Source: an uncultured cyanobacterium (GTDB lineage Bacteria; Cyanobacteriota; Cyanobacteriia; Cyanobacteriales; CAWUOF01). Taken from it: 64,000 nucleotides of DNA. Shown piece after piece: positions 1 to 64,000 of the stretch. The stretch's first letter is position 1. The number at the start of each line of letters is the position of its first letter. The position numbers were made by a program, and so were the translations under genes. The stretch is taken from the NCBI GenBank assembly GCA_963744145.1, contig CAVUSO010000001.1, forward strand, positions 288,001 to 352,000, in the 5' to 3' direction. The notes under the pieces are model-generated. The model was not told the DNA's origin. It did not search any database and was given only the letters and a program-made list of their open reading frames with translations.

Positions 1-1498
1 GAGTATAACGATGTTTAACTCCGATCGGAAAGTATTCGGGATCAGCGGTTTTGGCTAAAGAGACTTCGATCTGATGATATTCTGGGGGAACATAATGAGT
101 AAATTCGCTATTTAGTCGTTTTAATTGAGCGAGAATAGACTCGGAAATCCGATTGATTTTTTTCCGATCGCTATCAATTCCTGGTGCTAATTCGACTACT
201 ACCGACAAGACTTTATTTTGGTCGGAATTTTCTTTGACTTGTAAAACAAATTTCCCGGTGACCCAATCTTGAATGAGAGGTTGTTCTAAACCGACAGTAA
301 TATTTTCTGGGTAAATATTAGCACCAAAGTAGGAAACGGTAAAATTAGACCGACCAAAAATATAGAGAAAAGGTAGAGGACGAATACCTCGTAACCCATA
401 TTTTTGTAACTCAGCGATGGGATCGAAACCCCAATTGTCGAGAAATTTTAACATATCCTGGTAAGGAACTAATCCTCCTGTATCAGAAATATTATAGCGA
501 ATTAACGGAATACCATTGTTTCCCGAAAACAGTAAGGAAACTCCATCGATTTCAAAGAAACGACTAAAAGGATCATATTGAACCAGGGTAGGTAAACGCG
601 GTTCTCCAAATAAACTATTAGCTATTTCTGGGTGATCGGAAAGAAAACGACGGATACAAATACTCAAAGGGGTTTCATTACCTAAAATTCCAGCATCAGC
701 AGTTCCATAGAGGGAAGCTGTCTGATAATAAGAATTATTTCCTCCCGTTCGTTCCCCGATCAAATTGCGCCATTCTTCACTAAAAACTTCCCCAGCAAAT
801 ACCATTTTAATTTGATAACGATTCCACTCAATTCCACGGGCAATTCCCTGATCAATTATATCCTTAATAAAAGGAGGATATCCTAATAAGACAACTTGCT
901 CAAATTCCGGACCAAGCTCTTGGATAACTCGGAATATTTCTTCTTTATTATTTCCCGGAGTAACTACGGTAATTTGATAACCTTTACTAGCAAGATAACG
1001 ACAGCAATTAGTTGTATATATTCCTCCCACCCAAGTACCTAAACTAAAACAGATTACAGCTAAAGTTCGACTTATATCAGCACAGAAACTATCCCGAAAT
1101 ATCTGTTCAAACCGAGGAGCAATTTGTAATTCATCAGCGAAAAAACGGGGCCAAAAAGTGGGTTTTCCGGTTGAACCGGAAGAAACAGCAATAAAATCAC
1201 AGGTTTCTAGCTTTCCGGTACGACATAAATGTCCGAGGGGATAGCGGAGCAGATAATTTTCTTTAGTAATTGGTGGTAGTTTTTGAAAATCAGTAAAAGT
1301 TTGGATCTGAGCAGGGCTAATATTTTGTTGAGCTAAAAAATCTTGATAAGCAGGTACAGTAGTAATCACGGAATTAAATAATTCCAATACTGCTGATTCT
1401 GGACTAATTTGGGAATCTTGGTGAAGCAAAGTTTCTAGGGATGAGTTCAGAAAATCTTGAAACGCTGCTAGCGCGATTTGACGTTGGTTTTCCTGCAT
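1..1498 (-). CDS. Phenylacetate-CoA ligase-like adenylate-forming enzyme (3' end runs off window)
   Basis: Manual translation from ATG at 1498: MQENQRQIALAAF..., AMP-binding P-loop SSGSTGKP, YGTADAG, PLIRYNISD; open to position 2. Confidence 0.85.
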   Translation of the reverse strand, partial: MQENQRQIALAAFQDFLNSSLETLLHQDSQISPESAVLELFNSVITTVPAYQDFLAQQNISPAQIQTFTDFQKLPPITKENYLLRYPLGHLCRTGKLETCDFIAVSSGSTGKPTFWPRFFADELQIAPRFEQIFRDSFCADISRTLAVICFSLGTWVGGIYTTNCCRYLASKGYQITVVTPGNNKEEIFRVIQELGPEFEQVVLLGYPPFIKDIIDQGIARGIEWNRYQIKMVFAGEVFSEEWRNLIGERTGGNNSYYQTASLYGTADAGILGNETPLSICIRRFLSDHPEIANSLFGEPRLPTLVQYDPFSRFFEIDGVSLLFSGNNGIPLIRYNISDTGGLVPYQDMLKFLDNWGFDPIAELQKYGLRGIRPLPFLYIFGRSNFTVSYFGANIYPENITVGLEQPLIQDWVTGKFVLQVKENSDQNKVLSVVVELAPGIDSDRKKINRISESILAQLKRLNSEFTHYVPPEYHQIEVSLAKTADPEYFPIGVKHRYT

Positions 1499-1524
1499 AA
1501 AATAGCGGTTTATTCTGGTGATTA

Positions 1525-1724
1525 ATACCAATTTAGGGTGAAGTTGCTTAGATTTAAATCCCCCTAAATCCCCCTTAAAAAGGGGGACTTTTAATTCATG
1601 CTCTCCCTTTTTAATGGGGTTGAGGGGATTGCTCTCCCTTTTTAAGGGGATTGGGGGGATTGCTCCCCCTTTTTAAGGGGGTTGGGGGGATCTAGAACTA
1701 TGCACCCTCATAAAAAATTGGTAT
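1525..1724. mobile_element. MITE-like element with internal ~31-nt tandem GC-rich repeats
   Basis: Terminal inverted repeat ATACCAATTT (1525-1534) / AAATTGGTAT (1715-1724) plus inner AGGGTG/CACCCT; three units of TGCTC(T/C)CC(C)TTTTTAAGGGGxTTGGGGGGAT at ~1599-1691. Confidence 0.7.
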
Positions 1725-1960
1725 AAGGTTTAATTAATTATATTGATGAATAGGGATTTGAATGAAAAATTCTCTACCTTGACCCAGATGGGATTGCTAA
1801 TAGAGGTGGTCATGTTATAATTGTTTGGTATTTTTCCACCCGATCGTGAAGTTTAAATCTAAAGAAATTGGTATTTTGCCCATTTCAACAGAACTAATTT
1901 GGTTAATCCTAGTCGATTGGTGATATCAGAGCTATACATTGAATAAAGGATCTCAAGTTA

Positions 1961-3961
1961 GTGAAACCTATTTACTGTAATCAAGGACACGATAATCCCC
2001 CCGGAACCCGTTTTTGCTGTCAGTGTGGTGAAAAGTTGTCCCCAGCGATCGGTAATCCTATTTCTGTGGGAATGATGTTGGACGATCGGTATATCATTGT
2101 CGGGGAGTTAGGACATGGTGGTTTTGGACGGACTTATCTAGCACAAGATACAAACCGATTTAAGGAGCTGTGTGTTTTAAAAGAATTTGCTCCCCAAGTC
2201 CAAGGGACTTATGCTCTCCAAAAAGCTGAAGAACTTTTTCAACGAGAAGCTGGAGTTCTCTATCATCTCCAACACCCCCAAATTCCCAAATTCCGAGAAT
2301 TGTGTCGTAGTGAAATCAATGGGATCGGACATATTTTTTTGGTACAGGATTATGTTGAAGGTCAAACCTATCGTGGGTTATTGACGGAAAGAATACGTCA
2401 GGGTTTACGCTTAACAGAAGTAGAATGTCATCATTTATTAATAAAAATTTTACCAGTGTTGGAGTATATCCACTCCTTGGGAGTAGTACATCGTGATATT
2501 TCCCCGGATAATTTAATTTTGCGAAAATCAGACGGTCTTCCAGTCTTAATCGATTTTGGTGGTGTGAAGCAAGTAGCAGCCACAATAGCATCTGAATTAC
2601 AAGGAATTCAAGCAACTAGGTTAGGAAAAGTAGGATATGTCCCAGATGAGCAAATGTCTAACGGAATGGTGTATCCTCACAGTGATTTATATGCTTTAGG
2701 TGTCACGGTTTTAGTGTTGTTAACTGGGAAGGAACCTCAAGGTTTGAGAGATCCTTATGATTTAAGTTGGAAATGGAGAGAAGAAGTTAGTTTAAGTCTA
2801 TTATTAGGTGCAGTCTTAGATAAAATGGTGGCATATCAACCAAGCGATCGCTATCAGTCTGCTCGTCAAGCTCTAGAAGCTCTAACCGGATCTTTATCGT
2901 TACCAAAGCAATCTGCTCCGATCATCCCACCGAATCGGACTAAAGCAGCGATCGCAATTCCTAATCAACGTCAATCCCCATCCAATGTTACTACTCCACC
3001 ATCGACTGGAATTTTATCAGGTTGCTCGAAGTTTTTGGTCATATTGTTATTGATGTTAGGTGCTGCTTGGGGAGGTTGGTGGGGAACTAATCAATGGTTA
3101 TATTTTCGTTCTCATTCACAAAAAAAAGCTCCAGATTTAACCAATCAAACCGAAAATACCACCGCACAACCACTACCTGAGTATTCTCCCGAAGAACAGG
3201 AGCGTAAACAAACGATTATCGATCGTAGTCGTGAGATGAAGTTAGATTTTAGTTTTTTTAATCGTTTAGTTAATCAAGTTTTTTACGCTAATAATCCTCA
3301 GTTAGATAAACGGGCTTTAACCAGCGATTCTGCTGATACCCAATTGCGGGAAGACTGGGATCAAATTGCGATCGAAATGCTAGATAAATTAGCTTTTTTG
3401 AGTCCTGAATCTCGTCAGCGTCTGAGTAATTATACTTCAGATGATAGTGAAGATCGACGCAAAAGAGCCTATAAATTACATTTAAGTAGTCCTAGTCTGA
3501 ATCATATAGCTGATGCTAAGTTTTTCTCTTTATTTCCAGAACAAAGAGGACAGAATTTTATTAATCAACCCATTGGACAAGTATGGCACGCGATCGCATC
3601 TGATTGTTTAACTGGGATGGAAAATGGTAAAATGCTACAGGAAATTAAATTTCCCCCTGATCAGACTAGCGTTCAACTTAGTGGTCAACTCGAACCTGGA
3701 GCAGGTAAAGTTTATATTGCTGATTTACAAAAAGGACAATTCGCAAAATTTCAGCTTGATCGAGCAAAGGAAGGAATTAAATTGTCTATTTATCCTCCCA
3801 GTGGTAATAACCCATTATTAGAAGATTCAAACGAGTTAAATTGGTCAGAAGAATTGAGAGAAAGCGGTTATTATGAGTTTACCATAGTTTCTGAAGCAGA
3901 AAATCCTATTGATTATCAGCTTACCCTTAAAGCTAATCAAAGAAAATCAAACCATCGTTAG
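1961..3961 (+). CDS. Membrane-anchored Hanks-type Ser/Thr kinase with N-terminal Cys/His zinc-ribbon-like motif
   Basis: GHGGFG, VLK, HRDISPDN, DFG motifs; hydrophobic helix ~aa 358-375; C-terminal extracytoplasmic region. Confidence 0.9.
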   Translation: MKPIYCNQGHDNPPGTRFCCQCGEKLSPAIGNPISVGMMLDDRYIIVGELGHGGFGRTYLAQDTNRFKELCVLKEFAPQVQGTYALQKAEELFQREAGVLYHLQHPQIPKFRELCRSEINGIGHIFLVQDYVEGQTYRGLLTERIRQGLRLTEVECHHLLIKILPVLEYIHSLGVVHRDISPDNLILRKSDGLPVLIDFGGVKQVAATIASELQGIQATRLGKVGYVPDEQMSNGMVYPHSDLYALGVTVLVLLTGKEPQGLRDPYDLSWKWREEVSLSLLLGAVLDKMVAYQPSDRYQSARQALEALTGSLSLPKQSAPIIPPNRTKAAIAIPNQRQSPSNVTTPPSTGILSGCSKFLVILLLMLGAAWGGWWGTNQWLYFRSHSQKKAPDLTNQTENTTAQPLPEYSPEEQERKQTIIDRSREMKLDFSFFNRLVNQVFYANNPQLDKRALTSDSADTQLREDWDQIAIEMLDKLAFLSPESRQRLSNYTSDDSEDRRKRAYKLHLSSPSLNHIADAKFFSLFPEQRGQNFINQPIGQVWHAIASDCLTGMENGKMLQEIKFPPDQTSVQLSGQLEPGAGKVYIADLQKGQFAKFQLDRAKEGIKLSIYPPSGNNPLLEDSNELNWSEELRESGYYEFTIVSEAENPIDYQLTLKANQRKSNHR

Positions 3962-4046
3962 AATTAAATCATGTCTGAGGTATGATGATTAGATATTGAA
4001 ATATTTTCATAAACACAGCTAAGGGAGTGTAACAAGATATAAAACC

Positions 4047-4492
4047 CAATCCGGTTCAGTTAACTGTAGGGGCAAAGCATTTCGGCGCATAAATGATGGT
4101 TTAAACGTTTACCCTGAGTTTACCCTGAGCGGAGTCGAAGCTTGCCCTGAGCGTAGTCGAAGGGGGCGTAGTCGAAGGGAAGCATAATATTACCGAAATG
4201 CTTTGCCCTCACCATCTATGCAGCCAACAGATCAACTATATATTAAACATTTCGGCGCATAAATGATGGTTTAAACGTTTACCCTGAGCGTAGTCGAAGG
4301 GAAGCATAATATTACCGAAATGCTTTGCCCTCACCATCTATGCAGCCAACAGATCAACTATATATTAAAATAGGATTTTTGGGGAGATCTCGGCGCAAAA
4401 GAAGGGTGAAGCATTCGGATCTAATATTATTCGTTTGAGTTTATAAATTATCGCCCGAATGCTTCACCCCTACACTTAACCGAACCATATTG
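4047..4492. mobile_element. Composite MITE/REP-like repeat element, copy 1
   Basis: Ends CAATCCGGTTCAGTTAA / TTAACCGAACCATATTG; internal GGGC(A/G)AAGCATT...AATGCTT hairpins; internal tandem duplication; inverted relative at 39259-39797. Confidence 0.8.
4108..4179 (+). repeat. Three nested copies of a 24-nt small dispersed repeat
   Basis: 72 nt parse exactly as 3 x 24-nt units N4-CCC-TGAGCGNAGTCGAA-GGG inserted into one another; single unit at 4278-4301. Confidence 0.85.
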
Positions 4493-4593
4493 ACACTGAA
4501 CCCTATTGCAGAAAAAATTATAGGGTTCAATGGTTATTACCCCCCCAACGATCTGGAGTAAAAAAGCAAATTGCCAAAAAATTGTTTGAAAAA

Positions 4594-5235
4594 CTATTGA
4601 GTTGGTTTTGATTTGGAGGAAAAAATAGGAAAACGATTATTAGCCATTGAATAAGCTAAATCACGTAAACGCTGACGCTCCCGATCGACTAGAGTAACTG
4701 TATAGATCATTCCTGCTTGTTCCCACATAATTGAAGAAAATGGAATCGAGGGATTTTCCTTAGATCCTTCCCAAATAAAGGCTTCAATGTTATGATCAAG
4801 ATCAACTATTTTCCCATTATTTTTATGTTTGATTAACTCTTGTTGAGCATTGAGAGAATCTTTACTATCTACCGCAAAACTAGCTAGTAAACAGGGATGA
4901 GGGCTAACTTTACAAGTAGATAAACCTACAGTTAAATTCGGTGGTGTTTTAGAAGAAAAAACTCTCACAAATAATTGTCCATTTTGCGCTTCCGGTGTAT
5001 TTGGGAAAATTAACACTGATGGTAAACGCATGACCCAACCTGGTGGTAAGCTATTTTCAATTTCCTTTAAAGATGGTGTAAAAACATTGAGCGGATTAGC
5101 ATTAACTTTCCCTTTGGTCGTGATCCCTAATCCCAAAGCTAAGATGATTAAAATTAGCAATAAATTACTCTTAAATCTTGATTCCATCTTGACTAATTCC
5201 CATTTATGCTGAAATTTGGACTTGGGTTCTCCCAC
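4594..5235 (-). CDS. Exported hypothetical protein (start probably the ATG of MESRF...)
   Basis: 213-aa ORF with hydrophobic signal-like N-terminus. Confidence 0.7.
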   Translation of the reverse strand: MGEPKSKFQHKWELVKMESRFKSNLLLILIILALGLGITTKGKVNANPLNVFTPSLKEIENSLPPGWVMRLPSVLIFPNTPEAQNGQLFVRVFSSKTPPNLTVGLSTCKVSPHPCLLASFAVDSKDSLNAQQELIKHKNNGKIVDLDHNIEAFIWEGSKENPSIPFSSIMWEQAGMIYTVTLVDRERQRLRDLAYSMANNRFPIFSSKSKPTQ

Positions 5236-5533
5236 TAGACCAATGGTTTAATATATATTCTCTCTAATTTTTCAGCGATTAAATAATCACCTCATTTTTA
5301 GCTAGGGAAATATTTTTTGATTAGTTCTATTATAAACCTTAGTTAATTAATTTTCAACTATATATAAGTTAAAAAACAACCAATCGATCGCACTGACTAA
5401 AATTTTTATTCTCCTCATATTTGTGATAAAAGCTGTCGGGGTTTGGTAAAAATAGAAAATTTTCCTTGACTTAGTTAAAATAGGCAAACTATAGGATAAG
5501 ATAGAGAAAAGCCCTAAAAACTCCATCCTAGTC

Positions 5534-6682
5534 ATGTTAGCCCATCTAATGTCCTCTCACAGATTGCGGAAATCACAACTAAGTGATTTTTTAGGATTAC
5601 CAGAAAAATGCAAAGAAACTAAAGAAATCCTCATCACCCAAATTCTTGCATTAATTGCATCAGATCCATTAGAAGAAGAAAGATTTTGGGAAACTTTCAA
5701 AACTGAATTAGCAGTCGAACCAACCGAATTAGAAGAAATTTTAAGCTGTACTCCGACCGAACGCAAACGTTGGATTAAAGAAGGAAAAATTCCCATTCTT
5801 GAATATCGTCATTTTCGCAAAGCTGGACGGAATTTGCAATATCCTGTACACGATCGCATACTCATCCTCAAAATAGCACAAACAGAGATTGAATTATGGC
5901 GATCGCAACATCAAGCGCACCTCAAAAATCAACGACAAGCTGGAGCAAAAATTGCCGCTGAAACTAGAAAATATAATCAACAATCTCGTCAAGCTTTTAG
6001 TTTAGCTTGGGAACAAATTAAACAAGAATGGAGAGAAAATAGCTCCCAGGAAATCTCCCTGATTCTCCAACTAGCTTATTGGACAGTTTGGGTATCGCGT
6101 TGGGCTAAAGAAAATGAACTTAAAAGTCGCAATGCGATCGCTTATTTTGATTTTTATCAAGAACGTAAAAACGAATTATACGCAGCTAAAAATCAAGCCA
6201 TTAAAATCTTAGCACAAACTCCCTACAAGAAACTCTCTTTCTATCGTCCCGAACATCCAGATAAAGATTATCTTCATCTTTGTGAAGATCACTATGAAAT
6301 CATGCAACAAATAGAATGTAAGAATAAATGGGAATATTTTTATTACAGTGAAACAGAAATTAAACGATGTCCGAAATGTATTTATCATGTGCAAAAAAAT
6401 TATTATTCCCTCTATTATTTAGAAATCCAAACTAACGAATTCCCAGAGTTTAAGTTTTCCTTTCATACCCCTTATCCAATTGGTAAAGTTTTTTTACCAA
6501 AGCTAGAAGATTTACCAGAAATAGCCCAGGTAGAAGAAGATGGATTATTTCGATTTGGAAGACCTTTATTAGAACAAGAAAAAATCATTCACCGAGAAAA
6601 AGATGTGCTGAAAAATTTTCAGCAAGCTTTGGAAGCAGCACAAACAATCATGGTGAATAATCAGCGCGATCGGCAAGATTAA
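5534..6682 (+). CDS. Hypothetical protein with C-terminal Cys/His cluster
   Basis: 382-aa ORF; CxxH...CxxC...FHxP; no family recognised. Confidence 0.75.
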   Translation: MLAHLMSSHRLRKSQLSDFLGLPEKCKETKEILITQILALIASDPLEEERFWETFKTELAVEPTELEEILSCTPTERKRWIKEGKIPILEYRHFRKAGRNLQYPVHDRILILKIAQTEIELWRSQHQAHLKNQRQAGAKIAAETRKYNQQSRQAFSLAWEQIKQEWRENSSQEISLILQLAYWTVWVSRWAKENELKSRNAIAYFDFYQERKNELYAAKNQAIKILAQTPYKKLSFYRPEHPDKDYLHLCEDHYEIMQQIECKNKWEYFYYSETEIKRCPKCIYHVQKNYYSLYYLEIQTNEFPEFKFSFHTPYPIGKVFLPKLEDLPEIAQVEEDGLFRFGRPLLEQEKIIHREKDVLKNFQQALEAAQTIMVNNQRDRQD

Positions 6683-6718
6683 TTATTGATAAATCATTTC
6701 TGGACAATCAATCGAAAC

Positions 6719-8524
6719 ATGGGGAAATATTGGTCTCAATCAGCTAAGATTTTTCAGTATAGCCAAAGAGCTGTAAATTTAGTATGGACTACTAGTCATA
6801 GTCTCACCATAGCGATCGCAATTTTGACAATTATCGCTGGATTATTACCAGGATTGATCGCTTATCTCGGTAAATTAATCGTAGATACAGTAATTTTAGC
6901 AGCTCATTCTAGTTTACCCCAGCATCTTCACTGGGCAATAGGTTATGTGGGGATCGAAGCGATCGCTGTCATATTATTAGCAGGAACCCAAAGAGGTTTA
7001 ATTGTTTCTCAATCCTTATTAAGAGTATTATTAGGACAAAAAGTTAATGTCTTAATTTTAGAAAAAGCCTTAGAACTTGAACTCGTTCACTTTGAAGATC
7101 CGGAAATATATGATAAAATGAATCGGGCTAGACAAGAAGCTTCGACTCGTCCATTAGGACTAATTAGCAAAACTTTTAATATTGTCCAAAATACCCTAAC
7201 CTTAATCACTTATAGTGGATTATTATTAAAATTTTCAGTCTGGGCAGTAATTATCTTAGCACTCACTGCTCTCCCAGCTTTTATTGCCGAAACTAGGTTT
7301 GCTGGAACCGCTTTTCGCTTATTTCAATGGCGATCGCCCGAAACTCGTGAACAACACTATTTAGAAACTTTACTTGCTCGAGAAGATTACGCTAAGGAAG
7401 TAAAATTATATCAATTAGGACAGGTATTATTAGAACGTTACTGCCAGATTTTCGATCGCTTTTATCACCGGGATCAAACCTTAACCATCCACCGGGGAAT
7501 TTGGTCTTATCTCCTGGGATTAATTAGTACAGCTACATTTTATCTTGCTTATGCTTGGATCGTAAAAGAAGCAATTAGCAATCAAATTTCTCTCGGGGAT
7601 ATGACGATGTATTTAATGGTATTTCGTCAAGGACAAAGTACCTTTGCGAATATTTTAAGTTCCATCGGGGGAATGTATGAAGATTATTTATATTTATCCA
7701 TCCTCTATGAATTTCTGGAACAGCAAATACCACTTGCTATTGGTAATGCTCAACAAGGAACAATCCCGGGAGATGGAATAAGGTTTGAAAATGTTTATTT
7801 TACCTATCCAGGAAGTCACGAACCTGCTTTAAAAGGAATATCCTTCCATTTAAAACCAGGTACTAAACTCGCGATCGTGGGCGAAAATGGCTCCGGAAAA
7901 ACTACCTTAATTAAACTATTAACCCGTTTATATAGACCTGACTCGGGCAGAATTTTATTAGACGGATTAGATTTGCAAGTATGGGATCTAGAAATATTAC
8001 ATCGTCGATTTGCGGTAATTTTTCAAGATTTTGTGCATTACCAGTTTATCGTTGGAGAAAATGTGGGAGTCGGAGACATTGAACACTTAAGTGATTCTGG
8101 TCGATGGGCGATCGCATCAGCTAAGGGAATGGCAAAACCTTTTATTGAATCTTTACCACAAGGGTATTATAGTCAATTAGGACGTTGGTTTAAAAGCGGA
8201 ATCGAACTTTCTGGGGGACAATGGCAAAAAATTGCTTTATCGAGAGCCTTTATGCGCGAAAAAGCTGATATACTTATACTAGATGAACCAACCGCAGCAA
8301 TGGACGCAGAAGCTGAAGTCCAGATTTTTCATCATTTATCCCAACTCACTCCTACCCAGATGGTGATCCTAATTTCCCATCGGTTTTCTACAGTCCGGAT
8401 GGCTAACCAAATTCTGGTAATTCAATCAGGGGTAGTATTAGAACAAGGAACCCATGCTGAATTACTCAATCAAAATGGACGCTATGCTACCTTATTTCGA
8501 CTCCAAGCTCAAGGATACCAGTAA
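6719..8524 (+). CDS. ABC transporter, fused permease/ATPase (exporter type)
   Basis: TM helices, Walker A GENGSGKT, LSGGQ signature, Walker B LILDE; ATG start at 6719 preferred. Confidence 0.9.
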   Translation: MGKYWSQSAKIFQYSQRAVNLVWTTSHSLTIAIAILTIIAGLLPGLIAYLGKLIVDTVILAAHSSLPQHLHWAIGYVGIEAIAVILLAGTQRGLIVSQSLLRVLLGQKVNVLILEKALELELVHFEDPEIYDKMNRARQEASTRPLGLISKTFNIVQNTLTLITYSGLLLKFSVWAVIILALTALPAFIAETRFAGTAFRLFQWRSPETREQHYLETLLAREDYAKEVKLYQLGQVLLERYCQIFDRFYHRDQTLTIHRGIWSYLLGLISTATFYLAYAWIVKEAISNQISLGDMTMYLMVFRQGQSTFANILSSIGGMYEDYLYLSILYEFLEQQIPLAIGNAQQGTIPGDGIRFENVYFTYPGSHEPALKGISFHLKPGTKLAIVGENGSGKTTLIKLLTRLYRPDSGRILLDGLDLQVWDLEILHRRFAVIFQDFVHYQFIVGENVGVGDIEHLSDSGRWAIASAKGMAKPFIESLPQGYYSQLGRWFKSGIELSGGQWQKIALSRAFMREKADILILDEPTAAMDAEAEVQIFHHLSQLTPTQMVILISHRFSTVRMANQILVIQSGVVLEQGTHAELLNQNGRYATLFRLQAQGYQ

Positions 8525-8556
8525 TTAAACAGTTAAGGAATTTACTAGCTAAATTT

Positions 8557-9006
8557 ATGGATTGTATAGATTATTTTTACCGATTAATTGCACGTCGAGA
8601 ATACAGTGTCGCCGAACTAATTAATAAGGGCAAAGAAAAAGACTTTGCTGAAAGTGAAATTCATGAAGCGATCGCCGAACTTCAAGCGAAGGGATATCAA
8701 TCGGATCATCGGTTAGTAGAAAATCGGATTTTATCAGGAACTGGCAAATATGGCAAATCTTTATTAAAGCGCAAATGTTTAGAAAAAGGAATTCCGGGAT
8801 ATGTATTTGAGGAAGTATGGAGCGCACATCAAGAAAATGGTGAGCCGATCGAGTTAGATCATTTAAAAGATAAAGTTATGCGTAAGTACCATCTAGAAAG
8901 TTTTGCGAATATTGACCAAAAAACTAAAGCTAAAGTAATTAATTATTTACAATACAGAGGGTTTAATGCTTTTCAACTTTTAAAAGATTGGCAAATAGAA
9001 GAATAA
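8557..9006 (+). CDS. recX: RecX family regulatory protein
   Basis: N-terminal LIARREYSxxEL, GYQSD, C-terminal YLQYRGF pattern typical of RecX. Confidence 0.75.
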   Translation: MDCIDYFYRLIARREYSVAELINKGKEKDFAESEIHEAIAELQAKGYQSDHRLVENRILSGTGKYGKSLLKRKCLEKGIPGYVFEEVWSAHQENGEPIELDHLKDKVMRKYHLESFANIDQKTKAKVINYLQYRGFNAFQLLKDWQIEE

Positions 9007-9301
9007 CTGTTTCAGGTTAATTTGATTAATCTGTACTTGGGCTGGGAGATAGATATTAGATCAAAAGGGGATTGATGGGAAAAATAGATAAGCTTGTCTT
9101 ATTCATTGGCCGAATCTGGACTTAAAAAGACCCAAAATTAGCAAAAACCTGATAAAATAATAGTGTACATTAGGTGTAGGCGTTTTAACGATTTTAGCCA
9201 CTTGAGGGGCAATTAGACGATCGCCGAATCCAACATGGAAGAATTTTTTCCCTCTAAAATTGATTCAGTACCGGAAATTGCGACTCCATCATGGTCTACT
9301 T

Positions 9302-10114
9302 ATGATCAAAAAAAACTATTGGTTAATTACGGGAGGAGTTGCGGTTTCGATCATTACAGGTATTGCTTTAGCAAGTATATTACCTGCTCATCTCAGCAAT
9401 ATCTGGTCTAAACCGACGGGTTCTCTCCAGAATCAGCTCTTATCAAGTCCAACTAATCAACCATCACAGGGAAAAATCGCTGAAAAATCAAATCTAGATG
9501 ACTCTTCCCATCACCATCGGTTAGACTTACAAGATCGAATTAGACCTGGGAGTAATTTTGATCGGTTTCGCAAACGCTTACGACAAGCAGTGCGATCGCG
9601 AGATGCTAATTTAATCCGATCCATTGCTAGTCCTCAGATTCGATTAAGCTTTAACTCTTCCCGGACTCTGGATGATCTGGATCTAAATAATCCCCGAGCC
9701 CCAATTTGGTTAGCTATGGAAAAAGCTTTTGCTGGTGGTTGTAACAAACAGACCCATAATGGGAAAAAACCAACTTGGATTTGTCCACAGGTTGGGGCAA
9801 TTTGGCCCCAACAACTTGATCCCCAGCATTATGTGGCAATTATTGGTGAAAATGTTAACGTGCGCGATCGCCCTAATCACAATAGTCAAATCATCGGTAT
9901 ACTATCTAATGAAGCCGTGGAATTAGATCAAACTGCACTGAAGAAAACCCCAGTAAATTTTAATAACTTAAATGATTGGACTCCAATTATTTTACCAAAT
10001 AAACAACATGGTTATATCGCGAATAATTATGTTTATTCAGCTTATGGCTATCACGGTTTTTTTGAAAAAATTGGCGGTAAATGGAAAATGACTACCTTTC
10101 AATCTGGCAAATAA
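9302..10114 (+). CDS. Exported protein with bacterial SH3-like domain
   Basis: N-terminal TM helix; NVNVRDRPN...IIG...W...GYI motif; ATG at 9302 preferred. Confidence 0.7.
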   Translation: MIKKNYWLITGGVAVSIITGIALASILPAHLSNIWSKPTGSLQNQLLSSPTNQPSQGKIAEKSNLDDSSHHHRLDLQDRIRPGSNFDRFRKRLRQAVRSRDANLIRSIASPQIRLSFNSSRTLDDLDLNNPRAPIWLAMEKAFAGGCNKQTHNGKKPTWICPQVGAIWPQQLDPQHYVAIIGENVNVRDRPNHNSQIIGILSNEAVELDQTALKKTPVNFNNLNDWTPIILPNKQHGYIANNYVYSAYGYHGFFEKIGGKWKMTTFQSGK

Positions 10115-10220
10115 GTCTGCTGAGTCAGGTTACTGTTAAGATTTTTAACCCATGTCGCCAAAAATTGAAAAATAATTTAGTAATTAGGTATAATTGATCT
10201 ATTTACCGACCAGCGACCAA

Positions 10221-10949
10221 ATGTCTAAACCAAATAAACAAACATCCCCATCACAGCCACATACACACCAACTAGATCAAGTACATGAAACTAGAGAAGC
10301 GCAAGTAGCATATCGTTTTAATAAACAGTATCGAGGAGAAGCGTTTAAACTACCAGAAGAAATAGAAGCAATGCCAATTTTTAGTGAGTGGGTTTCCGGT
10401 AAACTTAATGCTAAAATTGTATCACCTTTTTGGGAAATAGCTCAACCGCAAAAGCATCAGCGTTGTTTAGATATTGGTTGTGGAGTAAGTTTTTTAATAT
10501 ATCCTTGGCGCGATTGGGAAGCATATTTTTATGGTCAAGAGATTAGTAATGTAGCTAAAGAAGCACTCACTGCTCGAGGACCACAGCTCAATTCCAAATT
10601 ATTTAAAGGAGTACAACTCGGAGCAGCTCACGAATTAAATTATGAAAGTAATTTTTTTGATTTAGCGATCGCGACCGGTTTTAGCTGCTACTTTCCGCTC
10701 AGTTACTGGGAATTAGTAATGACATCAGTCAAAAAAGTTCTTAAACCTAACGGTCGCTTGATCTTTGATATTCTGAATCCAGAAAAACCTTTAGCTGAAG
10801 ATTGGGCAGTATTAGAAACTTATCTAGGTGCGGAAGTATTTTTAGAAGCGATCGAGGATTGGGAAAAACTAATCGAAAGGAAGGGTGGCAAAATAGTTAA
10901 CCAAACATCTGGAGAATTATTTCAATTATATGAAATTCATTTTACTTAA
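10221..10949 (+). CDS. Class I SAM-dependent methyltransferase
   Basis: CLDIGCG motif I; KKVLKPNGRL. Confidence 0.85.
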   Translation: MSKPNKQTSPSQPHTHQLDQVHETREAQVAYRFNKQYRGEAFKLPEEIEAMPIFSEWVSGKLNAKIVSPFWEIAQPQKHQRCLDIGCGVSFLIYPWRDWEAYFYGQEISNVAKEALTARGPQLNSKLFKGVQLGAAHELNYESNFFDLAIATGFSCYFPLSYWELVMTSVKKVLKPNGRLIFDILNPEKPLAEDWAVLETYLGAEVFLEAIEDWEKLIERKGGKIVNQTSGELFQLYEIHFT

Positions 10950-11047
10950 ATCGTGGAATTTTCAAGCCTAGGGCAACAACTGGTTAGCCGTAACACATTT
11001 TATGCTACGCTATCTGATAATCTGATCAGACCAGCCACGTAATAAGT

Positions 11048-11860
11048 ATGAAAAACGAATTTATCTCGATTTTATCGAACCGAGAATTAGACAAGATGCG
11101 AAAAGCAGGACGTTTAGCAGCGGAACTGCTTGACCATCTAGAACTGATGATCAAACCAGGAGTAAGTACCCTCGCAATTAATGATGAAGCAGAAAGATGG
11201 ACAAAAGCCAGAGGGGCAAAAAGTGCCCCACTTGGTTATAAAGGATTTCCTAAGTCGATCTGCACCAGTGTCAATTATGTGGTCTGTCATGGTATTCCTA
11301 ACGCTAAGGAAATCCTCAAAGATGGAGATATTATTAATATTGATGTGACCCCTTTAGTGGATGGCTATCATGGTGATATATCAAAAACTTTTTTTGCTGG
11401 TACACCTTCACCAACCGCAAAAAAGCTAGTAGAAGTGACCGAGGAATGTTTATTTAGAGGTATTGCGGAAGTTAAACCTGGTGCGAAAATTGGTGATATT
11501 GGTGCCGCAATTCAAGAATATGCAGAAGCACAAGGATTTTCCGTAGTGCGAGATTTTGCGGGTCACGGAGTTCACCGAGTTTTTCATGCACCACCAGAAG
11601 TCCTTCACTATGGTAAACGTGGTACAGGAAAACGTCTCCGCTCTGGGATGGTGTTTACTATCGAACCAATGATTAATGAAGGTACTTGGGAAGTGGAAAT
11701 TCTTAAAGATGGATGGACAGCAATTACCCAGGATCGCAAACTTTCAGCTCAATTCGAGCATACAATTGCCGTTACTGATTCAGGGGTTGAGATTCTTACT
11801 TTACCTCCAAAACCAGCGGCGATCGGTGCTGGTTGTATTCCAGAAAACCAAAAAGTCTAG
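11048..11860 (+). CDS. map: Type I methionine aminopeptidase
   Basis: VCHGIP, DIINID, GYHGD, GHGV, FTIEPM, AQFEHT metal-binding motifs. Confidence 0.95.
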   Translation: MKNEFISILSNRELDKMRKAGRLAAELLDHLELMIKPGVSTLAINDEAERWTKARGAKSAPLGYKGFPKSICTSVNYVVCHGIPNAKEILKDGDIINIDVTPLVDGYHGDISKTFFAGTPSPTAKKLVEVTEECLFRGIAEVKPGAKIGDIGAAIQEYAEAQGFSVVRDFAGHGVHRVFHAPPEVLHYGKRGTGKRLRSGMVFTIEPMINEGTWEVEILKDGWTAITQDRKLSAQFEHTIAVTDSGVEILTLPPKPAAIGAGCIPENQKV

Positions 11861-12281
11861 ATTCCTAGATCTAATTGGGCGATCGTACTTGTCCAGCGCG
11901 ATCGCCTAACTTTCCCGATTTAATTAACCAATAATATATCTAAAATACCTGAACTAGATTATAGTTTCATCGATTTTAAAAACGGAATATTCGGTTAAAA
12001 CCAATATGGTATTTATATTAATCGTGTAGTCTCAAATGCTGATAGTGAAAGTAATTCAGGTTATTGACATAGTATTTTTAGATACTTAATTCCTGAGATT
12101 AATATGAGCGAACCGAACCGAACCAAAAGTAATTCGGTTTCCCGTATTGCTAAAAAGTTGAACACATTATAAATTTTATTTAAAAGAAAAAATCAACAAA
12201 ACTACTTCAAAAAACCAAAAGAGTTAGCAATTACAGCACTCTTAAATTCAAAAATCAACTGACTCTAATAGGAGGTTATCG

Positions 12282-13358
12282 ATGCGGATTGCCCAAGTAG
12301 CACCGTTATGGGAGCGAGTCCCACCTCCAGCCTATGGAGGAATTGAACTCGTTGTTGCATTACTTACGGACGAACTCGTAAGACGTGGTCATGAAGTTAC
12401 CTTATTTGCATCAGGAGATTCCATTACTCTTGCCAAACTAGAATCTGTTCACTCTCAAGCAATACGTTTAGATCCGACGGTCAAAGAATATGGCATTTAT
12501 GAAATGCTAGAACTCAGTCGGGTTTATGAAAATGCAGGGGAATTTGATCTGATTCACTCCCATATAGGCTGTGCGGCTTTACCATATACCAATTTAGTCA
12601 AAACGCCTACCGTTCATACCTTACATGGCATTTTTACGCCTGATAATGAAAAAATGTTTGTTCATGCTCGTCGTCAACCATACGTGAGTATTTCCAATTC
12701 CCAAAGGGAAAAAAGATTAAAACTCAACTATGTAGCGACAGTTTATAACGGGGTTGATACCAGTACCTATGATTTTTATCCTCAGCCCCAAGATCCTCCT
12801 TACTTAGCCTTTTTAGGACGACTTTCACCAGAAAAAGGACCACATTTAGCCATAGAAATTGCCAAACGTAGTGGTTGGAAATTGAAAATAGCTGGGAAAA
12901 TTGATGTGGTTGATCGTGAATACTTCGAGGCAAGTATTAAACCCCATATAGATGGTCAACAAATTGAGTTTTTAGGCGAAGCAAATCACGCCCAAAAAAG
13001 TGTACTGATGGGAAATGCTGTAGCGACTCTATTTCCGATTACTTGGCGTGAACCTTTTGGCTTAGTAATGATTGAATCAATGGCAACAGGAACCCCAGTA
13101 ATTGCGATGAAAATGGGTTCTACCCCCGAAGTTATTGCCCATGGTAAAACTGGATTTTTGTGCGAAAACGTTGATGAATGTATCGCAGCGATCGCTCAAG
13201 TTGCCCGACTAAATCGTCAAACTTGTAGAGAATATGTGATCAAAAACTTCAGCGTTGAAAGTATGACCGATGGTTATGAAGCAGTTTATCAGCAAATCAT
13301 CGCGGAACGGTTTGTACAAAACGGTCATAATCGAACTTTGAGCGTGAGTTTTTCCTAA
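12282..13358 (+). CDS. Glycosyltransferase family 4
   Basis: PPPAYGGIE, GRLSPEKG, EPFGLVMIE; AGGAGG RBS upstream. Confidence 0.9.
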   Translation: MRIAQVAPLWERVPPPAYGGIELVVALLTDELVRRGHEVTLFASGDSITLAKLESVHSQAIRLDPTVKEYGIYEMLELSRVYENAGEFDLIHSHIGCAALPYTNLVKTPTVHTLHGIFTPDNEKMFVHARRQPYVSISNSQREKRLKLNYVATVYNGVDTSTYDFYPQPQDPPYLAFLGRLSPEKGPHLAIEIAKRSGWKLKIAGKIDVVDREYFEASIKPHIDGQQIEFLGEANHAQKSVLMGNAVATLFPITWREPFGLVMIESMATGTPVIAMKMGSTPEVIAHGKTGFLCENVDECIAAIAQVARLNRQTCREYVIKNFSVESMTDGYEAVYQQIIAERFVQNGHNRTLSVSFS

Positions 13359-13446
13359 GTTTAAAAAACCTGTTAATTAAAAATGAAAGTATTCTCATTC
13401 ATTTTTAATTTTTCATCCCTAATCATTTCATCAAGGAGAGAAAGGT

Positions 13447-14874
13447 ATGTCAAGCGAAACGAGACAGCCGATCGCTTTTGGGGAAGGGCGTTCATCGAGT
13501 TTATCAGGACGCTTACGAGCGGGAGAATCATCAAAAACACCTTTTATTACAGCAAAATTAAATATTCCTGGTAGACAATCGATCGCTTTAATCTCTGATC
13601 ATGGCGACCCAGCTGCCGAAATCGGTTCAGTCGAAGCTGGAGGTCAAAACGTTTATGTTCGTCAAGTTGGAGAAGCTTTAGCTAAATTGGGATGGCAAGT
13701 GGATATGTTCACTCGCAAAGCGCAGTTAACCGATCCGGAAATTGTCCAGCATTCGCCCCACTGTCGCACGATTCGGTTAGTTGCTGGACCCCAAGAGTTT
13801 ATCCCAAAAGACGAAATCTTCCCATATATGCCCCAATTTGTGGAGGAATTGCAAAAGTTTCAAAGTAAAGAAGGCATTCATTATCCCTTAGTTCACACAA
13901 ATTATTGGCTTTCCGCTTGGATCGGATTACGGCTCAAAGAACAAACTAATATTCAGCTTGTTCATACTTATCACTCTCTGGGAGAAATAAAGTATAAAAC
14001 TGTAGCCACTAAACCACCGATTGCTAACACCCGATTAGCAGTTGAACGTCAGATTCTCAAACAAGCTAACTGTGTCGTAGCGACCAGTCCTCAAGAACAG
14101 GAGATGTTGCGATCGCTTGTCTCTGAACAAGGTTACATCGAAATCATTCCTTGTGGTACTGATGTAGATAATTTCCGTCGTATCCCCAAATCTGAAGCTA
14201 GAAAAAAATTAGGCTTTGCGATCACCGATCAGATTGTTCTTTATGTGGGACGTTTTGACCCTCGTAAAGGAATAGAAACCATCGTGCGAGCTGCCGCATT
14301 AACTGAAGCGAGAAAATCAGGCAACCTGCGCTTAGTGATTGCTGGTGGTAGCAATCCTGAATATGCTGACGGAAAGGAACGTCAACGGATTGAGGAAATT
14401 GTCGCAGAACTCGGTTTAACTGCACAAACTTTATTTACTGGTCGTTTGGGTCACGAAGTTTTACCACTTTATTACACAGCAGCTGACCTCTGTGTGGTGC
14501 CGAGTCACTACGAACCCTTTGGGTTAGTGGCGATCGAAGCAATGGCTTGTGGAACTCCAGTAGTTGCTTCTAATGTGGGTGGTTTAAAGTTTACAGTTAT
14601 TCCTGAAGAAACGGGTCTATTAGTACCACCTCAAGATCATGCAGCTTTTGCTCAAGCGATCGATCGGATTTTAGGGGACGAATTATGGGCCAGAAAATTG
14701 CAAAGACAAGCATCTGCTCGAGTCCGGGCTAATTTTAGCTGGTCTGGTGTCGCGATTCAATTAAGTGACCTTTATCGTCGTCTGCTCGCTAATTCTCTGA
14801 TGGACGAACGACTTTGGCAAACCCAACCCAGTTTGTGGTCAGAAGATGCTCAAGTCGCGATCGCGACTGGTTAA
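13447..14874 (+). CDS. GT-B glycosyltransferase, sucrose-phosphate-synthase/MshA-like
   Basis: HGDP...GGQNVY, HTNYW, TYHSLG, GRFDPRKG, EPFGLVAIEA. Confidence 0.85.
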   Translation: MSSETRQPIAFGEGRSSSLSGRLRAGESSKTPFITAKLNIPGRQSIALISDHGDPAAEIGSVEAGGQNVYVRQVGEALAKLGWQVDMFTRKAQLTDPEIVQHSPHCRTIRLVAGPQEFIPKDEIFPYMPQFVEELQKFQSKEGIHYPLVHTNYWLSAWIGLRLKEQTNIQLVHTYHSLGEIKYKTVATKPPIANTRLAVERQILKQANCVVATSPQEQEMLRSLVSEQGYIEIIPCGTDVDNFRRIPKSEARKKLGFAITDQIVLYVGRFDPRKGIETIVRAAALTEARKSGNLRLVIAGGSNPEYADGKERQRIEEIVAELGLTAQTLFTGRLGHEVLPLYYTAADLCVVPSHYEPFGLVAIEAMACGTPVVASNVGGLKFTVIPEETGLLVPPQDHAAFAQAIDRILGDELWARKLQRQASARVRANFSWSGVAIQLSDLYRRLLANSLMDERLWQTQPSLWSEDAQVAIATG

Positions 14875-14948
14875 GCTAGCACCAAATTAAATCTACCTGA
14901 TCTTATCCTCCGGGAATTTGAGAGATCAGGTTGAGATTTTGACTGGAT

Positions 14949-15495
14949 TTATTCACGACAAGCCCACCGTTTCCAGTCACTTGGTTTACCAGAAAACCAA
15001 GAAGTTTCCACAGGAATATCTTGTGGTAAAGCTAGTGTCAGTAAAAAACAAAGCACTTGACGGGTATAACTTTGGTGACAGTAAAAACTAAAATAACCTT
15101 GGAGTCCGAATTGATTTTGTTGCCAATAAATACTGACATCCCGACTTTCCCCGCGAATATGCACAACTCGATGTAGGGAAATTCGACGCACCTGATCCCA
15201 ACTAATTAAAATCGTTCCTGAAAATGGACCAGATATTTTTTAACCCAAATTTACTGATTGCTAAAGACTGTCCTAATCCTTCGGCAATAAATATTGTTGG
15301 TGTAAAAATAATTAAGATCAGGATCTTAAAAATAAAAAAGATGCCGATCGGCAAAAACAACACGCAACCAGTCAGTGAGATATAAAAAACCAGCCATCCC
15401 CAAAACGCGACTTTCGGGTTAATCGCTGATTTAACTATCATAGTTTTTTGCTTAGTTTCCACAGGATTTACTTGCTCCTGATATAACTTGGGCAT
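14949..15495 (-). pseudogene. Small membrane protein split by a probable +1 frameshift in an A6 run
   Basis: ORFs 15202-15495 and 14949-15191 join as ...FGLKISGPFSGTILISWDQVRRIS... if one T of 15236-15241 is removed. Confidence 0.5.
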
Positions 15496-15726
15496 TGGCT
15501 TTTTTTTTGGAAAAATGTATATTTGCTCAATGTTGTCTTAATTAAAGAACAAAGAGATCAGCTCCGATCGCCTGGGTATTTAATATAATCTTAATAATTT
15601 TCATACAGATGAAATAGGTTTAATAAATATTAGTGAAATATTTACCAAAAATAGATAGAAATTTTTCATTTGCTCAAAAATTTTTCCTCCTCTAATAGCA
15701 GTTTCAGGGTTAAATCACCCCAGGAA

Positions 15727-16908
15727 TTAAGATCGACATAAGGCTAAGTCAGGCATTAATCTAGTCATAATTTGCTGGAGAACCATTGCTGTCCAATCCA
15801 CATCAGCTTCAGTGGTATCTCGTCCTAAAGTCAGACGAATTCCACCCAGAGCTAACCGATCACTATATCCCATAGCTAACAAAATCGGACTAGGATTCAA
15901 CTTACCACTATGACAAGCAGCACCAGCACTAATCCCAATTCCGGCTAGATTCATCTGTCGGACTAAGGTTTTTCCCGTAATTACTTCCCGATCGCTACTG
16001 CAATAAGGAGGAATAATACAGAAACTCGCATGGTGGGGCAATCGATGCCAAGGATGACCTGTGGGCTTTAATCCAGGACAGTGGGCTAATTGGGCAAACA
16101 ACCGATCGCGCAATTGAATTAAACGAGGTGTTTCCCGGGTCATTTCCGTTTCCGCTAAAGTTGCAGCTACTCCAAATCCGGCAATCATGGGAACTGGTGG
16201 AGTACCAGAACGTCGCTGAAACTCTTGTCCCCCACCACCTAATAAAGGGACTAATTCCACTCCCTGACGCACATACAACGCTCCCACTCCCTGGGGACCA
16301 TAAATTTTATGACTAGATAGAGATAACAAATCCACGGGTAATGTTTGCACATCAATGGGCAAACGTCCGATGACTTGAACCGCATCAGTATGGAAAAGAA
16401 CACCGTGGGAACGAACAATATCACCTAAAACTTGAATGGGTTGGAGTGTACCTACTTCACTTTGACCATAAATAATCGAAACCAAAACTGTATTGGGGCG
16501 AATTGCTTCGACTAAGTCACGGGGATATACTTGACCGCAATTATCCACAGGTAAACGGGTTACTTCCCATCCCCATTGTTCCAGCAACTTGACTGGTTCG
16601 GCGATCGCGGAATGTTCAACACTAGAAATAATCAGATGTTGGGGCGTTTGATAATGTCTAGCTATGCCCATAATCGCTAAGTTATCAGCTTCAGTGCCAC
16701 CGGAAGTGAAAATAATTGACTCAGGATTAGATGCGTTGATTAATCGGGCGACTCGGATTCTAGCCCGTTCGATCGCAGTAGCAGCCCTTTGTCCCCACTC
16801 ATGGAGACTGGCAGGATTGCCCCATTGTTGGGTGAGAACATCTTGCATCGCAGCGATCGCCTCGGGTCGGGTTGGGGTGGTCGCACTGTAGTCCAGGTAT
16901 ATTTGCAT
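15727..16908 (-). CDS. IscS-like cysteine desulfurase (non-nif copy)
   Basis: YLDYSATT, SSHKIYGPQG PLP lysine, SAGAACH catalytic Cys; ATG at 16908. Confidence 0.9.
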   Translation of the reverse strand: MQIYLDYSATTPTRPEAIAAMQDVLTQQWGNPASLHEWGQRAATAIERARIRVARLINASNPESIIFTSGGTEADNLAIMGIARHYQTPQHLIISSVEHSAIAEPVKLLEQWGWEVTRLPVDNCGQVYPRDLVEAIRPNTVLVSIIYGQSEVGTLQPIQVLGDIVRSHGVLFHTDAVQVIGRLPIDVQTLPVDLLSLSSHKIYGPQGVGALYVRQGVELVPLLGGGGQEFQRRSGTPPVPMIAGFGVAATLAETEMTRETPRLIQLRDRLFAQLAHCPGLKPTGHPWHRLPHHASFCIIPPYCSSDREVITGKTLVRQMNLAGIGISAGAACHSGKLNPSPILLAMGYSDRLALGGIRLTLGRDTTEADVDWTAMVLQQIMTRLMPDLALCRS

Positions 16909-17010
16909 AATTTTCCAATCCAGTAAAAGCTTTACCAACAAAGGATCTGCTTAATCATCAGCATAAGATAATCGCAAGAAGATCCGTGGGAAATCACCAA
17001 TATTTTCTTT

Positions 17011-17412
17011 TTATCCACCGGGTTTTCGCACGTTGTAGTCTTCATGGGATAAGACTTCTTGCGGAATTAAAGTATTACCCTGATCGCGACAGATCATGCG
17101 GTAGTTGCGGGTTAAAGGAATACTTATAATTAAGCGATTGTGACGAAGACGTTTGCCACCAAATTCGGTGTAATTTCTTTTTTGCTGTAAGGCATTAATA
17201 ATTGCCCTTGCCTTAATTACCACATGATGAGGCAAAGCTCTCAGATCAATGGGGTCGAGGGCAAAAGTTGCTTCCCAGTCATTTTTTTGCTGTCGTCTTT
17301 CTGCTAGCGAAAGGGCAGTTTGTTCTTGCGCGGCGTGTTCCTGGGCACATAGGTGGCAGATTTGCCCATAACCTTTGTGGCCACAGGAAAAAGTTTTTTT
17401 TCTTCTAGGCAT
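17011..17412 (-). CDS. Hypothetical protein: N-terminal CxH..CxxC zinc site, C-terminal RelE/ParE-like region
   Basis: CGHKGYGQICHLC; GKRL...ISIPLTRNYRMI...VLSHEDYN resembles RelE/ParE-fold toxins (by eye). Confidence 0.55.
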   Translation of the reverse strand: MPRRKKTFSCGHKGYGQICHLCAQEHAAQEQTALSLAERRQQKNDWEATFALDPIDLRALPHHVVIKARAIINALQQKRNYTEFGGKRLRHNRLIISIPLTRNYRMICRDQGNTLIPQEVLSHEDYNVRKPGG

Positions 17413-17749
17413 AATAAAGTGGTGTCGGTTTAGCCCGTACACCGGAATAGCACTGAAGCACCGAAGATGCGTTTTTTAATTTAGACAATTGGAGCAGAGC
17501 GGCAATCTGTCCACTTGCGGCAGGTTGGTTATATTAACTTTATTTTTAAAACAATAGGCCAATCTTGAAAAATCTTTTCAGACTGGTGGGCACAAGTTTT
17601 TTCTAACCGACTGTTCCTCCTGTTGCTTTGGGCTATTATCTCATTGTTTGGATGACTATTGGGAAAATTTAGGTGCTGTTGTTTAACTAGCATCAAGGTT
17701 AGCCTGAAGTTAGCCGATCAGGTAATGGACGCAGAATTTGTCCCAATGA

Positions 17750-19546
17750 TTAATCGCTTAATAATAACAGTCTTAAAGGATCTAAATGAACTAGCCAAGG
17801 AAAAGGGCGATCTTTGAAACTTTTCCAATTTTCTTTGAAAACTTCTGCTTGTAAATGATAGTCTTGGGGATTGATGGGGGCAGAATTTAACTTTAAATAC
17901 AGGGTCATCCGGTGGGGAGTTTCACTCTGATGAGCTAACCAACAAGGAAAAGTATTTTCCGCTTGAACAATATTGGGAAAAATTAATTGATGTGCCCGAA
18001 TCCCCACATGAGATAATGTTTCGGGAATAGATTCAATCACACGGAGCTGACATTGCCAATCGATCGCTTCGATTTCTTCGGCTGTTTTAATGATCGTCCG
18101 AGAGAAATTTTTACAGCCTGTTAGTTGAGCAACTCTAACTGTATTGGGATGTTCAAAAATCTCTTGTTTGTTGCCAGCAGCGATGATTTTTCCTTGTTCT
18201 AACACTAATAAGCGATCGCAAACACGATAAGCCTCTTCTAAGTTATGGGTAACAAAGATAGTTACACCTGAAAAAGTTTGGAGTGTGGCAATTATTTGTT
18301 TTTCTAATTGATAGCGTAAGTGGGTATCTAAGGCTGAAAATGGTTCATCTAATAAGAGAATTTCCGGGTTACTCACTAAGACTCTTGCTAGTGCTACTCG
18401 TTGCTGTTGACCTCCTGATAATTGGGATGGATATTGGTAGGCAAATTCTTGCATTTGGACCGCTGCTAATTGGGCGGTTATTTGGGATTGAGCGATCGCT
18501 GGGGGTGTGTTTTTGGGTAAGCCAAAAGCAATGTTTTCAGCTACCGTTAGGTGGGGAAATAAAGCATAATTTTGGAATAAAAAACCGACGCGGCGATCGC
18601 GGACTGGGAGATTAATTCCTTGGGCAGAATCAAATAATACTCGGTTATTCAAAACAATCTGTCCAGATGTTGGTGTTTCTATGCCCGCAATACAACGTAA
18701 AATGAAGCTTTTACCACTACCAGAAGCTCCTAATAATCCTAATGGACTATTAGAATTGCTGAAAGAGACATCCAATTGAAAATTAGCTAATTGTTTGTAA
18801 ATATCAACAAATAGCCCAGTCTGATTGACAAGTTCTTTTTTTTGTTTTTCAATTATTGGCTTAATTTGTAGGTTTTTTTTGACCCTATTTCTCTTCGATT
18901 CTTGCCAAAAATTGACTATCCCAATTGCTGAAAGTGAAATCGTTAAAATTATGATTGACCATGCCCAAGCTTCATTGGTTTCTCCACTTTCGACCGCAAA
19001 ATAAATTGCCATTGGGATAGTTTGAGTTTGTCCAGGAATGTTTCCAGCTAACATCAAAGTTGCACCAAATTCCCCCAAAGCACGAGCAAAAGCGAGGGTA
19101 GCTCCTGCTAAAATTCCTGGTAAAGCTAAGGGAAAAGTAATCCGCCAAAAAACGGTTATTTCATTTGCACCCAAAGTTCTCGCAGCTTTCTGGAGATTGG
19201 TATCAATTTGCTCAAACGCTGCTAATGTGGTTTTATACATCAAAGGAAAAGCAACTACTGTCGCGGTTATAGCTGCTCCATACCAAGTAAAAACTATGTT
19301 AATATTGACTAAATGTAATAATTGACCCAGAAATCCATTTCTACCTAATAAGATTAGTAATAAAAATCCGACCACGGTGGGGGGCATAATTAAGGGTGAA
19401 ATGAAAATTGCTTCAATCAGCGATCGCCATCTTCCTCGGTAATCTAGCATCCAATAGGCTGCACTAATCCCTAAAAAGAATGTAATTAATGTTGCTAAAG
19501 TAGCAATTTTAAACGATATCCATAAAGGAGAAATATCTGTGGGCAT
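17750..19546 (-). CDS. modBC: Molybdate ABC transporter fused permease/ATPase (ModB-ModC)
   Basis: ModB motifs PPTVVG, FARALGEFGAT; ATPase GASGSGKS, LSGGQ, LLLDEPF. Confidence 0.92.
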   Translation of the reverse strand: MPTDISPLWISFKIATLATLITFFLGISAAYWMLDYRGRWRSLIEAIFISPLIMPPTVVGFLLLILLGRNGFLGQLLHLVNINIVFTWYGAAITATVVAFPLMYKTTLAAFEQIDTNLQKAARTLGANEITVFWRITFPLALPGILAGATLAFARALGEFGATLMLAGNIPGQTQTIPMAIYFAVESGETNEAWAWSIIILTISLSAIGIVNFWQESKRNRVKKNLQIKPIIEKQKKELVNQTGLFVDIYKQLANFQLDVSFSNSNSPLGLLGASGSGKSFILRCIAGIETPTSGQIVLNNRVLFDSAQGINLPVRDRRVGFLFQNYALFPHLTVAENIAFGLPKNTPPAIAQSQITAQLAAVQMQEFAYQYPSQLSGGQQQRVALARVLVSNPEILLLDEPFSALDTHLRYQLEKQIIATLQTFSGVTIFVTHNLEEAYRVCDRLLVLEQGKIIAAGNKQEIFEHPNTVRVAQLTGCKNFSRTIIKTAEEIEAIDWQCQLRVIESIPETLSHVGIRAHQLIFPNIVQAENTFPCWLAHQSETPHRMTLYLKLNSAPINPQDYHLQAEVFKENWKSFKDRPFPWLVHLDPLRLLLLSD

Positions 19547-19799
19547 ATTGAAAATTTTAAAAAAATAGATTATGCTATTTCTTCTAAAGATAACGATTTT
19601 TGTAACTATATATTAAAATATAGTTCTCTTTTGTTAAATAATGTGTAACTATCAATACAATTTGTTAATGATTTTATTTAATAATTTAAGCTGGGAAATC
19701 GGAATTTGCCCAGACTGGACAGAAAATTTAAATTAAGATTTAAAATCTAGATTTTTGTGATATGCTTTTTACGAAAAATATCAAGGTTAGGATCTAAAA

Positions 19800-20009
19800 A
19801 TGAAAATCAGTGCCCGTAACACCCTGAAAGCTACTATCAAGAAAGTCGTGATTGGAGCAGTTAATGCTGAAATAACCTTAGAGATTGCTCCTGGAGTTGA
19901 AGTAGTTTCTATCATCACCAAAACCTCGGCTGAAAATCTGGCATTAACAGAAGGTAAAGCAGCTTATGCCGTGATTAAAGCATCAGATTTACTTGTTGCT
20001 GTTGATTAA
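19800..20009 (+). CDS. mop: Molbindin/TOBE domain protein
   Basis: MKISARN...SIIT...AVIKAS. Confidence 0.88.
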   Translation: MKISARNTLKATIKKVVIGAVNAEITLEIAPGVEVVSIITKTSAENLALTEGKAAYAVIKASDLLVAVD

Positions 20010-20042
20010 GATGTAAATAATTTCAGCATAAATTTTTAATTC

Positions 20043-20075
20043 AAATCCCCGATATTTAAACCGGGGATTTTTTTT
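20043..20075. terminator. Intrinsic terminator between convergent genes
   Basis: AAATCCCCG / CGGGGATTT stem followed by T run. Confidence 0.7.
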
Positions 20076-20341
20076 TAGGCATTTTCAGTGGAAACAATTT
20101 GATCATTTTGATTAGATAATCCTAACTGTTTCGTCAATTCACGGGCCACATGAATTAAAAACTTAGAAGCATCAGGATTATCATGGTGGGCAAAGTAAGC
20201 AGCAACTTTGGCCATTGCTTGGATTAACCCAGCATCAATTAACTCTTGATGATGATCTAAGACTTCTGGTTCTTGACCATTAGGACAATGGAGTAATTTG
20301 TCAATTAAATTCAGATAAAGTTCTTCACGCTGTGCGGTCAT
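20075..20341 (-). CDS. Small conserved cyanobacterial hypothetical protein
   Basis: 88-aa ORF; LLxCPxGxEPEVL motif. Confidence 0.7.
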   Translation of the reverse strand: MTAQREELYLNLIDKLLHCPNGQEPEVLDHHQELIDAGLIQAMAKVAAYFAHHDNPDASKFLIHVARELTKQLGLSNQNDQIVSTENA

Positions 20342-20349
20342 AATTTACC

Positions 20350-20982
20350 TCAAAATTTACATACCACAATATGAAAAATATGCCAGTATTTTTCTTCACC
20401 TAAAGCAGTGACTCCCGGATGTTCTTCTTCCTCAAATACCTCAATTTGCCAATCATCTTTTAACAAATCTGTTAATTGTTGACGGGTGACATGAGTCAGA
20501 GCAGGATAAACAGCCCAGGAATCCCGTTCACCAAAAAACTGTCCACAAAAACGTCCTCCTGAGCGTAAACAGTTCGTTATTTTTTGCCAGAATTCAGAGA
20601 AATGCTCTGGAGGACAAAAAGGGAGAGAAAAACTAGCATTAACCAAATCAACCGACTCTGGTAGAGTGATAGATTCAAACCGTTGAACACAGGTTTCCAG
20701 AAGCTTAAGATCCACATCTAAGCGATTCTGTAAACGAGTAATAGCATCGACTTGACCATCAATTCCTAAGACTCTCCACCCACGTCGTAGCAGTTCGACT
20801 GTATCTCGTCCATCACCACAACCTAGATCTACAGCAAAAAGATTTGACTGAACAGATTGATCGGTTTCAAATCTCGCTAAAGCAGTTAGTAAAGTGTCCC
20901 GTGGTGGTCGTCCTACAACTGCTTGATAATAAGCATTCCAATCTCGGTCAAAAACTTGACTTTTTTCTCCCTCTTTCATCAT
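20350..20982 (-). CDS. Class I SAM-dependent methyltransferase
   Basis: VDLGCGDG motif I; LRSGGRF. Confidence 0.85.
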   Translation of the reverse strand: MMKEGEKSQVFDRDWNAYYQAVVGRPPRDTLLTALARFETDQSVQSNLFAVDLGCGDGRDTVELLRRGWRVLGIDGQVDAITRLQNRLDVDLKLLETCVQRFESITLPESVDLVNASFSLPFCPPEHFSEFWQKITNCLRSGGRFCGQFFGERDSWAVYPALTHVTRQQLTDLLKDDWQIEVFEEEEHPGVTALGEEKYWHIFHIVVCKF

Positions 20983-21000
20983 TTCTCTGTTAGTAATTAT

Positions 21001-21297
21001 TTAAGCTTGCACAAGGGAACTATGAGTATAACAATTTTTCGGACAAACTCGGGAACAAGCTTCACACCCAATACAATATTCGGGATGAATAATACTCATT
21101 ACTTTCCGTTCAACTTCATCTTCATCCTCGTTGTCAACAAATTCTCCCTCCTCATTCATGGCTCGTAATTGTAACACATTCCGTCCACAAACCTTAAAAC
21201 ATCTGCCACAACCAATACATTTATCTTGGTTAATTTCCTGGACAAACTGGGGAGTCCATGTTTTACCACCAAAAGTCAAACCAGTTAATGTAGTCAT
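21001..21297 (-). CDS. fdxB: Ferredoxin III, nif-specific 2[4Fe-4S]
   Basis: [11 protein letters not shown] and [15 protein letters not shown]-terminus; nif context. Confidence 0.9.
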
Positions 21298-21352
21298 TAT
21301 CAAACTCCTTGAATTTTCCTTTTTGTTGTTGCCTAAAAAAACGTAACCTCAA

Positions 21353-21655
21353 CTAAACCAAATAAGCTTCTTGGTGAGTACGAATTGTACAATCAGAACG
21401 TGGATAAGCTACACAGAGAAGCACAAATCCTTTACTCATTTGCTCATCATCTAAAAATACCTGCTCAGATTGGTCAATCTCACCACCTTTCTCAACTTTA
21501 CCAACACAACTAGAACAAGATCCAGAACTACAAGAAAAAGGTAAATCTATGTTATGTTCTTCTGCTACTTTTAGGATATATTTATCATCCGGAACAGGTA
21601 TAGTAACATCAAGATCCCGTTTCTTGTTAATCAGTCGCACATTATAAGTTGCCAT
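21353..21655 (-). CDS. fdxH: Plant-type 2Fe-2S ferredoxin, nitrogenase donor type
   Basis: CSSGSCSSC...LLC; basic INKKR N-terminus; follows hesB. Confidence 0.85.
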
Positions 21656-21699
21656 TAGTCAATTCCTCAAAAAGTCAACAACCGAAAATTAAGTCAAGA

Positions 21700-22071
21700 T
21701 TAACTACAAGGTACACCTGTAGGAGTACAATCACCAGCTTGAAAAGATTGACCACAACCACAGGTATCTGTAGCATTAGGATTCAAAAATTTAAAGCCAC
21801 TTTGAGTTAAACCCTCAACATAATCAACCACAACACCTTCTAACAAAGGGGCACTGTTTTTATCAATATAAACTCGTACTTTTCCCAACTGTTCGCACAA
21901 ATCATCTGATTTAGGTTCGTTGATGATATCTAAAGCATATTGATAACCGCTACAACCTCCATCTGTAATGGAAAAACGCACACCCCGTTGAGATTGATTT
22001 TCACTTTTGCTAGAGCCTTGGAGAAAGGTACGAAGACGTAATTCAGCTACTTCTGTCAATGTTAATGTCAT
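21700..22071 (-). CDS. hesB: HesB/IscA Fe-S assembly protein
   Basis: GGCSG...CGCGQSF. Confidence 0.92.
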   Translation of the reverse strand: MTLTLTEVAELRLRTFLQGSSKSENQSQRGVRFSITDGGCSGYQYALDIINEPKSDDLCEQLGKVRVYIDKNSAPLLEGVVVDYVEGLTQSGFKFLNPNATDTCGCGQSFQAGDCTPTGVPCS

Positions 22072-22090
22072 AAAAAACTCCGGGAGATCA

Positions 22091-22960
22091 TTAAGTATTT
22101 GCGATCGCTTGAGCTAAATTTCTTTGCTCATAAAAGTCAGACTGATCTTTGTTAGTGATAGAATTACTAGCATTGAGAGGAAAATTTATATTAATCTTCT
22201 TCGTCAATTTCTTGCGATTCTTGTCACCACAAACTGGACAATTAGGATCATGATAAGGATGGAGTTTAGCGAAATTTAAAATTGCTAAATCCATAGTTAG
22301 TAATTGAGACAAAAGCGGTTTACCCAGACCAGTTAATAACTTAATTGCCTCTAAAGCTGTTAAACAAGCCAGGGTTCCCGATACAGCTCCTAAAACCCCA
22401 AAACCACGTTTATCCCAATCAGGTTTTTCCGGAAAAATACAGGATAAACAAGGAGTTTCACCTGGAATAATTGTAGTTAAATATGCCTCCATATCATTCA
22501 TAGCTGCTTCTACCATTGGTTTATCCCAGCGTACACAAGCAGCATTTAACAGATCACGTTCAATGAAGTTGTGGGCACAGTCAAGCACTACATCTGCTGA
22601 TTGAACCAAAGCATCAACATTTTCTGGAGTAACATATTCACAAACAGCATCTATTTTGACATCCGGGTTAATTTCCTCCAAGGTATGTTTAGCTTTAAAA
22701 ACTCTCGGTTTACCTACCCAATCGTCAGTCATTAAAATCTGACGATTCATGTCATCTAAACGTAAGTTACCACCTCGAACTAAGATTAATTTTCCTACAC
22801 CTGCAACAGCTAAATAAAGCGCAGCAGTGCCTCCTAAACCACCAACACCCGTTACTAATACTCTTGATGATTTCAGTTTTTCTTGGGCTACTTCTCCAAA
22901 TCCAGGTAACATAATTTGGCGTTGGTAGCGTTCTAATTCAGTTGGGGTTAGTTTTGACAC
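22091..22960 (-). CDS. hesA: HesA (MoeB/ThiF family)
   Basis: RYQRQ, GVGGLG, NRQ, CLSC/CPVC; between nifW and hesB. Confidence 0.92.
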   Translation of the reverse strand: MSKLTPTELERYQRQIMLPGFGEVAQEKLKSSRVLVTGVGGLGGTAALYLAVAGVGKLILVRGGNLRLDDMNRQILMTDDWVGKPRVFKAKHTLEEINPDVKIDAVCEYVTPENVDALVQSADVVLDCAHNFIERDLLNAACVRWDKPMVEAAMNDMEAYLTTIIPGETPCLSCIFPEKPDWDKRGFGVLGAVSGTLACLTALEAIKLLTGLGKPLLSQLLTMDLAILNFAKLHPYHDPNCPVCGDKNRKKLTKKININFPLNASNSITNKDQSDFYEQRNLAQAIANT

Positions 22961-22972
22961 TGTAGTTTTTCC

Positions 22973-23290
22973 TTAATCAGCATTAATTTCAGTGAGCAGA
23001 ACTACATTTGCTGGTTTCTGATTAAACACTTTGAACAGTTTTTGGTCTAAAGAAGTAGAAGTCAGAAACAATTCGTAAGCATTTTGGAGTGCAGTTTGAT
23101 ATAAGCTAAGTTTTTCGGCTTCATCTTCTCCTGTCCAAGCAGCATCAATTTCTTTGACTAGCTGAGAAAATTTCTGCAAGATATGGAGACGATTGATATT
23201 CACAACTTGCGGATCGTAAGACAAATCAAAAAATTTGAAATAATCTTCCGCATCTACAAGTTTTTGAAAATCAGACAAAGTTTTACTCAT
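22973..23290 (-). CDS. nifW: Nitrogenase-protective protein NifW
   Basis: AEDYF..F..YDPQVVNINRLHIL. Confidence 0.93.
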   Translation of the reverse strand: MSKTLSDFQKLVDAEDYFKFFDLSYDPQVVNINRLHILQKFSQLVKEIDAAWTGEDEAEKLSLYQTALQNAYELFLTSTSLDQKLFKVFNQKPANVVLLTEINAD

Positions 23291-23519
23291 GGGCTTTCTC
23301 CTGAATTTTTAGCTGTCGTTTGAGTTGATCTAATTGCTGATAAATTGCATAAGTTTCGGCTGCCATATCCATTAGTTTTTCATAATCAGTTGGCAATCCT
23401 TCAGCTAGATCGTGAAGATCCATTTTTTGTTGCCCAGCTTTGCTGTTCAGTCGTTTGATTTGAGTTTTTAACTCCTCAATACTGAGATTAATTGGGATTG
23501 TTTCGGTGGATTGAACCAT
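23283..23519 (-). CDS. nif-associated small protein (CCE_0567/DUF683-like)
   Basis: KMDLHDLAEGLP motif; nif context. Confidence 0.85.
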   Translation of the reverse strand: MVQSTETIPINLSIEELKTQIKRLNSKAGQQKMDLHDLAEGLPTDYEKLMDMAAETYAIYQQLDQLKRQLKIQEKAHE

Positions 23520-23606
23520 AGTTTATTGTCCTCATGGTTTAGTTGGGATATCAAGCTGCATAAATAAAATTAGGATATTTAATGCAGCTTGAGGTTAAGT
23601 CGGGAA

Positions 23607-24083
23607 TTACAGCTTACCAACTTCAGGGAACCGTTTGGCTAACTCAATCCCAGATTTAGTCAATTTCTCCCCTTCAGCAGCTAATTTCTCGAAGGAATCA
23701 AAGCCAAAACGTTGAGCATCTCGTAAAGTTCTTGCTACCAGTAAAAGACGACCAGAAAAAACTAACGACCAACCAAAACCTTCGTGACTTAAATCGATGA
23801 CTACTTGAGACAGTAATCCAGTTTCTTTTTCAATTAGCGCAGCGATCGCGCGAAAAAACAACTGAATCCGACCCTTAGTATTTGGATCAACATCACCATC
23901 AACGGAAATTTTGCGTTTAGCTTCCCGAGTGACAATAAATGACTTCAGCATCAATTCATCAGTCCAATTGCGGTAAAATCCATAGGAATCTTCCGAACGA
24001 ACTTGACGAATTAGCTCTTGAATAAATGGATGTTCTAGAGCATTAGTTTGAGTTACTTCAGTGAGAGTTTCAGTGGTACTCAT
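23607..24083 (-). CDS. NifX-associated protein (DUF269)
   Basis: SHEGFG, LRDAQRFGF; directly after nifX. Confidence 0.88.
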   Translation of the reverse strand: MSTTETLTEVTQTNALEHPFIQELIRQVRSEDSYGFYRNWTDELMLKSFIVTREAKRKISVDGDVDPNTKGRIQLFFRAIAALIEKETGLLSQVVIDLSHEGFGWSLVFSGRLLLVARTLRDAQRFGFDSFEKLAAEGEKLTKSGIELAKRFPEVGKL

Positions 24084-24493
24084 ACAGCAGTTTCTTCCTC
24101 CAAATTATCTAAAAAGTTTGACTTTTGTTGTTGTAAGACTTTCCTCAACCAAGGGGGAGGATTGCCATTTAAAGTAGCGACTAACTTAGTGAGAACATCA
24201 GTAATCTCCTGTTCTTCAGATTGAGCTTTGACAGGAGTTATTCGGTTTTTCACTAAACGAGCAGCCGCACTCCCACCAATCGCTGAAACATAAACAATTG
24301 TGCAATCGGCAAGAGCTTCAATTTTGGGCAATAACTTGTCTTCATTACCATCTTCTTTCAGTTCACCTGCAAATTTTAAAGTTTCGACAAATTTATAACT
24401 CTCTGGTGTTACTTCATAAACATCAATCTTTTTTGCCCAACCAAAATGAGCATTAATATGAACGTTATCGTTGGTAGTAAATGCTATTTTCAT
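24080..24493 (-). CDS. nifX: NifX
   Basis: AHFG, IGGSAAA, PPPWLRK. Confidence 0.93.
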   Translation of the reverse strand: MKIAFTTNDNVHINAHFGWAKKIDVYEVTPESYKFVETLKFAGELKEDGNEDKLLPKIEALADCTIVYVSAIGGSAAARLVKNRITPVKAQSEEQEITDVLTKLVATLNGNPPPWLRKVLQQQKSNFLDNLEEETAV

Positions 24494-24543
24494 AATTAAC
24501 CTCTTACTGATGTTTGCTCTACCCTCTCCAGCTCAATCTCAAA

Positions 24544-25842
24544 TTAATGTTTAGATTCTTCTTGAGCCAAAAATAAATTACCAATCTCAAATAAAAGCTG
24601 TGTAGTACCTCGATAACCTACTGCACAACGTTGACCATTACCTAACTGATCTAAAATGGGAAAACCTTGACGAAACAGAGGAATATTTAATCTTTTCGAT
24701 ATGGATACTCCATGAGAATTAGTAATTAACAAATCTGAACCAACTGCTAATTCTTCAAAGTCTTCCAAATCACCGATCGTCACTGTTTCAATTGGTAATT
24801 TTTCCAAAGCTGGGGATTTAGTAGTTGTGACCGCTGCCTGAATTTCGGCTCCCATCCCCATTAATAATCCTACCATTGTAGATAACAAATCAGGTTCTAA
24901 TGCTAAAGAAACACGTTTACGTCCAAAGTAAAAATGAGTATCGAGCATAGCATCCTGTAACTGACGACGTTGGTAGCGATATTTTTCTGGAACAGGAATA
25001 CCACTCAAGTCAGACAATCCTTGCAAAAATTCATCGACCACTCCTAAACCAGTTACTTGGGGAAATACTTCATAGGGAATCCCAAACTGTTTTTCCAGAA
25101 TTTTGGCACTTTCTCTCATACTTTCACCCAAGGCTAAAGTATAGACTGAACTACCAATTTGTCTTAGTTCTGCTAATGTAGTTCCACCAGTCGTTACTGC
25201 ACCGTAGGAATCATCTAAATGACCATCCAAAGAACCAGATAAATTCGGTACAATAATGGGAATTAAGCCAAAAGCTGAAGTGATTTCTTTGATTTCCTGT
25301 ATATCACCAGGAGTAAAAGCAGAACTAAATAATAATGTCACTTGATGATGACGAGTTTCACCTAATTGGGGAAGTTCTCGCATCATACTTTCTACTGCTG
25401 CGGCAAATCCATCCTGTAAAGCACCTCGGAAGTCTGGTGTGGAGACAAAGACGATGGGTAAATCGTATAATTCTGGATGACGTTTGCGAATACTCTGAAG
25501 AATTCCTTTCATATCATCCCCCCGCGTTTCTGTTAGTCCAGTTGTGCAAAGACCAATAATTTGGGGATGAGACTTTTCTGCTAAAGTAAGAATTGCTTGT
25601 TCAACGTTTTCTTCTCCTCCTAAAATAGTAGTAATTTCTGTCATTGCTGTAGTCGAAAGAGGAATTGCTTCTCGGAAATGGCGCACTAAAGAGACTTTCG
25701 CAAAAGCAGTACAGCCTTGAGAGCCGTGGAATAACGGCATCATTCCTTTTAATCCTAAAAAAGCTAAAGCAGCACCTAATGGTTGACTTTGTTTCAGAGG
25801 ATTTACTGCTACTGATTTTTGACGGGTAATAATAGCAGCCAT
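24544..25842 (-). CDS. nifN: FeMo-cofactor scaffold NifN
   Basis: NPLKQSQPLGA, HGSQGC; ATG at 25842 just after nifE stop. Confidence 0.95.
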   Translation of the reverse strand: MAAIITRQKSVAVNPLKQSQPLGAALAFLGLKGMMPLFHGSQGCTAFAKVSLVRHFREAIPLSTTAMTEITTILGGEENVEQAILTLAEKSHPQIIGLCTTGLTETRGDDMKGILQSIRKRHPELYDLPIVFVSTPDFRGALQDGFAAAVESMMRELPQLGETRHHQVTLLFSSAFTPGDIQEIKEITSAFGLIPIIVPNLSGSLDGHLDDSYGAVTTGGTTLAELRQIGSSVYTLALGESMRESAKILEKQFGIPYEVFPQVTGLGVVDEFLQGLSDLSGIPVPEKYRYQRRQLQDAMLDTHFYFGRKRVSLALEPDLLSTMVGLLMGMGAEIQAAVTTTKSPALEKLPIETVTIGDLEDFEELAVGSDLLITNSHGVSISKRLNIPLFRQGFPILDQLGNGQRCAVGYRGTTQLLFEIGNLFLAQEESKH

Positions 25843-25843
25843 T

Positions 25844-27223
25844 TTAAACAGCCTCCTGTAGTTCCCACGGTGCTGGTTCACGGACCTGTGCCCAAATAGG
25901 ACTATATAAGGCTTCTTCTAATTCTCTAGCCATTGCGACCATCCCAGCATATCCAGAGTAGGAATGGTGACGTTCTTGGTTAATATCAAGAAAAGGTATT
26001 CTGGCTTTTAAAGCTGTATATTGATTGCGACCACCAGCAATTAACATATCAGCTTTAGTTTGAGCAATTACTTTCAGTAATTCTTGAGCATTACCTTTAT
26101 CCATCATAATGCCTTCTGCACCCAATAATTCCCGAATTTTAGCTTTATCTTCCTCGGTACTTTTTTTGGTGCTAGTCGCCACTACTTCCATTCCTAAATC
26201 TTTCGCTGCTGAGATAATTGACCAGCTTTTCACTCCTCCAGTATAAAGCACTACTCGTTTACCTTTAAGTCTGGCTCGATAGGGAGCTAATTTTTCAGTT
26301 AATTTAGTGGTTTCTTCAGTAATTAATGCTTCCACCCTAGCTTGTAATGTTCGATCGCCTAGTTTTTCCGCAATGTTCCGTAAGCAACGATTAATATCTT
26401 CTACACCATAGAAAGATTCTTCAATGTAGGGAATTCCGTAGCGTTCCTCCATTTTTCTAGCAATGTTAATAAGAGCTTTGGAGCAAATTGTCACATTTAA
26501 TTTGGCGCGGTGAGCATAACAAATTTCTTGATATCGAGCATCACCTGTCATTTTTGATAGCACACGAATGCCGAGTTTGTCAAATAAGGGCATGACATCC
26601 CAGAGTTCTCCAGCAATGTTATATTCACCAATTAGATTGATGTCATAGGGGGTGGTAAATTCTGGTTCAGCAGTACCAATAACATACTCTAAAAGGGATT
26701 CTCCTCCCACACGATTTCCTAAATTTTTGCTACCGATAAATCCGGGAGAGTTGACCGGAATCACCGGAGTTCCAGTTTTTTTAGCAGCAGCTTCACAAAC
26801 TACATCGATATCATCTCCAATTAATGCTGTGACACAGGTGGAGTAAACAAAAACTGCGGCTGGATTGTAACGTTGTTGGACTTCTAAAATGGCTTTGTAA
26901 AGTCTTTTTTCACCACCGAAAATAACATCGTTTTCACTTAAATCTGTGGTAAACCCCATCTTATAGAGATGGGAATCAGAGGAAAGACTACCCCGACTAC
27001 CCCAAGAATTGCCAGCACAAGCGATCGGTCCGTGAACTAGATGGGCTACATCCGTAATCGGTACTAAAGCGATCATTGCACCATCAAAAGCACATCCTCC
27101 TTGAGCAGCTCCTGGTTGGGCTTGTTGTTGACAAGCTTTCTTTTTTTCTTTATGTTTGTGATGGTTATGTTCACAACCTGGCTCGGTGAGGAGTTCGTTT
27201 ATTTTGCCTTGAGTAATTTTCAT
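25844..27223 (-). CDS. nifE: FeMo-cofactor scaffold NifE
   Basis: [29 protein letters not shown] at 27223. Confidence 0.95.
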
Positions 27224-27234
27224 ATCTTTCTCTA

Positions 27235-27564
27235 CTAGCAAATGTATTTGGTAACGTCTTCGTGACAAACAGCGGTTAAATAATCAAGCGCCCGAAAGCG
27301 TAAATAAACAAACTCGTCATATAGCGGATTGAGTTTACACAAAGGGGGAATGTGATAAGTCTTTCCAAATAGATGCAAAGTTCGCTCAAAGGGACAGCAA
27401 CAAGGAATAACTTGACAAATAACATGAGCAAGTTTGCGATCGCGTACTTCAAATCTATCCACCCATTGACGCAAAGGTAACAAAATATCGAATCTGGGAG
27501 TTTTTTGCGGAGCTAGGGGATGGTGATGCTCATGAGTATGTTGGGAATGGGTGATAGTAGCCAT
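27235..27564 (-). CDS. Mo-dependent nitrogenase C-terminal-domain family protein
   Basis: IPxxCPFER...[11 protein letters not shown]...LRFRAL; between nifK and nifE. Confidence 0.85.
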
Positions 27565-27653
27565 CTGATTCACAAAATTAAATGTAGGAAATGGAAGAAA
27601 TTGAAAAAAGGGGAAATTGAATTAGTTTATTTCCCCTACACCCTAGCTCTGAT

Positions 27654-29192
27654 TTACCGAATCAAATCGTAGGAGATATCAGTTTTGGATGGGATAATAG
27701 TGTTGCGATCGAGTTCATCAAGCAGTGTATTAACAATCCAGTTCAGTAAGTTAATCGCACCTTGATAACCGTAGGTAGAGTAACGGTGTAAGTGATGACG
27801 GTCAAAGATGGGATAACCAATGCGGACTAAAGGTGTGTGGGTATCGCGCCAGAGATACTTACCGTAGGAGTTACCAATTAACAAGTCTACTGGTTCAGTA
27901 AATAACAGCGATCGCAAGTGCCACAAATCTTTTCCACCCCAGAGAGTTGCACCTTTACCAAAAGGACTAGCATCAAGGATTGCCTGTAATTCTTTAGCAA
28001 ACACATCATTACTGTTGCTTACCAAAATATGCACAGGTTCAGCACCAATTTCTAGTAAGAATTGAGTTAATCCAATTACCAAATCTGGATCACCATACAT
28101 TGCCACCCGCTTGCCATGTAGCCATGATTGGGAATCTGTCAGTGCATCTACTGCCCGTCCCCGTTCATCTTCTAATTCCGCAGGAATTGGTTTACCTGTT
28201 AGAGCCGATAATTTCATCAAAAATTCATCAGTTCCCCGGATACCTACAGGACGACTAACATAAGTAGGTTGCTTCCAATCAGTAGTAATGTAATCGCGAG
28301 TTTTAGGAGTTGAATAAGCCTGTAAAGCAATGGTTGCTTCTGCATTAATTGAATCAGCTGCTTCTTCTAGTGGTGTACCACCGGGATACATTTTGTATTC
28401 TCCCGTATTCGGCGAATCTAAATATTCCGAATTATCAGCTAGCAGGGTATAATTTATCCCCATCAAAGATGCAATTCTCTTGACTTCTCGCAAGTTACCA
28501 ATGTAAGTTTCAAAGCCGGGAATAAAGTTAATCTTACCGTTGGTTGTCTCAGCTTTTTTACCTGCTGTCAAATTCGATAAAATACCCTTCATCATATTGT
28601 CGTAACCCGTAATATGGGAACCGACAAAGCTAGGAGTGTGAGCGTAAGGAACAGGATATTCTTTAGGAACAGAACCCGCAGCCTTAGCATTATTAATAAA
28701 TGCTTGCAAGTCATCCCCAATTACTTCAGCCATGCAGGTAGTGCAGACAGCAATCATTTTGGGCTTGTAGAGATTATAGGAGGTCGCCAAGCCATCAATT
28801 AAATTATTTTGTCCACCGAACACCGCTGCATCTTCAGTCATAGAAGAAGACACGGCTGAAAATGGTTCTTTGAAGTGACGAGTAAAGTGAGAACGGAAGT
28901 AAGCTACACAACCTTGAGAACCGTGAACAAAGGGTAGAGTTGCTTCAAAACCTACTGCGGCTAAAATTGCTCCTAAAGGTTGACAAGCTTTAGCTGGGTT
29001 AACTGTTAAAGCTTCACGGGCAAAGTTTTGTTCGCGGTATTCCCAAGTTTTTGTCCATTCAGCAATTCTCGCTACTTCTTCCGGGCTATGTCCACCTTCA
29101 AATTCTTTCTTACCAGCAAATAACTGTTGATATTCTTCCTGATGGAATAGGGTTACGTGGTCTTGAATTTGGTCTATATTGTTCTGAGGCAT
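27654..29192 (-). CDS. nifK: Nitrogenase MoFe protein beta chain
   Basis: [28 protein letters not shown]. Confidence 0.98.
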
Positions 29193-29329
29193 GATTCGAT
29201 CTCCAATATTTATGAGGGAGTGTACTGTATAATAAAAAACTTGTATCTAGGAGGGACTAAGGATGAAGGTGAAGAGATAGTTTTGAGGGTTTTGAAATTT
29301 TATCCTTCACCCTTAGTAGTGTTTCCCTA

Positions 29330-30823
29330 CTATGCTTTGGTTACTTCTTCCTTCTTCCAAGGAGCGCCAATTAATCCCCAAGTTGGACTATTAAGGGCTA
29401 AATCCATATCACGAGCGAAGATAGCGAAACCATCATAACCATGATAAGGACCGGAATAATCCCAAGAGTGCATTTGGCGGAAAGGAAGTGCCATTTTTTG
29501 GAAGACATACTTTTCTTTAATCCCAGAAGCAATCAAATCTGGTTTGAGTTCCTTGACAAAATGCTCGAACTCATAAGCAGAAACGTCATCATAAATTAAG
29601 GTGCCGTTTTCAATGTAATGAGTTGTGCGTTTGTAGTCATCATTGTGACCAAACTCATAACCTGTACCAACTAGCTTCATTCCCAAATCGTGGAAAGCGG
29701 GAACAACGTGACGGGGACGCAAACCACCCACCATTAAAGCGACAGTCTTACCTTCCAAGCGGGAGTAGAATTTGTCAAGAACTGCTTTAGTTTGAGCTTC
29801 GTACTTAGCAATTACTTTCTCAGCATTATCTTGGATGGTTTGGTCAAACTTGCTCGCAATTTCTCGCAGAGATGCAGCGATTTGAGTTGGACCGAAGAAG
29901 TTGTATTCTAACCAGGGAATACCATAAGCTTCTTCCATGTGACGGCTAATATAGTTCATGGAGCGATAGCAGTGAACTAAATTTAGCTTCACGGTTGGAG
30001 TCATCATCATCTCGTGAAGTGTGCCGTCTCCAGACCATTGAGCTACTACTCGTAAACCAATTTCTTCAAGAAGAATCCGGCTCGACCAAGCATCACCACC
30101 GATGTTGTAGTCTCCGATAATTGCGACATCGTAGGGAGTACCTTCAATGCCTAATTCTTTCTTTTTCTTGTTTGCTTGGGGGAAAACCCAATCCCGAACA
30201 GCGTCGTTAGCAATGTGGTGTCCGAGGGATTGAGATACACCCCGGAATCCTTCACAACGTACAGGTACAACAGTTTTGCCAATTTCTTTACTGGCTTTCT
30301 TAGCTACAGCTTCAATGTCGTCTCCAATTAGACCGATCGGACATTCAGACTGAATTGAAACACCTCTATTCAGGGGGAATAATTGATCTAATTCAGTAAT
30401 TAGTTGAGCAAGTTTTTTGTCACCACCAAATACGATGTCTCTTTCTTGGAAATCGGAGGTAAATTGCATTGTGCCAAAGCTATCAATGCCTGTAGTTCCG
30501 ATATAATAATTACGCCGACCAGACCAGGAATAATAACCACAACCGACAGGACCATGACTGATATGAATCATGTCTTTAATTGGTCCCCAGACTACGCCTT
30601 TTGATCCAGCGTAAGCGCAACCGCGTGTAGTCATGGAGCCAGGAACAGATTTAATATTAGATTTAACACCGCAGTCCGACTTACCTTCTTCAAAGACGTT
30701 GAGATGTTTTTCCCGTTTTTTCTTGGCTTTATCAGGGTAAACTTCTAGGGCTTCTTTGATCAGTTCTTTTCTTTCTTCAATTAATTCTTTGGGATCAACT
30801 GTGGGGGATTCAATAGGAGTCAT
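29330..30823 (-). CDS. nifD: Nitrogenase MoFe protein alpha chain (uninterrupted)
   Basis: RGCAYAG, HGPVGC, SECP, SQSLGHH, VHCYRS, QMHSWDY. Confidence 0.98.
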
Positions 30824-30942
30824 CAGTCTGCCTCTTTAGAGTGAGTAGGGAATAAAAAATAGAGAATAGGGGAATAGGTGTTAGGTTTAGATCAGGAAAT
30901 ATTCCTTCTTGTTTCTCTCCCCTATCCCCTAATTACTAGGGT

Positions 30943-31911
<969 letters not shown>

Positions 31912-32014
31912 TCAGACTGAAGTCTCAATTTGAGGAAATTGGAGTCTGAAACTTATCTACATCGGTGGAGGACGTACCTCTTGCTCGCTTTTTTCTTTCA
32001 TGATTAAGACCTGG

Positions 32015-32914
32015 TTAGAGGGATTGAACTACTAAACTTGGCAATACTTTCTCTTGCAAAGTCTTTTCAATTAATCCTTTGAGAGTTGCAGTGCTACTCG
32101 GACAAGAACCACAAGCTCCTTTGAGGAAAACTTTGACTGTATCTCCTTCTATGTCATAAAGTTCTACATCACCTCCATCGGCAATTAGCAATGGGCGGAC
32201 ATCTTCGAGTAAAACTTTTTGAATTAGGGAAATCTTTTGAATGGTGGTTAGTTGGGAAGATGATGATTGATAACTAACGTCTTTGGCAAAAGCAATCTCA
32301 GTGGCAACTTTGGTGATGTTGTCTTTTTCTTTTAGCACTTCGGCAATTAAATCGTCAATTGGAGATAAACAAGAACCACATCCACCCCCAGCTTTAATGT
32401 AGCTAGTTACTTGTTCGGCTGTAGTTAAGTTATTTTCAACAATTACCCGCCGAATTTTTGGTTCACTGATGCCAAAACAACTACAAATTAAAGTACCTTC
32501 GTCTTCTTCATGTTCTTCGATTTCAATACCGCGATATTTGTAAATGGCGGCTTCTAAGGCTTCTTGTCCCATGACAGAACAGTGCATTTTTGCTTCTGGT
32601 AAACCACCCAGAAAATCAGCGATTTCTTTGTTGGTGATTTTTAAGGCTTGATCTAAGGTTAAACCTTTGACTAATTCGGTGAGCGCAGAAGAGGAGGCGA
32701 TCGCACTGGTACAACCAAAGGTTTGAAAGCGAGAATCAAGGATAGTATCTGTGTCTTGATTGATCTTCAGATGTAATCTTAACGCATCACCACAAGCAAT
32801 ACTACCGACTTCACCGAAGACTACAGCAATTCCTGGTTCGTTAGGGTCTTCGATCGCACCTTGATTTTTCGGGTTGTAAAATAGGTCTAATACTTTTTCT
32901 GTGTAGTCCCACAT
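32015..32914 (-). CDS. nifU: Fe-S scaffold NifU
   Basis: MWDYT, ACGD, FGC, MHC, CSC...CGSC, GACGSC. Confidence 0.96.
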   Translation of the reverse strand: MWDYTEKVLDLFYNPKNQGAIEDPNEPGIAVVFGEVGSIACGDALRLHLKINQDTDTILDSRFQTFGCTSAIASSSALTELVKGLTLDQALKITNKEIADFLGGLPEAKMHCSVMGQEALEAAIYKYRGIEIEEHEEDEGTLICSCFGISEPKIRRVIVENNLTTAEQVTSYIKAGGGCGSCLSPIDDLIAEVLKEKDNITKVATEIAFAKDVSYQSSSSQLTTIQKISLIQKVLLEDVRPLLIADGGDVELYDIEGDTVKVFLKGACGSCPSSTATLKGLIEKTLQEKVLPSLVVQSL

Positions 32915-32954
32915 GGCAGTTTTCCAAATTAGAGGTAGGGGGAATATAAAGGGT

Positions 32955-34166
32955 TTATCTATTAGCTGCAACTACTTCTTCTTGTCTACCTTGTAGCCAT
33001 TCAGCAGCATCATTATTGAATGGTGAAAGGGCACGTAACCGCTCAACAATTCCTGGCATTACAGTTAAGACTTGTTCAATTTCTGTCTCAGTTGTGTAAC
33101 GACTTAGACTAAAGCGGATCGAACCGTGAAGAATCACGTAGGGTAAACCCATTGCTCGCAAAACGTGGGAAGGTTCTAAGGAGCCTGAAGTACAAGCAGA
33201 ACCAGAAGAAGCACAGATTCCATATTGATCTAATGAAAGTAAGATTGCTTCCCCTTCAATATATTTGAAACCAATATTAGTGGTGTTAGGTAAGCGATTA
33301 GCTGGATCACCGTTGACTTCACAATCAGGAATATTTGAGAGCAAAGTTTTTTCTAAGCGATCGCGTAATCTGCCTTCTCGTTTAATTGCTTCCGGGAGAT
33401 GTAGTAATTCTAATTCTGCGGCTTTTCCTAAACCAATTATTCCAGGTACATTCTCAGTTCCCGCTCTCCGTCCCCGTTCTTGATGTCCACCAATTAACAA
33501 GGGACGGAAGTGAAAACCGCGTCGCACATATAAGGCACCAACACCTTTAGGAGCATGTAATTTATGACCGGATAAGGTGAGTAGGTCAATGGTACTGTTC
33601 TTCATATTGAGAGGAACTTTACCAACTGCTTGCACCGCATCAACATGGAAAATTGCACCGTATTCTTTAGCTAATGAACCGATTTGTTCGATGGGGAAAA
33701 TTGTACCGGTTTCATTGTTAGCATACATCGTCGAAACTAAAGCTGTGTTTCCAGTTAATGCTGCTTCCAATTCCATCAAATCTAATTGTCCCTGACGGTT
33801 CACTGAAAGATAGGTGACAGTGTAACCTTGTTTTTCCAGTTGTTTACAAACATTTATGACCGCAGCGTGTTCGACTTGGGTAGTGATAATATGCTTTCTA
33901 TTTGGTTGAGCAGCTAAGGCAGCACGAATCGCTGTATTATTACTTTCACTACCGCAACTGGTAAAAACAATTTCTGCATCATCAGCTCCCAAAAGACCTG
34001 CAACTTGTGCCCTGGCTTGTTTTACTGCTTTTCCGACTTTCCCACCAAAGGTGTGCATACTGGAGGGATTACCATAATGTTCGGTCAGGTAGGGTAGCAT
34101 TGCTTCTAATACTAAGGGATCTACCTTGGTCGTGGCGTTATTATCTAGGTAAATACAAGTTGGCAT
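32955..34166 (-). CDS. nifS: Cysteine desulfurase NifS
   Basis: YLDNNATT, SGHKLH, SSGSACTS; upstream of nifU. Confidence 0.96.
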   Translation of the reverse strand: MPTCIYLDNNATTKVDPLVLEAMLPYLTEHYGNPSSMHTFGGKVGKAVKQARAQVAGLLGADDAEIVFTSCGSESNNTAIRAALAAQPNRKHIITTQVEHAAVINVCKQLEKQGYTVTYLSVNRQGQLDLMELEAALTGNTALVSTMYANNETGTIFPIEQIGSLAKEYGAIFHVDAVQAVGKVPLNMKNSTIDLLTLSGHKLHAPKGVGALYVRRGFHFRPLLIGGHQERGRRAGTENVPGIIGLGKAAELELLHLPEAIKREGRLRDRLEKTLLSNIPDCEVNGDPANRLPNTTNIGFKYIEGEAILLSLDQYGICASSGSACTSGSLEPSHVLRAMGLPYVILHGSIRFSLSRYTTETEIEQVLTVMPGIVERLRALSPFNNDAAEWLQGRQEEVVAANR

Positions 34167-34229
34167 AGTCTTGTCCTTTGTGGGAATTGAAGATGGGAAA
34201 TATGGGGAAGTGGGAATTATTTCGATTAC

Positions 34230-35672
34230 TTACAGACAACCGACGATTTCAGGAACAGCTTCGGTGCTTTTGAGAATATGGCGATCGTAAAATGCCCGGG
34301 CTACTTTTTCGATCACGTCGTAGGCTTCAACTACAATTAATCCTGCTGTTTCTAGATCAGCTTTCGGACATTCACCTACTTTGGAAACTAGAATTGCTTT
34401 ACAGTCAGCGATCGCTTTAATGGTGTGTTCTAAAGTCGCTTCTTCACCATAACCGCTTTGACAGTAATGATCGATTTTGCGATGACCAACAAATTTAGCT
34501 TCGTTAGCATCTACTTCATAAATTTGAAACTCTTTCGCGTGACCGAAGTGTTGATTAACTAAACCTCCACCTTTAGTAGCTACAGCAACCAGAACCTTTG
34601 GACTATCCGCAACTTTTTGAGTCGGTTTAACTTTTTGCTTGGCTAATTTCAATTCTTCTTTGAATTTCTCAATTCCAGCATGAACTTCTTGCCGTGTTTC
34701 TATGTTATAATCTGACTCCATTTCCATGAACTTATCTTTGGTGAATTCTTGACTTCTGTCTTCACCTAAGAGTCCCACTGCATCAGCTCGACATTGACGA
34801 CAGTGACGCATCATCTTCATGTTACCAGCACAGTTATCTTGGACTGTTTTTAGTTCTTTTGGTGTTGGACCACGTTGACCATTTAGACCAAAATATGTGC
34901 CATGCTCTGGAGCAGAAATTAGCGGCATGATATTGTGGAGAAATGCTCCTTTGGAACGAATCACTTCATTTACTTCTGGTAAATGGTGGTCATTAATTCC
35001 TGGAATCATCACCGAGTTAACTTTGCACAGAATGTCAGCTTCTTGAAGTGCTTGTAAACCTTCCATTTGTCGTTCGTGGAGGATTCGAGCTGCTTCAATT
35101 CCTTTGTAGCGTTTCCGACGATAATGAACCCAAGGATAAATTTTCGCTCCGATTTCTGGATCTACCATATTAATAGTGATGGTAACGTGATCCACGTTCA
35201 GCTGCTTAATCCTGTCTACATAATCGGGCAACATCAAACCGTTAGTTGATAAACAAAGCTTGATATCTGGAGCTTTCTCGGCAATTAATTCAAAGGTACG
35301 GAAAGCTTTTTCTGGATTTGCTAGAGGATCTCCGGGACCGGCAATTCCTAATACACTCATTTGGGGAATTTTGCCCGCAATTACTAATACTTTGTGGGCT
35401 GCTTCTTCCGGAGTTAGTAATTCACTAACAACTCCTGGACGACTTTCATTGGCACAGTCATATTTACGGTTACAATAGTTACATTGAATATTGCAAGCAG
35501 GAGCAACAGCTACGTGCATTCTCGCGTAATGATGATGTGCTTCTTCACTATAACAAGGGTGGTTTTCGATCCGTTTTTTTAGTTTTTCGTCAACGTTGTC
35601 GGTAGAAGTACCACAGCTTGAAGAACTACAACCGCTAGAGTGATTAGTAAGGATTCCAGGTTGATGTGTCAT
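34230..35672 (-). CDS. nifB: Radical SAM protein NifB with C-terminal NifX-like domain
   Basis: [34 protein letters not shown]. Confidence 0.97.
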
Positions 35673-35915
35673 TGAATTACTGGGGGTTTAGTGGGTTGAT
35701 AAATCGCTACAGTAAATATGAACAATTAGATTCATTAACTTTTCCCGGAATCCATTGGTTAATTTGGCTTTTAGTATTTGTTTGATGATTAACAATTACC
35801 TTAATCAAAGTACCTTTGGCGGGTTAAGCACTTGGCGTTATGAGATTTATAGCAGCCAGTAAATTCTGGGTAGGAATGACCGGGCTGGATAAAATTTATT
35901 AAACTAATTAAGACT

Positions 35916-36640
35916 GTACTCAAAATCTGTAATCCTTACAGGGCAAGGGAAAAAAGAATTTTCAAAAAAAGTTAGGGCTAGAGGTACGAGTATTTTTTAT
36001 GGGAAATTCAGGTATTTAGGTAGCAGATAACGGGTATTTCTGTACTCAAATGTAACCCTGTTACTGTCTAGGTTTGATTGATATTTATGGTGTTTTTTTT
36101 GAGTATTTGAGCTTGTACTCAAACGTCTTGAAGAGAAAAAATTAGGACTAATTGTGGCGCGATCGCCTAGAAGATTATTCAATTTAGTTCTGTATCTAAT
36201 ATAGCATTTTTTTTTCCAGTTGCCACTTTTTTCTTTTTTGTTGACAAAACTGATTAATTGTATTTAATGATACAGAAAAAATCAAAATCATCAGAAGTGA
36301 TTGGCAGCAACCGCAACATGATGAATCATGCCTACTAATACTTTAGGATATAAACTGTTAACGAGTATCTAAATATACAAAAATTTCCAAATTCAAAATT
36401 TTTGGTAGGGCTGAATATTGATGCACATAAGTTATTTAGAAACGATGAGTACAATTTTTAGTGGTCAAAGCCACTAGATAAATAGTCTGAAAGACTTACA
36501 GAGTATAGATTTATGCCTGAGTACATAAATACTGATTCTCGGTCTGATCAATACTTATACATATAGCAAAAAATACTTGTCCCCATAGCCCTTAAAAAAA
36601 AAGAATTCCTGTCAGAGCAAGACTTTCAGGACGTGAGTAC
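35916..36640. promoter_or_regulatory. Divergent nifB/nifP promoter region with six TGAGTAC motifs (candidate CnfR/PatB element)
   Basis: GTACTCA at 35916, 36042, 36115; TGAGTAC at 36446, 36518, 36634. Confidence 0.7.
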
Positions 36641-36750
36641 ATTGCTAATTATTTTAAGAAGTTTAATCTAGGTGAGTAAAATTACCCGATTTTTCCCTAT
36701 CTGATATAAGAGCAGGATATAAATCACAGCTTTTTACCCCCCGAAAAGCA

Positions 36751-37563
36751 ATGCTACAGACTTTTACCCCTTTATTAAGAGTTAAACCGATTCCACCAGA
36801 AAAACTCGATGCTGAAGATCGGACAACTACTCAAGCAGTAGAACGGAAGATAAAACCTATTCATCCCTTTTTTCATTGGTGGGAAACAGTCCAAGCTGAT
36901 TTCCAGATTATTTTTGAGCGTGATCCTGCTGCTCGTAATTGGTTAGAAGTTCTTTGCTTTTACCCAGGTTTTCATGCTTTAGAGTTACATCGGATTGCCC
37001 ATTGGTTAAATAATCGGAAAATTCCCTTTTTTCCCCGTCTGATTTCTTATCTAACCAGGTTATTTACAGGAGTGGAAATTCACCCTGGTGCTGTGATTGG
37101 TAAGGGGGTATTTATCGATCACGGGATGGGAGTAGTCATTGGGGAGACAGCGATCGTCGGAGACTATACACTCATTTATCAGGGTGTGACTCTGGGAGGA
37201 ACAGGAAAAGAAAGTGGTAAACGTCATCCTACTCTTGGTCAGTATGTAGTGGTCGGAGCTGGAGCAAAAGTTCTAGGAAATATTGAAATTGGTGATCATG
37301 TTCGGGTTGGTGCAGGTTCAATTGTCCTCAGAAATGTCCCCTCCCAATGTACAGTGGTCGGAATTCCTGGTCGAAATATTTGTCCAATCCAAAAGTCCAC
37401 TTGTCCTTTAGACCATGAGCAAATCCCAGATGTAGAAGCTATAGCAATTCGTACTTTAGTCGATCGGATTGAGCAACTAGAAGAATTAGTTAAAAGTCAG
37501 TATGAACTGCAACAGAAGCAGAATCAAATAGTTAATCGTGAAAGGATTGAGGTGATGCTATGA
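36751..37563 (+). CDS. cysE: Serine O-acetyltransferase, nif-associated (NifP)
   Basis: RDPAA, YPG, EIHPGA, FIDHG, GKRHPT. Confidence 0.94.
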   Translation: MLQTFTPLLRVKPIPPEKLDAEDRTTTQAVERKIKPIHPFFHWWETVQADFQIIFERDPAARNWLEVLCFYPGFHALELHRIAHWLNNRKIPFFPRLISYLTRLFTGVEIHPGAVIGKGVFIDHGMGVVIGETAIVGDYTLIYQGVTLGGTGKESGKRHPTLGQYVVVGAGAKVLGNIEIGDHVRVGAGSIVLRNVPSQCTVVGIPGRNICPIQKSTCPLDHEQIPDVEAIAIRTLVDRIEQLEELVKSQYELQQKQNQIVNRERIEVML

Positions 37564-38693
37564 AGAGCGCCAATATAAATAAAACAATTCACATTAATGA
37601 TACAACACTACGTGATGGTGAACAAGCAGCAGGAGTGGCTTTTAATCTTGAAGAAAAAGTAGCGATCGCCACATTTTTAGATGCGATCGGTGTGCAAGAA
37701 TTAGAAGTTGGGATTCCCATAATAGGTCATGAAGAAGCTAGAGCCATTCGGGCGATCGCGGATTTAGGACTAAAAGCCAAATTAATCGGTTGGAATCGTG
37801 CTGTACCATCAGATATTCGGGCAGCGATCGCTTGTGGATTAAAACAAGTACATATCTCCGTACCTGTTTCTCCTATCCTGATCGAGGCTAAATTTCATGG
37901 GCAGTGGCGAACCATGTTAGAGTGCTTAGAAGAGACAATTAAGTATGCACTTGATGAAGGACTAGCTGTATCAATAGGTGGGGAAGACTCTTCCAGAGCT
38001 AATGAAAATTTCCTCTTAGATGTAGCATTATGTGCCCAAGAATGGGGAGCTTTTAGATTTCGCTTCTGCGATACAGTGGGAATTCTTGATCCGATCGCTA
38101 CCTATCAAAAAGTCAGCCAACTTGTCTCTAACCTATCTATTCCCATCGAGATGCACACCCATAACGATTTGGGATTAGCAACTGCTAATGCTTTAGCAGG
38201 AATCAAAGCTGGTGCTTTGTCAGTCAATACAACAGTCAATGGTTTAGGAGAAAGAGCCGGTAATGCTGCTTTAGAAGAAGTAGTAATGGCCCTCAAATGT
38301 ATCTATAAAATTGACCTGGGAATAGATACCAAACGTTTATTAGAATTATCACGTTTAGTTGCTCAAGCTTCTAATTGTCCAGTGCCACCTTGGAAAGCAA
38401 TTGTCGGAGCAAATACCTTTGCTCACGAATCTGGTATCCATGCACATGGAATCTTACAAAACCCTGTCACCTACGAACCTTTTGACCCCCAAGAAGTCGG
38501 TTGGGTTCGTCGTTTAGTCGTGGGTAAACATTCCGGTCGGCACTCAATTAAGCATTTTTTTGCCGAGCATGGGATGAACCTGAACCCAGAGGAAACCCAA
38601 TCAGTTTTGGAAGCAGTACGCGATCGAGCAGTGCAATCAAAACACAGTATGACGACAGAAGAACTGCTCAATTTAGCTACCCAAGGGAGATAA
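37560..38693 (+). CDS. nifV: Homocitrate synthase
   Basis: DTTLRDGEQ, HTHNDLG, GLGERAGN, GKHSG; nif context. Confidence 0.94.
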   Translation: MKSANINKTIHINDTTLRDGEQAAGVAFNLEEKVAIATFLDAIGVQELEVGIPIIGHEEARAIRAIADLGLKAKLIGWNRAVPSDIRAAIACGLKQVHISVPVSPILIEAKFHGQWRTMLECLEETIKYALDEGLAVSIGGEDSSRANENFLLDVALCAQEWGAFRFRFCDTVGILDPIATYQKVSQLVSNLSIPIEMHTHNDLGLATANALAGIKAGALSVNTTVNGLGERAGNAALEEVVMALKCIYKIDLGIDTKRLLELSRLVAQASNCPVPPWKAIVGANTFAHESGIHAHGILQNPVTYEPFDPQEVGWVRRLVVGKHSGRHSIKHFFAEHGMNLNPEETQSVLEAVRDRAVQSKHSMTTEELLNLATQGR

Positions 38694-38697
38694 ATCT

Positions 38698-38964
38698 ATG
38701 CAGCCAGATGAACTAGAACTGGACTTACCACCTCGTTTTGAAATAGGGGAAAAAGTCCAAACACGCAAATTAATCCGGAATGATGGGACATTTCCGGGTC
38801 AAGAAATTGGAGCAACTCTAGCAAAAAAAGGTGAAATTGGTTATGTAATTTCGATCGGTACATTTTTACAAAACTCCTATATTTATGCTGTGCATTTTAT
38901 GGGAACAGGCTTTATAGTTGGTTGTCGTGGTAGAGAATTAGAAACAGTAGAAACCAGAGTTTGA
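38698..38964 (+). CDS. nifZ: NifZ
   Basis: IRNDGTFPG, IGTFLQ, VGCR. Confidence 0.94.
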   Translation: MQPDELELDLPPRFEIGEKVQTRKLIRNDGTFPGQEIGATLAKKGEIGYVISIGTFLQNSYIYAVHFMGTGFIVGCRGRELETVETRV

Positions 38965-38975
38965 GGTAATTAAAA

Positions 38976-39182
38976 ATGAAAGTAATGTTACGTCGGGGTC
39001 AAACTGGCAAATTAATCGTTTATGTAGCCAAAAAAGACTTGGAAGAAGAAGTAGTCAGTCAAACTGATGAAGCAAATGGTAACAAAATTTTCACTTTAAC
39101 CAATGGTTGGGAATTAGAAATTGCTAATTTAAGTGAGCCATTACAATTACCACAAACAGTAGAAGCCAGACGTTTAAATTAG
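38976..39182 (+). CDS. nifT: NifT/FixU
   Basis: MKVMLR, YVAKKDLEE, NGW, PQTVEARR. Confidence 0.94.
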   Translation: MKVMLRRGQTGKLIVYVAKKDLEEEVVSQTDEANGNKIFTLTNGWELEIANLSEPLQLPQTVEARRLN

Positions 39183-39258
39183 ACTTGGAAAGGTGGTCAG
39201 GATAGTTCTATGCAGTTAAGTTAAATGCTCTGAGGGTCAACAACCGTTCACCCTCAGA

Positions 39259-39797
39259 CAATATGTTTAGTTAACTTGTAGGGGCGAAGCATTCGGGCGA
39301 TAATTCATCACTTAAATTGTACCCTGAGCGTTCCCTGAGCGAAGTCGAAGGGCGGAGTCGAAGGGCTATTAATTTTATATCCGAATGCTTCGCCCTTCTT
39401 CGCCGATATCTCCCAAAAAAAATCTTAACTGAATTTATTTTAATATATAGTTGATCTGTTGGTTTCATAAATGGTAAGGGCAAAGCATTTCGGTAATATT
39501 ATTCTTCCCTTCGACTACGCTCAGGCTAAACGCTTCAGCAACCATTTATGCGCCGAAATGCTTTGCCCCTACGGTTAACTGAACTGTATTGGCTGATAAG
39601 TTCTTCGCTGATATCTCCCAAAAAAAAATCTTAACTGAATTTATTTTAATATATAGTTGATCTGTTGGTTTCATAAATGGTAAGGGCAAAGCATTTCGGT
39701 AATATTATTCTTCCCTTCGACTACGCTCAGGGTAAACGCTTCAGCAATCATTTATGTGCCGAAATGCTTTGCCCCTACGGTTAACTGAACTGTATTG
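39259..39797. mobile_element. Composite MITE/REP-like repeat element, copy 2 (inverted relative to 4047-4492), with ~205-bp tandem duplication
   Basis: Ends CAATATGTTTAGTTAA / TTAACTGAACTGTATTG (at 39591 and 39797); 39396-39600 repeated at 39601-39806. Confidence 0.8.
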
Positions 39798-39877
39798 GCT
39801 GATAAGAATTAGGAGAAAATTGATGTTTTCGTTGAAATAAGTGCCAGAATTAAGCTTAATACTGAAATTGTTATATT

Positions 39878-41377
39878 TTACAGTTTACAAGTCTTTACGC
39901 GAGAAAAAAACTGATAGATCGTACAGGACTGATCCAACAAATTACCCCACGCATAAAAATTCCCTACCCCCCATATACCCCACCATCCCCAACTTGCCGC
40001 AGCGGGGAGGTGACCAAAACGTGCGAATGCGGTGCTAAATGTTAGGTCACTATAGTCCAACCATTTTTCTCCTTTCTTCCATCCTACTTTTATAGCAAAT
40101 TTACGTTTTATTACGCTATCTGCATTTGGATGTCCACCAACATCTTTACTCTCCCATATCTGTTTTTGAACGCTAAACCCAAAACGACCATCAGAGTATT
40201 TCATCCATAACTGATCTATAGTGCGAAAGTCTTTACAGGGAAATTTTAACCAATCATCACCAGTGAGATATCTTTCTTTTGTATTAGCAGCTCTAAGTAC
40301 AAGATCATAAGTTTTTTGATCAGCCTCTTTCCATAACCTATCAGCTAATAAGTTACAGAGATGAGTGTAATCTATATCTCTTTCACTTTCAAGAATAATT
40401 TGAGTTTGTCCAGATACTGGTGATTGGGAAAATTGTGCGTTAGGCGTTGATATATTGGGTATTGACTGACGTACTTGTTTGTTAGGTACTGATTTAGAAC
40501 TAAGCATTTGCAATACTTCACTAGCAGACTGATAGCGATCGCCCAAAGTAACCGATATCATTTTATCTAAGATCATCGCTAAATCATTATTAATATTGAC
40601 TAGCGATCGCCATACCCATTTCATTTGATAAAAGTCAAACAGTTTATCGACATAATTACCGTTTTGTTCTTCTAATAAACAACCCGTCAAAAGTCTAATA
40701 CAAGTAACACCTAAACTATATAAATCACTAGCGGGAAAAGCATGACCCTGTAGTTGTTCTGGAGCTGCGTAACCAGGAGTACCAATATTTGTACCTGCTC
40801 TTGTAAGAACAGTACCCGTAAGTTGCTTGGATACTCCAAAGTCAATTAACATCAAACGATTATTGGCATCTCTAATAATATTATCTGGTTTAATATCTCT
40901 ATGAATTACATTCTTTTGATGCAGAAACTCTAAAACAGGTAGAAGTTGATTTAATAAATTCCTAATCTTTTCTTCATCAAATCTGCCGTTCTGTTGTAAT
41001 TCCTTCAATAAATCTTTTCCATCAATGAACTCTTGTACTAAATATAACCGTCCATCCTGTTCAAAAAATGCTAGCAAATCTGGTATTTGGGGATGTTTAC
41101 CTAAATCTTTTAATCTGACAGCTTCTTGTTTAAATAATTCTGTAGCTTTTTGTAATGCACTACCACCTTGCAACTGAGGTAGAAATTGTTTAATCACACA
41201 GAATGTGCCCAGTCGTTGTTCGTCTATTGATTTGAATGTTCTCCCAAAACCACCCTCTCCGAGAAATTCTACTGCTCGATAGCGATCGCCCAGTAACAAC
41301 CTATTACCGCAGCGCACACAAAACTTTGTCCCAGATGGGTTGATATTCTCACACTCAGGGTTTAGACATAAGCTCAT
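39878..41377 (-). CDS. Ser/Thr kinase-GUN4 domain protein, paralog A
   Basis: 4-Cys N-terminus CLNPEC..CVRC, GEGGFG, HRDIKPDN, DFG, APE; GUN4 signature WKEAD..FPCKD..IDQLW..YSDGRFGFSVQKQIW..GHLP. Confidence 0.93.
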   Translation of the reverse strand: MSLCLNPECENINPSGTKFCVRCGNRLLLGDRYRAVEFLGEGGFGRTFKSIDEQRLGTFCVIKQFLPQLQGGSALQKATELFKQEAVRLKDLGKHPQIPDLLAFFEQDGRLYLVQEFIDGKDLLKELQQNGRFDEEKIRNLLNQLLPVLEFLHQKNVIHRDIKPDNIIRDANNRLMLIDFGVSKQLTGTVLTRAGTNIGTPGYAAPEQLQGHAFPASDLYSLGVTCIRLLTGCLLEEQNGNYVDKLFDFYQMKWVWRSLVNINNDLAMILDKMISVTLGDRYQSASEVLQMLSSKSVPNKQVRQSIPNISTPNAQFSQSPVSGQTQIILESERDIDYTHLCNLLADRLWKEADQKTYDLVLRAANTKERYLTGDDWLKFPCKDFRTIDQLWMKYSDGRFGFSVQKQIWESKDVGGHPNADSVIKRKFAIKVGWKKGEKWLDYSDLTFSTAFARFGHLPAAASWGWWGIWGVGNFYAWGNLLDQSCTIYQFFSRVKTCKL

Positions 41378-41687
41378 AACTTGTCAATAATCCACAGGTT
41401 TCGTGTATAAATAATAGCGGACAGTTAGCCCAAATGTCCAGTGAGGTGTCTTGTTACGGTGTGTTAAGCATTTTGTAGGCGATCGCTTAGATTGTGCGAG
41501 GTTTGATTGTGGGTTGATTAGAGGGCGATAGCTTTGGTTAGGTTTGGGGAGTGCGATCGCATATTTAGAATGATGTTATTCTTAGCTTCTGTGTCAGGTA
41601 TTGAGTTAGGGAAAAGCTGATTTTTTCGTAGAAATTAGTACCAAATTTAAGCTTGACAAATGACATGAAATTTTTATAACTCACAGG

Positions 41688-43877
41688 TTACAAGTCTTTG
41701 CGGAAGATAAGAAACCAACCAGTCAGCTTATTCCGCAAATACGGACTACAATTCCCAAAAAGACCGGAAACGCCTGCCGGGAGGTGGCCAAGTGGAGCGG
41801 TAGTGTTCAAGGTTAGGTCATTATCGTTCAACCAATTGCCTCCTTTTCTCCATCCTACTTTATCAGCAAATTTATGTATTATTTCATAACCTGCATCAGG
41901 ATGTCCACCAACATCTTTACTTTCCCAGATTTGTTTTTGAACGCTAAACCCAAAATGACCATCAGAGTATTTAATCCATAACTGATCTATTGTGCGAAGG
42001 TCTTTATAGGGAAACTTTAACCAATCGTCATCATTGAGATATTGTCCATTTTCACAATTAGCAGCTTTGAGTACAACCCTATAAGTTTCTTCATCAGCTT
42101 CTTTCCATTTACCAACAGCTAATAAGTCACGGAGAAGACTGTAATCTATTTCTATTTCACTCTCAAGAATAAGCTCTAGTTGCATTTTACAGTTTGCAAG
42201 TCTTTGTGCGAGAAAAGATGGTTTCAACCCTCCAAATCCCTCACGCCCCACATCTCCTGTGCCCCCAATCCACTGTTCCGGTAATATAATACCTACACAA
42301 GGGAAGTGGCCTATAGGTGCATCGGTATTAAATGTAAGATTGTTATAATCTAACCACTTTCCTCCTTTTCTCCATCCTACTGTATCACCAAATTTACGTT
42401 CTATCTCTATTTCTTCTTCTATTCCTGCGTTTGGATTTCCACCAACAGTTTTACTTTCCCAGATTTGTTTTTGGACACTATATCCAAAACGACCATCAGA
42501 ATATTTTACCCATAGCTGATCTATGGTACGAAGGTCTTTACAGGGAAACTTTAACCAATCATCACCATTGAGATATCCGTCTTTTTCACGATTAGCAGAT
42601 TCAAGTAAAAGATGGTAAGTTTTTTCATCAGCATCTTTCCAGTAACCAGCAGCTAATAAGTTTCTAAGAGGAATGTAATCTATATCTCTTTCACTGTCTA
42701 GAATAAGTTCTGCTGCTGTTATATTTTGTTGTGGTGACGATGATATTACTTCAATTTGGTTTTGTGGATGTGATGTTAATTCTATTACTGGCTTCATGTC
42801 TTGATTTATTGTTTCATTTAATTCAGTAATAATCCTTTGCTGAATTTTTTCTACATCTGCATCACGTAAACATAAATGAACACTAGCCCATTCCTCTAAT
42901 TCTTTAATAACTTTATCATCTAAAGGATAATTTTTAGAAATTTTTTGTCTATATTCTTCTTCATAACGTTTTAAGCTTTCGTGATATAATTGATGATGCT
43001 TTATAACACTACTTATTATTTCTTCAGCTTGCTCATCAGAAAGCTGTAAGTTCTCTTGTTTTGTTTTTAAAATATCACGATTAAGCTTAGATATTTCTCC
43101 ATCTTTAATTCGCATTTCAACTTCCTGACAAAATCTTTTCTCAGGGGTAGGAGCCATACTTATCAAAATATTATATCCTTCATTATCTAGAATAATTTTA
43201 GGCTCCATTTTGGGCTTGACTTCCTTGACTTTTGCTTTGGCATATTTATGTAATTCTTGGATATGAATTTTACCATCACCATCTGTATCAGCAGCACCAG
43301 TTTCAATACCTTCTACTAGATGCTTTGTATAAACCGATAATTCAGAGCCTTCATGTTGAAATGAAGTCTGATTTTTTGAGGAAGAAGCTAGTATTACTCT
43401 TCCCTCTGCACCTAATTCTTTATCTAATAAATCAATATCTATACCTTTAGGTTGCCAACCAATCGCAAAAGCACCGCTATAACAACAGTCTAAAATAATT
43501 ATTTGACGCTTTGCATAGTTACCATGCTTTGACATTTTTTGGATGAAACTAGCTGAAGCAGCAGTGGCTAGGAAATTATTTTTTGTGGTAATCCGAGTTG
43601 CTAGATAAAGTTGACCATCATCGTCTTTAATACCATGTCCAGAAAAAAATAGTAGAATTAAATCATCTTTATTACTACTTTGAAATAGTTTTTGAATTTC
43701 TTCAGTCATCTGAAGGTATTCGGGATTAATTAAAAAATTAACACTATCAAACCCTCCCATTTCAGGATTTTCTAATACCCGTTTCATTGCCTTTACATCA
43801 TTAGGTGGTGCAGATAAAGGATTAATGTCTTCTCCATATTCGCTAACACCTATTAGTAATGCTATTTTTTTAGGCAT
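41688..43877 (-). CDS. Caspase-like peptidase (C14) fused to two tandem GUN4 domains
   Basis: KIALLIGVSEY, FSGHG (His) and LDCCYSG (Cys) dyad intact; two GUN4 signatures. Confidence 0.92.
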   Translation of the reverse strand: MPKKIALLIGVSEYGEDINPLSAPPNDVKAMKRVLENPEMGGFDSVNFLINPEYLQMTEEIQKLFQSSNKDDLILLFFSGHGIKDDDGQLYLATRITTKNNFLATAASASFIQKMSKHGNYAKRQIIILDCCYSGAFAIGWQPKGIDIDLLDKELGAEGRVILASSSKNQTSFQHEGSELSVYTKHLVEGIETGAADTDGDGKIHIQELHKYAKAKVKEVKPKMEPKIILDNEGYNILISMAPTPEKRFCQEVEMRIKDGEISKLNRDILKTKQENLQLSDEQAEEIISSVIKHHQLYHESLKRYEEEYRQKISKNYPLDDKVIKELEEWASVHLCLRDADVEKIQQRIITELNETINQDMKPVIELTSHPQNQIEVISSSPQQNITAAELILDSERDIDYIPLRNLLAAGYWKDADEKTYHLLLESANREKDGYLNGDDWLKFPCKDLRTIDQLWVKYSDGRFGYSVQKQIWESKTVGGNPNAGIEEEIEIERKFGDTVGWRKGGKWLDYNNLTFNTDAPIGHFPCVGIILPEQWIGGTGDVGREGFGGLKPSFLAQRLANCKMQLELILESEIEIDYSLLRDLLAVGKWKEADEETYRVVLKAANCENGQYLNDDDWLKFPYKDLRTIDQLWIKYSDGHFGFSVQKQIWESKDVGGHPDAGYEIIHKFADKVGWRKGGNWLNDNDLTLNTTAPLGHLPAGVSGLFGNCSPYLRNKLTGWFLIFRKDL

Positions 43878-43890
43878 TTCACTAAGTATT

Positions 43891-44268
43891 TTATGTATTA
43901 GACAATAAATCTTGAACAGTTTCTTTTGTTATAGGTAAATTTTGGCTTGTTGTTTTTATTTTAATTTTTTTATCTCCATCTTTTGTAATTTCAAGTTCTA
44001 TTTCAATAGGTTTATCTTGTAGACGCTCTTTAAACCATGCAAAAACAAATTGAATATTAAATAATTTCACTACAGTTGTAATAGACCCAAGTAATGTCTG
44101 AATGCTTTTTTTATTTAGGTCTATATTTGGGTCTTCAGTAAAATCAGCTTTTTCAACTGCATCAATTTCACGTAATTCTTGCAACAATTTTTCAGTCAAT
44201 TCTAATAATTCGTCATCTTCTAATGTTGGATCTGCTAAACCAAAAGTTATTTCAACTAGCTCTGTCAT
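43891..44268 (-). CDS. EACC1-like small protein upstream of caspase
   Basis: 125 aa, acidic helix (ELLELTEKLLQELREID), central hydrophobic stretch, beta-rich C-terminus; 13 bp before caspase; GGAG RBS. Confidence 0.65.
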   Translation of the reverse strand: MTELVEITFGLADPTLEDDELLELTEKLLQELREIDAVEKADFTEDPNIDLNKKSIQTLLGSITTVVKLFNIQFVFAWFKERLQDKPIEIELEITKDGDKKIKIKTTSQNLPITKETVQDLLSNT

Positions 44269-44282
44269 TTTGGCTCCTTATG

Positions 44283-44456
44283 TTAATTTTTGTTTCTTTT
44301 TATAGTACGATGAGACAAATCCCGAATTAATTCCCGGATAATAGAGTGTTTAATCTCCTGGCGTTCTAAGCAATAAGCCTCCAGCGCCAAATACTTACTC
44401 TCTGGCAATTCAATATTCAACCGCTTAATCGGCTCAGTTAGCACTTTTCTGGGCAT
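44283..44456 (-). CDS. Ribbon-helix-helix (CopG-like) small DNA-binding protein, 57 aa (not in ORF track)
   Basis: MPRKVLTEPIKRLNIELPESKYLALEAYCLERQEIKHSIIRELIRDL...; strand-helix-helix pattern; stop 14 bp before EACC1-like gene. Confidence 0.65.
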   Translation of the reverse strand: MPRKVLTEPIKRLNIELPESKYLALEAYCLERQEIKHSIIRELIRDLSHRTIKRNKN

Positions 44457-44612
44457 TGTGGTTATTTCACAAAACTCGTGTATTTATTCTAGTGTATAAT
44501 CCGGCAAACGTCCAATAGCAAGTAATCGATATCTGGGCAAGTTTCTGAATGCCCAACCCCAACCAAGAAATATCCTTTTTATTCAAAAAGGTTTGCTAAT
44601 CTAAAAGCTAAT

Positions 44613-45515
44613 TCAAAGGCTAAATATTCTCTCATCAGTTAATACCTGCATAGATTGTCTTTTCTCCAAATTTTTCCAATGTTTCATAGCTTCTTTATAA
44701 CGCTCTTTTAATGCGCTTGCATCAGGTTTATTACAGTTATGCTTATTTAATTTTAAGAATGTATTATCATATTGCTGATAATGGCTTTTTTCTAAGCTAG
44801 GATGGATATGAATTTTTTTATTTTCATCAATTGCTATAAGATGAGCATCAAAAAGCTTATGAATATCAACACAAAGAAGCAATCCATTAGAAGGATCATT
44901 GTTTTGGTTTTTTTCGTAAGGCTCTATATGAGCAGCTTCTAAAAGTATTTGAATATCAGAATCAGTAATTAGACAACGATAATTATACAAATTTAACAAT
45001 TGTAGGCGGAATTTATACTGTCCTAGTCTATTAGCTAGTCTATTAGATTTAGATTGTATAAAATTTATAACATAAGGATCTGAAATAATAGCTCGATTAA
45101 GTTTCGCAAATTGAAGCTTTGCGTATTGAAAATTAGTTGATGGAAAAATAGAAAGCTGGCCATAATTTAGCTTCTCGTGATGTTTATTCAAGTAAGTTGT
45201 ATCCAACATCTTTAAGTCTATATATCCTAACTCTGCATAATCAAAAACTGCATCGTACAAATTCATTCCTTCAAAATTTGCATATTGAAGGTTTGCTCCT
45301 TCAAAGTTTGTTCCATCCAATTCAGATCCTCGAAAGTCAGCATTTTGAAGTTCTGCCCCTCGAAAGCTAGCATATTCAAGATTAGCACCCCGGAAATCTA
45401 CACCATTAAGAATCAAATGATCCAAAATTAGGTGATTTAAATCTACCGCTCGAAAATCTCGTTGCCCGTTTTCGTACTGAGCCTTAATTTTATCAATATC
45501 CATATTATGTATCAT
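44613..45515 (-). CDS. Pentapeptide-repeat protein fused to HNH endonuclease
   Basis: A(D/N)F/L pentapeptide repeats; C-terminal FR..LL..Y..RCLIT..LEAAHIEP..NGLLL..DIHKLFD. Confidence 0.82.
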   Translation of the reverse strand: MIHNMDIDKIKAQYENGQRDFRAVDLNHLILDHLILNGVDFRGANLEYASFRGAELQNADFRGSELDGTNFEGANLQYANFEGMNLYDAVFDYAELGYIDLKMLDTTYLNKHHEKLNYGQLSIFPSTNFQYAKLQFAKLNRAIISDPYVINFIQSKSNRLANRLGQYKFRLQLLNLYNYRCLITDSDIQILLEAAHIEPYEKNQNNDPSNGLLLCVDIHKLFDAHLIAIDENKKIHIHPSLEKSHYQQYDNTFLKLNKHNCNKPDASALKERYKEAMKHWKNLEKRQSMQVLTDERIFSL

Positions 45516-45617
45516 CCATTTTTTGTTTTTTGACCCGATGAAACTATGCTAACATATATAGAGGCGTTATGGCAAGATATGTGTAAGCCAGATTAGTGAA
45601 TCAAAAATCTTAACCAT

Positions 45618-46685
45618 CAGAAGTTACGCAGTTGAACTGGGGATGTGGTAAAAAAAGATCATGAATCCACCTAAATCCACGCCCCTCGAATACATTAACT
45701 TCCTGATTGCGGCAAAAGGCATACAGTTGTAGCGAAGCCGAGCGTGTTCAACCAATCGCAGAAAACCGAGCAGCCCACGATGCGACTTGTGTTGAGCGTA
45801 GTCGAAACATTAACCGTTTGCTGCATCGAAGGTCACCAGACCCCAATGAATTCTGGCAGGAAGCCAAAGACTATGTTGAGTTAAACCAAGGGGTTCTGGT
45901 CATTGATGATACAATGCTTGACAAGTGGTATGCCAAAAAGATGGAGTTGGTCAGTCGGCAATGGTCAGGGAAGCATAAACGTGTTGTCCAAGGCATCAAT
46001 CTGACTACCCTATTATGGTCAGATGGGGATAAACATATCCCATTAGACTATCGACTTTATGAGAAAGAAGTGGACGGGGCTACCAAAATGACCACTTTCG
46101 AGCCATGTTGCTTAATGCCCATGCCAGAGGCTTTCATGCCCAGTGTGTAGCAATTGAATAGTTGGTTTAGTTCTTTGGCCAATTTGAAATTAATTGCTAG
46201 TTATAGCTGGACTTGGTTGACTCGACTGAAATCTAATCGATTGGTAAATGCGGATCATACCGAAAACCGACCAATTAGGGAGGTAGCGTTAGCCCAAACG
46301 GGCACAGTAGTTCATCTGAAAGGTTATGGGTTCATTAAAGTATTCAAGATTGTTGCCCCAGACGGTGACATTGACTACTGGGCGACCAATGACTTACAGA
46401 TGAGCAGCTTAAAACGTTTACAGTGGGCGGAATTTGAATGGTCAATTGAGGAATATCATCGAGGTCTAAAGCAATGCTGTGGCGTGGAAAGATCCCAAGT
46501 TCGGTCGGCTCGCGCAAGGGCGTAATCACATTGGTTTGGCAATTCGGGCCTTTCTCCGTTTGGAGATGCACTGGTTTAACACTGGCATCAGTTGGTATGA
46601 GTCCAAAATTAGTATTGTGCGTGAAGCAGTCCGCTCTTACTTAGAGGCCCATTGGCTGTCTCTCCCGTCAACTGCGTAAGTCCTG
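45618..46685 (+). mobile_element. IS701-like insertion sequence, defective
   Basis: TIR CAGAAGTTACGCAGTTGA vs CAGGACTTACGCAGTTGA (16/18); direct repeat ACCAT at 45613-45617 and 46686-46690. Confidence 0.88.
45661..46679 (+). pseudogene. DDE transposase with several frameshifts
   Basis: MNPPK start at 45661; fragments with VIDDT, SWF, WSIEEYHRGLKQ in different frames. Confidence 0.85.
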
Positions 46686-46955
46686 ACCATGACGAGGATG
46701 AAGTGTCAGAGTGTGGCTGGAAAAAACTAGCCTGTAGTCTTTACTACAGAAACTGCTTGTGCGCTCAAGCTAATGCAATATAGAACAACTACGGTAGGAT
46801 CGCTTTGTTGACAGGTTGTTGGAGTATGATCACACTAAAGAGCATATTAAGTCTTAATTATTAAAGTATTTTTAGCTGTGACATTTCAGATGGTGTAAAA
46901 CATCCACTCTAGATTTACTCAGGACTAAATTTTCAAGCAATTTGGCAACCTTTAA

Positions 46956-48635
46956 TCATTGTATTCGTCCCTGTAAAATAGCATTTTTAATTTCCAAGAG
47001 AGGTCCTAAAACATCTGGTGCAAGAGCCAATTGAAGTACCATCTCATAATCTTGTTGTGCCAAAGGATGTGTGTGCGAACCTAGATTGCGAATTCTAGAA
47101 ATATCAGTCCAGGCATCTATTACTCTGCTAGATAAGGAACTACCAATTGCCTGTTGAATCATTAAATCTAATCTTTCATTTGGTGAATTAGTCATAGTTA
47201 TAACTAGGTGTAAAGCATCTCCAAGAGTAATAAACCGATGACGACCACTTGCACGATTAACCCAATCTAACTGATTGATATCAACAGTTATTACTCTATT
47301 TCCTCTATGTCCTGTTTCTACAATTCCTCGTTTTTGTGGAAGCGTAGGATCATGCAGGGTAAAATATGTCGGCATAGTGATGTCACGCGCCGCTCTTGCA
47401 GCTTGAATCATCGATAAGTTTACTTCTAGTTCAAAAGCTTTCCATACACCTTGAGCGCCAGGTGTAAAATCAATATCCATCATTGGTTGTAGTCTTTGTG
47501 CAGCGGGATTTTGATTAACTATTGGTTGTGGTCTTTGTGCCGCAGGATTCCGATTAATTGGTTGTGGTCGTTGTGTAGCAGGATTTTGATCAATTGATTG
47601 TGGTCGTTGTGCAGCGGGATTTTGTGCAACAGGATTCCGATCAATTGGTTGTGGTCTTTGGATATTACGATTCTGTCCATATCCTCCCTGGGGTCTTCGT
47701 CTACCAAGAGGACCAATACCTTCAAGTGCGTTTTCTGCTAGACTTTCAAGAAAAGAGCCAACAGCAAGAGATGTTTCAATCATTACTGCTGATTCATCAT
47801 TAAGAAGCGGTGGAAGTTCGACTGTATTTTGCAAATTCTGAAGAACTCTTGCCGCAACAAATGCTGGAGCTATGAGCCTTCCCGTTGCATCTTCAATTAC
47901 AGCATCTTCCGATCCTATCCCTGTCAAATCAAGGTCTTCAAATTGCTGAGAACGATTGTTTCGCCTCAATGAGTTGAGACTATTTTCAACCATATCCAAT
48001 TGTCTACCAAGTTCATAGCGATAATCGTTAGCTTCTAGACCTCGTTCCGTGTCAAAAGTATTTAAAATGTTATAAAAAGCCCTTAATCCTTGACGATTTG
48101 ACTCATTTTGTAGACGATAATCTACTTGATCGCTACATATTGCTTCAAGGGTAGTAAATATATGCCCAATATTTGGAATTCCATATTGATCAGGAAGTCT
48201 TGCAAGTTCATTTAATTGCACATCGAGATGTTCTGATGAGGTTGGGGAAATCACGTATTCTAATTGCCAAAGATTTGTTGATGCAACAATGGCAGGAAGA
48301 GAATGCCAAGGAATGCCAAACAAACGTGCTATTTCCCGTATTAATGGTCCCTCGTTAGTTGTAAATGATAAAGTACCAGCAGTTGCCTGATAATTTCTCC
48401 ACCATCGTGAATTACTACGATCTTGCAGCCATTCATCTGGGGGATCTAACACGGCAAAAAAAGCAAGGTTTTCACCTGTACTTTCATGCAAATTCGCAAA
48501 TTCAGCTTTCAAATATTCAGTAAAAATTACATCACTTGGCTTGAAAAGAATTGCGACCTGTATTGGAAACCTTGCAAAATACTTTTGTGAAGGCGATCCC
48601 GCATTAAAGATATTTGTTTTTATTGGAAATACCAT
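46956..48635 (-). CDS. Hypothetical protein with internal Q/P/R repeats and candidate C-terminal HEPN domain
   Basis: 559 aa; KAFELE helix and RNLGSH (Rx4H) near the C-terminus. Confidence 0.6.
   Translation of the reverse strand: MVFPIKTNIFNAGSPSQKYFARFPIQVAILFKPSDVIFTEYLKAEFANLHESTGENLAFFAVLDPPDEWLQDRSNSRWWRNYQATAGTLSFTTNEGPLIREIARLFGIPWHSLPAIVASTNLWQLEYVISPTSSEHLDVQLNELARLPDQYGIPNIGHIFTTLEAICSDQVDYRLQNESNRQGLRAFYNILNTFDTERGLEANDYRYELGRQLDMVENSLNSLRRNNRSQQFEDLDLTGIGSEDAVIEDATGRLIAPAFVAARVLQNLQNTVELPPLLNDESAVMIETSLAVGSFLESLAENALEGIGPLGRRRPQGGYGQNRNIQRPQPIDRNPVAQNPAAQRPQSIDQNPATQRPQPINRNPAAQRPQPIVNQNPAAQRLQPMMDIDFTPGAQGVWKAFELEVNLSMIQAARAARDITMPTYFTLHDPTLPQKRGIVETGHRGNRVITVDINQLDWVNRASGRHRFITLGDALHLVITMTNSPNERLDLMIQQAIGSSLSSRVIDAWTDISRIRNLGSHTHPLAQQDYEMVLQLALAPDVLGPLLEIKNAILQGRIQ
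47482..47660 (-). repeat. Intragenic ~36-nt tandem repeat encoding QRPQPI(D/N)(R/Q)NPAA
   Basis: About five imperfect units visible in DNA and protein. Confidence 0.85.
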
Positions 48636-49110
48636 AGGAGCTAACGAAAAATAGAATCTAATGTTGTATTTTTTGAATCGCAGATTTTGGATGGAAAAGT
48701 TGTCTAGCTTTTTGATAAAGGCATAAACTTACTTGCAACCAAAATAACCTTACTTATACCATCAAAGCACCGAACCCAATATTTGTCAACAGAATACCAG
48801 CACTACTCACTGCTTAAAGTTTATTAAGCCTTGTGCATCAATTATTTACTACTTGATCATCTACTCAAATAGAACATTTACAAGTTGTCGCGGAGAAGAG
48901 CTTACCGTTGGCTTAGGGGTCGGGATGAATCAGGCTGCCGATGGTTAGGGGCTGTTGATAGCTTGGCGATCGCGAAATGGCTAAAAAATACGGTTGGAAA
49001 CTGGTCGATATAGAGGAAACAAATAACGATATCCTACCTGTAGATTGTATATTTGACGGCCAAACCGAATTCCCAAAGTCCTATTATGATCACGATGAGG
49101 AGTAACAATA

Positions 49111-49248
49111 ATGCGTAAGTGGATTGTTTTCCGTGCTGATGGACGACAACCTGGCGGGCTAACCCGCAAATATGCCCACACGGGGTCACTCACAAAAACT
49201 TTAGCCCAGAGGATCTCCTGGGTGCAGAAGGTATTCTCAAGCAATTAA
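49111..49248 (+). pseudogene. Short, probably truncated hypothetical ORF (MRKWIVFRAD...)
   Basis: GAGGAG RBS then ATG at 49111; only 45 codons. Confidence 0.35.
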
Positions 49249-49399
49249 CAAAAGCATTTAAAGTAACTAGGTATTAGTTATTGTCGCAAAATGTAAGCGA
49301 ATTATTGCCTATAAGCATTAGAGAAAATTTGATATTTTTGTAGTAATTAGTACCAAATTTTAGCTTGGCAAATGGCATGAAGTTGTTAGAGCTTAAAGG

Positions 49400-50818
49400 T
49401 TACAAGTCTTGGCGCGAGAAAAGATCCGCGCAAAACCCCCAGAACCCTCCACCATCTACTATTACCACTACACCAAGGGCCCGCGCGGGAAGGTGGCCAG
49501 AAAGAGCAGTGATGTTAAATGTTAGATTACTATAGTCTAACCAGTTTCCTCCTTTTCTCCATCCTAATTTATCAGCAAATTTGTAATACGTATTCCAATC
49601 TGCATTAGGATGTCCACTAACACCCTGACTTTCCCAGATTTGTTTTTGAACGCTAAACCCAAAACGACCATTAGAATATTTTACCCATAACTTATCTATG
49701 GTGCGAAGGTCTTTACATGGAAACTTTAACCAATCATCACCAGTGAGATATTCCTCTTGTTCACGATTAGCAGCTTTAAGTACAAGATGATAAGTTTTCT
49801 TGTCAGCTTCTTTCCATTTTCTAGTAGCTAATAAGTCACGGAGAGGAGTGTAATCTATTCCTTTTTCACTTTCAAGATTATCTTGATTTTGTGGAGCTAT
49901 TGGTTGTGAAGAAAACTCGGTTTTAGGTATTGATTTAGAACTAAGTGCTTGCAATATTTCACTAGCAGATTGATAGCGATCACCCAAAGGAACCGATATC
50001 ATTTTATCTAAAAAAACACCCAAATCATTGCTAACACTAGCATATTGTCGCCACACCCATTTCATCTTATAAAAATCAAACAACTTATCTATATTGTTGC
50101 CATTTTGTTCTTCTAATAAACAACCTGTTAAAAGTCTAATACAAGTAACACCTAAACTATATAAATCACTAGCGGGAAAAGTTTGACCCTGTAATTGTTC
50201 TGGAGCTGTATAACCAGGAGTACCAACTGATGTACCCACTCTTGTCATTACAGTACCGCTTAATTGCTTGGATACACCAAAATCAATTAACATTAAACGA
50301 TTATTAGCATCTCTAATAATATTCTCAGGTTTAATATCTCTGTGAATTACATTATTTTTATGAATAAATTCTAAAACAGGTAGAAGTTGATTTAATAAAT
50401 TTTTAATTTTTTCCTCATTAAATTTGCTGTTTTGTTGTAGTTCCTTTAATAAATCTTGTCCGTCAATAAATTCTTGTACTAAATATAGCCGTCTATCTTG
50501 TTCAAAGAATGCTAATAAGTCAGGTATTTGGGGATGTTTACCTAAGTCCCTTAATCTGACAGCTTCTTGTTTAAATAATTCTGTAGCTTTCTGTAATGCT
50601 CCACTACCTTGCAACTGAGGTAGAAATTGTTTAATCACACAGAATGTGCCCAGTCGTTGCTCGTCTATTGATTTGAATGTTCTCCCAAAACCACCCTCAC
50701 CGAGAAATTGTACTGCTCGATAGCGATCGCCCAGTAACAACCTATTACCGCAGCGCACACAAAACTTTGTCCCAGATGGGTTGATATTCTCACACTCAGG
50801 GTTTAGACATAAGCTCAT
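49400..50818 (-). CDS. Ser/Thr kinase-GUN4 domain protein, paralog B
   Basis: Same architecture as 39878-41377; HRDIKPEN, DFG, APE; GUN4 signature. Confidence 0.93.
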   Translation of the reverse strand: MSLCLNPECENINPSGTKFCVRCGNRLLLGDRYRAVQFLGEGGFGRTFKSIDEQRLGTFCVIKQFLPQLQGSGALQKATELFKQEAVRLRDLGKHPQIPDLLAFFEQDRRLYLVQEFIDGQDLLKELQQNSKFNEEKIKNLLNQLLPVLEFIHKNNVIHRDIKPENIIRDANNRLMLIDFGVSKQLSGTVMTRVGTSVGTPGYTAPEQLQGQTFPASDLYSLGVTCIRLLTGCLLEEQNGNNIDKLFDFYKMKWVWRQYASVSNDLGVFLDKMISVPLGDRYQSASEILQALSSKSIPKTEFSSQPIAPQNQDNLESEKGIDYTPLRDLLATRKWKEADKKTYHLVLKAANREQEEYLTGDDWLKFPCKDLRTIDKLWVKYSNGRFGFSVQKQIWESQGVSGHPNADWNTYYKFADKLGWRKGGNWLDYSNLTFNITALSGHLPARALGVVVIVDGGGFWGFCADLFSRQDL

Positions 50819-50994
50819 AACTTGTCAATAATCCACAGGTTTCGTGTATAAATAATAGCGGACAGTTAGCGCAAATGTCCAGTGAGGTGTCTTGTTACGG
50901 TGTGTTAAGCATTTTGTAGGCGATCGCTTTAAAATAGACATTACATATCATAAATTTTTCCAAAAATAGGTTATTCCCTCAATTATTCCTAAAC

Positions 50995-51231
50995 ATGATG
51001 ACAACCAAAGAGCAATTACTTGAAGAACTTGAAACCCTTCCCGAAGAACTCATTAGTGAAGCATTGGACTACATCTGCTTCATCAAAAATCGTTATAGTC
51101 TAAAACTGGAAGCCATTCGGGCGATCGCAAAACTCGACTCAGACTGGTGGGAAAACCTCAATAACTTCACCCCTGATTTTCTGGACGAGCGATCACAGCC
51201 TAACCTGCCCAACAGAGAGGACATATTTTGA
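50995..51231 (+). CDS. vapB: Antitoxin (VapB-like) of type II TA pair
   Basis: Small acidic ORF with FTPDFLDERxQP tail; TGATG overlap with PIN toxin. Confidence 0.75.
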   Translation: MMTTKEQLLEELETLPEELISEALDYICFIKNRYSLKLEAIRAIAKLDSDWWENLNNFTPDFLDERSQPNLPNREDIF

Positions 51232-51632
51232 TGAGATTTCTGCTCGACACAAATATCTGTATTTATATTATCAAACAGAAGCCTATTTCCGTTCGTCAAC
51301 GTTTCCAATCAGTCAATACAGGACATATCGGTATTTCAATTGTTACACTTGCCGAATTGGAGTATGGTGCTGCTAAAAGTAAAAACCCTATAAGAAACCG
51401 TGAAACTCTTAAAGTATTCTGCGCTCCTTTCGAGATCATCGACTTTAATGAAGAAGATGCGCGAATTTTTGGCAAGATTCGTACTGATTTAGAGCAACGA
51501 GGACAGCCTATTGGCAGTTATGACTTGCTTATTGCCGCACAAGCCCTTAGTCGCGGTCTTATTATCGTAACGAACAATATTAAAGAATTTAGTCGCATTG
51601 ATGGGCTAGTTATTGAGAATTGGGTCAAATAG
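51231..51632 (+). CDS. vapC: PIN-domain toxin VapC
   Basis: LLDTNICI, ELEYG, IGSYDLLIAAQA, TNNIKEF, ENW. Confidence 0.93.
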   Translation: MRFLLDTNICIYIIKQKPISVRQRFQSVNTGHIGISIVTLAELEYGAAKSKNPIRNRETLKVFCAPFEIIDFNEEDARIFGKIRTDLEQRGQPIGSYDLLIAAQALSRGLIIVTNNIKEFSRIDGLVIENWVK

Positions 51633-51784
51633 AATGAGGCGATTGATCTGTTAACAATTTGGATTCATCGCGATCGCTATAATTATGTAATAACTGGGTA
51701 GCGATCGCTTTGGTGGTGATTGTCTCTGTGCTTTGATTGGGTGTTTTTGGGTGCGATCGCATTAAAGATTTTATTAATCATTGA

Positions 51785-53401
51785 TTATTTTCCAATAGTT
51801 TCACTTTTAAAAGATAATTTAATATTGGGTAAACCTGAATTCTTTAATCGGTTAGAAATTTCTGCTTTAGCTGATGGAAAAGTAGGAAAATTCTCATTCA
51901 TTCCAAAAGGAATCCCTACACTATATCCGATTTTTTCTATTTTTATATTAACCCTAGCAGGTACTATATACTTCCGAGGTGAGATATAAAATTTCTCTAG
52001 ATAACCGCTCCCATTACTTAAATTTTTGATAAAATCATCACTAAAATAGTTAGTAGCAAGATCGGCAAAATCTTTCAGATATTCTTCAAACAAAAGCCAT
52101 CCAATTTTATCAACACCAGCTAAAACGTAAACAGTATCAAATCTACAAGAGGGATTTTGTACTTTCTGATTGTTTAATATTCCGGAGACTGAATTAAATA
52201 TAGGAACTATCTGACCATTAGAATATTTTATAGATTCAGAAGGCATTTGTGGATCAAGACTAAAACATTTAACGAATAATCCTATTTTTTCTCTAATCCC
52301 ACTAAATCTAAATTCTCTTTTCTCATATTTATGAAGATTAATTCCCCGTTTTAATAATAATTCCTCAATCGTATTAAATTCAGAATTAACTAATGTTGAT
52401 TTTATTTGTTCAGAGCGACGAGAGCGACTTCCTAATCCACGCATTCCAGTTTTATATTCCTGACTAACTTTGGACATAGTTGCATTAATAGCTTCACGTT
52501 CCAAAGTTTCATCATTGAATAGGATTTCAATCAAATCTGAATTATATGGTTTAAGTCTCTTTAAGCAGAAAGTGTAATAATGATCTTGGTCAGCTTGATT
52601 TTGAATATTAGCTAATGATTCTGGAGTTAATGCGTTAATAGGTTCTTTAGCTAAGGTAGTTTCAATATATTCTCTCATTTGCGGCGCTTCTTCTTTTAAA
52701 TACAAACCTTTCCAATAATTAACCTCAATTACATATCCATTTACATAAAGACGATACATAAAAGAGTAAGTAGGTGGTAAACCAGGTGGCAAGTTTTCCC
52801 ATTTATTAGCATAAGCTTTGCGACTATTAAATGCTTGCCTGATAACTCCTTGTGTATTCTGCCAATTCTGAGTATCAAGCTGGTATTTCGTGGCAAAAGC
52901 TTCTAAATCGAGACAAATATGAATAATGCTTAATCCCAAAATTCTTTTCTGTACCATCCAGTCAATAGTGTTTAAGTTCTGGGGTTGGTTTTGAATATCT
53001 TTTCTAGGTGGCTCTACTCCTAAGATGAAAGCAAAATCAGCGATCGCGATTATTGTTTCCCTTAAAAGAGTTTCAGTTGGACGTACTGCTTTCGTCTTTA
53101 CTGGAGTAGAGTTTAACTCTGGACAATATGTTTCAATACGTTGGGTTTCTACATGATCTAATTGAGACACACTAACTTGTTCATAATAAATAGTAAAATA
53201 TCTCTTTTTCTGCGATTCTAGTTGATCAATACGGTGATGAGCTTTCCCTTGCCAACGCTTATTGAGATTTTTGGTTTTTCCTATATACCAAATATGGTTA
53301 TTTTCGTCTAAAACATAGTAAATTCCAGAATATTCAGGAAGTAGATGTTTCATTGATAAAGAAATCTTTGAAAGTTGCAGAATATTTTCGTCAGCAATCA
53401 T
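51785..53401 (-). CDS. GIY-YIG nuclease domain protein with long unknown C-terminus
   Basis: SGIYYV...WYIGKT.NL.KRW...E...LN. Confidence 0.8.
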   Translation of the reverse strand: MIADENILQLSKISLSMKHLLPEYSGIYYVLDENNHIWYIGKTKNLNKRWQGKAHHRIDQLESQKKRYFTIYYEQVSVSQLDHVETQRIETYCPELNSTPVKTKAVRPTETLLRETIIAIADFAFILGVEPPRKDIQNQPQNLNTIDWMVQKRILGLSIIHICLDLEAFATKYQLDTQNWQNTQGVIRQAFNSRKAYANKWENLPPGLPPTYSFMYRLYVNGYVIEVNYWKGLYLKEEAPQMREYIETTLAKEPINALTPESLANIQNQADQDHYYTFCLKRLKPYNSDLIEILFNDETLEREAINATMSKVSQEYKTGMRGLGSRSRRSEQIKSTLVNSEFNTIEELLLKRGINLHKYEKREFRFSGIREKIGLFVKCFSLDPQMPSESIKYSNGQIVPIFNSVSGILNNQKVQNPSCRFDTVYVLAGVDKIGWLLFEEYLKDFADLATNYFSDDFIKNLSNGSGYLEKFYISPRKYIVPARVNIKIEKIGYSVGIPFGMNENFPTFPSAKAEISNRLKNSGLPNIKLSFKSETIGK

Positions 53402-53409
53402 ATTATTAT

Positions 53410-53505
53410 TATTCCAAGCAATAAGCCTTAGCGTGCCAAATACTCACGCTCCGGCAACTCAATATTCAACCGTTTTACGGGTTCAGTCATTACTTTCCTG
53501 GGCAT
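53410..53505 (-). pseudogene. Frameshifted, truncated copy of the RHH gene at 44283-44456
   Basis: MPRKVMTEPVKRLNIELPEREYLA, then frameshift; KAYCLE* continues in another frame. Confidence 0.65.
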
Positions 53506-53613
53506 TGTGGGTGTTTCACAAAACTCTTGTACTAATTGTATTATATAGTTCGTGGAAACGTCCAGTAGCAAGTAATCGATATCTGGCCAAGTCTCTGAAT
53601 GCTCAATACCAGT

Positions 53614-53880
53614 GGTAAGATTTGGATTCAATGGAATGGAACTGAAGAAGATGTTGCTCTGACAAGGAGTAAAAATGGGAGTTCCTCAAGAAGATATTGT
53701 AATTGGCTTTCATCCACCCTATATGCGTCAATATACGAGACCTCTTGCAAAAGTCCTTATTGATCTATTTATTGACAGGCAAGATGCCTGTCCCACCAGA
53801 AAAAATCCCTTTTGTGGGACAGGCATCTTGCCTGTCCTATTTATTTTTGCAAGAGGTCTACGGAATATGCAATTAATTAA
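53614..53880 (+). pseudogene. XisI-family C-terminal fragment, frameshifted and MITE-interrupted
   Basis: GKIWIQWNGTEEDVA / VKMGVPQEDIVIGFHPPYMRQYT [insertion] EYAIN*. Confidence 0.8.
53738..53859. mobile_element. 122-bp MITE
   Basis: Perfect 15-bp TIR AGACCTCTTGCAAAA; ACG direct repeat at 53735-53737 and 53860-53862; internal inverted pair GACAGGCAAGATGCCTGTCCCAC. Confidence 0.9.
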
Positions 53881-53953
53881 TCATTGGTTTGGAGTAGGGT
53901 CGCTCATATAGATTGCCAGAACAGGAGCGATCGGCTATAGTGGTGTATAAGGC

Positions 53954-55342
53954 TTGTCAATCAAGGGGATGACTCTAATGATAAATGCAGAAACAGATCA
54001 AACAGCTCATCGCGTAGTAATTGTTGGTGGTGGCTTTGGTGGGTTGTATGCGGCGAAAGCTTTGGGTCGTACTCCTGTAAAAGTGACTTTGGTTGATAAA
54101 CGAAATTTTCATTTGTTTCAACCGCTTTTGTATCAGGTAGCAACAGGAACTTTATCACCTGCTGATATTTCTTCTCCACTCCGTGCGGTATTAAGCAATA
54201 ACCAAAATACTCAAGTATTATTAGCCGAAATGCAGGATATTGACCCGCAACAAAAAAAACTGATTTTAACCCGTGGCGAGGTTGATTATGATACTTTAAT
54301 TATTGCTACTGGAGTTAGGCATCACTATTTTGGAAATGAGCATTGGGAAACAGCAGCACCGGGATTGAAAACCGTTGAAAATGCTTTGGAAATGCGACGG
54401 CGAATTTTCTTGGCGTTTGAATCTGCGGAAAATGAAACAGATTTAGAAAAACGTCGTGCTTGGTTGACTTTTGTAATTGTGGGTGGAGGACCGACTGGAG
54501 TAGAATTAGCTGGTGCCCTCGCAGAATTAGCCTTTGCTACTCTCAGAAAAGAGTTTCGCAATATTGATACATCTGAAGCAAAAATCTATCTATTAGAAGG
54601 GATGGATAGAATATTACCCCCCTATAAACCAGAACTTTCTACTAAAGCGGAAAAGTCTTTAAACAAACTAGGTGTGACTATCTTAACTAAAAGTCTAGTT
54701 ACTAATATTGATGGCGGTGTTGTAACTATAAAACAAGGAGATCAAACATCACAAATTGCGACTAAAACTATTTTATGGGCTGCGGGTGTAAAAGCTTCTC
54801 CTGTGAGTAAAGTTTTAGCAGAGCGCACGGGTGTACAATTAGATCGGGTCGGTAGAGTTATGGTGGAACCGAATTTAACCGTTAAGGATTATCCCGATAT
54901 TTTTGTGATTGGTGATTTAGCAAATTATTCTCATCAAGACAGTAAACCCTTACCGGGAGTTGCACCTGTAGCTATGCAGGAAGGAGAATATGTGGCTCAA
55001 CTGATTCAACAACGGTTAAAAGGTTGTGAAAATGCTTTTCCTTTCCGTTATGTTGATGTGGGCAGTTTGGCGGTTATTGGACGTAATTACGCTGTAGTAG
55101 ATTTGGGTTTAGTTAAGTTATCTGGTTTCTTAGCTTGGCTAACTTGGGTATTTGTGCATATCTACTACTTAATCGAATTTGATAATAAGTTAGTGGTAAT
55201 GATTCAGTGGGCTTGGAGTTATTTTACCCGCAAAGGTGGTGCTCGTCTAATTACGGGAGATGAATCTTTAGGTGTAGTAGGAATTAACGAACAAGGTGAA
55301 TATTATGTACCACAAGCGAAGAAATCTCCTTCAGAAGTTTAA
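53954..55342 (+). CDS. ndh: Type II NAD(P)H dehydrogenase (NDH-2); true start probably a slightly downstream ATG
   Basis: GGGFGG, FQPLLYQVA, GGGPTGVE, WAAG, IGD, A.QEG. Confidence 0.9.
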   Translation: MSIKGMTLMINAETDQTAHRVVIVGGGFGGLYAAKALGRTPVKVTLVDKRNFHLFQPLLYQVATGTLSPADISSPLRAVLSNNQNTQVLLAEMQDIDPQQKKLILTRGEVDYDTLIIATGVRHHYFGNEHWETAAPGLKTVENALEMRRRIFLAFESAENETDLEKRRAWLTFVIVGGGPTGVELAGALAELAFATLRKEFRNIDTSEAKIYLLEGMDRILPPYKPELSTKAEKSLNKLGVTILTKSLVTNIDGGVVTIKQGDQTSQIATKTILWAAGVKASPVSKVLAERTGVQLDRVGRVMVEPNLTVKDYPDIFVIGDLANYSHQDSKPLPGVAPVAMQEGEYVAQLIQQRLKGCENAFPFRYVDVGSLAVIGRNYAVVDLGLVKLSGFLAWLTWVFVHIYYLIEFDNKLVVMIQWAWSYFTRKGGARLITGDESLGVVGINEQGEYYVPQAKKSPSEV

Positions 55343-55431
55343 GCTGCTTTCCTAATTATTTAATCAGCTCCAGATGTATTGAAGTAAATTTAGGCGATCG
55401 CTTAGTAGAGCCATTAGATTCACAGATTAAA

Positions 55432-58400
55432 TTATGGCGATCGCATAATCGGTTCAATAAATTCCATAATACCAGCATCATCAAAATTGTCAATAAACTC
55501 TAGCAAACGAGTCAAAAAAGGTTTATATTGTGGGTTCAACTGTTCTAATCGATTAGCTTCATTTATCACCATATCCAGATCACCAATTCTAGCAGCTTGA
55601 TAGATTTGTTCTAGTTCAGTAGCTAGAGGAAATATCATTTCTTGCTGGGTTACTGTTTCTATTTCTTCATAGTTCCAAGTCAGTTGTAAATGAGTTGCTA
55701 AGAGATTAAATAAGTCTGGGGCATTAACTGGTTTAGCGAGAAAGTCATCACCACCCGCGTCTAAACTCATTTGTTGATCTAGTTGTGCTACAGATGCAGA
55801 TGAAACTAAAACTTTTAAACTTTTTAATTTCTCGTCTTCACTATTTCGTAATTGTTTAAGAAACTCAAAACCATCCATTACAGGCATTTGTAAATCTGTG
55901 ATTACTAAATCTGGTAGTTGTTCTCTGATTTTTTCTAAACCTTCTTTTCCGTTCTCCGCGACCCTAACTATAAAACCAATCGGTTCTAGTAGATTTACAA
56001 TTACTGCCCGATTTTCCCAGCGATCGTCTACAACCAATATTTGTTTTTGATTACCATTAAGTACGGGCGTATTGCAATACGCCCCTACAATATTACCTGT
56101 ATTACTTTTTTGGTGTTGTACCCATTCGACCTTTAAGGGTAATTCTACTTCAAAAAAGAATTTACTGCCTACTCCTAATGTACTCTCAACCTTAATTTGC
56201 CCTCCCATCAACTGGACAATTTGTTGACTAATGGCTAATCCTAAACCTGTCCCTTCCGCTTGACGAACGCGATCGCCTACTTGTTGAAATGCTTGAAATA
56301 ATTTCTTAATATTTTCTTGACTAATTCCAACTCCTGTGTCGATCACGGAAAAGCGTAGATAAGCAAAGGACATTGGACTAATATTTGAGTTTAATTGTTC
56401 AACTTTTAGAGTAACACTACCGCGATCAGTAAATTTAATCGCATTACCTAAGAGATTAATTAATACCTGACTTAATCGTTTTTCATCAACGATCACCCCA
56501 TCAGGTAAATCAGGATCAGGTGTATACTGAAAGTCAATATCTTTTTGTTGAGCGCGGATTTGAGAAATTTCCACCACACTTTGGACGAGAGATGGTAAAT
56601 GAATCGCATTGGGTACTAATTCAAGTTTACGTGCTTCGATTTTAGAGAGGTCGAGAACATCATTAATTAAAGTGAGTAAATGTACACCGCATTGATGAAT
56701 AATATTAACACCATGAAGTTCATCTTTGGGGATGAATTTGGAGCGTCCCAGAATTTGAGCATAACCCAATATCCCATTTAATGGTGTTCGTAGCTCATGA
56801 CTCATGTTAGCCAGAAATTCGCTTTTAGCTTGATTAGCATTGTCTGCTAATTGTTTAGCAAGTTCTGCTTCTTCTTTAGCTTGTTTTAGTTCAGTTGTCC
56901 GCGCTTCTACCCTACTTTCTAGTTCCTGATTAGCATTCTGGACGGTTTGATACAGACGCGCATTTTCTAAAGAAATAGCAGCTTGGGTGCAAATGAGATT
57001 GAGTAATTTCAAGCGATCGCTAGTAAATGCTCCCACAGTCAAATTATTTTCTAAATACAACACTCCTAGCAATTGTCCTTGATTAAGAATCGGGCTACAA
57101 AGGACACTTTGAGGTTGATGTTGTTGAATATAACTATCTGTAGCAACCTGGGGATCTATTCGCGCATCAATTAATACTAAAGGTTGCAAAGTCCGTTTGA
57201 CCGTATTCACTAAACTAATCGCTACATCCTGACTCAATTCTAGAGGAATAGATGGTAATAGTTGGGGGGATTGTCCCTCAGTTCCCAATGCCACTATTTT
57301 TAACTCTAGGTCTTGTTGGAGTAGGAGGACACACTTACTTGCTCCAGAATTAGTCAGGACTATTTCTAGGAGAGTTGTGAGGAGTTGATTGAGTTCAATT
57401 TCTCCAGAAATTGCTTGAGATGCTTTGAAAAGAGTTTCCAAATCTAAATCTGTAGATGTACTACTAGCACTAGAGGTAGATGAGTCAGTAGGTCGAGGGT
57501 TTATTTCTCCAGAAACAGTAAAGGATCGAGCTGATTTAAGTATAGGTGTAAGGAGTTGAGGATAACGTTTTTCTAAATCCTCCACTTTGGCTTTGGCTCC
57601 CCATCGAGCATAGCAGTAGTAGGCTGCTTGCATATAGAGGGCAGCAATTTTTTCTTTACCCCAATTGAGGTAAAATTTAGCTGCGAGTTCGTTAGCGAGT
57701 GCTTCCTCTTGGATGTAGCCGTTTTCTTTAGCTTTGGCGATCGCTTGATCATATAGTTCGATCGCGGCTATTTTCTGTTCCAAAACTCGAGATTTTTCTG
57801 CTTCTACTAACTGCCACTTATGCAAAAAATTCATGGGGGCGTGTTGCGCCCAATTTTGCATCTTGGCTTGATTTTCTTCAACTCTTTGCCATAATTGCTC
57901 TCGTTCCACTCCCTGTTTATCTGACCACAATGCAAGCTGAGTTAGAGAATCATAAAAATAAAATACGGCAACTTTAAAAGCTCCAGCTACTGCTACCAGA
58001 TATTGTTTAGCGTAGTCTGCTACACTTTGAGCATATTCCCATTCTTGAAAAAGATAACAAAGCATTAGCTGATTGACATACAGTGTTCCCAGCTCATATA
58101 AATCATCTACTTTTTGCTGTGACAGGATGATGTCTTCATCATATATTGTTCCCTGAATCCGCCAAGCACATTGGCTCTGACCTAGTAAATTCAAAACTGA
58201 TTGGTAAGTCAGTCGGACATAGTTATAAGCCACTTGTTTAAGTTGCCCTAATACTTGACTATAAGCAGCCATCTCCTGTTGCCAGTCCAAGAGTTCTTTA
58301 CCAGAGAAAAAGCACAAATCGCAGTAATTATAAGCACAATGACCAGCATATTCTAGCGCCCCATTTTCTAACCCACTATGATATCCCTCAACCAGGGGCT

Positions 58401-61400
58401 TTAGGGAATCCTGAATGTGATATTTCCAGGGTTTGACAAATCCATAGAGAATATTATGGGTGCTGGCTTTGAATTCCTTATTCTTGAACCGCAACAATAT
58501 TTCTAAAGCCAATTCTCCAGCCTGATTACCTGCCTCAATTTCACCGACTACTGCACATAAAATTACCCCGTAATTAGCATAAGATAATGCTGATGTGGCT
58601 GCGTTGCCATACTGCACTGCTAGTTGTATTTGTTTGAATGCAAACAATTGGAAAAATATTGAACCTCCTGTATATGCACATCCTGTCGTAAATATCAAAA
58701 TCCGGAGTGCTACCAAGGCTTTAGGATCTACCATTTCTGGTAAATCCAGTAAGGTTTTCAGTGGTTTTCCTGCTAGCATCGCTTGGGTTTCTTGCAAACT
58801 TTGTGCAATATCTTTTTCTGTGGGGTCCCGGGGAAATATCACTCCCAATAATTCCAGCACAGATAGACCAGTTTTTACAGCTTCTAGCTGCTGACTCTGT
58901 GCCATATAAGCCACAATTTTGGCTTCATAAGCTTTTACTTTGTCTAGTAATTTTCTCGCCTGTTGGAAGACTATATTTACAAAATCTTCCATCAATTGAA
59001 AATCGCCATTCAGACAGGCAACTTCTGCGGCTAATTCATATAGTCCTAACGTCAGTTCATAGCTTTCTTGCCAACTGTCCCTAGGTAACAATTCAATCCC
59101 TTTTATTAAATACTCCATTGCCGCTCGGTAAGCAGTTGCGGATTTTACCTTTTGGGCAGCAGCTAAATTAAGTGTTGCCAGTTCGTGCCGATCGCTTGGG
59201 GATGTAATTAACTCTGCACCTTGGTTTAATTGATTGACGATATCTAAGAGTTTTTCGCTTCTTTCTGCTAGGGGAGTTACCTGCAATAATTGCCTGCCAA
59301 TTTTTAAGTGTGTCGGTTGTTTTAGTCGGTCAGGGATGAGAGAATAGGCTGCTTGTTGCACCCGATCATGCAAAAATCGATAAGTCGGATTTGCTGAGAC
59401 TTGAACAGTTTCTTCTCTCTCGGTTTGGGTAAAGAATTTATAGATTTTAGTGGTGGGAATTATTAAGCCTTCTTGTAATGCTTTCCATAACGCTGTAGCT
59501 GTCATAGTCGGGGATTTCTCACTAACAATTGCCAAGGTATCTAAATTAAATTGCGTCCCCACACAAGCTGCTAGTTTCAGAATCTCCTGAGTCTCTGTTA
59601 GCAGTTTTTGCAATTGCAGAGCCATAAATTCCACCACATCATCGGTCAGTGCTAAAGCTATAACTTGTGCAAGATCACACTGCCAATGTCCAATCTCCGA
59701 GTTAAAGCTAATTAGCTGGTCATCATGTAATGCTTTGAGAAATTGTGTGGCAAAAAAAGGATTCCCCTGGGTTTTTTGATATACTAACTTGGTCAAAGGT
59801 TCGGCCAATGATAGGTTACAATTCAGTGTATCTGCTACCAAGTGATTTAAATTTTGTTGGCTTAATGGTAACAAGGTAATTGTATTTACGATCATGCCAG
59901 TTTTGACAATTTCATTTACTGTTAAAATAAATGGATGCACGCTCGAAACTTCATTATCTCGATAAGCTCCTAATATCAATAGATATCCTGTATCTTGCAT
60001 CAATAATTTCAGCAAATTTAGCGATGCAGAATCTGCCCATTGCAAGTCATCTAAAAACATTACTAATGGATGTGCTTGACTGGTGAAAACTTGCAGAAAT
60101 TTCTGGATGATCAGATTAAACCGATTTTGAGCAGCACTTCCTGATAGTTCTGTTACTGGTGGTTGTTTACCAATGATGCTTTCTAATTCCGGAATCACTT
60201 CAATTAATACTTGTCCATTTTCTCCTACTGCTGCTAAAATCTGAGTTTTCCATTTTTCGAGTTCGGTATCCAACTCCGATCGCAATTGTCCCATTAAATC
60301 TCGGAATGCTTGCACAAATGCACTGAAGGGAATATTCCGTCTATATTGATCATATTTACCTTTGATAAAATAACCTCGTTGACGCACGATCGGTTTATGT
60401 ACTTCATTGACAACTGCTGTTTTTCCAATTCCCGAAAATCCTGCTACTAGCATCATTTCGGTGCTACCTGCACTGACTCTTTCAAATGCTTCCAGCAGTT
60501 TGGCTACTTCTTTTTCTCGACCATAGAGTTTTTCCGGGATGGTAAAGCGATCGCTAATATCTTGCTGACCAAGTTGAAAATTTTCGATTTTACCTGTTTG
60601 TGATAATTGAGCTAGACAAATTCCTAAATCATGTTTTAATCCTAATGCACTCTGATAGCGATCTTCGGCATTCTTCGCAATTAGCTTCGCGACAATTTTT
60701 GATATAATTAAAGGAATATCTGGTTTAATTTCATGGATTGGAATTGACTGTTTAGCCAGATGACAATGAATTAATTCCATCGCATCTTTAGCGCAAAATG
60801 GTAATTCTCCTGTTAATAATTCATAGAATGTTATACCCAGAGAATAAAAATCACTCCGATAATCTATCCCTCGATTCATCCGACCCGTCTGTTCTGGAGA
60901 GATATAGGCTAAAGTTCCTTCTAACACATTAGCATTCTGGATTTCTTCTGTTTCTCGTGGGAGCAGAGAAGAAATACTAAAGTCAATTAGTTGAATTTGT
61001 TTAGTAGCTAGATTAATTAGAATATTAGCGGGTTTAATATCTTTATGAATGACTCGATTTTGGTTGAGATAGTGGAGAATATCTGTAAGTTGAATCGCAA
61101 TTTTCAAAAATTCTGTTAATGGTAAGCCTTGATTGATTTTGGGTTTATTTGTGCCTGTGGTAAGATAAGTCGATAGGGAGATCCCACCAAAGTCTTCCAT
61201 GACTAGAGCATAGCTATTGTAGTATGCTTCCAAACTCAGGGGTTTGACGATTTGAGGGAAGTCCAGATTTCTGGTAATCGTATATTGGTTGCGAAACTGG
61301 ACGATTTCGGTAAAATTGGGGTATTCGTTACGCAGGATTTTGATGACAACGGAATGTTGGTCGCTAGTACGCATACCTCGATAGACCAGGGTGCAGCCGA

Positions 61401-61465
61401 CCTGTGTAGAGTTCCTCTGTTATTTGATAGCCTGATAAACTGGCGATCGCATTCATAACAGTCAT
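55432..61465 (-). CDS. Giant hybrid Ser/Thr kinase-AAA ATPase-GAF-His kinase-receiver protein; apparent +1 frameshift near 5' end
   Basis: HKDIKPAN, GFSGIGKT, LDDLQWAD, YLENN GAF, SHELRTP, NAIKFT, GTGLGL, DLQMP; open ORF 55432-61374, natural start 61465 lies in another frame. Confidence 0.88.
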
Positions 61466-61562
61466 AATGTCCACACCTCTCTTTGCTTGACAAGGGTTAA
61501 TTTTCCGATCCAGATGACTTAATTATTAACATGAATTCAGGTATTTTGCTAAAAAATATCTT

Positions 61563-63231
61563 TTATAGCGATCGCATAATCGGTTCAATAAATTCCATAA
61601 TACCAGCATCATCAAAATTGTCAGTAAACTCTATCAAACGAGCAACAAAAGTTTTATACTCAGGGTTCAACTGTTCTAACCGATTAGCTTCATTTATCAC
61701 CATTGACTTGATGTTTTTCTTTCTGAGGGATAGCTTTGGAACGTTCCAGAATTTGAGCATAACCTAAAATATCATTCAATGGTGTTCTTAATTCATGACT
61801 CATATTAGCAAGAAATTCACTTTTAGCTTGATTAGCACTATCCGCTAATTGTTTAGCTTGTTTCAGGTCAGCGGTGCGTTCTTCTACTCGTTGTTCTAGT
61901 TCAGTATTGGTATTTTCAAGGAAATTAAAAGCAAGATAGAGTTGGTTACTCATTTCATTGAAGGTTTGTCCTAGCTGATCTAGTTCTTTAATCTTTTCTG
62001 GTTGGATTTTTTGATCTAAGTTTCTCTTGGCAATTTCTTGAGATGCTTTATTTAAACGAGCAATAGGTTGTAAAATCCAACGAGATGTATAAATGCCAAA
62101 AATTACGGCTATGATTAAAGCCAAGATACATAGGAAAATCGTACTATAAGTATTGGCTTTGATCTGGTCCATAAAATCAGTTTCGGGCACAACTACCACG
62201 ATCAACCAATCTAAACCATAATTATCTCGGAAAGGGGTTACTTGAATAAATTCGTTTTTTTCATTGATTTCAGACTCCAACAGTTCCGTTTCTTGAATTG
62301 AAGTGAGATTACCGAAGCGTTGCTGAATATAAGCGGTAGTATCTTTAATTTCTGGAACTTGACTTTGACTGGTATTCAGACGTGTCGATAACGTAGAAGA
62401 TAATTTCTTAATTGGCAGCTCATCTGTTGATGAAGCTACCAAATCTCCAGAGCGTTCAATAATAAAAATTTTTCCAGTTTTGCCGATTTTTATGCTTTTC
62501 AGAAATTTGTTAATATCCGATAAGCTAATGTCAACTGCCAGCACTCCCAATAAAGAACCTTGAGGAGTATAAATTGGCTTAGTTGCAGCGATCGCCATCT
62601 CTGCTCTGGGGCTAACCCACAGATAAATCGAACTCCAATTTGCCTTACCAATACTAATTGCTTTTTTGTACCAAGGTCTTTTAGTGACGAAAAAGTTTGC
62701 TCCAGTTAAAATTAACTTGGTTGTTTGTCCTTGGTCGTTAACTTCATAGGTTAATAAATCTGTGGTTCCTGGTTTCACGATCGATAAGTTAGGTAGTTTC
62801 CCAGGAACTGCTTCTGCTCCTATGTATAGCCCTTTAGCATAAGCCAAACCAAAATATGAAAAATCCGGCAGCTTACGCATGGTTTCCCACAGCACTCGTC
62901 TAGTGGCGATCTCATTTTTAGGATTAATTTGATTAGTTTCGATTAAACTAGCAATCACTTGATTGATTTCTTGGGGTTTGGCTAAATAGGATTGCAGTCG
63001 ATCTTGAATGCGTTTCGTAACTTCTGATCGTAACTGTTGAGCTACATCATTAACAGCCTTCTGCCCATTGCGTAAAGAAAGCCATCCTGTTACCCCTACA
63101 GCAGCAAATATTAAAATGATAAATGGCGCTATAAGTATTAATTTTAGCGGTATTGAAGACCGCTGGTCTTGTATTTTGAATGATTTTGAAATTGCTCCTA
63201 AGATTGATTCTGAAACTTGTTTGATTGGCAT
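61563..63231 (-). pseudogene. Cache-HAMP hybrid histidine kinase with internal deletion of HATPase and receiver domains
   Basis: Two TM helices, RPWY Cache motif, HAMP, SHELRTP, then out-of-frame jump at ~61702 to a tail paralogous to 55432-55572. Confidence 0.85.
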
Positions 63232-63580
63232 AGCAATTTTTGTGGTAAGTTTTTGTTTTAAATAGTTTGTGTAAGCAGGATATTTTATTGTCTACCATAT
63301 TTTTTAAATTATGACTCTAAATAATACTATTTTTTTATTTTATCTTTTATGAGTTTGCCTAATTAACTTTTGCTAAGTATATTATGGTTTCTTTAATGTT
63401 TATATATGTTTATATTAAGATGTCTTAAATGCTACCAATATATATTTATCAAATCTGAGACATTGTTTATAGCGTGCATTGCTCTAGGAGATTGTCTTTT
63501 TCATCAACTGCGTAAGTTTTGGCTATATGTGTTATATGTAAACGATATACAACTAACAAAAACTACAAAAAAAAGAACCC

Positions 63581-64000
63581 ATGAACAAAATTGCATTAGT
63601 AACAGGAGCAAGTCGAGGATTGGGTAAAGCTATTGCTCTTCGTCTTGCCAAAGATGGAATTGATATTATTGTCCACTATAGTCAGAATCGAGATGCAGCC
63701 AATGAAGTTGTAACTGCGATTAAACAATTTGGGCGAATGGCTTTTAGTGTGCAAGCAGATGTCTCTAAAGTCTCCGGTATTCAATCTATGTTTGAGCAAA
63801 TTGATGCTGAATTAACGAAACTTACAGGAGATTCAAAGTTTGATATTCTAATCAATAACGCAGGTACAGCTTTGGCTAAACCGATGGAATATTGTAATGA
63901 AGAAGAATTTGATTATCAATTTGATCTTCATGTAAAAGGACTTTTTTTTACAACGCAACAAGCTATTCCACGATTAAAAGATTATGGTCGTATTGTCAAC
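63581..64000 (+). CDS. SDR family oxidoreductase (runs off window)
   Basis: MNKIALVTGASRGLG, DILINNAG, GRIVN. Confidence 0.9.
   Translation, partial: MNKIALVTGASRGLGKAIALRLAKDGIDIIVHYSQNRDAANEVVTAIKQFGRMAFSVQADVSKVSGIQSMFEQIDAELTKLTGDSKFDILINNAGTALAKPMEYCNEEEFDYQFDLHVKGLFFTTQQAIPRLKDYGRIVN

What the first reader, a model, noticed from the sequence alone, without database searches (positions are those of the whole stretch)
39809..49498. Candidate indel-based receptor-diversification system at the C-termini of GUN4-domain signalling proteins
Seen: four GUN4 domains (two on kinases, two on a caspase) share a fixed layout. A conserved GUN4 body ends in GG(C/T)CAC(C/T)T(C/T)CC (GHLP/GHFP), followed by an unalignable segment and a constant motif close to TTTTCTCGC..AAGACTTGTAA. 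In the terminal copies this continues into stops in all three frames and a conserved non-coding element. Established: cyanobacterial DGRs diversify C-terminal ligand-binding domains of kinases and caspases, but by adenine substitution at essentially fixed length. Inference: here both length and frame vary, like a CDR3-type junction, suggesting a different diversification mechanism that feeds kinase and protease outputs. I am not aware of this layout having been described but cannot check. No RT or recombinase is visible in the window.
Basis: partly seen in the sequence, partly recalled or inferred. Interest (0 to 1): 0.92.

Follow-up and report, generated by a model that had tools for sequence, protein, structure and literature searches.

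The report
Hypervariable tails on GUN4 sensor domains
In this cyanobacterium the pigment-sensor-like (GUN4) ends of many signalling proteins each carry a private, random-looking stretch of almost only G and T, closed by a DNA block conserved across cyanobacteria that makes a similar protein ending in all three reading frames; I found this layout in no paper I searched, and it may mark an unknown way of varying receptors.

Summary
All four GUN4 domains in the window share one layout: GUN4 body, GHLP/GHFP, an unalignable 67-99 nt stretch, a conserved 20-nt block. The three terminal copies then run into stops in all three frames and a conserved non-coding element of about 95-125 nt. Genome-wide, 31 cassettes have this layout. 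Their variable stretches are no more alike than shuffled sequence, even where flanks are 90-98% identical. The stretches are G/T-rich at all three codon positions, have no donor copies, and enter the block in all three frames (at least 13 switches on the tree). The block is conserved as DNA in many cyanobacterial genera. It is not a DGR: no template repeat and no linked reverse transcriptase. Turnover is evolutionary, not visibly within populations: near-identical strains and some congeners share the stretch. The only recurrent neighbour is a RAYT-like Y1 transposase gene, convergent to the element. Its presence does not track G/T purity. The mechanism remains unknown. My best reading is episodic, block-anchored replacement by untemplated or strongly biased synthesis. 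This scan met the same cassette before on other DNA (e1-3076851, e1-3083115). Five paper searches found no description.

The parts
39878..41377 (-). Ser/Thr kinase with C-terminal GUN4-like domain (kinase 1)
   Evidence: ORF. Pkinase 1.4e-44, GUN4 3.3e-34.
40004..40015 (-). GHLP codons of kinase 1: last position that aligns with solved GUN4 structures
   Evidence: For kinase 2, homology to PDB 1Z3X and 1Y6I ends at GHLP.
39905..40003 (-). Variable tract of kinase 1 (99 nt, G+T 0.73, enters the block in frame 0, giving ...FFSRVKTCKL*)
39885..39904 (-). Conserved 20-nt block of kinase 1 (1 mismatch to the cross-genus 20-mer)
39790..39884 (-). Stops in the other two frames plus the conserved non-coding 3' element
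   Evidence: nhmmer hit at genome 327909-327790, E 1.2e-18. Alignments.
41688..43877 (-). Caspase (Peptidase_C14) with two tandem GUN4-like domains
   Evidence: GUN4 1.6e-75, 2 stretches.
42214..42299 (-). Variable tract of the internal GUN4 copy (86 nt, frame 2). The block is read through as ...FLAQRLANCKMQ... into the second GUN4 domain.
42194..42213 (-). Block of the internal copy. Two substitutions, one of which (TGTAA to TGCAA) removes the stop that the kinase 2 / caspase-end frame uses.
41708..41777 (-). Variable tract of the caspase's terminal GUN4 copy (70 nt, frame 1, giving ...LIFRKDL*)
41584..41707 (-). Block plus non-coding 3' element behind the caspase gene
   Evidence: nhmmer hit at genome 329714-329584, E 2.3e-25.
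49400..50818 (-). Ser/Thr kinase with C-terminal GUN4-like domain (kinase 2). Its kinase part is 85% nt identical to kinase 1.
49420..49486 (-). Variable tract of kinase 2 (67 nt, G+T 0.75, frame 1, giving ...LFSRQDL*)
49315..49419 (-). Block plus non-coding 3' element behind kinase 2
   Evidence: nhmmer hit at genome 337426-337315, E 1.6e-19.

Best explanation
Each GUN4-like sensor cassette has three parts: a constant body ending at GHLP, a loop-coding tract, and a fixed DNA anchor (a pyrimidine lead plus the 20-nt block).

Shown:
- The tract is replaced wholesale, faster than its flanks change.
- It has arbitrary length and frame, no template elsewhere in the genome, and a composition close to a random G>T polymer at all codon positions.
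- The anchor yields a similar short ending in every frame (..LLSRKDL*, ..LFSRAKTCNL*, ..SLAQRLVTCKI*) and then stops.

Inferred:
- A dedicated, episodic DNA-level process is anchored at the block and works upstream from it. It renews the tract by untemplated or strongly biased synthesis followed by rejoining.
- Selection then keeps versions that still fold. The predicted model shows a low-confidence loop closed by a short, more confident terminal helix.
- The result is a family of sensors with private loops feeding kinases, caspases and CHAT-STAND NTPases.

The enzyme is not identified. The non-coding part of the element (about 85 nt past the last stop) probably holds its recognition or control site.
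For: 1. Tandem repeats in one kinase. Four tandem GUN4 repeats plus a neighbouring paralogue are nearly identical over the body and the following linker. The 48-61 nt between GHLP and the block's lead are unalignable and almost pure G/T.
2. All cassettes. Over 31 cassettes (465 pairs), tract identity equals that of shuffled tracts in every bin. This includes the 11 pairs with 90-93% identity in the 150 nt upstream (0.52 vs 0.52) and pairs with 97-98% identity in the 60 nt downstream.
3. Composition. It is the same at codon positions 1, 2 and 3 (G .48/.44/.39, T .31/.33/.37). Gly and Val codons end in G or T in 75% and 81% of cases, against 51% and 48% in the bodies (p 6e-7, 2e-7).
4. Randomness. 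G and T run lengths fall off roughly geometrically, and no donor copy was found (all non-self hits 14-25 nt). TRF finds only weak 2-3-copy repeats.
5. Specificity. Only 20 windows of 36 nt in the 7.7-Mb genome have at least 34 G/T (or C/A). Ten are GUN4 tails, always G/T on the coding strand. Seven of the other ten are periodic repeats.
6. Control. The genome's canonical-type GUN4 (C1 1114444-1115175) has neither the tract (G+T 0.40) nor the block.
7. Frames. Counts are 6/10/5 (type-1 block) and 3/6/1 (type-2 block). The tree of bodies needs 15 label changes, 2 of them block type.
8. Block conservation. The exact 20-mer occurs at 34 loci in genome contigs, in records titled Microcystis, Crocosphaera, Arthrospira, Planktothrix, Nostoc, Calothrix, Rivularia, Nodosilinea, Pleurocapsa and others. 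All three entry frames occur there too.
9. Other genomes. G/T fraction of the 40 nt before the block is at least 0.80 at 25 of 59 sites.
10. Positional orthologues. In two congeners the element is near-identical (about 97-99% by my reading of the printed alignment), the body about 90% identical, and the tract unalignable.
11. Gradient. Among close paralogues, diversity rises toward the tract: 0.01-0.04 at 126-246 nt upstream, 0.09-0.16 in the last 126 nt, 0.23 in the last GHLP bases.
12. Structure. AF2 gives the body pLDDT about 90, the tract 55-65 and the terminal helix about 82. The fold matches GUN4 (4XKC, E 1e-7).
Against: - No enzyme is linked.
- No variation was seen within a population. 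Two metagenome contig pairs with 99-100% identical upstream DNA have identical tracts. Two congener pairs share the 40 nt before the block. Two Microcystis records differ by 3 of 120 nt, and three Arthrospira copies are identical.
- Many tracts are only moderately G/T-rich: 0.66-0.75 in the window, 0.37-0.80 at the 16 parsed genome-contig loci.
- Off-frame stops in the tracts are not depleted beyond composition (33 and 30 observed, 30 +/- 5 in shuffles). Only 7 of 31 tracts are open in all frames.
- 15 of 46 GUN4 tails lack the DNA block. Several of those keep an R(L/I)xxCx(I/L) ending as protein only, so part of the block's conservation may be protein-level.
- The diversity profile is not monotonic; the far 5' part of the body is also variable. 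Gene conversion of the central body could mimic a gradient.
Confidence: 0.45

Rival explanations
1. No dedicated mechanism. The tract codes an unconstrained low-complexity loop that evolves very fast by replication slippage and relaxed selection. Because indels keep changing the entry frame, every base of the block is non-synonymous in some frame over time, so ordinary protein selection freezes it as DNA.
For: - Identical tracts in near-identical strains and some congeners.
- Weak local 6-13-nt repeats inside some tracts.
- A duplicated pyrimidine lead in one locus.
- Protein-only conservation of the ending in diverged paralogues.
- The predicted terminal helix suggests the ending has a protein role.
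Against: - Tracts are already random at 7-10% flank divergence and in tandem repeats with nearly identical flanks.
- They are not microsatellite-like.
- G/T excess at synonymous sites, with equal composition at all codon positions, is not produced by relaxed selection in a genome whose third positions favour A/T.
- The element stays conserved for about 85 nt beyond the last stop, where no frame is translated.
Confidence: 0.2
2. The block and element are the substrate or end of a RAYT-like / IS200-like Y1 (HUH) transposase. The enzyme nicks single-stranded DNA at the block. The tract is junction filler made when the element or cassette is cut, moved or rejoined.
For: - A Y1_Tnp protein (Pfam 8e-19) is closest to NCBIfam REP-associated tyrosine transposase, at 66-69 bits.
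- Of the 18 loci L050-L067 (16 with near-full-length Y1 matches, 2 shorter), 12 have the element by nhmmer and 14 have the element or a GUN4 domain. In the loci I checked it is convergent, roughly 35-100 nt beyond the Y1 stop.
- In the window's genome, Y1 C-terminal remnants lie beside at least four GUN4 tails.
- Genomes with Y1 more often carry the block: 22 of 30 against 53 of 121 (Fisher p 0.004; related genomes are not independent).
- A DGR paper reports IS200/IS605 transposases near 9 variable proteins (PMC7517822, passages read).
Against: - G/T purity before the block does not differ between Y1-positive and Y1-negative genomes (0.76, n=22, vs 0.73, n=37; p 0.61). Three of the four purest tracts are in Y1-negative genomes.
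- 53 of 121 Y1-negative genomes have the block. The pattern's reversed control hit 21 of the 151 genomes searched, so some matches are chance.
- No conserved hairpin in the element.
- No conserved second end upstream of Y1.
- The only full-length Y1 in this genome is not next to a cassette.
- The NCBIfam score is below the family cut-off of 80.
Confidence: 0.15
3. A retroelement-type process without a template repeat. A reverse transcriptase copies a short RNA that starts at the block, runs off its 5' end and adds an untemplated C/A tail. After homing, this tail reads as G/T just upstream of the block.
For: - A sharp 3' boundary and a fuzzy 5' boundary.
- Random G/T composition on the sense strand.
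- No donors.
- By eye, a TTGACA-N17/18-TATCTT-like motif faces antisense in the element consensus. This is not supported by the scan.
Against: - The genome's three RT loci are an RT-Cas1 pair, a DRT5 defence RT and a truncated DGR-type fragment. None is near a cassette.
- The promoter scan listed no such site in the window copies.
- Rfam found nothing.
- No RNA data were available.
Confidence: 0.07
4. Pure diversifying selection on a Gly/Trp/Val/Leu/Phe-rich binding loop, with normal mutation.
For: - The loop replaces the stretch after GHLP, which in solved GUN4 structures runs on for 20-24 more residues.
- Tail peptides are rich in G, W, V, L, F and C.
Against: - Synonymous third positions carry the same G/T bias.
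- No residual similarity in recent duplicates.
- Length and frame change freely.
Confidence: 0.06
5. Cassette exchange or gene conversion from silent donor copies or between paralogues, as in pilin or msp2-type variation.
For: - There are many paralogues.
- The central body is homogenised among close copies.
Against: - No tract shares more than 14-25 nt with anything else in the genome.
- No two tracts are alike.
Confidence: 0.03

Closest known systems
Diversity-generating retroelements (DGRs) of cyanobacteria, which vary C-type-lectin-fold ends of kinases and caspase-like proteases (PMC7517822; abstract and passages read)
   Same: Hypervariation is confined to the C-terminal putative ligand-binding end of the same kinds of signalling proteins. 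The 3' boundary is a fixed DNA sequence and the 5' boundary is fuzzy.
   Different: No template repeat, no linked reverse transcriptase, no adenine-specific substitution at fixed length. Here length and frame vary, and the new sequence is a G/T-rich random-like string.
Junctional (N-region) diversity of vertebrate antigen-receptor CDR3 (recalled, not from a call)
   Same: Untemplated-looking, G-rich, length- and frame-variable sequence between two constant coding parts, forming a binding loop.
   Different: No RSS- or RAG-type signals were tested or seen. Change is on an evolutionary rather than a somatic scale as far as shown. All three frames are made productive by the downstream block.
Contingency loci: phase variation by slippage in simple repeats (recalled)
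   Same: Indels in G-rich low-complexity DNA change the reading frame downstream.
   Different: The tracts are not periodic repeats. No frame switches the gene off. Whole tracts differ, not just repeat counts.
RAYT/REP (REPIN) systems, class 2 TnpA-Y1 (PMC6006769, passages read; PMC3116915 and PMC5581495, abstracts in a search listing)
   Same: A low-copy Y1 HUH gene lies beside one copy of a short DNA element that is dispersed through the genome.
   Different: The element is not a palindrome, sits at the 3' ends of GUN4 ORFs only, and the protein scores below the RAYT cut-off.
Canonical GUN4 / Ycf53 (Synechocystis, PDB 1Y6I and 4XKC; Thermosynechococcus, 1Z3X)
   Same: Same fold up to GHLP.
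   Different: The last 20-24 residues of the solved proteins are replaced by the variable tract and the block-coded ending. The canonical-type gene of this genome has no tract or block.

Membership tests
GUN4-like domain (Pfam PF05419) | Match to the family profile above the curated cut-off | tested here: met
   All four window domains and 20 of 20 further ORFs scanned. AF2 model matches GUN4 structures.
Canonical GUN4 (Mg-chelatase cofactor) | C-terminal segment after GHLP, as in the solved structures | tested here: not met
   Alignment to 1Z3X ends at residue 218 of 238 and to 1Y6I at 209 of 233. Pfam matches stop at profile positions 124-135 of 141.
DGR | Reverse transcriptase near the target or elsewhere with matching repeats | tested here: not met
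   PF00078 has 3 hits in the genome, none in the window or next to a cassette: RT-Cas1, DRT5 and a truncated fragment.
DGR | Template repeat that differs from the variable repeat mainly at adenines, with equal length | tested here: not met
   No non-self match longer than 25 nt for any tract. Tract lengths range from 35 to 129 nt.
Simple-repeat contingency locus | Tandem array of a short unit whose copy number varies | tested here: not met
   TRF finds only 2-3.7 copies of 6-13-nt units in some tracts, and one weak 11-nt pair in the window. Run lengths are geometric.
Donor-cassette gene conversion | Silent or paralogous donor sequences matching parts of the variable region | tested here: not met
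RAYT/REP | Y1 HUH transposase of the RAYT family | tested here: inconclusive
   Pfam Y1_Tnp 8e-19. NCBIfam REP_Tyr_transpos 65.7 and 68.9 bits, below the cut-off of 80. By eye, NH(I/V)H and YIHANP motifs are present.
RAYT/REP | Associated repeat is a palindrome (hairpin) flanking the gene in inverted pairs | tested here: not met
   RNAalifold on 18 elements gives 4 invariant pairs and no covariation. No conserved sequence upstream of Y1.
IS200/IS605 insertion sequence | Two conserved ends around the transposase gene, in multiple identical copies | tested here: not met
   1-4 matches per genome. No second end found.
Known structured RNA (Rfam 15) | Match to any covariance model | tested here: not met
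   0 matches at E up to 1 over window 39000-50000.

The most novel reading that the evidence does not exclude
Cyanobacteria have a prokaryotic counterpart of junctional (N-region) diversification. A programmed single-strand or double-strand break at the conserved block is extended by an untemplated, G/T-biased (or C/A-biased on the other strand) polymerase or nucleotidyl transferase. It is then rejoined in any frame, and the block makes every frame productive. This builds a germ-line repertoire of private sensor loops on kinases, caspases and NLR-like STAND proteins, possibly with the RAYT-like HUH enzyme as the nickase.
Probability: 0.3. Interest if true: 0.95.

Novelty: categorically new. 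Interest (0 to 1): 0.8.

Why it matters
GUN4-ended kinases, caspases and NLR-like STAND proteins are among the most expanded signalling and conflict proteins of filamentous cyanobacteria. Their GUN4 end is currently read as a tetrapyrrole sensor (PMC7159879, passages read). These results show that the part which would close the pocket is instead a private, rapidly renewed loop. That argues for many different ligands rather than one.

The DNA module is a design not described in any paper I could find: it tolerates any entry frame yet gives a similar ending. If the tract is made by an active untemplated process, it would be a new way for bacteria to generate receptor diversity without a retroelement. 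It would also point to a new enzyme activity of possible use for targeted in vivo mutagenesis.

If the tract is only fast slippage, the three-frame block is still an unusual example of selection acting on all frames of one sequence.

Tried and rejected
- Sequencing runs. One search listed 4 DNA runs kept as contigs, with no RNA holder listed. Laying them gave depth about 1-14 over the genes and no listed difference or indel inside the four tracts (175 differences were not shown). Contigs cannot show rare variants, so nothing follows.
- Rfam: no match.
- RNAalifold on 18 elements: no structure.
- Promoter/terminator scan of 39500-42400: 7 promoter-like sites against 8.3 expected, none in the elements. 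The antisense promoter-like motif I saw by eye stays a guess.
- Close relatives. The species-representative set holds only one genome of the same family, at about 70% identity, so no true orthologues of the window genes were available.
- Recurrent neighbours. Clustering 479 ORFs around 46 tails gave no shared family apart from the GUN4 genes themselves. The Y1 remnants were too short for that screen and were found later by DNA alignment.
- A second transposon end beyond Y1: none.
- Cassette 5' boundary. Nucleotide similarity simply starts at the domain start (..IILESE..), with no DNA signal.
- Purine/pyrimidine pattern conservation, as expected from deamination alone: none, since tract identity equals shuffles.
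- Selection for frame-open tracts: not seen.
- Y1 presence against G/T purity: no relation.
- Earlier-findings look-up by sequence and by place returned nothing.
- Supplements of the papers were not opened.


Full report
**What is in the window.**
Three minus-strand genes end in GUN4-like domains. They are two Ser/Thr kinases (39878-41377 and 49400-50818) and a caspase with two tandem GUN4 domains (41688-43877).
- The motif GGYCAYYTYCC, coding GHLP or GHFP, occurs four times, once per domain. Shuffles give 0.25 on average.
- After it come 99, 70, 86 and 67 nt that do not align. Identity is 0.48-0.53, against 0.46-0.50 for shuffles.
- The flanking GUN4 bodies are 0.76-0.81 identical. The following 20-nt block is 0.80-0.90 identical.
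- AAGACTTGTAA is exact at the three gene ends and has one mismatch in the internal copy.
- Behind the three terminal copies lies a conserved non-coding stretch.

**The same nucleotides are read in three frames.**
- Kinase 1 reads the block as FSRVKTCKL-stop.
- Kinase 2 and the caspase end read it as SR(Q/K)DL-stop.
- The internal caspase copy reads it as FLAQRLANCKM and carries on into the next domain. Two of its bases are changed; one of them (TGTAA to TGCAA) removes the stop used by the kinase 2 / caspase-end frame.
One natural copy of the block gives SLLSRKDL-stop, LFSRAKTCNL-stop and SSLAQRLVTCKI-stop in its three frames. These are exactly the three endings seen among the paralogues. From the start of the block's pyrimidine lead, the three frames stop after 36, 43 and 29 nt in most type-1 copies.

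**Genome-wide picture.**
The window is G000:C1:288001-352000 of a 7.7-Mb genome.
- tblastn finds 52 places with GUN4 similarity.
- 46 tails could be parsed, and 31 carry a recognisable block. Of these, 21 are the type seen in the window. Ten are a second type, which reads ISFLFSRL-stop, CLFSLL-stop, or runs on as SLFSSLDSN....
- A profile of block plus element finds 23 copies in the genome. Twenty lie at a parsed GUN4 tail. Two more lie beside GUN4 fragments. One is a partial copy. So the element is not a free repeat.
- Of 23 full ORFs checked by Pfam, 16 are kinases, 1 is a caspase, 3 are caspase/CHAT-STAND NTPases, 1 is an Hpt protein, 1 is a TPR protein and 2 have no other domain.
- The canonical-type GUN4 gene of the genome has neither tract nor block.

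**The tract is hypervariable, not merely diverged.**
- One kinase has four tandem GUN4 repeats. These and a neighbouring paralogue are nearly identical over about 400 nt of body and over the following linker. The 48-61 nt between GHLP and the block's lead are unalignable.
- Over all 465 pairs of the 31 cassettes, tract identity equals that of shuffled tracts in every bin of flank identity. This includes pairs with 90-93% identity upstream and 97-98% downstream.
- On a tree of the bodies, the entry frame and block-type label needs at least 15 changes, 2 of them block type. Several sister pairs differ in frame.

**The signature is at DNA level.**
- Base composition in the tracts is the same at all three codon positions and rich in G and T.
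- Gly and Val codons end in G or T far more often than in the bodies.
- In the ten purest tracts, G is 0.53, T 0.35, A 0.08 and C 0.04. Run lengths fall off geometrically, as in a random string.
- Only 20 windows of 36 nt in the whole genome reach 34 G/T. Ten are GUN4 tails, always with G/T on the coding strand.
- No tract has a donor elsewhere in the genome, and tandem periodicity is weak.
- Tracts are not specially free of off-frame stops. Frame tolerance is therefore a property of the block, not of the tract.

**Beyond this genome.**
- The exact 20-mer occurs at 34 loci in the species-representative genome collection. Nearly all are in cyanobacteria of many genera, and one is a likely chance hit in a non-cyanobacterial MAG.
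- All three entry frames are used there too: 6, 3 and 7 of the 16 tails my pattern could parse.
- A degenerate block pattern hits 75 of 151 genomes of the order. Its reversed control hits 21 genomes, so some of the matches are chance.
- At 59 such sites, the 40 nt before the block have G+T of at least 0.80 in 25 cases and at least 0.88 in 11.
- The element is conserved for about 85 nt past the last stop and ends in ..GATACCTGGCAC. It has no Rfam match and no conserved fold.

**Tempo.**
- Turnover seen: in two congeners, the cassette beside the Y1 gene has a near-identical element, a body about 90% identical and unrelated tracts. Other cassette pairs in that genus show the same gap.
- Stasis seen: two congener pairs share the 40 nt before the block. 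Two Microcystis records differ at 3 of 120 nt, and three Arthrospira copies are identical.
- Metagenome contigs: two pairs with 99-100% identical upstream DNA have identical tracts. Four pairs at 81-87% have near-random ones (0.53-0.61).
Replacement therefore happens somewhere between about 1% and 7% flank divergence. It is episodic and evolutionary. The public runs that hold this DNA were too thin to test a population.

**The one recurrent neighbour.**
DNA alignment downstream of four tails revealed a conserved convergent coding remnant. Longer copies in other genomes show it to be the C-terminus of a Y1 (HUH) transposase-like protein. Its closest family is RAYT, but the score is below the family cut-off.
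- It occurs in 30 of 151 genomes, at 1-4 matches each.
- Among the 18 best loci, 12 have the element and 14 have the element or a GUN4 domain. In the loci I checked these lie just beyond the Y1 stop, on the other strand.
- This repeats, independently, a remark of an earlier agent of this scan (e1-3083115).
- Y1 presence is associated with block presence (p 0.004, kin not independent). It is not associated with G/T purity (p 0.61), and many Y1-free genomes have pure tracts.
- No second transposon end or hairpin was found.
Y1 may be the nickase, a mobiliser of cassettes, or an element that targets this site. The data do not decide.

**Protein view.**
- Homology to solved GUN4 structures stops at GHLP. 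The solved proteins run on for 20-24 more residues.
- An AlphaFold model of the kinase 2 domain, from a 19-sequence alignment, has mean pLDDT 81. It shows a confident GUN4 body, a low-confidence tract and a more confident short terminal helix over the ..DLFSR.. ending. Its best structural matches are GUN4 proteins.
- I infer that the tract is a surface loop tied down at both ends. The shared L-x-(S/Q)-R of all three frames would be the tie. This is inference.

**Literature.**
- Searches for GUN4 with 'hypervariable', with 'IS200', with 'GUN4 domain/kinase/caspase/C-terminal/variable', and for 'GUN4-like/paralogs' returned only two relevant papers: the DGR survey (PMC7517822) and the Kaur et al. 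conflict-systems paper (PMC7159879). I read passages of both. Neither describes the tract, the block or the element.
- A search on RAYTs in cyanobacteria led to the TnpA-Y1 classification (PMC6006769, passages read). The passages I read did not mention GUN4.
- Subscription-only papers and supplements were not seen.

**Verdict.**
The DGR-like reading is excluded. A dedicated, block-anchored renewal of the loop-coding DNA is the best but unproven explanation (0.45). Fast slippage of an unconstrained loop is the main ordinary rival (0.2).

Noticed in passing
G000 C1 379213-379266 (-), 3279578-3279631 (-), 4710621-4710674 (-), 4855556-4855606 (+); outside the window: Remnants of the C-terminus of a RAYT-like Y1 transposase (..EKFVMANCYDPKVAAQFF..) lie convergent, about 100 nt beyond the 3' element of four GUN4 genes. 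One copy differs by several synonymous changes, so the remnant was recently coding.
   Followed up: yes
window 43891-44268 (-): A 125-aa acidic ORF directly upstream of the caspase-GUN4 gene, with no Pfam match. An earlier scan note (e1-2500228) describes EACC1-like small genes before such proteases. I did not test the likeness.
   Followed up: no
window 44613-45515 (-): A protein joining pentapeptide repeats to an HNH_2 endonuclease domain (Pfam 1e-22 and 2.8e-14), lying between the GUN4 genes.
   Followed up: no
window 45707-46525 (+): Two adjacent ORFs. The first carries a partial DDE_5 transposase match (2.1e-8), so this is probably a broken insertion sequence.
   Followed up: no
window 46956-48635 (-), repeat at 47482-47624: A 559-aa ORF with no Pfam family. 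It contains a 36-nt tandem repeat (3.9 copies) coding a proline/glutamine-rich ..NPAAQRPQPI.. array.
   Followed up: no
window 51785-53401 (-): A 538-aa protein with an N-terminal GIY-YIG nuclease motif (8e-5), next to a PIN-like small ORF at 51228-51632 (domain call by eye only).
   Followed up: no
window about 39700-39790 (- strand, downstream of kinase 1): A short dispersed repeat (about 25-40 nt, ..GTAGGGGCAAAGCATTTCGG..-like) with more than 40 copies across the genome. It is unrelated to the GUN4 element.
   Followed up: partly
L067 (G072 C1, Y1-adjacent cassette): The 12-nt pyrimidine lead of the block is tandemly duplicated. About 62 nt of the element's 3' part, ending ..TTACCTGGCAC, is also duplicated. 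Both may be footprints of cutting and rejoining at the two ends of the element.
   Followed up: no
G000 C1 1808857-1808894, 3185208-3185243, 3938994-3939029: Three aperiodic G/T-only runs that are not at GUN4 tails and have no block. I did not check whether they lie in genes.
   Followed up: no
G000 C1 about 5091611-5093700, 3189607-3191088 and 5012335-5012886: The genome's reverse transcriptases: an RT next to a Cas1-like gene (Cas1 by eye; PADLOC hit Cas1_IIIb on the RT), a DRT5-type defence RT (PADLOC 7.8e-202), and a truncated RT fragment with a DGR-like IGNLTSQ motif (motif reading is recalled).
   Followed up: partly
L168/L178 and L171/L175 (metagenome contigs): Pairs with identical GUN4 body and tract, yet only 0.78-0.80 identity over the block and the 150 nt that follow. 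The DNA behind the cassette may be exchanged independently of it.
   Followed up: no

Follow-up and report, generated by a model that had tools for sequence, protein, structure and literature searches.

The GUN4-like genes of the window, a stretch of 64,000 nucleotides from an uncultured cyanobacterium, end in a ladder of three stop codons, and this ladder is probably the end of a conserved C-terminal adaptor of about 40 nt, neutral as to reading frame, that serves a large family of GUN4-like sensors. The cassette gives an ending and a stop in all frames, so that any variable segment ahead of it yields a terminated protein. All three frames are in use, unused stops and off-frame codons are retained, the segment is replaced all or none, and the arrangement is spread across the phylum.

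The Cassette in the Window Genes

Three genes on the minus strand carry the arrangement. Gene 1 (39878..41377) encodes a Ser/Thr kinase (Pkinase) with a C-terminal GUN4-like domain. The codons GGT CAC CTC CCC of a GHLP motif (40004..40015) mark the 5′ boundary of its variable segment (39912..40003), which is 92 nt long, G/T-rich and single copy in the genome. The cassette that follows (39871..39911) consists of a pyrimidine tract, CGCG and the stop ladder, and the protein ends in ..FFSRVKTCKL, in frame B, at the second of the stops TAA (39885–39887), TAA (39878–39880) and TAA (39871–39873). A partly diverged copy of a conserved non-coding module lies downstream (39770..39870). Gene 3 (49400..50818), likewise a Ser/Thr kinase (Pkinase) with a GUN4-like domain, has its boundary GHLP codons at 49487..49498, a segment of 60 nt (49427..49486), the cassette at 49386..49426 and the downstream module at 49285..49385; it ends in ..DLFSRQDL, in frame A, at the first of the stops TAA (49400–49402), TAA (49393–49395) and TAA (49386–49388).

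Gene 2 (41688..43877) joins a caspase (Peptidase_C14) to two GUN4-like domains, each followed by a cassette. The terminal one (41674..41714) stands behind boundary GHLP codons (41778..41789) and a 63-nt segment (41715..41777), and ends the protein in ..LIFRKDL, in frame A, at the first of the stops TAA (41688–41690), TGA (41681–41683) and TAA (41674–41676); the module behind it (41573..41673) is near consensus, with its 3′ edge at ..ATACCTGACAC. The internal cassette (42180..42220), behind the first GUN4 domain, is read in frame C as ..SFLAQRLANCKMQLE.., and its first and third stops have become CAA (42194–42196 and 42180–42182), so that reading runs on into the second GUN4 domain. Stop 2 is a TAA retained off-frame (42187–42189).

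A sequence-only reading of the window had described three stops at 7-nt steps, one of the nine being TGA, behind every terminal GUN4 domain, with divergent 4-nt spacers. The steps were confirmed at all three sites, as was the single TGA, in gene 2. “Every” is true of the window (three of three), but genome-wide only 18 of 41 GUN4 tails have a full ladder. The spacers proved to be conserved, at about 76–80% identity to consensus and with an invariant T at +5, in the 53 full-ladder tails described below. That reading had also overlooked the short ending that the cassette encodes in each frame, its phylum-wide reach and the conserved non-coding module behind it.

In its general form, the cassette runs from a pyrimidine tract through CGCG and an A-rich stretch to the ladder, whose overlapping heptamers are of the TGTAA type and catch all frames within 17 nt. 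Its endings are approximately ..SLLSRRDL in frame A, ..LFSRVETCKL in frame B and ..SSLASRLVNCNI in frame C, and in every frame a stretch of Ser, Leu and Phe is followed by an Arg, some further residues and, last before the stop, a hydrophobic one. Frame C is the last helix of the GUN4 fold, the frame B peptide closely resembles it with a shift of 7 nt, and frame A is a shortened ending.

The GUN4-Like Domain

The Pfam GUN4 model (PF05419) scored 118.5, 252.4 (two domains) and 139 bits against the window genes, with a cut-off of 29.2 and E-values from 1e-34 to 1e-75. In AF2 models, the frame-C ending is predicted to be a helix (pLDDT 82–85), and residues 1–161 superpose on residues 82–233 of Gun4 4xkb (Z 20, rmsd 1.7, 145 residues). 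Frame A is not equivalent to frame C in these models; its tail has a pLDDT of 28–55 and is not docked.

The family shares its fold with canonical Gun4 (PDB 4xkb, 1z3x and 1y6i). The present domains, however, are fused to signalling and cell-death domains, namely kinases, caspases, CHAT/STAND and NACHT NTPases. The canonical Gun4 gene at G000:C1:1114726-1115145 (G000 being the window genome) has no insert and no cassette, and its GHLP motif leads straight into the last helix. In the cassette genes, the variable segment lies between these two elements, at a site that we take to be the porphyrin-clamping loop region of Gun4. Fusions of GUN4 with signalling and cell-death domains are noted for conflict systems in passages of one survey (PMC7159879).

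Distribution and Frame Usage

A full ladder was defined as stops at 0/±7/±14, the used stop included. By this definition, the background in the window genome is 95 of 5079 open frames of at least 150 codons (1.9%), while 53 of 76 GUN4-like tails from many cyanobacteria, taken from the best 80 of at least 604 matches, have a full ladder. The window genome alone has 54 GUN4 matches. BLAST by itself found the cassette in 22 of 401 genomes of the order, and protein-anchored sampling found it also in Nostocales, Oscillatoriales, Microcystis, Xenococcus and others. Several cassettes can occur on single metagenome contigs.

The genome sample comprises 79 loci from those best 80 of at least 604 matches; its query was built from cassette-bearing genes and its tail-anchoring matrix was derived from full-ladder tails, which gives it some bias. 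Degenerate DNA patterns either recovered 11–17 of 29 known copies or carried tens of thousands of expected chance matches, and a protein-anchored scan and one exact 20-mer were therefore used instead. The 20-mer, the 20 nt ending just before stop 1, anchors the metagenome set. The one sequencing dataset with DNA of these loci (X1) gave short soil metagenome contigs of depth ~3–7, uninformative as to heterogeneity. The literature searched on GUN4 hypervariability, orthocaspases and three-frame reading contained no account of the cassette.

Frames A, B and C are used by 7, 8 and 3 of the 18 full ladders of the window genome and by 5, 5 and 7 of 17 intact BLAST-found copies in other genomes. Among the 53 full-ladder tails from the best 80 of at least 604 matches, the counts are 12, 18 and 22, with one ambiguous between B and C; they are 12, 17 and 22 in the 51 anchored tails and 18, 30 and 22 in 70 metagenome tails. 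Across the genome and metagenome sets, each ladder stop is the real stop in 24–43% of genes. The frame in use is unrelated to the kinship of the domains: nearest neighbours with domains at least 85% identical use a different frame in 18 of 22 cases, and overall the frame is common to nearest neighbours in 17 of 66, against a chance expectation of 33.5%. The earlier proposal that the cassette terminates whichever frame the variable segment delivers is supported, well beyond the window.

Conservation of Unused Stops and Off-Frame Codons

All nine window positions had been seen to remain stops although each gene uses one, and this proved general in the sample: 98 of 102 unused stops are retained in the 51 anchored tails (38/41 downstream and 60/61 upstream of the stop in use), and 127 of 140 in the metagenome (57/66 downstream and 70/74 upstream). 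In both sets, the unused stops interchange among TAA, TAG and TGA. The sequence-only reading had asked whether they outlast the background of the 3′ UTR, and they are indeed its best-kept 3-mers, since unused positions there are a stop in 72–93% of genes while other 3-mers match consensus in 0–78%. In the enlarged family of the window genome, however, they are decaying, with 8 of 11 upstream and 16 of 23 downstream kept.

The unused stops are protected at synonymous sites of the used frame. Of 39 Cys codons in the cassette, 38 are TGT, compared with 34 of 74 (46%) in the domains of the same genes (binomial p 3e-12, kin not being independent), and holding Cys at TGT preserves off-frame stops. 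Similarly, the Val codon is GTR in 20 of 20 cases, compared with 71%. At +13, where the Ile codon of frame C has its third base, the 51 genes, whichever of the three types they belong to, show A, C or T but not once G; C or T predominates at +10 (45/51), and C or G at +4, where the codon then reads Leu or Val. Conservation of the cassette is alike regardless of the frame in use. Two orphan cassettes with no GUN4 ORF ahead keep the ladder (L018, TAA TAG TAA; L024, TTA TAG TAA), which recent decay could account for, as could a role at the level of DNA.

The Variable Segment

From one gene to the next, the segment changes completely in sequence and length, and the change in length is mostly not divisible by three. 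Its composition is G 37, T 33, A 17 and C 13%, against G 21, T 29, A 30 and C 19%, and the off-frames are open through it in 45%, against 18%; one 46-nt segment (G000_a277818) consists of G and T only. Between genes otherwise 85–92% identical, the segment is swapped wholesale. Nine close pairs have third-codon identities of 76–90% and are 58–95% identical in the 183 nt downstream, and their segments are without similarity in nucleotide or purine/pyrimidine alphabets (z −2.2 to +2.6). All five pairs that can be aligned through the segment use the same frame, and no simple 1–2 nt indel switching the frame was found among the pairs compared. Tails can also be stable: those of L088 and L111 are identical at 96% domain identity, and those of L165 and L203 are ~92% identical, with one in-frame 6-nt gap. 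A search for donors or shared segments found that 11 window-genome segments match only themselves in the genome.

The 5′ boundary shows constraint on the nucleotides themselves: its Leu codon is CTC in 46 of 73 cases, against 18.6%, and its His codon CAC in 47 of 68, against 30%. At the other end, the pyrimidine-repeat tract ahead of the ladder is near-invariant in the tail alignment; upstream of it stand T7 in gene 1, G8 at G000:C1:~378990 and G7–G8 in some copies. Pairing of the flanks with the G-rich insert is at the level that composition alone gives. Hypermutation by transitions alone (C to T plus A to G) was rejected, the purine/pyrimidine patterns of close pairs being unrelated, and a tail-anchor (membrane helix) reading was set aside, many segments being too short or charged.

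How the unused frames are kept may be explained by exchange of 3′ ends among paralogs, through recombination or gene conversion across the conserved flanks, an idea suggested by the mosaic identity levels. The cassette and flanks would act as homology arms, and such exchange would repeatedly test each cassette in every frame. The benefit would be a loop that evolves freely, and this loop probably sets ligand specificity.

The Downstream Module

Beyond the last stop, another ~85 nt are conserved, breaking off sharply at ..ATACCTGGCAC, and this non-coding module falls outside what the adaptor model explains. Parts of it occur without a GUN4 gene, at L003, at G000:C1:2540533-2540584 and at the orphans L018 and L024. 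Four window-genome copies have a different repeat in its place, straight behind a ladder that is largely kept. On the reverse strand, the window-genome variant has TTGACA, 16 nt and TATATC over the third stop; a simple consensus scan called neither a sigma-70 promoter nor an intrinsic terminator at the three window cassettes. An NtcA box (GTA-N8-TAC) in the window-genome module was dropped as a reading, since other genomes do not conserve it.

Rfam gave no relevant match across window positions 38500–52000 and 20 related loci, and RNAalifold found 0 pairs on the sense strand in sets of 27 and 32 cassettes. Local folding of 12 stretches from GHLP to cassette gave z from −2.85 to +0.86, with |z| at most 1.3 in 11. 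A conserved downstream partner gene was also rejected, with only DNA-level clusters at 15–16 of 76 loci and no protein family. Neighbours differ between genomes and include an ABC permease, HxlR, PIN, HicB, Gp49/HTH and a Y1 transposase.

Alternative Explanations

It is rather unlikely that every gene decodes its cassette in several frames, with the G-rich segment and the CU-repeat slipping ribosomes or RNA polymerase to make isoforms and all frames under direct selection. Such decoding would agree with unused frames as conserved as the used one, even at 3′-UTR positions of A- and B-type genes, and with the near-invariant pyrimidine repeat before the ladder, often behind G runs (G8) or T7. Shine–Dalgarno-like G-rich stretches upstream of shift sites stimulate frameshifting in prfB and dnaX. 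Among the features of a frameshift site, however, only the CU-repeat tract is conserved: the 8 nt before it hold no conserved motif or spacing (information 0.1–0.3 bits), the canonical X XXY YYZ heptamer is absent, RNA structure does not exceed composition in 11 of 12 locally folded stretches, RNAalifold pairs nothing, and the unused stops decay among window-genome paralogs. Alternatively, the ladder could belong to a non-coding signal in DNA or RNA (for instance a promoter for antisense transcription, a site that binds a protein or an element of the 3′ UTR), and its stops would be incidental. The sharp-edged conservation beyond the last stop, the module parts found apart from GUN4 genes and the reverse-strand hexamers speak for this, but it is distinctly improbable, as the ladder varies by codon logic (stop swaps and the limits at +13, +10 and +4), each stop is really used in a good share of genes, the promoter, Rfam and consensus-structure searches were silent, and the ladder is largely kept where the module is replaced. 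Ordinary paralogy or chance, whereby recently duplicated 3′ ends in an AT-rich genome share stops by accident, has next to no probability left. The window genes are indeed paralogs, two with near-identical kinase N-termini, and TAA is common at 39% GC, but the spread through the order and other cyanobacterial groups, the low background frequency of ladders and the metagenome set refute it.

A different origin of the segment would be junctional diversification by an active cut-and-fill process, which would rebuild the DNA lying between CACCTCC and the tract of pyrimidines through biased, untemplated or fold-back synthesis; both conserved flanks would act as its signals in cis, and thanks to the three-frame cassette no junction would be unproductive. 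The sharp boundaries, the all-or-none replacement by unrelated sequence of unrelated length, the G/T bias beyond amino-acid needs (with the segment of only G and T), the absence of donors for the 11 window-genome segments, the codon constraint at the 5′ boundary and the module behind the ladder all favour it. We nevertheless consider it very unlikely, given that no candidate enzyme is linked to the loci, whose neighbours are unrelated, and that tails are stable between close relatives, which would make any such event rare on an evolutionary scale. Also quite unlikely is the bolder proposal that CACCTCC, the G/T insert, the cassette and the module to ..ATACCTGGCAC form the cis apparatus of a bacterial diversification process that excises and re-synthesises the loop of sensors resembling those of innate immunity, a prokaryotic counterpart of junctional (N-region) diversity. 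A “J segment” productive in all frames would solve the out-of-frame problem without discarding cells.

Relation to Known Systems

The frame-neutral adaptor touches on an old debate about out-of-frame or “hidden” stops, the ambush hypothesis, for which selection is disputed in the portions of the literature considered here (PMC3700767, PMC5909447, PMC2996987). As with ambush or tandem back-up stops, the unused-frame stops of the cassette would end shifted reading. The ambush idea, as presented there, concerns a diffuse statistical enrichment inside genes, whereas the stops of the cassette stand as one ladder in a fixed place where the gene ends, and each position is conserved across the phylum; moreover, roughly one family member in three really ends at each of these stops, and the sequence ahead of them codes for a usable ending in each frame. 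The cassette is thus a natural, phylum-wide case of one DNA stretch that is functional in three frames, with its own stops and with frames used interchangeably, and it gives the long-disputed selection on out-of-frame stops a concrete example with a very large effect size.

Targets of diversity-generating retroelements (DGRs) in cyanobacteria carry a hypervariable C-terminal ligand-binding part on kinases, orthocaspases, CHAT and NACHT/STAND proteins, according to sections of PMC7517822. The cassette genes resemble DGR targets, so described, in the kinds of N-terminal domain and in having conserved sequence directly 3′ of the variable region. In contrast, the variation of their segments extends to length and to every base rather than to adenines alone, and the fold is GUN4 rather than C-type lectin. 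Reverse transcriptase (RVT_1) matches in the window genome lie only at 3.19, 5.01 and 5.09 Mb, with the window at 0.29–0.35 Mb, and none was found among 20 cassette-bearing and flanking ORFs of other genomes (ten 5–8 kb contexts). The segments have no template-repeat match near the RT genes. With neither a nearby RT nor a template repeat, a DGR reading was rejected. In the GUN4-like domains carried by cyanobacterial kinase, caspase and STAND proteins, the segment marks a hypervariable site that had gone unnoticed, and it suggests that conflict or cell-death systems use GUN4 modules as ligand sensors that have been diversified. Elsewhere, the same kinds of protein bear DGR-diversified lectin domains.

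At contingency loci, changes of tract length inside a gene shift the frame and alter the C-terminus. Runs of G7–G8 or T7 occur in some cassette genes as well, but in the pairs compared here frame changes accompany wholesale replacement of the segment rather than 1–2 nt steps, with no sign of ongoing switching, and there is no OFF frame. The PE_PGRS genes of M. tuberculosis, in the parts of PMC13328622 that treat them, have Gly-rich biased coding with few off-frame stops, a feature in common with the segment, and their indels change rather than truncate the protein. In that account, the shifted proteins run on into intergenic DNA with no dedicated three-frame terminator, whereas the present cassette catches every frame. 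For gene calling, this means that pipelines meet three unrelated-looking C-termini for one family, and for engineering, the cassette offers a ready-made natural three-frame terminator and adaptor.

A three-frame stop cassette in the window

Three genes of the window, all on the minus strand, end in a GUN4-like domain. Gene 1 (39878..41377) and gene 3 (49400..50818) join it to a Pkinase domain, and gene 2 (41688..43877) encodes a Peptidase_C14 domain and two GUN4 domains. When the three 3′ ends are aligned, the GUN4 end is conserved up to the GHLP codons, the following 60–92 nt cannot be aligned, and conserved DNA then runs from about 24 nt before the first stop to about 100 nt past the last. 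Here the cassette is taken as a stretch of about 40 nt with a pyrimidine tract, CGCG and a ladder of three stops 7 nt apart (in gene 3, GATCTTTTCTCGCGCCAAGACTTGTAACCTTTAAGCTCTAACAACTTCATGCC); readings that end at stops 1, 2 and 3 are called frames A, B and C. The ladder, which the sequence-only reading had placed behind every terminal GUN4 domain with one stop per frame, was found at all three sites on the minus strand. The first stop ends genes 2 and 3, and gene 1 stops at the second, giving a frame-shifted ending of ..SRVKTCKL versus ..SRKDL. The internal GUN4 domain of gene 2 also carries a cassette, in frame C; the tandem domains can be read through because stops 1 and 3 have there been changed to CAA.

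Other ORFs between or beside the GUN4 genes encode a homocitrate-synthase-like protein (HMGL-like and HCS_D2; 37560-38693, plus strand), a pentapeptide-repeat and HNH endonuclease protein (44613-45515, minus strand), a DDE_5 transposase fragment (45707-46150, plus strand) and a GIY-YIG domain protein (51785-53401, minus strand). At 39700-39800, contig depth in a soil-metagenome DNA run (X1) reaches about 139, versus 1–8 elsewhere, with many loose ends, which indicates a short repeat common to other organisms or loci.

Distribution and frame usage

Additional cassette copies occur in the rest of this genome (G000; 7.7 Mb, 39% GC), each behind a GUN4-like domain. Among 13 such copies, the long ORF ends at stop 1 in six (..SRKDL), at stop 2 in five (..LFSRAKTCNL) and at stop 3 in one (..VSSLAQRLVTCKI); a 5-nt deletion marks the remaining copy. 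There are 54 GUN4 matches in the genome, and 18 of the 41 GUN4 tails examined possess a complete ladder (frames A 7, B 8, C 3), including diverged cassette subfamilies with heptamer ladders of their own. The canonical Gun4 gene has neither insert nor cassette. GUN4 domains are clustered at G000:C1:7455743-7460436 and 1293545-1303365; in these clusters, one 1066-codon open frame with four GUN4 domains and four kinase-type genes within 10 kb suggest local tandem expansion.

Among 401 genomes of the order, a BLAST search with one 126-nt copy as the query detected the cassette in 22, representing at least nine families, mostly as one or two copies per genome. The 17 intact copies found in other genomes use frames A, B and C in 5, 5 and 7 cases. 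Carriers are kinase-, caspase-, CHAT/AAA/NB-ARC- and NACHT-GUN4 proteins whose gene neighbours vary between genomes, with toxin-antitoxin genes among some of them.

A sample not conditioned on the cassette was obtained by aligning the GUN4 domain up to GHLP and scanning one genome per species. The scan gave at least 604 matches, and the best 80 were kept, corresponding to 79 loci from Nostoc, Anabaena, Microcoleus, Moorena, Trichodesmium, Microcystis, Xenococcus and others. Among these best 80 of at least 604 matches, 53 of 76 complete tails have a full ladder of which the used stop is part (frames A 12, B 18, C 22, one ambiguous), against a background of 95/5079 open frames of at least 150 codons in G000. 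Locus L092 provides a natural instance of the common cassette form, TCTCTTCTCTCGCATCGAGACTTGTAAACTGTAACATCTAAGGCTTTCCGATATTTGTAAAGA; the three readings of the cassette end in ..SLLSRRDL, ..LFSRVETCK(L/V) and ..SSLASRLVNCNI.

At two of the sampled loci, L070 and L085, a premature TGA ends reading early, in one directly after GHLP and in the other just short of the cassette; what follows it (G/T-rich segment, cassette or both) is still intact but goes unread. The genes may have been disrupted recently, or the arrangement may represent an "off" state. Several draft assemblies break in or beside the variable segment or cassette (G159:C140 and G159:C137, with the cassette at bases 15-100; G087:C200; G333:C419; L116, L059, L084 and L089). 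Multi-copy flanks may be all that causes such breaks, but heterogeneity of the segment within the sample would lead to them as well.

Retention of the unused stops

Anchoring the tails with a weight matrix that left out the nine stop positions gave 51 tails. Unused stops downstream of the used one, in the true 3′ UTR, are still stops in 38/41 cases, as are 60/61 of those upstream. An independent replicate, in which metagenome contigs were scanned for an exact 20-mer whose last base lies just ahead of stop 1, returned 74 distinct cassettes, 70 of them with at least 60 open codons (frames A 18, B 30, C 22). Here retention was 57/66 downstream and 70/74 upstream, and all three stops were present in 57 of the 70 tails. 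In the 3′ UTRs of A- and B-type genes, ladder positions are stops in 72–93%, while any other 3-mer matches its consensus in 0–78%. Decay is visible within the enlarged family of G000, where retention falls to 8/11 and 16/23.

Synonymous choice in the used codons protects the overlapping unused stop. A Cys codon that overlaps an unused stop is TGT in 38/39 cases, compared with 34/74 in the domains of the same genes, and a Val codon in this position is GTA or GTG in 20/20, compared with 71%. Because related sequences are not independent, p values for such comparisons are upper bounds on significance.

Three overlapping endings

Each cassette position is equally conserved across A-, B- and C-type genes, and variation obeys the codon logic of the unused frames. 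Position +13 occupies the third place of the frame-C Ile codon. Only A, C and T occur there, with G in none of 51 genes, 29 of which do not use frame C. Frames B and C share the motif S-R-x-x-x-C-x-(L/I/V)-stop at an offset of 7 nt, since in TGTAA-type heptamers a Cys codon in one frame overlaps the next frame's stop. In AF2 models, the frame-C ending forms a helix (pLDDT 82-85) behind a low-confidence insert and superposes on solved Gun4 to the last residue (4xkb 82-233, Z 20), whereas the frame-A ending has no confident placement (pLDDT 28-55). In these models, then, the endings are not equivalent.

The variable segment and its boundaries

The segment between GHLP and the cassette consists of G 37, T 33, A 17 and C 13%, as compared with G 21, T 29, A 30 and C 19% in other gene ends. 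Its off-frames are open throughout in 45% versus 18%, and the ladder zone ends both off-frames in 18/75 tails versus 45/5078. Kinship does not predict frame use: the frame differs in 18 of 22 nearest neighbours with domains at least 85% identical and is the same in 17/66 nearest neighbours overall, against 33.5% by chance.

In nine close pairs, third-codon identity is 76–90% and downstream DNA is 58–95% identical. No similarity could be detected between the variable segments of these pairs, whether compared as nucleotides or as purines and pyrimidines, and most of the length differences are not multiples of 3. In contrast, all five pairs alignable through the segment share a frame (5/5); L165 and L203, for example, are about 92% identical through it, with an in-frame 6-nt gap. 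Taken together, these comparisons show all-or-none replacement of the segment and not gradual hypermutation. No donor copies were found in G000 for 11 of its variable segments.

The 5′ edge of the segment is constrained at the nucleotide level, far beyond the genes' own codon usage. Leu in GHLP is encoded by CTC in 46/73 (versus 18.6%) and His by CAC in 47/68 (versus 30%); together they read CACCTCC, which would match the anti-Shine-Dalgarno letters of 16S rRNA. The bias toward CAC CTC CC is seen at window positions 40004-40015, 41778-41789 and 49487-49498 and at 76 loci.

Possible explanations and related systems

The best-supported reading is that the cassette is a frame-neutral adaptor. In a GUN4-like sensor, a loop of any length ahead of the final helix could then be joined to a terminated ending. 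Both the use of every frame and the keeping of unused stops and codons are shown, and they support the proposal first made from the window, that translation terminates in whichever frame the segment delivers. Such retention probably reflects 3′-end exchange among many paralogs across conserved flanks, and the loop presumably sets ligand specificity.

Simultaneous decoding of the cassette in several frames is an unlikely alternative. A DNA or RNA signal in which the stops are incidental is also unlikely: the ladder stops swap among TAA, TAG and TGA, no consensus RNA structure was found on the sense strand, and a simple consensus scan called no promoter or terminator at the three window cassettes. 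Active re-synthesis of the loop is likewise improbable.

GUN4 fusions figure in domain-architecture notes in sections of PMC7159879 and PMC7517822. No description of the cassette came up in literature searches that paired GUN4 with "hypervariable", "orthocaspase" or "all three reading frames". The nearest concepts, the first two as represented in excerpts of their sources, are the ambush hypothesis, the frameshift-tolerant PE_PGRS genes (PMC13328622), DGR targets and contingency loci. In none of the four does a fixed ladder of stops occur together with three overlapping endings and phylum-wide interchangeable use. The closest known kinds are off-frame stop selection and frameshift-tolerant variable regions, and the cassette may mark a further, undescribed diversification system. 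A DGR was rejected, there being no RT nearby and no template repeat, as was a known RNA at cassette loci.

Downstream module and orphan copies

A non-coding module of about 85 nt lies directly 3′ of the ladder (39770-39870, 41573-41673 and 49285-49385, minus strand). It also occurs at L007-L026 and L049-L127 and is conserved from G000 to Nostocales and Oscillatoriales. Its blocks are TTTCAG, (T)AAAGATTTAT, CACGAAG and TTTCCGATACCTGGCAC, and it has a sharp 3′ edge after ..CTGGCAC, ending ..ATACCTGGCAC. The module has no Rfam match and no consensus structure. In four G000 copies (near C1 1602339, 2488034, 4097779 and 7024350), another repeat, rich in GCGATCGC (HIP1-like) palindromes, replaces it directly after the ladder.

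Parts of the module or whole cassettes are also found without a GUN4 ORF, at G000:C1:2540533-2540584, L003 (G010:C458), L018 (G371) and L024:1774-1917 (G149). The orphans L018 and L024 have in common an upstream stretch containing a TATAAT-like box, and both have retained the ladder (TAA or TTA, TAG, TAA). Finally, on the reverse strand of ..TACGAAAACAT.., many G000-type modules read, by eye, as ATG, two codons and a stop that varies among TAA, TAG and TGA, possibly a 3-codon mini-ORF.

What the first reader, a model, noticed from the sequence alone, without database searches (positions are those of the whole stretch)
39888..49486. Hypervariable G-rich segments of 116, 87, 103 and 84 nt that read the same 3' motif in all three frames
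Distance from the GH(L/F)P Pro codon to the first stop position is 116 nt (39888-40003), 87 nt (41691-41777), 103 nt (42197-42299) and 84 nt (49403-49486), i.e. phases 2, 0, 1, 0. The same DNA therefore yields FSRVKTCKL*, IFRKDL*, FLAQRLANCKM and LFSRQDL*. The segments are G-rich and Gly/aromatic-rich in an otherwise AT-rich island. They cannot be aligned, although the GUN4 DNA upstream shares long identical runs such as TGTTTTTGAACGCTAAACCCAAAA.
Basis: seen in the sequence. Interest (0 to 1): 0.82.

Follow-up and report, generated by a model that had tools for sequence, protein, structure and literature searches.

The report
Frame-proof hypervariable tails on GUN4 genes
Many cyanobacterial GUN4 sensor genes end in a short stretch that is repeatedly swapped for brand-new DNA of any length, followed by a conserved signal that finishes the protein correctly in whichever reading frame arrives; this looks like an undescribed way for bacteria to vary a ligand pocket.

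Summary
Three minus-strand genes carry four GUN4 domains: two Ser/Thr kinases and one caspase with two domains. After the GHLP/GHFP codons come 66-98 nt of unalignable, G+T-rich DNA. Next is a conserved DNA element, TTCTCGCG.AAAGACTTGTAA.CTGTAA.ATATAA, which really is read in three different frames. The own genome holds 46 such GUN4 ends. The exact element occurs in at least 123 cyanobacterial loci across the phylum, in all three frames. It is built of 7-nt repeats, so each frame gives an ..(L/F)xSR.. C-terminus and a stop (TAA N4 TAA N4 TAA in 102 of 123). Loci with 96-99% identical flanks carry unrelated tails of different length. Tail identity is bimodal: identical or unrelated. Replacement is anchored at the 3' element and reaches a variable distance upstream. 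No donor copies exist. Only the used frame is kept open. The tail replaces helices a7/a8 of the GUN4 porphyrin pocket. A class-2 Y1 (HUH, IS200/RAYT-like) transposase gene lies convergent, at a fixed distance, in about a third of loci. It is the best candidate driver but unproven. My searches of the held paper library found no description of this.

The parts
39878..41377 (-). K1: Ser/Thr kinase + GUN4 domain gene (499 aa)
   Evidence: ORF; Pkinase 152.9 bits and GUN4 118.5 bits
39906..40003 (-). K1 variable segment (98 nt) between the GHLP Pro codon and the conserved core
   Evidence: A .17 C .10 G .38 T .35
39871..39905 (-). K1 conserved 3' element, TAA at 39885-7, 39878-80 (the stop used) and 39871-3; read as FSRVKTCKL*
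41688..43877 (-). C: EACC1-type caspase + two GUN4 domains (729 aa)
41709..41777 (-). C-terminal variable segment of gene C (69 nt)
41679..41708 (-). conserved 3' element of gene C, read as (F)RKDL*, stop 41688-90
41591..41678 (-). conserved non-coding 3' flank of gene C, ending CAATACCTGACAC; homologous to the fixed-length flank seen in other cyanobacteria
42215..42299 (-). internal variable segment of gene C (85 nt), after GHFP of the first GUN4 domain
42185..42214 (-). internal copy of the 3' element with the first stop changed (TTGCAA); read as FLAQRLANCKM and running on into the second GUN4 domain
49400..50818 (-). K2: Ser/Thr kinase + GUN4 domain gene (472 aa)
49421..49486 (-). K2 variable segment (66 nt); AF2 shows a low-confidence beta hairpin
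49391..49420 (-). K2 conserved 3' element, read as LFSRQDL*, stop 49400-2; AF2 pLDDT 83-90 for this C-terminus

Best explanation
Each segment is the variable part of a three-part cassette that ends most multi-domain GUN4 genes of cyanobacteria. The parts are the GUN4 core up to GHLP, a variable stretch (about 25-140 nt), and a conserved DNA element. In many copies a fixed-length flank follows the element. The variable stretch encodes the part that in canonical GUN4 forms helices a7/a8 and the Arg pair of the porphyrin pocket, so changing it should change what the sensor binds. It does not drift. It is replaced wholesale by new, unrelated, G+T-biased DNA of arbitrary length. These events start at the conserved 3' element and reach a variable distance upstream. 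The element is made of 7-nt repeats (TCTCGCG/TCGAGAC/TTGTAAA/CTGTAAC/ATATAAG), so a shift of frame is compensated: each frame gives an (L/F)xSR.. C-terminus and its own stop. Selection then keeps only tails that are open in the frame used. Shown: the architecture, its spread, the replacement pattern and polarity, the lack of donors, and the selection for an open frame. Inferred: that a dedicated DNA-level process makes the new sequence. I think the most likely initiator is the class-2 Y1 (HUH) transposase-like enzyme encoded convergently beside many cassettes. It would nick single-stranded DNA at the element. The old tail would be lost, the gap refilled by slipped or untemplated synthesis, and the ends rejoined.
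For: Own genome: 46 GUN4 ends were found. Of these, 19 carry the element with 5 mismatches or fewer, in frames 8/4/7. A second subfamily has about 95% identical GUN4 DNA, unrelated tails and a homologous TAG N4 TAA N4 TAG element. Tails are G+T-rich with no codon periodicity: 1335 nt, A .16 C .11 G .39 T .34; 1953 nt from 34 parsed tails of 40 loci; 5876 nt from 90 tails. The longest non-periodic G/T-only runs of the genome (48, 45, 43 nt) are all GUN4 tails, and 8 of the 27 runs of 24 nt or more are. Frames are used 46/24/20 among the 90 with GHLP. Stops are spaced 7+7 nt in 102 of 123 loci, against 14 of 1971 random windows with packed three-frame stops. Replacement: L170 and L175 have 501/506 identical bases upstream and 569/572 aligned bases downstream, yet their tails (78 and 72 nt) are unrelated. 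L057 and L137 have flanks 96% and 98% identical and tails of 31 and 88 nt that are unrelated. Six Nostocales copies of one locus have tails of 29-139 nt that share nothing, and the downstream flank is a single full-length copy in 4 of the 5 genomes searched. In 20 Dolichospermum-genus genomes plus the metagenome contigs (38 cassettes), 57 pairs have at least 90% identical upstream DNA: 3 have identical tails and 54 have unrelated tails, with none in between. Polarity: the L186/L189 and L097/L167 pairs keep only the 5' start of the tail. In G011 the replaced stretch runs about 100 nt into the GUN4 domain yet still ends at TCTCTTCTCTCGC. No donors were found in the own genome, and no tail is shared between different loci. 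Direct repeats inside tails: 15 of 86 against 4.6 expected. An open frame is selected: 108 of 109 scorable cassettes are open into the element, against 36.7 of 89 expected; the off-frames are open at chance, 37 and 38 of 89. Structure: AF2 mean pLDDT is 91.8, the tail is a hairpin at pLDDT about 50, and the C-terminal motif scores 83-90. The best folds are ligand-bound GUN4. Pro208/Leu210, Arg214/Arg217 and a7/a8 line the pocket (passages of PMC1084334). Y1: 69 of 123 loci have a flank of fixed length (144 nt in 56 loci, 145 in 11) ending in CGATACCTGGCAC, which is the 3' end of a Y1_Tnp gene (Pfam 72.8 bits). A Y1 gene or a 3' remnant lies downstream in 42 of 123 loci, and it is convergent in 28 of 28 with long flanks. 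Of the 52 listed Y1 matches, 18 lie 70-410 nt from an element. Elements occur in 25 of 34 Y1-positive genomes and 35 of 117 Y1-negative genomes (related genomes are not independent).
Against: There is no direct evidence of ongoing change. The single public run holding the window is low-depth contigs and shows nothing. Tails are conserved between species in four ortholog sets and across families in one more (L012/16/21, L022/35, L027/33, L001/6; L018/L034/own 3067040). G157 and G172 share two identical tails. So turnover is episodic and not universal. Y1 was not found in 117 of 151 genomes, yet 35 of those carry elements. Only 1 of 5 Nostoc genomes with the replaced-tail locus has an intact Y1. 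The own genome's only full Y1 is not beside a cassette. No hairpin of the kind Y1 enzymes recognise was found in the element. Orthology of L170/L175 and of most Dolichospermum pairs could not be checked over longer flanks, so some pairs may be paralogues. Not all tails are G+T-rich (the Nostoc set). The step that makes new sequence is unknown.
Confidence: 0.55

Rival explanations
1. Cassette exchange by ordinary homologous recombination. The conserved GHLP-proximal coding DNA and the conserved 3' element act as homology anchors. Tails are swapped between paralogues of one genome or taken up from other strains, so nothing is made de novo.
For: Both anchors are conserved at the DNA level among many paralogues per genome. 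Genomes hold up to 27 scored matches to the GUN4 query, and the own genome holds 46 GUN4 ends. The bimodal tail identity fits swaps. Orthology of many compared pairs is unproven.
Against: No two of the 46 own tails resemble each other, and no tail matches anything else in the genome. Among 38 Dolichospermum-set cassettes no tail recurs at a locus with different flanks; local alignment scores are 15 or less apart from the three identical pairs. The L170 tail is not found in 3 related genomes. Three species of one genus (G011, G072, G115) share no tail. Exchange does not explain the G+T bias without codon periodicity, or the overshoot into the domain with tandem duplications.
Confidence: 0.17
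2. Ordinary fast evolution. The tail is a weakly constrained low-complexity linker that accumulates slippage indels and substitutions. The flanks look young because gene conversion homogenises them. The three frames are frozen accidents tolerated because the C-terminus hardly matters.
For: Some tails hold homopolymer runs (G6-G9) and direct repeats. Some tails are stable across species. AF2 gives low confidence for the tail.
Against: Loci with 96-99% identical flanks, non-coding DNA included, have tails with no residual similarity and different lengths. There are no intermediate identities among 57 pairs. The element is conserved as DNA across the phylum whatever the frame. The used frame is open in 108 of 109 cassettes, against about 41% expected. 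The C-terminal motif is modelled with confidence.
Confidence: 0.12
3. Scars of a mobile element. The conserved element and flank are the end of an IS200-like (Y1) element that inserted behind an ancestral GUN4 gene. Three-frame stops are a common feature of IS ends. The variable stretch is junk left by repeated imprecise excision or insertion and has no function of its own.
For: Y1 genes and 3' remnants of different length lie at a fixed distance in 42 of 123 loci. Three-frame stops occur at the end of the element. Some truncated copies lack any GUN4 gene: 8 of 123 loci have no GUN4 signature, and L169/L172 are examples.
Against: Y1 is low-copy (mostly 1-2 matches per genome, up to 4 counting fragments), not a multiplying IS. 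No subterminal hairpins were found. There is strong selection for an open frame into the element. The C-terminal peptide is modelled as docked, and R160 is nearly invariant in alignment A2. This rival shares the Y1 step with the best explanation and differs only on whether the result is used.
Confidence: 0.1
4. A diversity-generating retroelement (DGR) or another reverse-transcriptase system rewrites the tails from a template repeat.
For: Cyanobacterial DGRs target the C-terminal ligand-binding part of kinase and caspase fusion proteins (PMC7517822, passages). The boundary is 3'-anchored and the 5' extent is variable, as at a DGR target.
Against: Tails differ in length and cannot be aligned. 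No second copy of any tail (a template) exists in the genome. The three RT genes of the genome lie at 3.19, 5.01 and 5.09 Mb, far from the window. The composition bias is against both A and C, not an adenine-specific pattern.
Confidence: 0.03

Closest known systems
Diversity-generating retroelements (DGR) of cyanobacteria
   Same: Targeted variation of the C-terminal ligand-binding part of Ser/Thr-kinase and caspase multi-domain proteins. A conserved element fixes the 3' boundary and the 5' extent is variable.
   Different: No template repeat, no reverse transcriptase nearby, no adenine-specific changes. Length is not conserved, the fold is GUN4 rather than a C-type lectin, and the neighbour is a Y1 HUH gene.
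Domesticated Y1 transposases: RAYT/TnpA-REP, class 2 of the HuH survey (PMC6006769)
   Same: Y1_Tnp domain with NHIH and YIHANP motifs and a long C-terminal tail. Low copy number. Tied to a conserved DNA element dispersed in the genome.
   Different: The element is not a palindromic REP hairpin. It lies inside the end of a coding sequence and borders a hypervariable stretch. This link is not described in the passages I read.
Junctional diversity in V(D)J recombination (analogy only)
   Same: A junction of arbitrary length and G-biased new sequence, usable in any frame, next to a transposase-derived gene, in a receptor's binding site.
   Different: No evidence of change within a lifetime, no recombination signal sequences, a different enzyme class, and prokaryotic.
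Contingency loci (slipped-strand phase variation)
   Same: Homopolymer G and T runs, and reading frame that differs between copies.
   Different: All three frames are productive, and whole sequences are replaced rather than repeat units gained or lost.
Canonical GUN4 (Mg-chelatase cofactor; PDB 1y6i, 4xkc, 1z3x)
   Same: The same core fold and GHLP motif.
   Different: The 25 residues after GHLP (Arg214, Arg217, a7, a8) are replaced by the variable tail plus the LFSR motif. The domain is fused to kinases or caspases.

Membership tests
GUN4 domain (PF05419) | Profile match over the curated cut-off | tested here: met
   118.5, 252.4 (two domains) and 139 bits against a cut-off of 29.2
GUN4 domain (PF05419) | GUN4 core fold | tested here: met
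   AF2 pLDDT 91.8; Foldseek 4xkc E 1e-8, TM 0.78
GUN4 domain (PF05419) | Porphyrin-binding Arg214/Arg217 and helices a7/a8 after GHLP | tested here: not met
   Profile and PDB alignments stop near GHLP. The segment is replaced by variable sequence. Only one near-invariant Arg (R160, in LFSR) remains.
Diversity-generating retroelement target | Template repeat about 90% identical to the variable region | tested here: not met
   No second copy of any of the own tails
Diversity-generating retroelement target | Reverse transcriptase in the neighbourhood | tested here: not met
   RVT_1 matches only at 3.19, 5.01 and 5.09 Mb of C1; the window is 0.288-0.352 Mb
Diversity-generating retroelement target | Variable copies of equal length differing at template-adenine sites | tested here: not met
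   Lengths run from 25 to about 140 nt and the copies cannot be aligned
IS200/IS605 or RAYT (Y1 HUH transposase) for the neighbouring gene | Y1_Tnp domain with HUH and catalytic Tyr motifs | tested here: met
   PF01797 72.8 bits, positions 5-120 of 121. NHIH and YIHANP are read directly in the translations.
IS200/IS605 or RAYT (Y1 HUH transposase) for the neighbouring gene | Subterminal hairpins or flanking REP palindromes | tested here: not met
   RNAalifold on 64 flanks gives 3 invariant pairs and no covariation
IS200/IS605 or RAYT (Y1 HUH transposase) for the neighbouring gene | RAYT equivalog score | tested here: not met
   NF047646 scores 23.4 bits against a cut-off of 80, on a C-terminal fragment only
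Silent-cassette gene conversion (pilE/pilS type) | Donor copies of the variable segment elsewhere in the genome | tested here: not met
Simple-sequence contingency locus | Alleles differ by the number of repeat units | tested here: not met
   Tails are unrelated in sequence; homopolymer runs occur in only some tails

The most novel reading that the evidence does not exclude
Cyanobacteria possess a junctional diversification system driven by a domesticated HUH (Y1) transposase. The enzyme opens single-stranded DNA at a conserved heptamer-repeat element behind GUN4 sensor domains. The old tail is lost and new, largely untemplated G+T-biased DNA of any length is filled in. The element then decodes the result in whichever frame arrives. 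This rewrites the ligand pocket of kinases and caspases of conflict systems and would be a prokaryotic functional analogue of V(D)J junctional diversity.
Probability: 0.3. Interest if true: 0.95.

Novelty: categorically new. Interest (0 to 1): 0.86.

Why it matters
Known ways for prokaryotes to vary one protein site on purpose are few: DGRs, invertible or silent cassettes, and slipped-strand switches. This cassette fails the defining tests of each. Yet it shows sharp boundaries, wholesale replacement at nearly identical loci, and a DNA element conserved across a phylum that makes any reading frame productive. If a dedicated process lies behind it, it is a new route to receptor diversity. It would act on the ligand pocket of sensor domains attached to kinases and caspases of cyanobacterial conflict systems. 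It would also give a first function to a class of single-copy Y1 transposase relatives. Even if it is passive, a coding element selected to work in all three frames is unusual.

Tried and rejected
Reads: one public run (X1, soil metagenome, contigs at depth 3-8) holds the window. The contigs that could be laid are identical, and nothing can be said about heterogeneity.

RNA and signals:
- No Rfam family and no tRNA in 38500-51500.
- No consensus RNA structure in 64 aligned 3' flanks.
- No sigma-70-like promoter or intrinsic terminator at the K1 and K2 ends.
- An antisense promoter that I read by eye in the flank consensus (TTTACA N17 TATGTT) is therefore unsupported.

Ideas dropped:
- That G/T-only DNA is kept because it is open in all frames: the off-frames are open only at chance level.
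- A tail-anchor membrane helix: many tails carry Asp, Arg and Gly runs, and AF2 gives a hairpin. No membrane predictor was run.
- Templated insertions from inverted flanks: 2 and 5 of 86 against 3.1 and 4.6 expected.

Y1 checks that did not help:
- G/T runs near the own genome's Y1 gene are HIP1-flanked repeats, not GUN4 remnants.
- A PDB sequence search with Y1 found nothing at E of 1 or less.
- Y1 presence does not track tail replacement among 5 Nostoc genomes.

Other:
- Longer flanks of L170/L175 could not be fetched.
- Earlier notes of this scan hold nothing.
- Papers: six full-text searches found no description of a hypervariable GUN4 tail or a Y1-GUN4 link. I read passages only of PMC7159879, PMC7517822, PMC6006769 and PMC1084334. 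Their supplements were not opened, and the neighbourhood tables of PMC7517822 (Additional files 4 and 5) could bear on the Y1 link.
Full report
**What is in the window.** Three genes on the minus strand end in GUN4 domains.
- K1 (39878-41377) is a Ser/Thr kinase with one GUN4 domain.
- C (41688-43877) is a caspase of the EACC1-associated type with two GUN4 domains.
- K2 (49400-50818) is a Ser/Thr kinase with one GUN4 domain.

The Pro codons of GH(L/F)P lie at 40004-6, 42300-2, 41778-80 and 49487-9. GHLP is the canonical motif of solved GUN4 proteins.

**Checking the observation.** A DNA alignment of the four copies shows three zones. The GUN4 DNA is conserved. A stretch that cannot be aligned follows. 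Then comes a shared element, TTCTCGCG.AAAGACTTGTAA.CTGTAA.ATATAA. In three copies a shared non-coding flank comes after it.

The element is read as FSRVKTCKL*, (F)RKDL*, LFSRQDL* and FLAQRLANCKM. The internal copy has lost the stop of its frame and reads on into the next domain.

Pairwise identities are 0.78-0.85 upstream, 0.51-0.59 in the tail, 0.70-0.90 in the 30-nt core and 0.56-0.81 downstream. The tail is therefore less alike than the non-coding DNA beyond it.

**The whole genome.** The genome is 7.7 Mb with 39.4% G+C. A tblastn search finds 46 GUN4 ends that reach GHLP. Nearly all are followed by a tail of 18-63 residues rich in G, W, V, F, L and C.
- Nineteen carry the element with 5 mismatches or fewer, in frames 8/4/7.
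- A second subfamily (five copies shown) has about 95% identical GUN4 DNA and unrelated tails. Its homologous element, TCTCTTTTCTCTTCTCTAGACTCTAACATATAG, is read as FLFSRL*, LFSLL* or SLLSSLDSNM...
- The variable DNA is A .16, C .11, G .39, T .34, and the values are the same at all three codon positions. The bias therefore does not come from amino-acid choice in one frame.
- Two tails hold no A or C at all. Of the 27 G/T-only runs of 24 nt or more in the genome, 8 are GUN4 tails, and these include the three longest non-periodic runs.

**Other cyanobacteria.** GUN4 domains are multi-copy in 151 of 151 genomes of the order.
- Thirty-four tails parsed from 40 fetched loci show the same composition and the same three endings.
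Seventy-nine of the 80 titled records are cyanobacteria, from Nostocales to Leptolyngbya-like, Halothece, Crocosphaera, Spirulina and Arthrospira.
- With a strict GHLP, 90 loci are read in the three frames 46/24/20: LFSR[VI]ETCK[LV]*, SSLASRLVNCNI* and LLSRRDL*.
- Eighteen more loci have variant motifs such as AHLP or GEFP and are also open into the element. One has a premature stop, 8 show no GUN4 signature and 6 have too little upstream DNA.

**How the element works in three frames.** The element is periodic in sevens: TCTCGCG / TCGAGAC / TTGTAAA / CTGTAAC / ATATAAG. A shift of seven bases changes the frame by one, so Ser-Arg, Cys and the stop recur one repeat earlier or later. Stops are spaced 7+7 nt in 102 of 123 loci. 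Packed three-frame stops occur in 14 of 1971 random windows of the same loci.

**Is the tail really hypervariable?** The results point both ways, and I report both.

Stable tails:
- Four ortholog sets between species of one genus keep their tails at 86-97% identity: L012/16/21, L022/35, L027/33 and L001/6.
- One tail is conserved across families.
- G157 and G172 share two identical tails.

Replaced tails:
- Six Nostocales copies of one locus have highly similar flanks and tails of 29-139 nt with nothing in common. The boundaries are sharp, at the Pro codon and at TTCTTCTCTCGC.
- The downstream flank of that locus is a single full-length copy in 4 of the 5 genomes searched, which supports orthology.
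- L057 and L137 have flanks 96% and 98% identical and unrelated tails of 31 and 88 nt.
- L170 and L175 are two metagenome contigs with 501/506 and 569/572 identical flank bases and unrelated tails of 78 and 72 nt.
- Among 38 cassettes from 20 Dolichospermum-genus genomes and the metagenome contigs, 57 pairs have at least 90% identical upstream DNA. Three pairs have identical tails (two of them from one source) and 54 have tails at chance-level identity of 0.31-0.63. None lies in between.

Caveat: I could not confirm orthology of most Dolichospermum pairs, nor of L170/L175.

**Polarity of replacement.** Where part of a tail is retained, it is the 5' start (the L186/L189 and L097/L167 pairs). 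In G011, beside an intact Y1 gene, the replaced stretch reaches about 100 nt into the GUN4 domain and truncates the gene. It holds tandem duplications and still ends exactly at the element. Replacement is therefore anchored at the 3' element, and its 5' extent varies. In working genes selection sets the limit at GHLP.

**Where the new sequence comes from.**
- No tail has a second copy in the own genome.
- No tail recurs at a different locus in the Dolichospermum set.
- The L170 tail is not found in three related genomes.
- Three species of one genus share no tail.
- Tails contain more internal direct repeats than shuffled tails (15 of 86 against 4.6). They also contain some direct copies of the immediately upstream DNA (10 against 5.5, up to 19 nt). 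Inverted copies show no excess.

This fits local synthesis with slippage better than import of cassettes.

**Selection on the tail.** Given each tail's own composition, 36.7 of 89 should be free of stops. The used frame is open in 108 of 109 scorable cassettes, while the two unused frames are open in 37 and 38 of 89. The C-terminal peptide is therefore needed, and my idea that G/T-only DNA is kept open in all frames is wrong.

**Where the tail sits in the protein.** An AF2 model of the K2 domain with its tail used an alignment of 58 sequences and has mean pLDDT 91.8. The variable part is a hairpin of low confidence (about 50), and the C-terminal motif scores 83-90. The nearest folds are ligand-bound GUN4 structures.

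In Synechocystis GUN4, Pro208 and Leu210 of GHLPLL reach into the 'greasy palm'. Arg214 and Arg217 hold the porphyrin carboxylates, and a7/a8 residues line the pocket (passages of PMC1084334). The tail replaces exactly this stretch.

**The neighbour.**
- In 69 of 123 loci the element is followed by a flank of fixed length (144 nt in 56 loci, 145 in 11) that ends in CGATACCTGGCAC.
- That end is the 3' end of a convergent gene with a Y1_Tnp domain (72.8 bits). The gene carries NHIH and YIHANP motifs and a long basic tail.
- A Y1 gene or a 3' remnant lies downstream in 42 of 123 loci, and it is convergent in 28 of 28 loci with long flanks.
- In the order, Y1 occurs in 34 of 151 genomes, mostly as 1-2 matches (up to 4 counting fragments).
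- Eighteen of the 52 listed Y1 matches lie 70-410 nt from an element on the other strand.
- Elements occur in 25 of 34 Y1-positive genomes and in 35 of 117 Y1-negative genomes. Related genomes are not independent, so this contrast is only suggestive.

Against a simple link:
- The own genome's full Y1 gene (C1:6188691-6189506) is not beside a cassette, and only a remnant is.
- Only 1 of 5 Nostoc genomes with the replaced-tail locus has an intact Y1.
- The flank has no conserved hairpin.

The HuH survey (PMC6006769, passages) lists class-2 Y1 proteins of low copy number, some without REPs and with C-terminal tails, and gives them no known role.

**Verdict.** The cassette fails the tests for a DGR target, for silent-cassette conversion and for a slipped-strand switch. 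I think the most likely cause is a localised DNA-level replacement process anchored at the conserved element, with the Y1 enzyme as the candidate initiator. The sequence-making step is not known, and no change has been seen directly.

Noticed in passing
window 43891-44268 (-) and 44283-44456 (-): A 125-aa ORF with no Pfam match lies directly upstream of the caspase-GUN4 gene, whose caspase matches NCBIfam 'caspase, EACC1-associated type'. It may be the constant component of such a conflict system. L164 (G132) has a 135-aa ORF in the same place.
   Followed up: partly
window 44613-45515 (-): A 300-aa protein joining pentapeptide repeats to an HNH_2 endonuclease domain sits between the GUN4 genes.
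   Followed up: no
window 46956-48635 (-): A 559-aa ORF with no Pfam match contains a run of NPAAQRPQPI-like repeats.
   Followed up: no
window 45707-46525 (+): Two adjacent ORFs in a stretch of higher G+C (0.43-0.50) look like pieces of a broken transposase gene. This is judged from the translation only and was not searched.
   Followed up: no
window 39500-39883: In run X1 this stretch, just downstream of K1, has a summed contig depth of 328, against 1-14 elsewhere, and many contigs with loose ends. It is probably a dispersed repeat.
   Followed up: no
window 37560-39182 (+): The ORFs converging on K1 look like nitrogen-fixation genes (a homocitrate-synthase-like 377-aa protein, then two small ORFs). 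The names are recalled from the translations and were not tested.
   Followed up: no
own genome C1:7455752-7460457 (-) and C1:1293536-1303350 (+): One ORF holds four tandem GUN4 domains, each with its own variable tail read through the element, and a further GUN4 copy lies next to it. Elsewhere, four GUN4 copies lie in a row within 10 kb (kinase parts not checked).
   Followed up: partly
L164 (G132:C1:1960500-1967500), 3072-3300: Here the caspase-GUN4 tail lacks the element. It holds a 26-nt tandem duplication and runs antisense into the 3' end of the Y1 gene, so the two ORFs overlap.
   Followed up: partly
own genome C1:6185741 and C1:6187671: Two copies of a G/T-only 25-mer flanked by GCGATCGC (HIP1) lie 1-3 kb from the full-length Y1 gene. 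No GUN4 similarity was found.
   Followed up: yes
L169 and L172 (metagenome contigs): These hold copies of the element with a short G/T-rich stretch but with non-GUN4 DNA upstream. They may be truncated cassettes.
   Followed up: no
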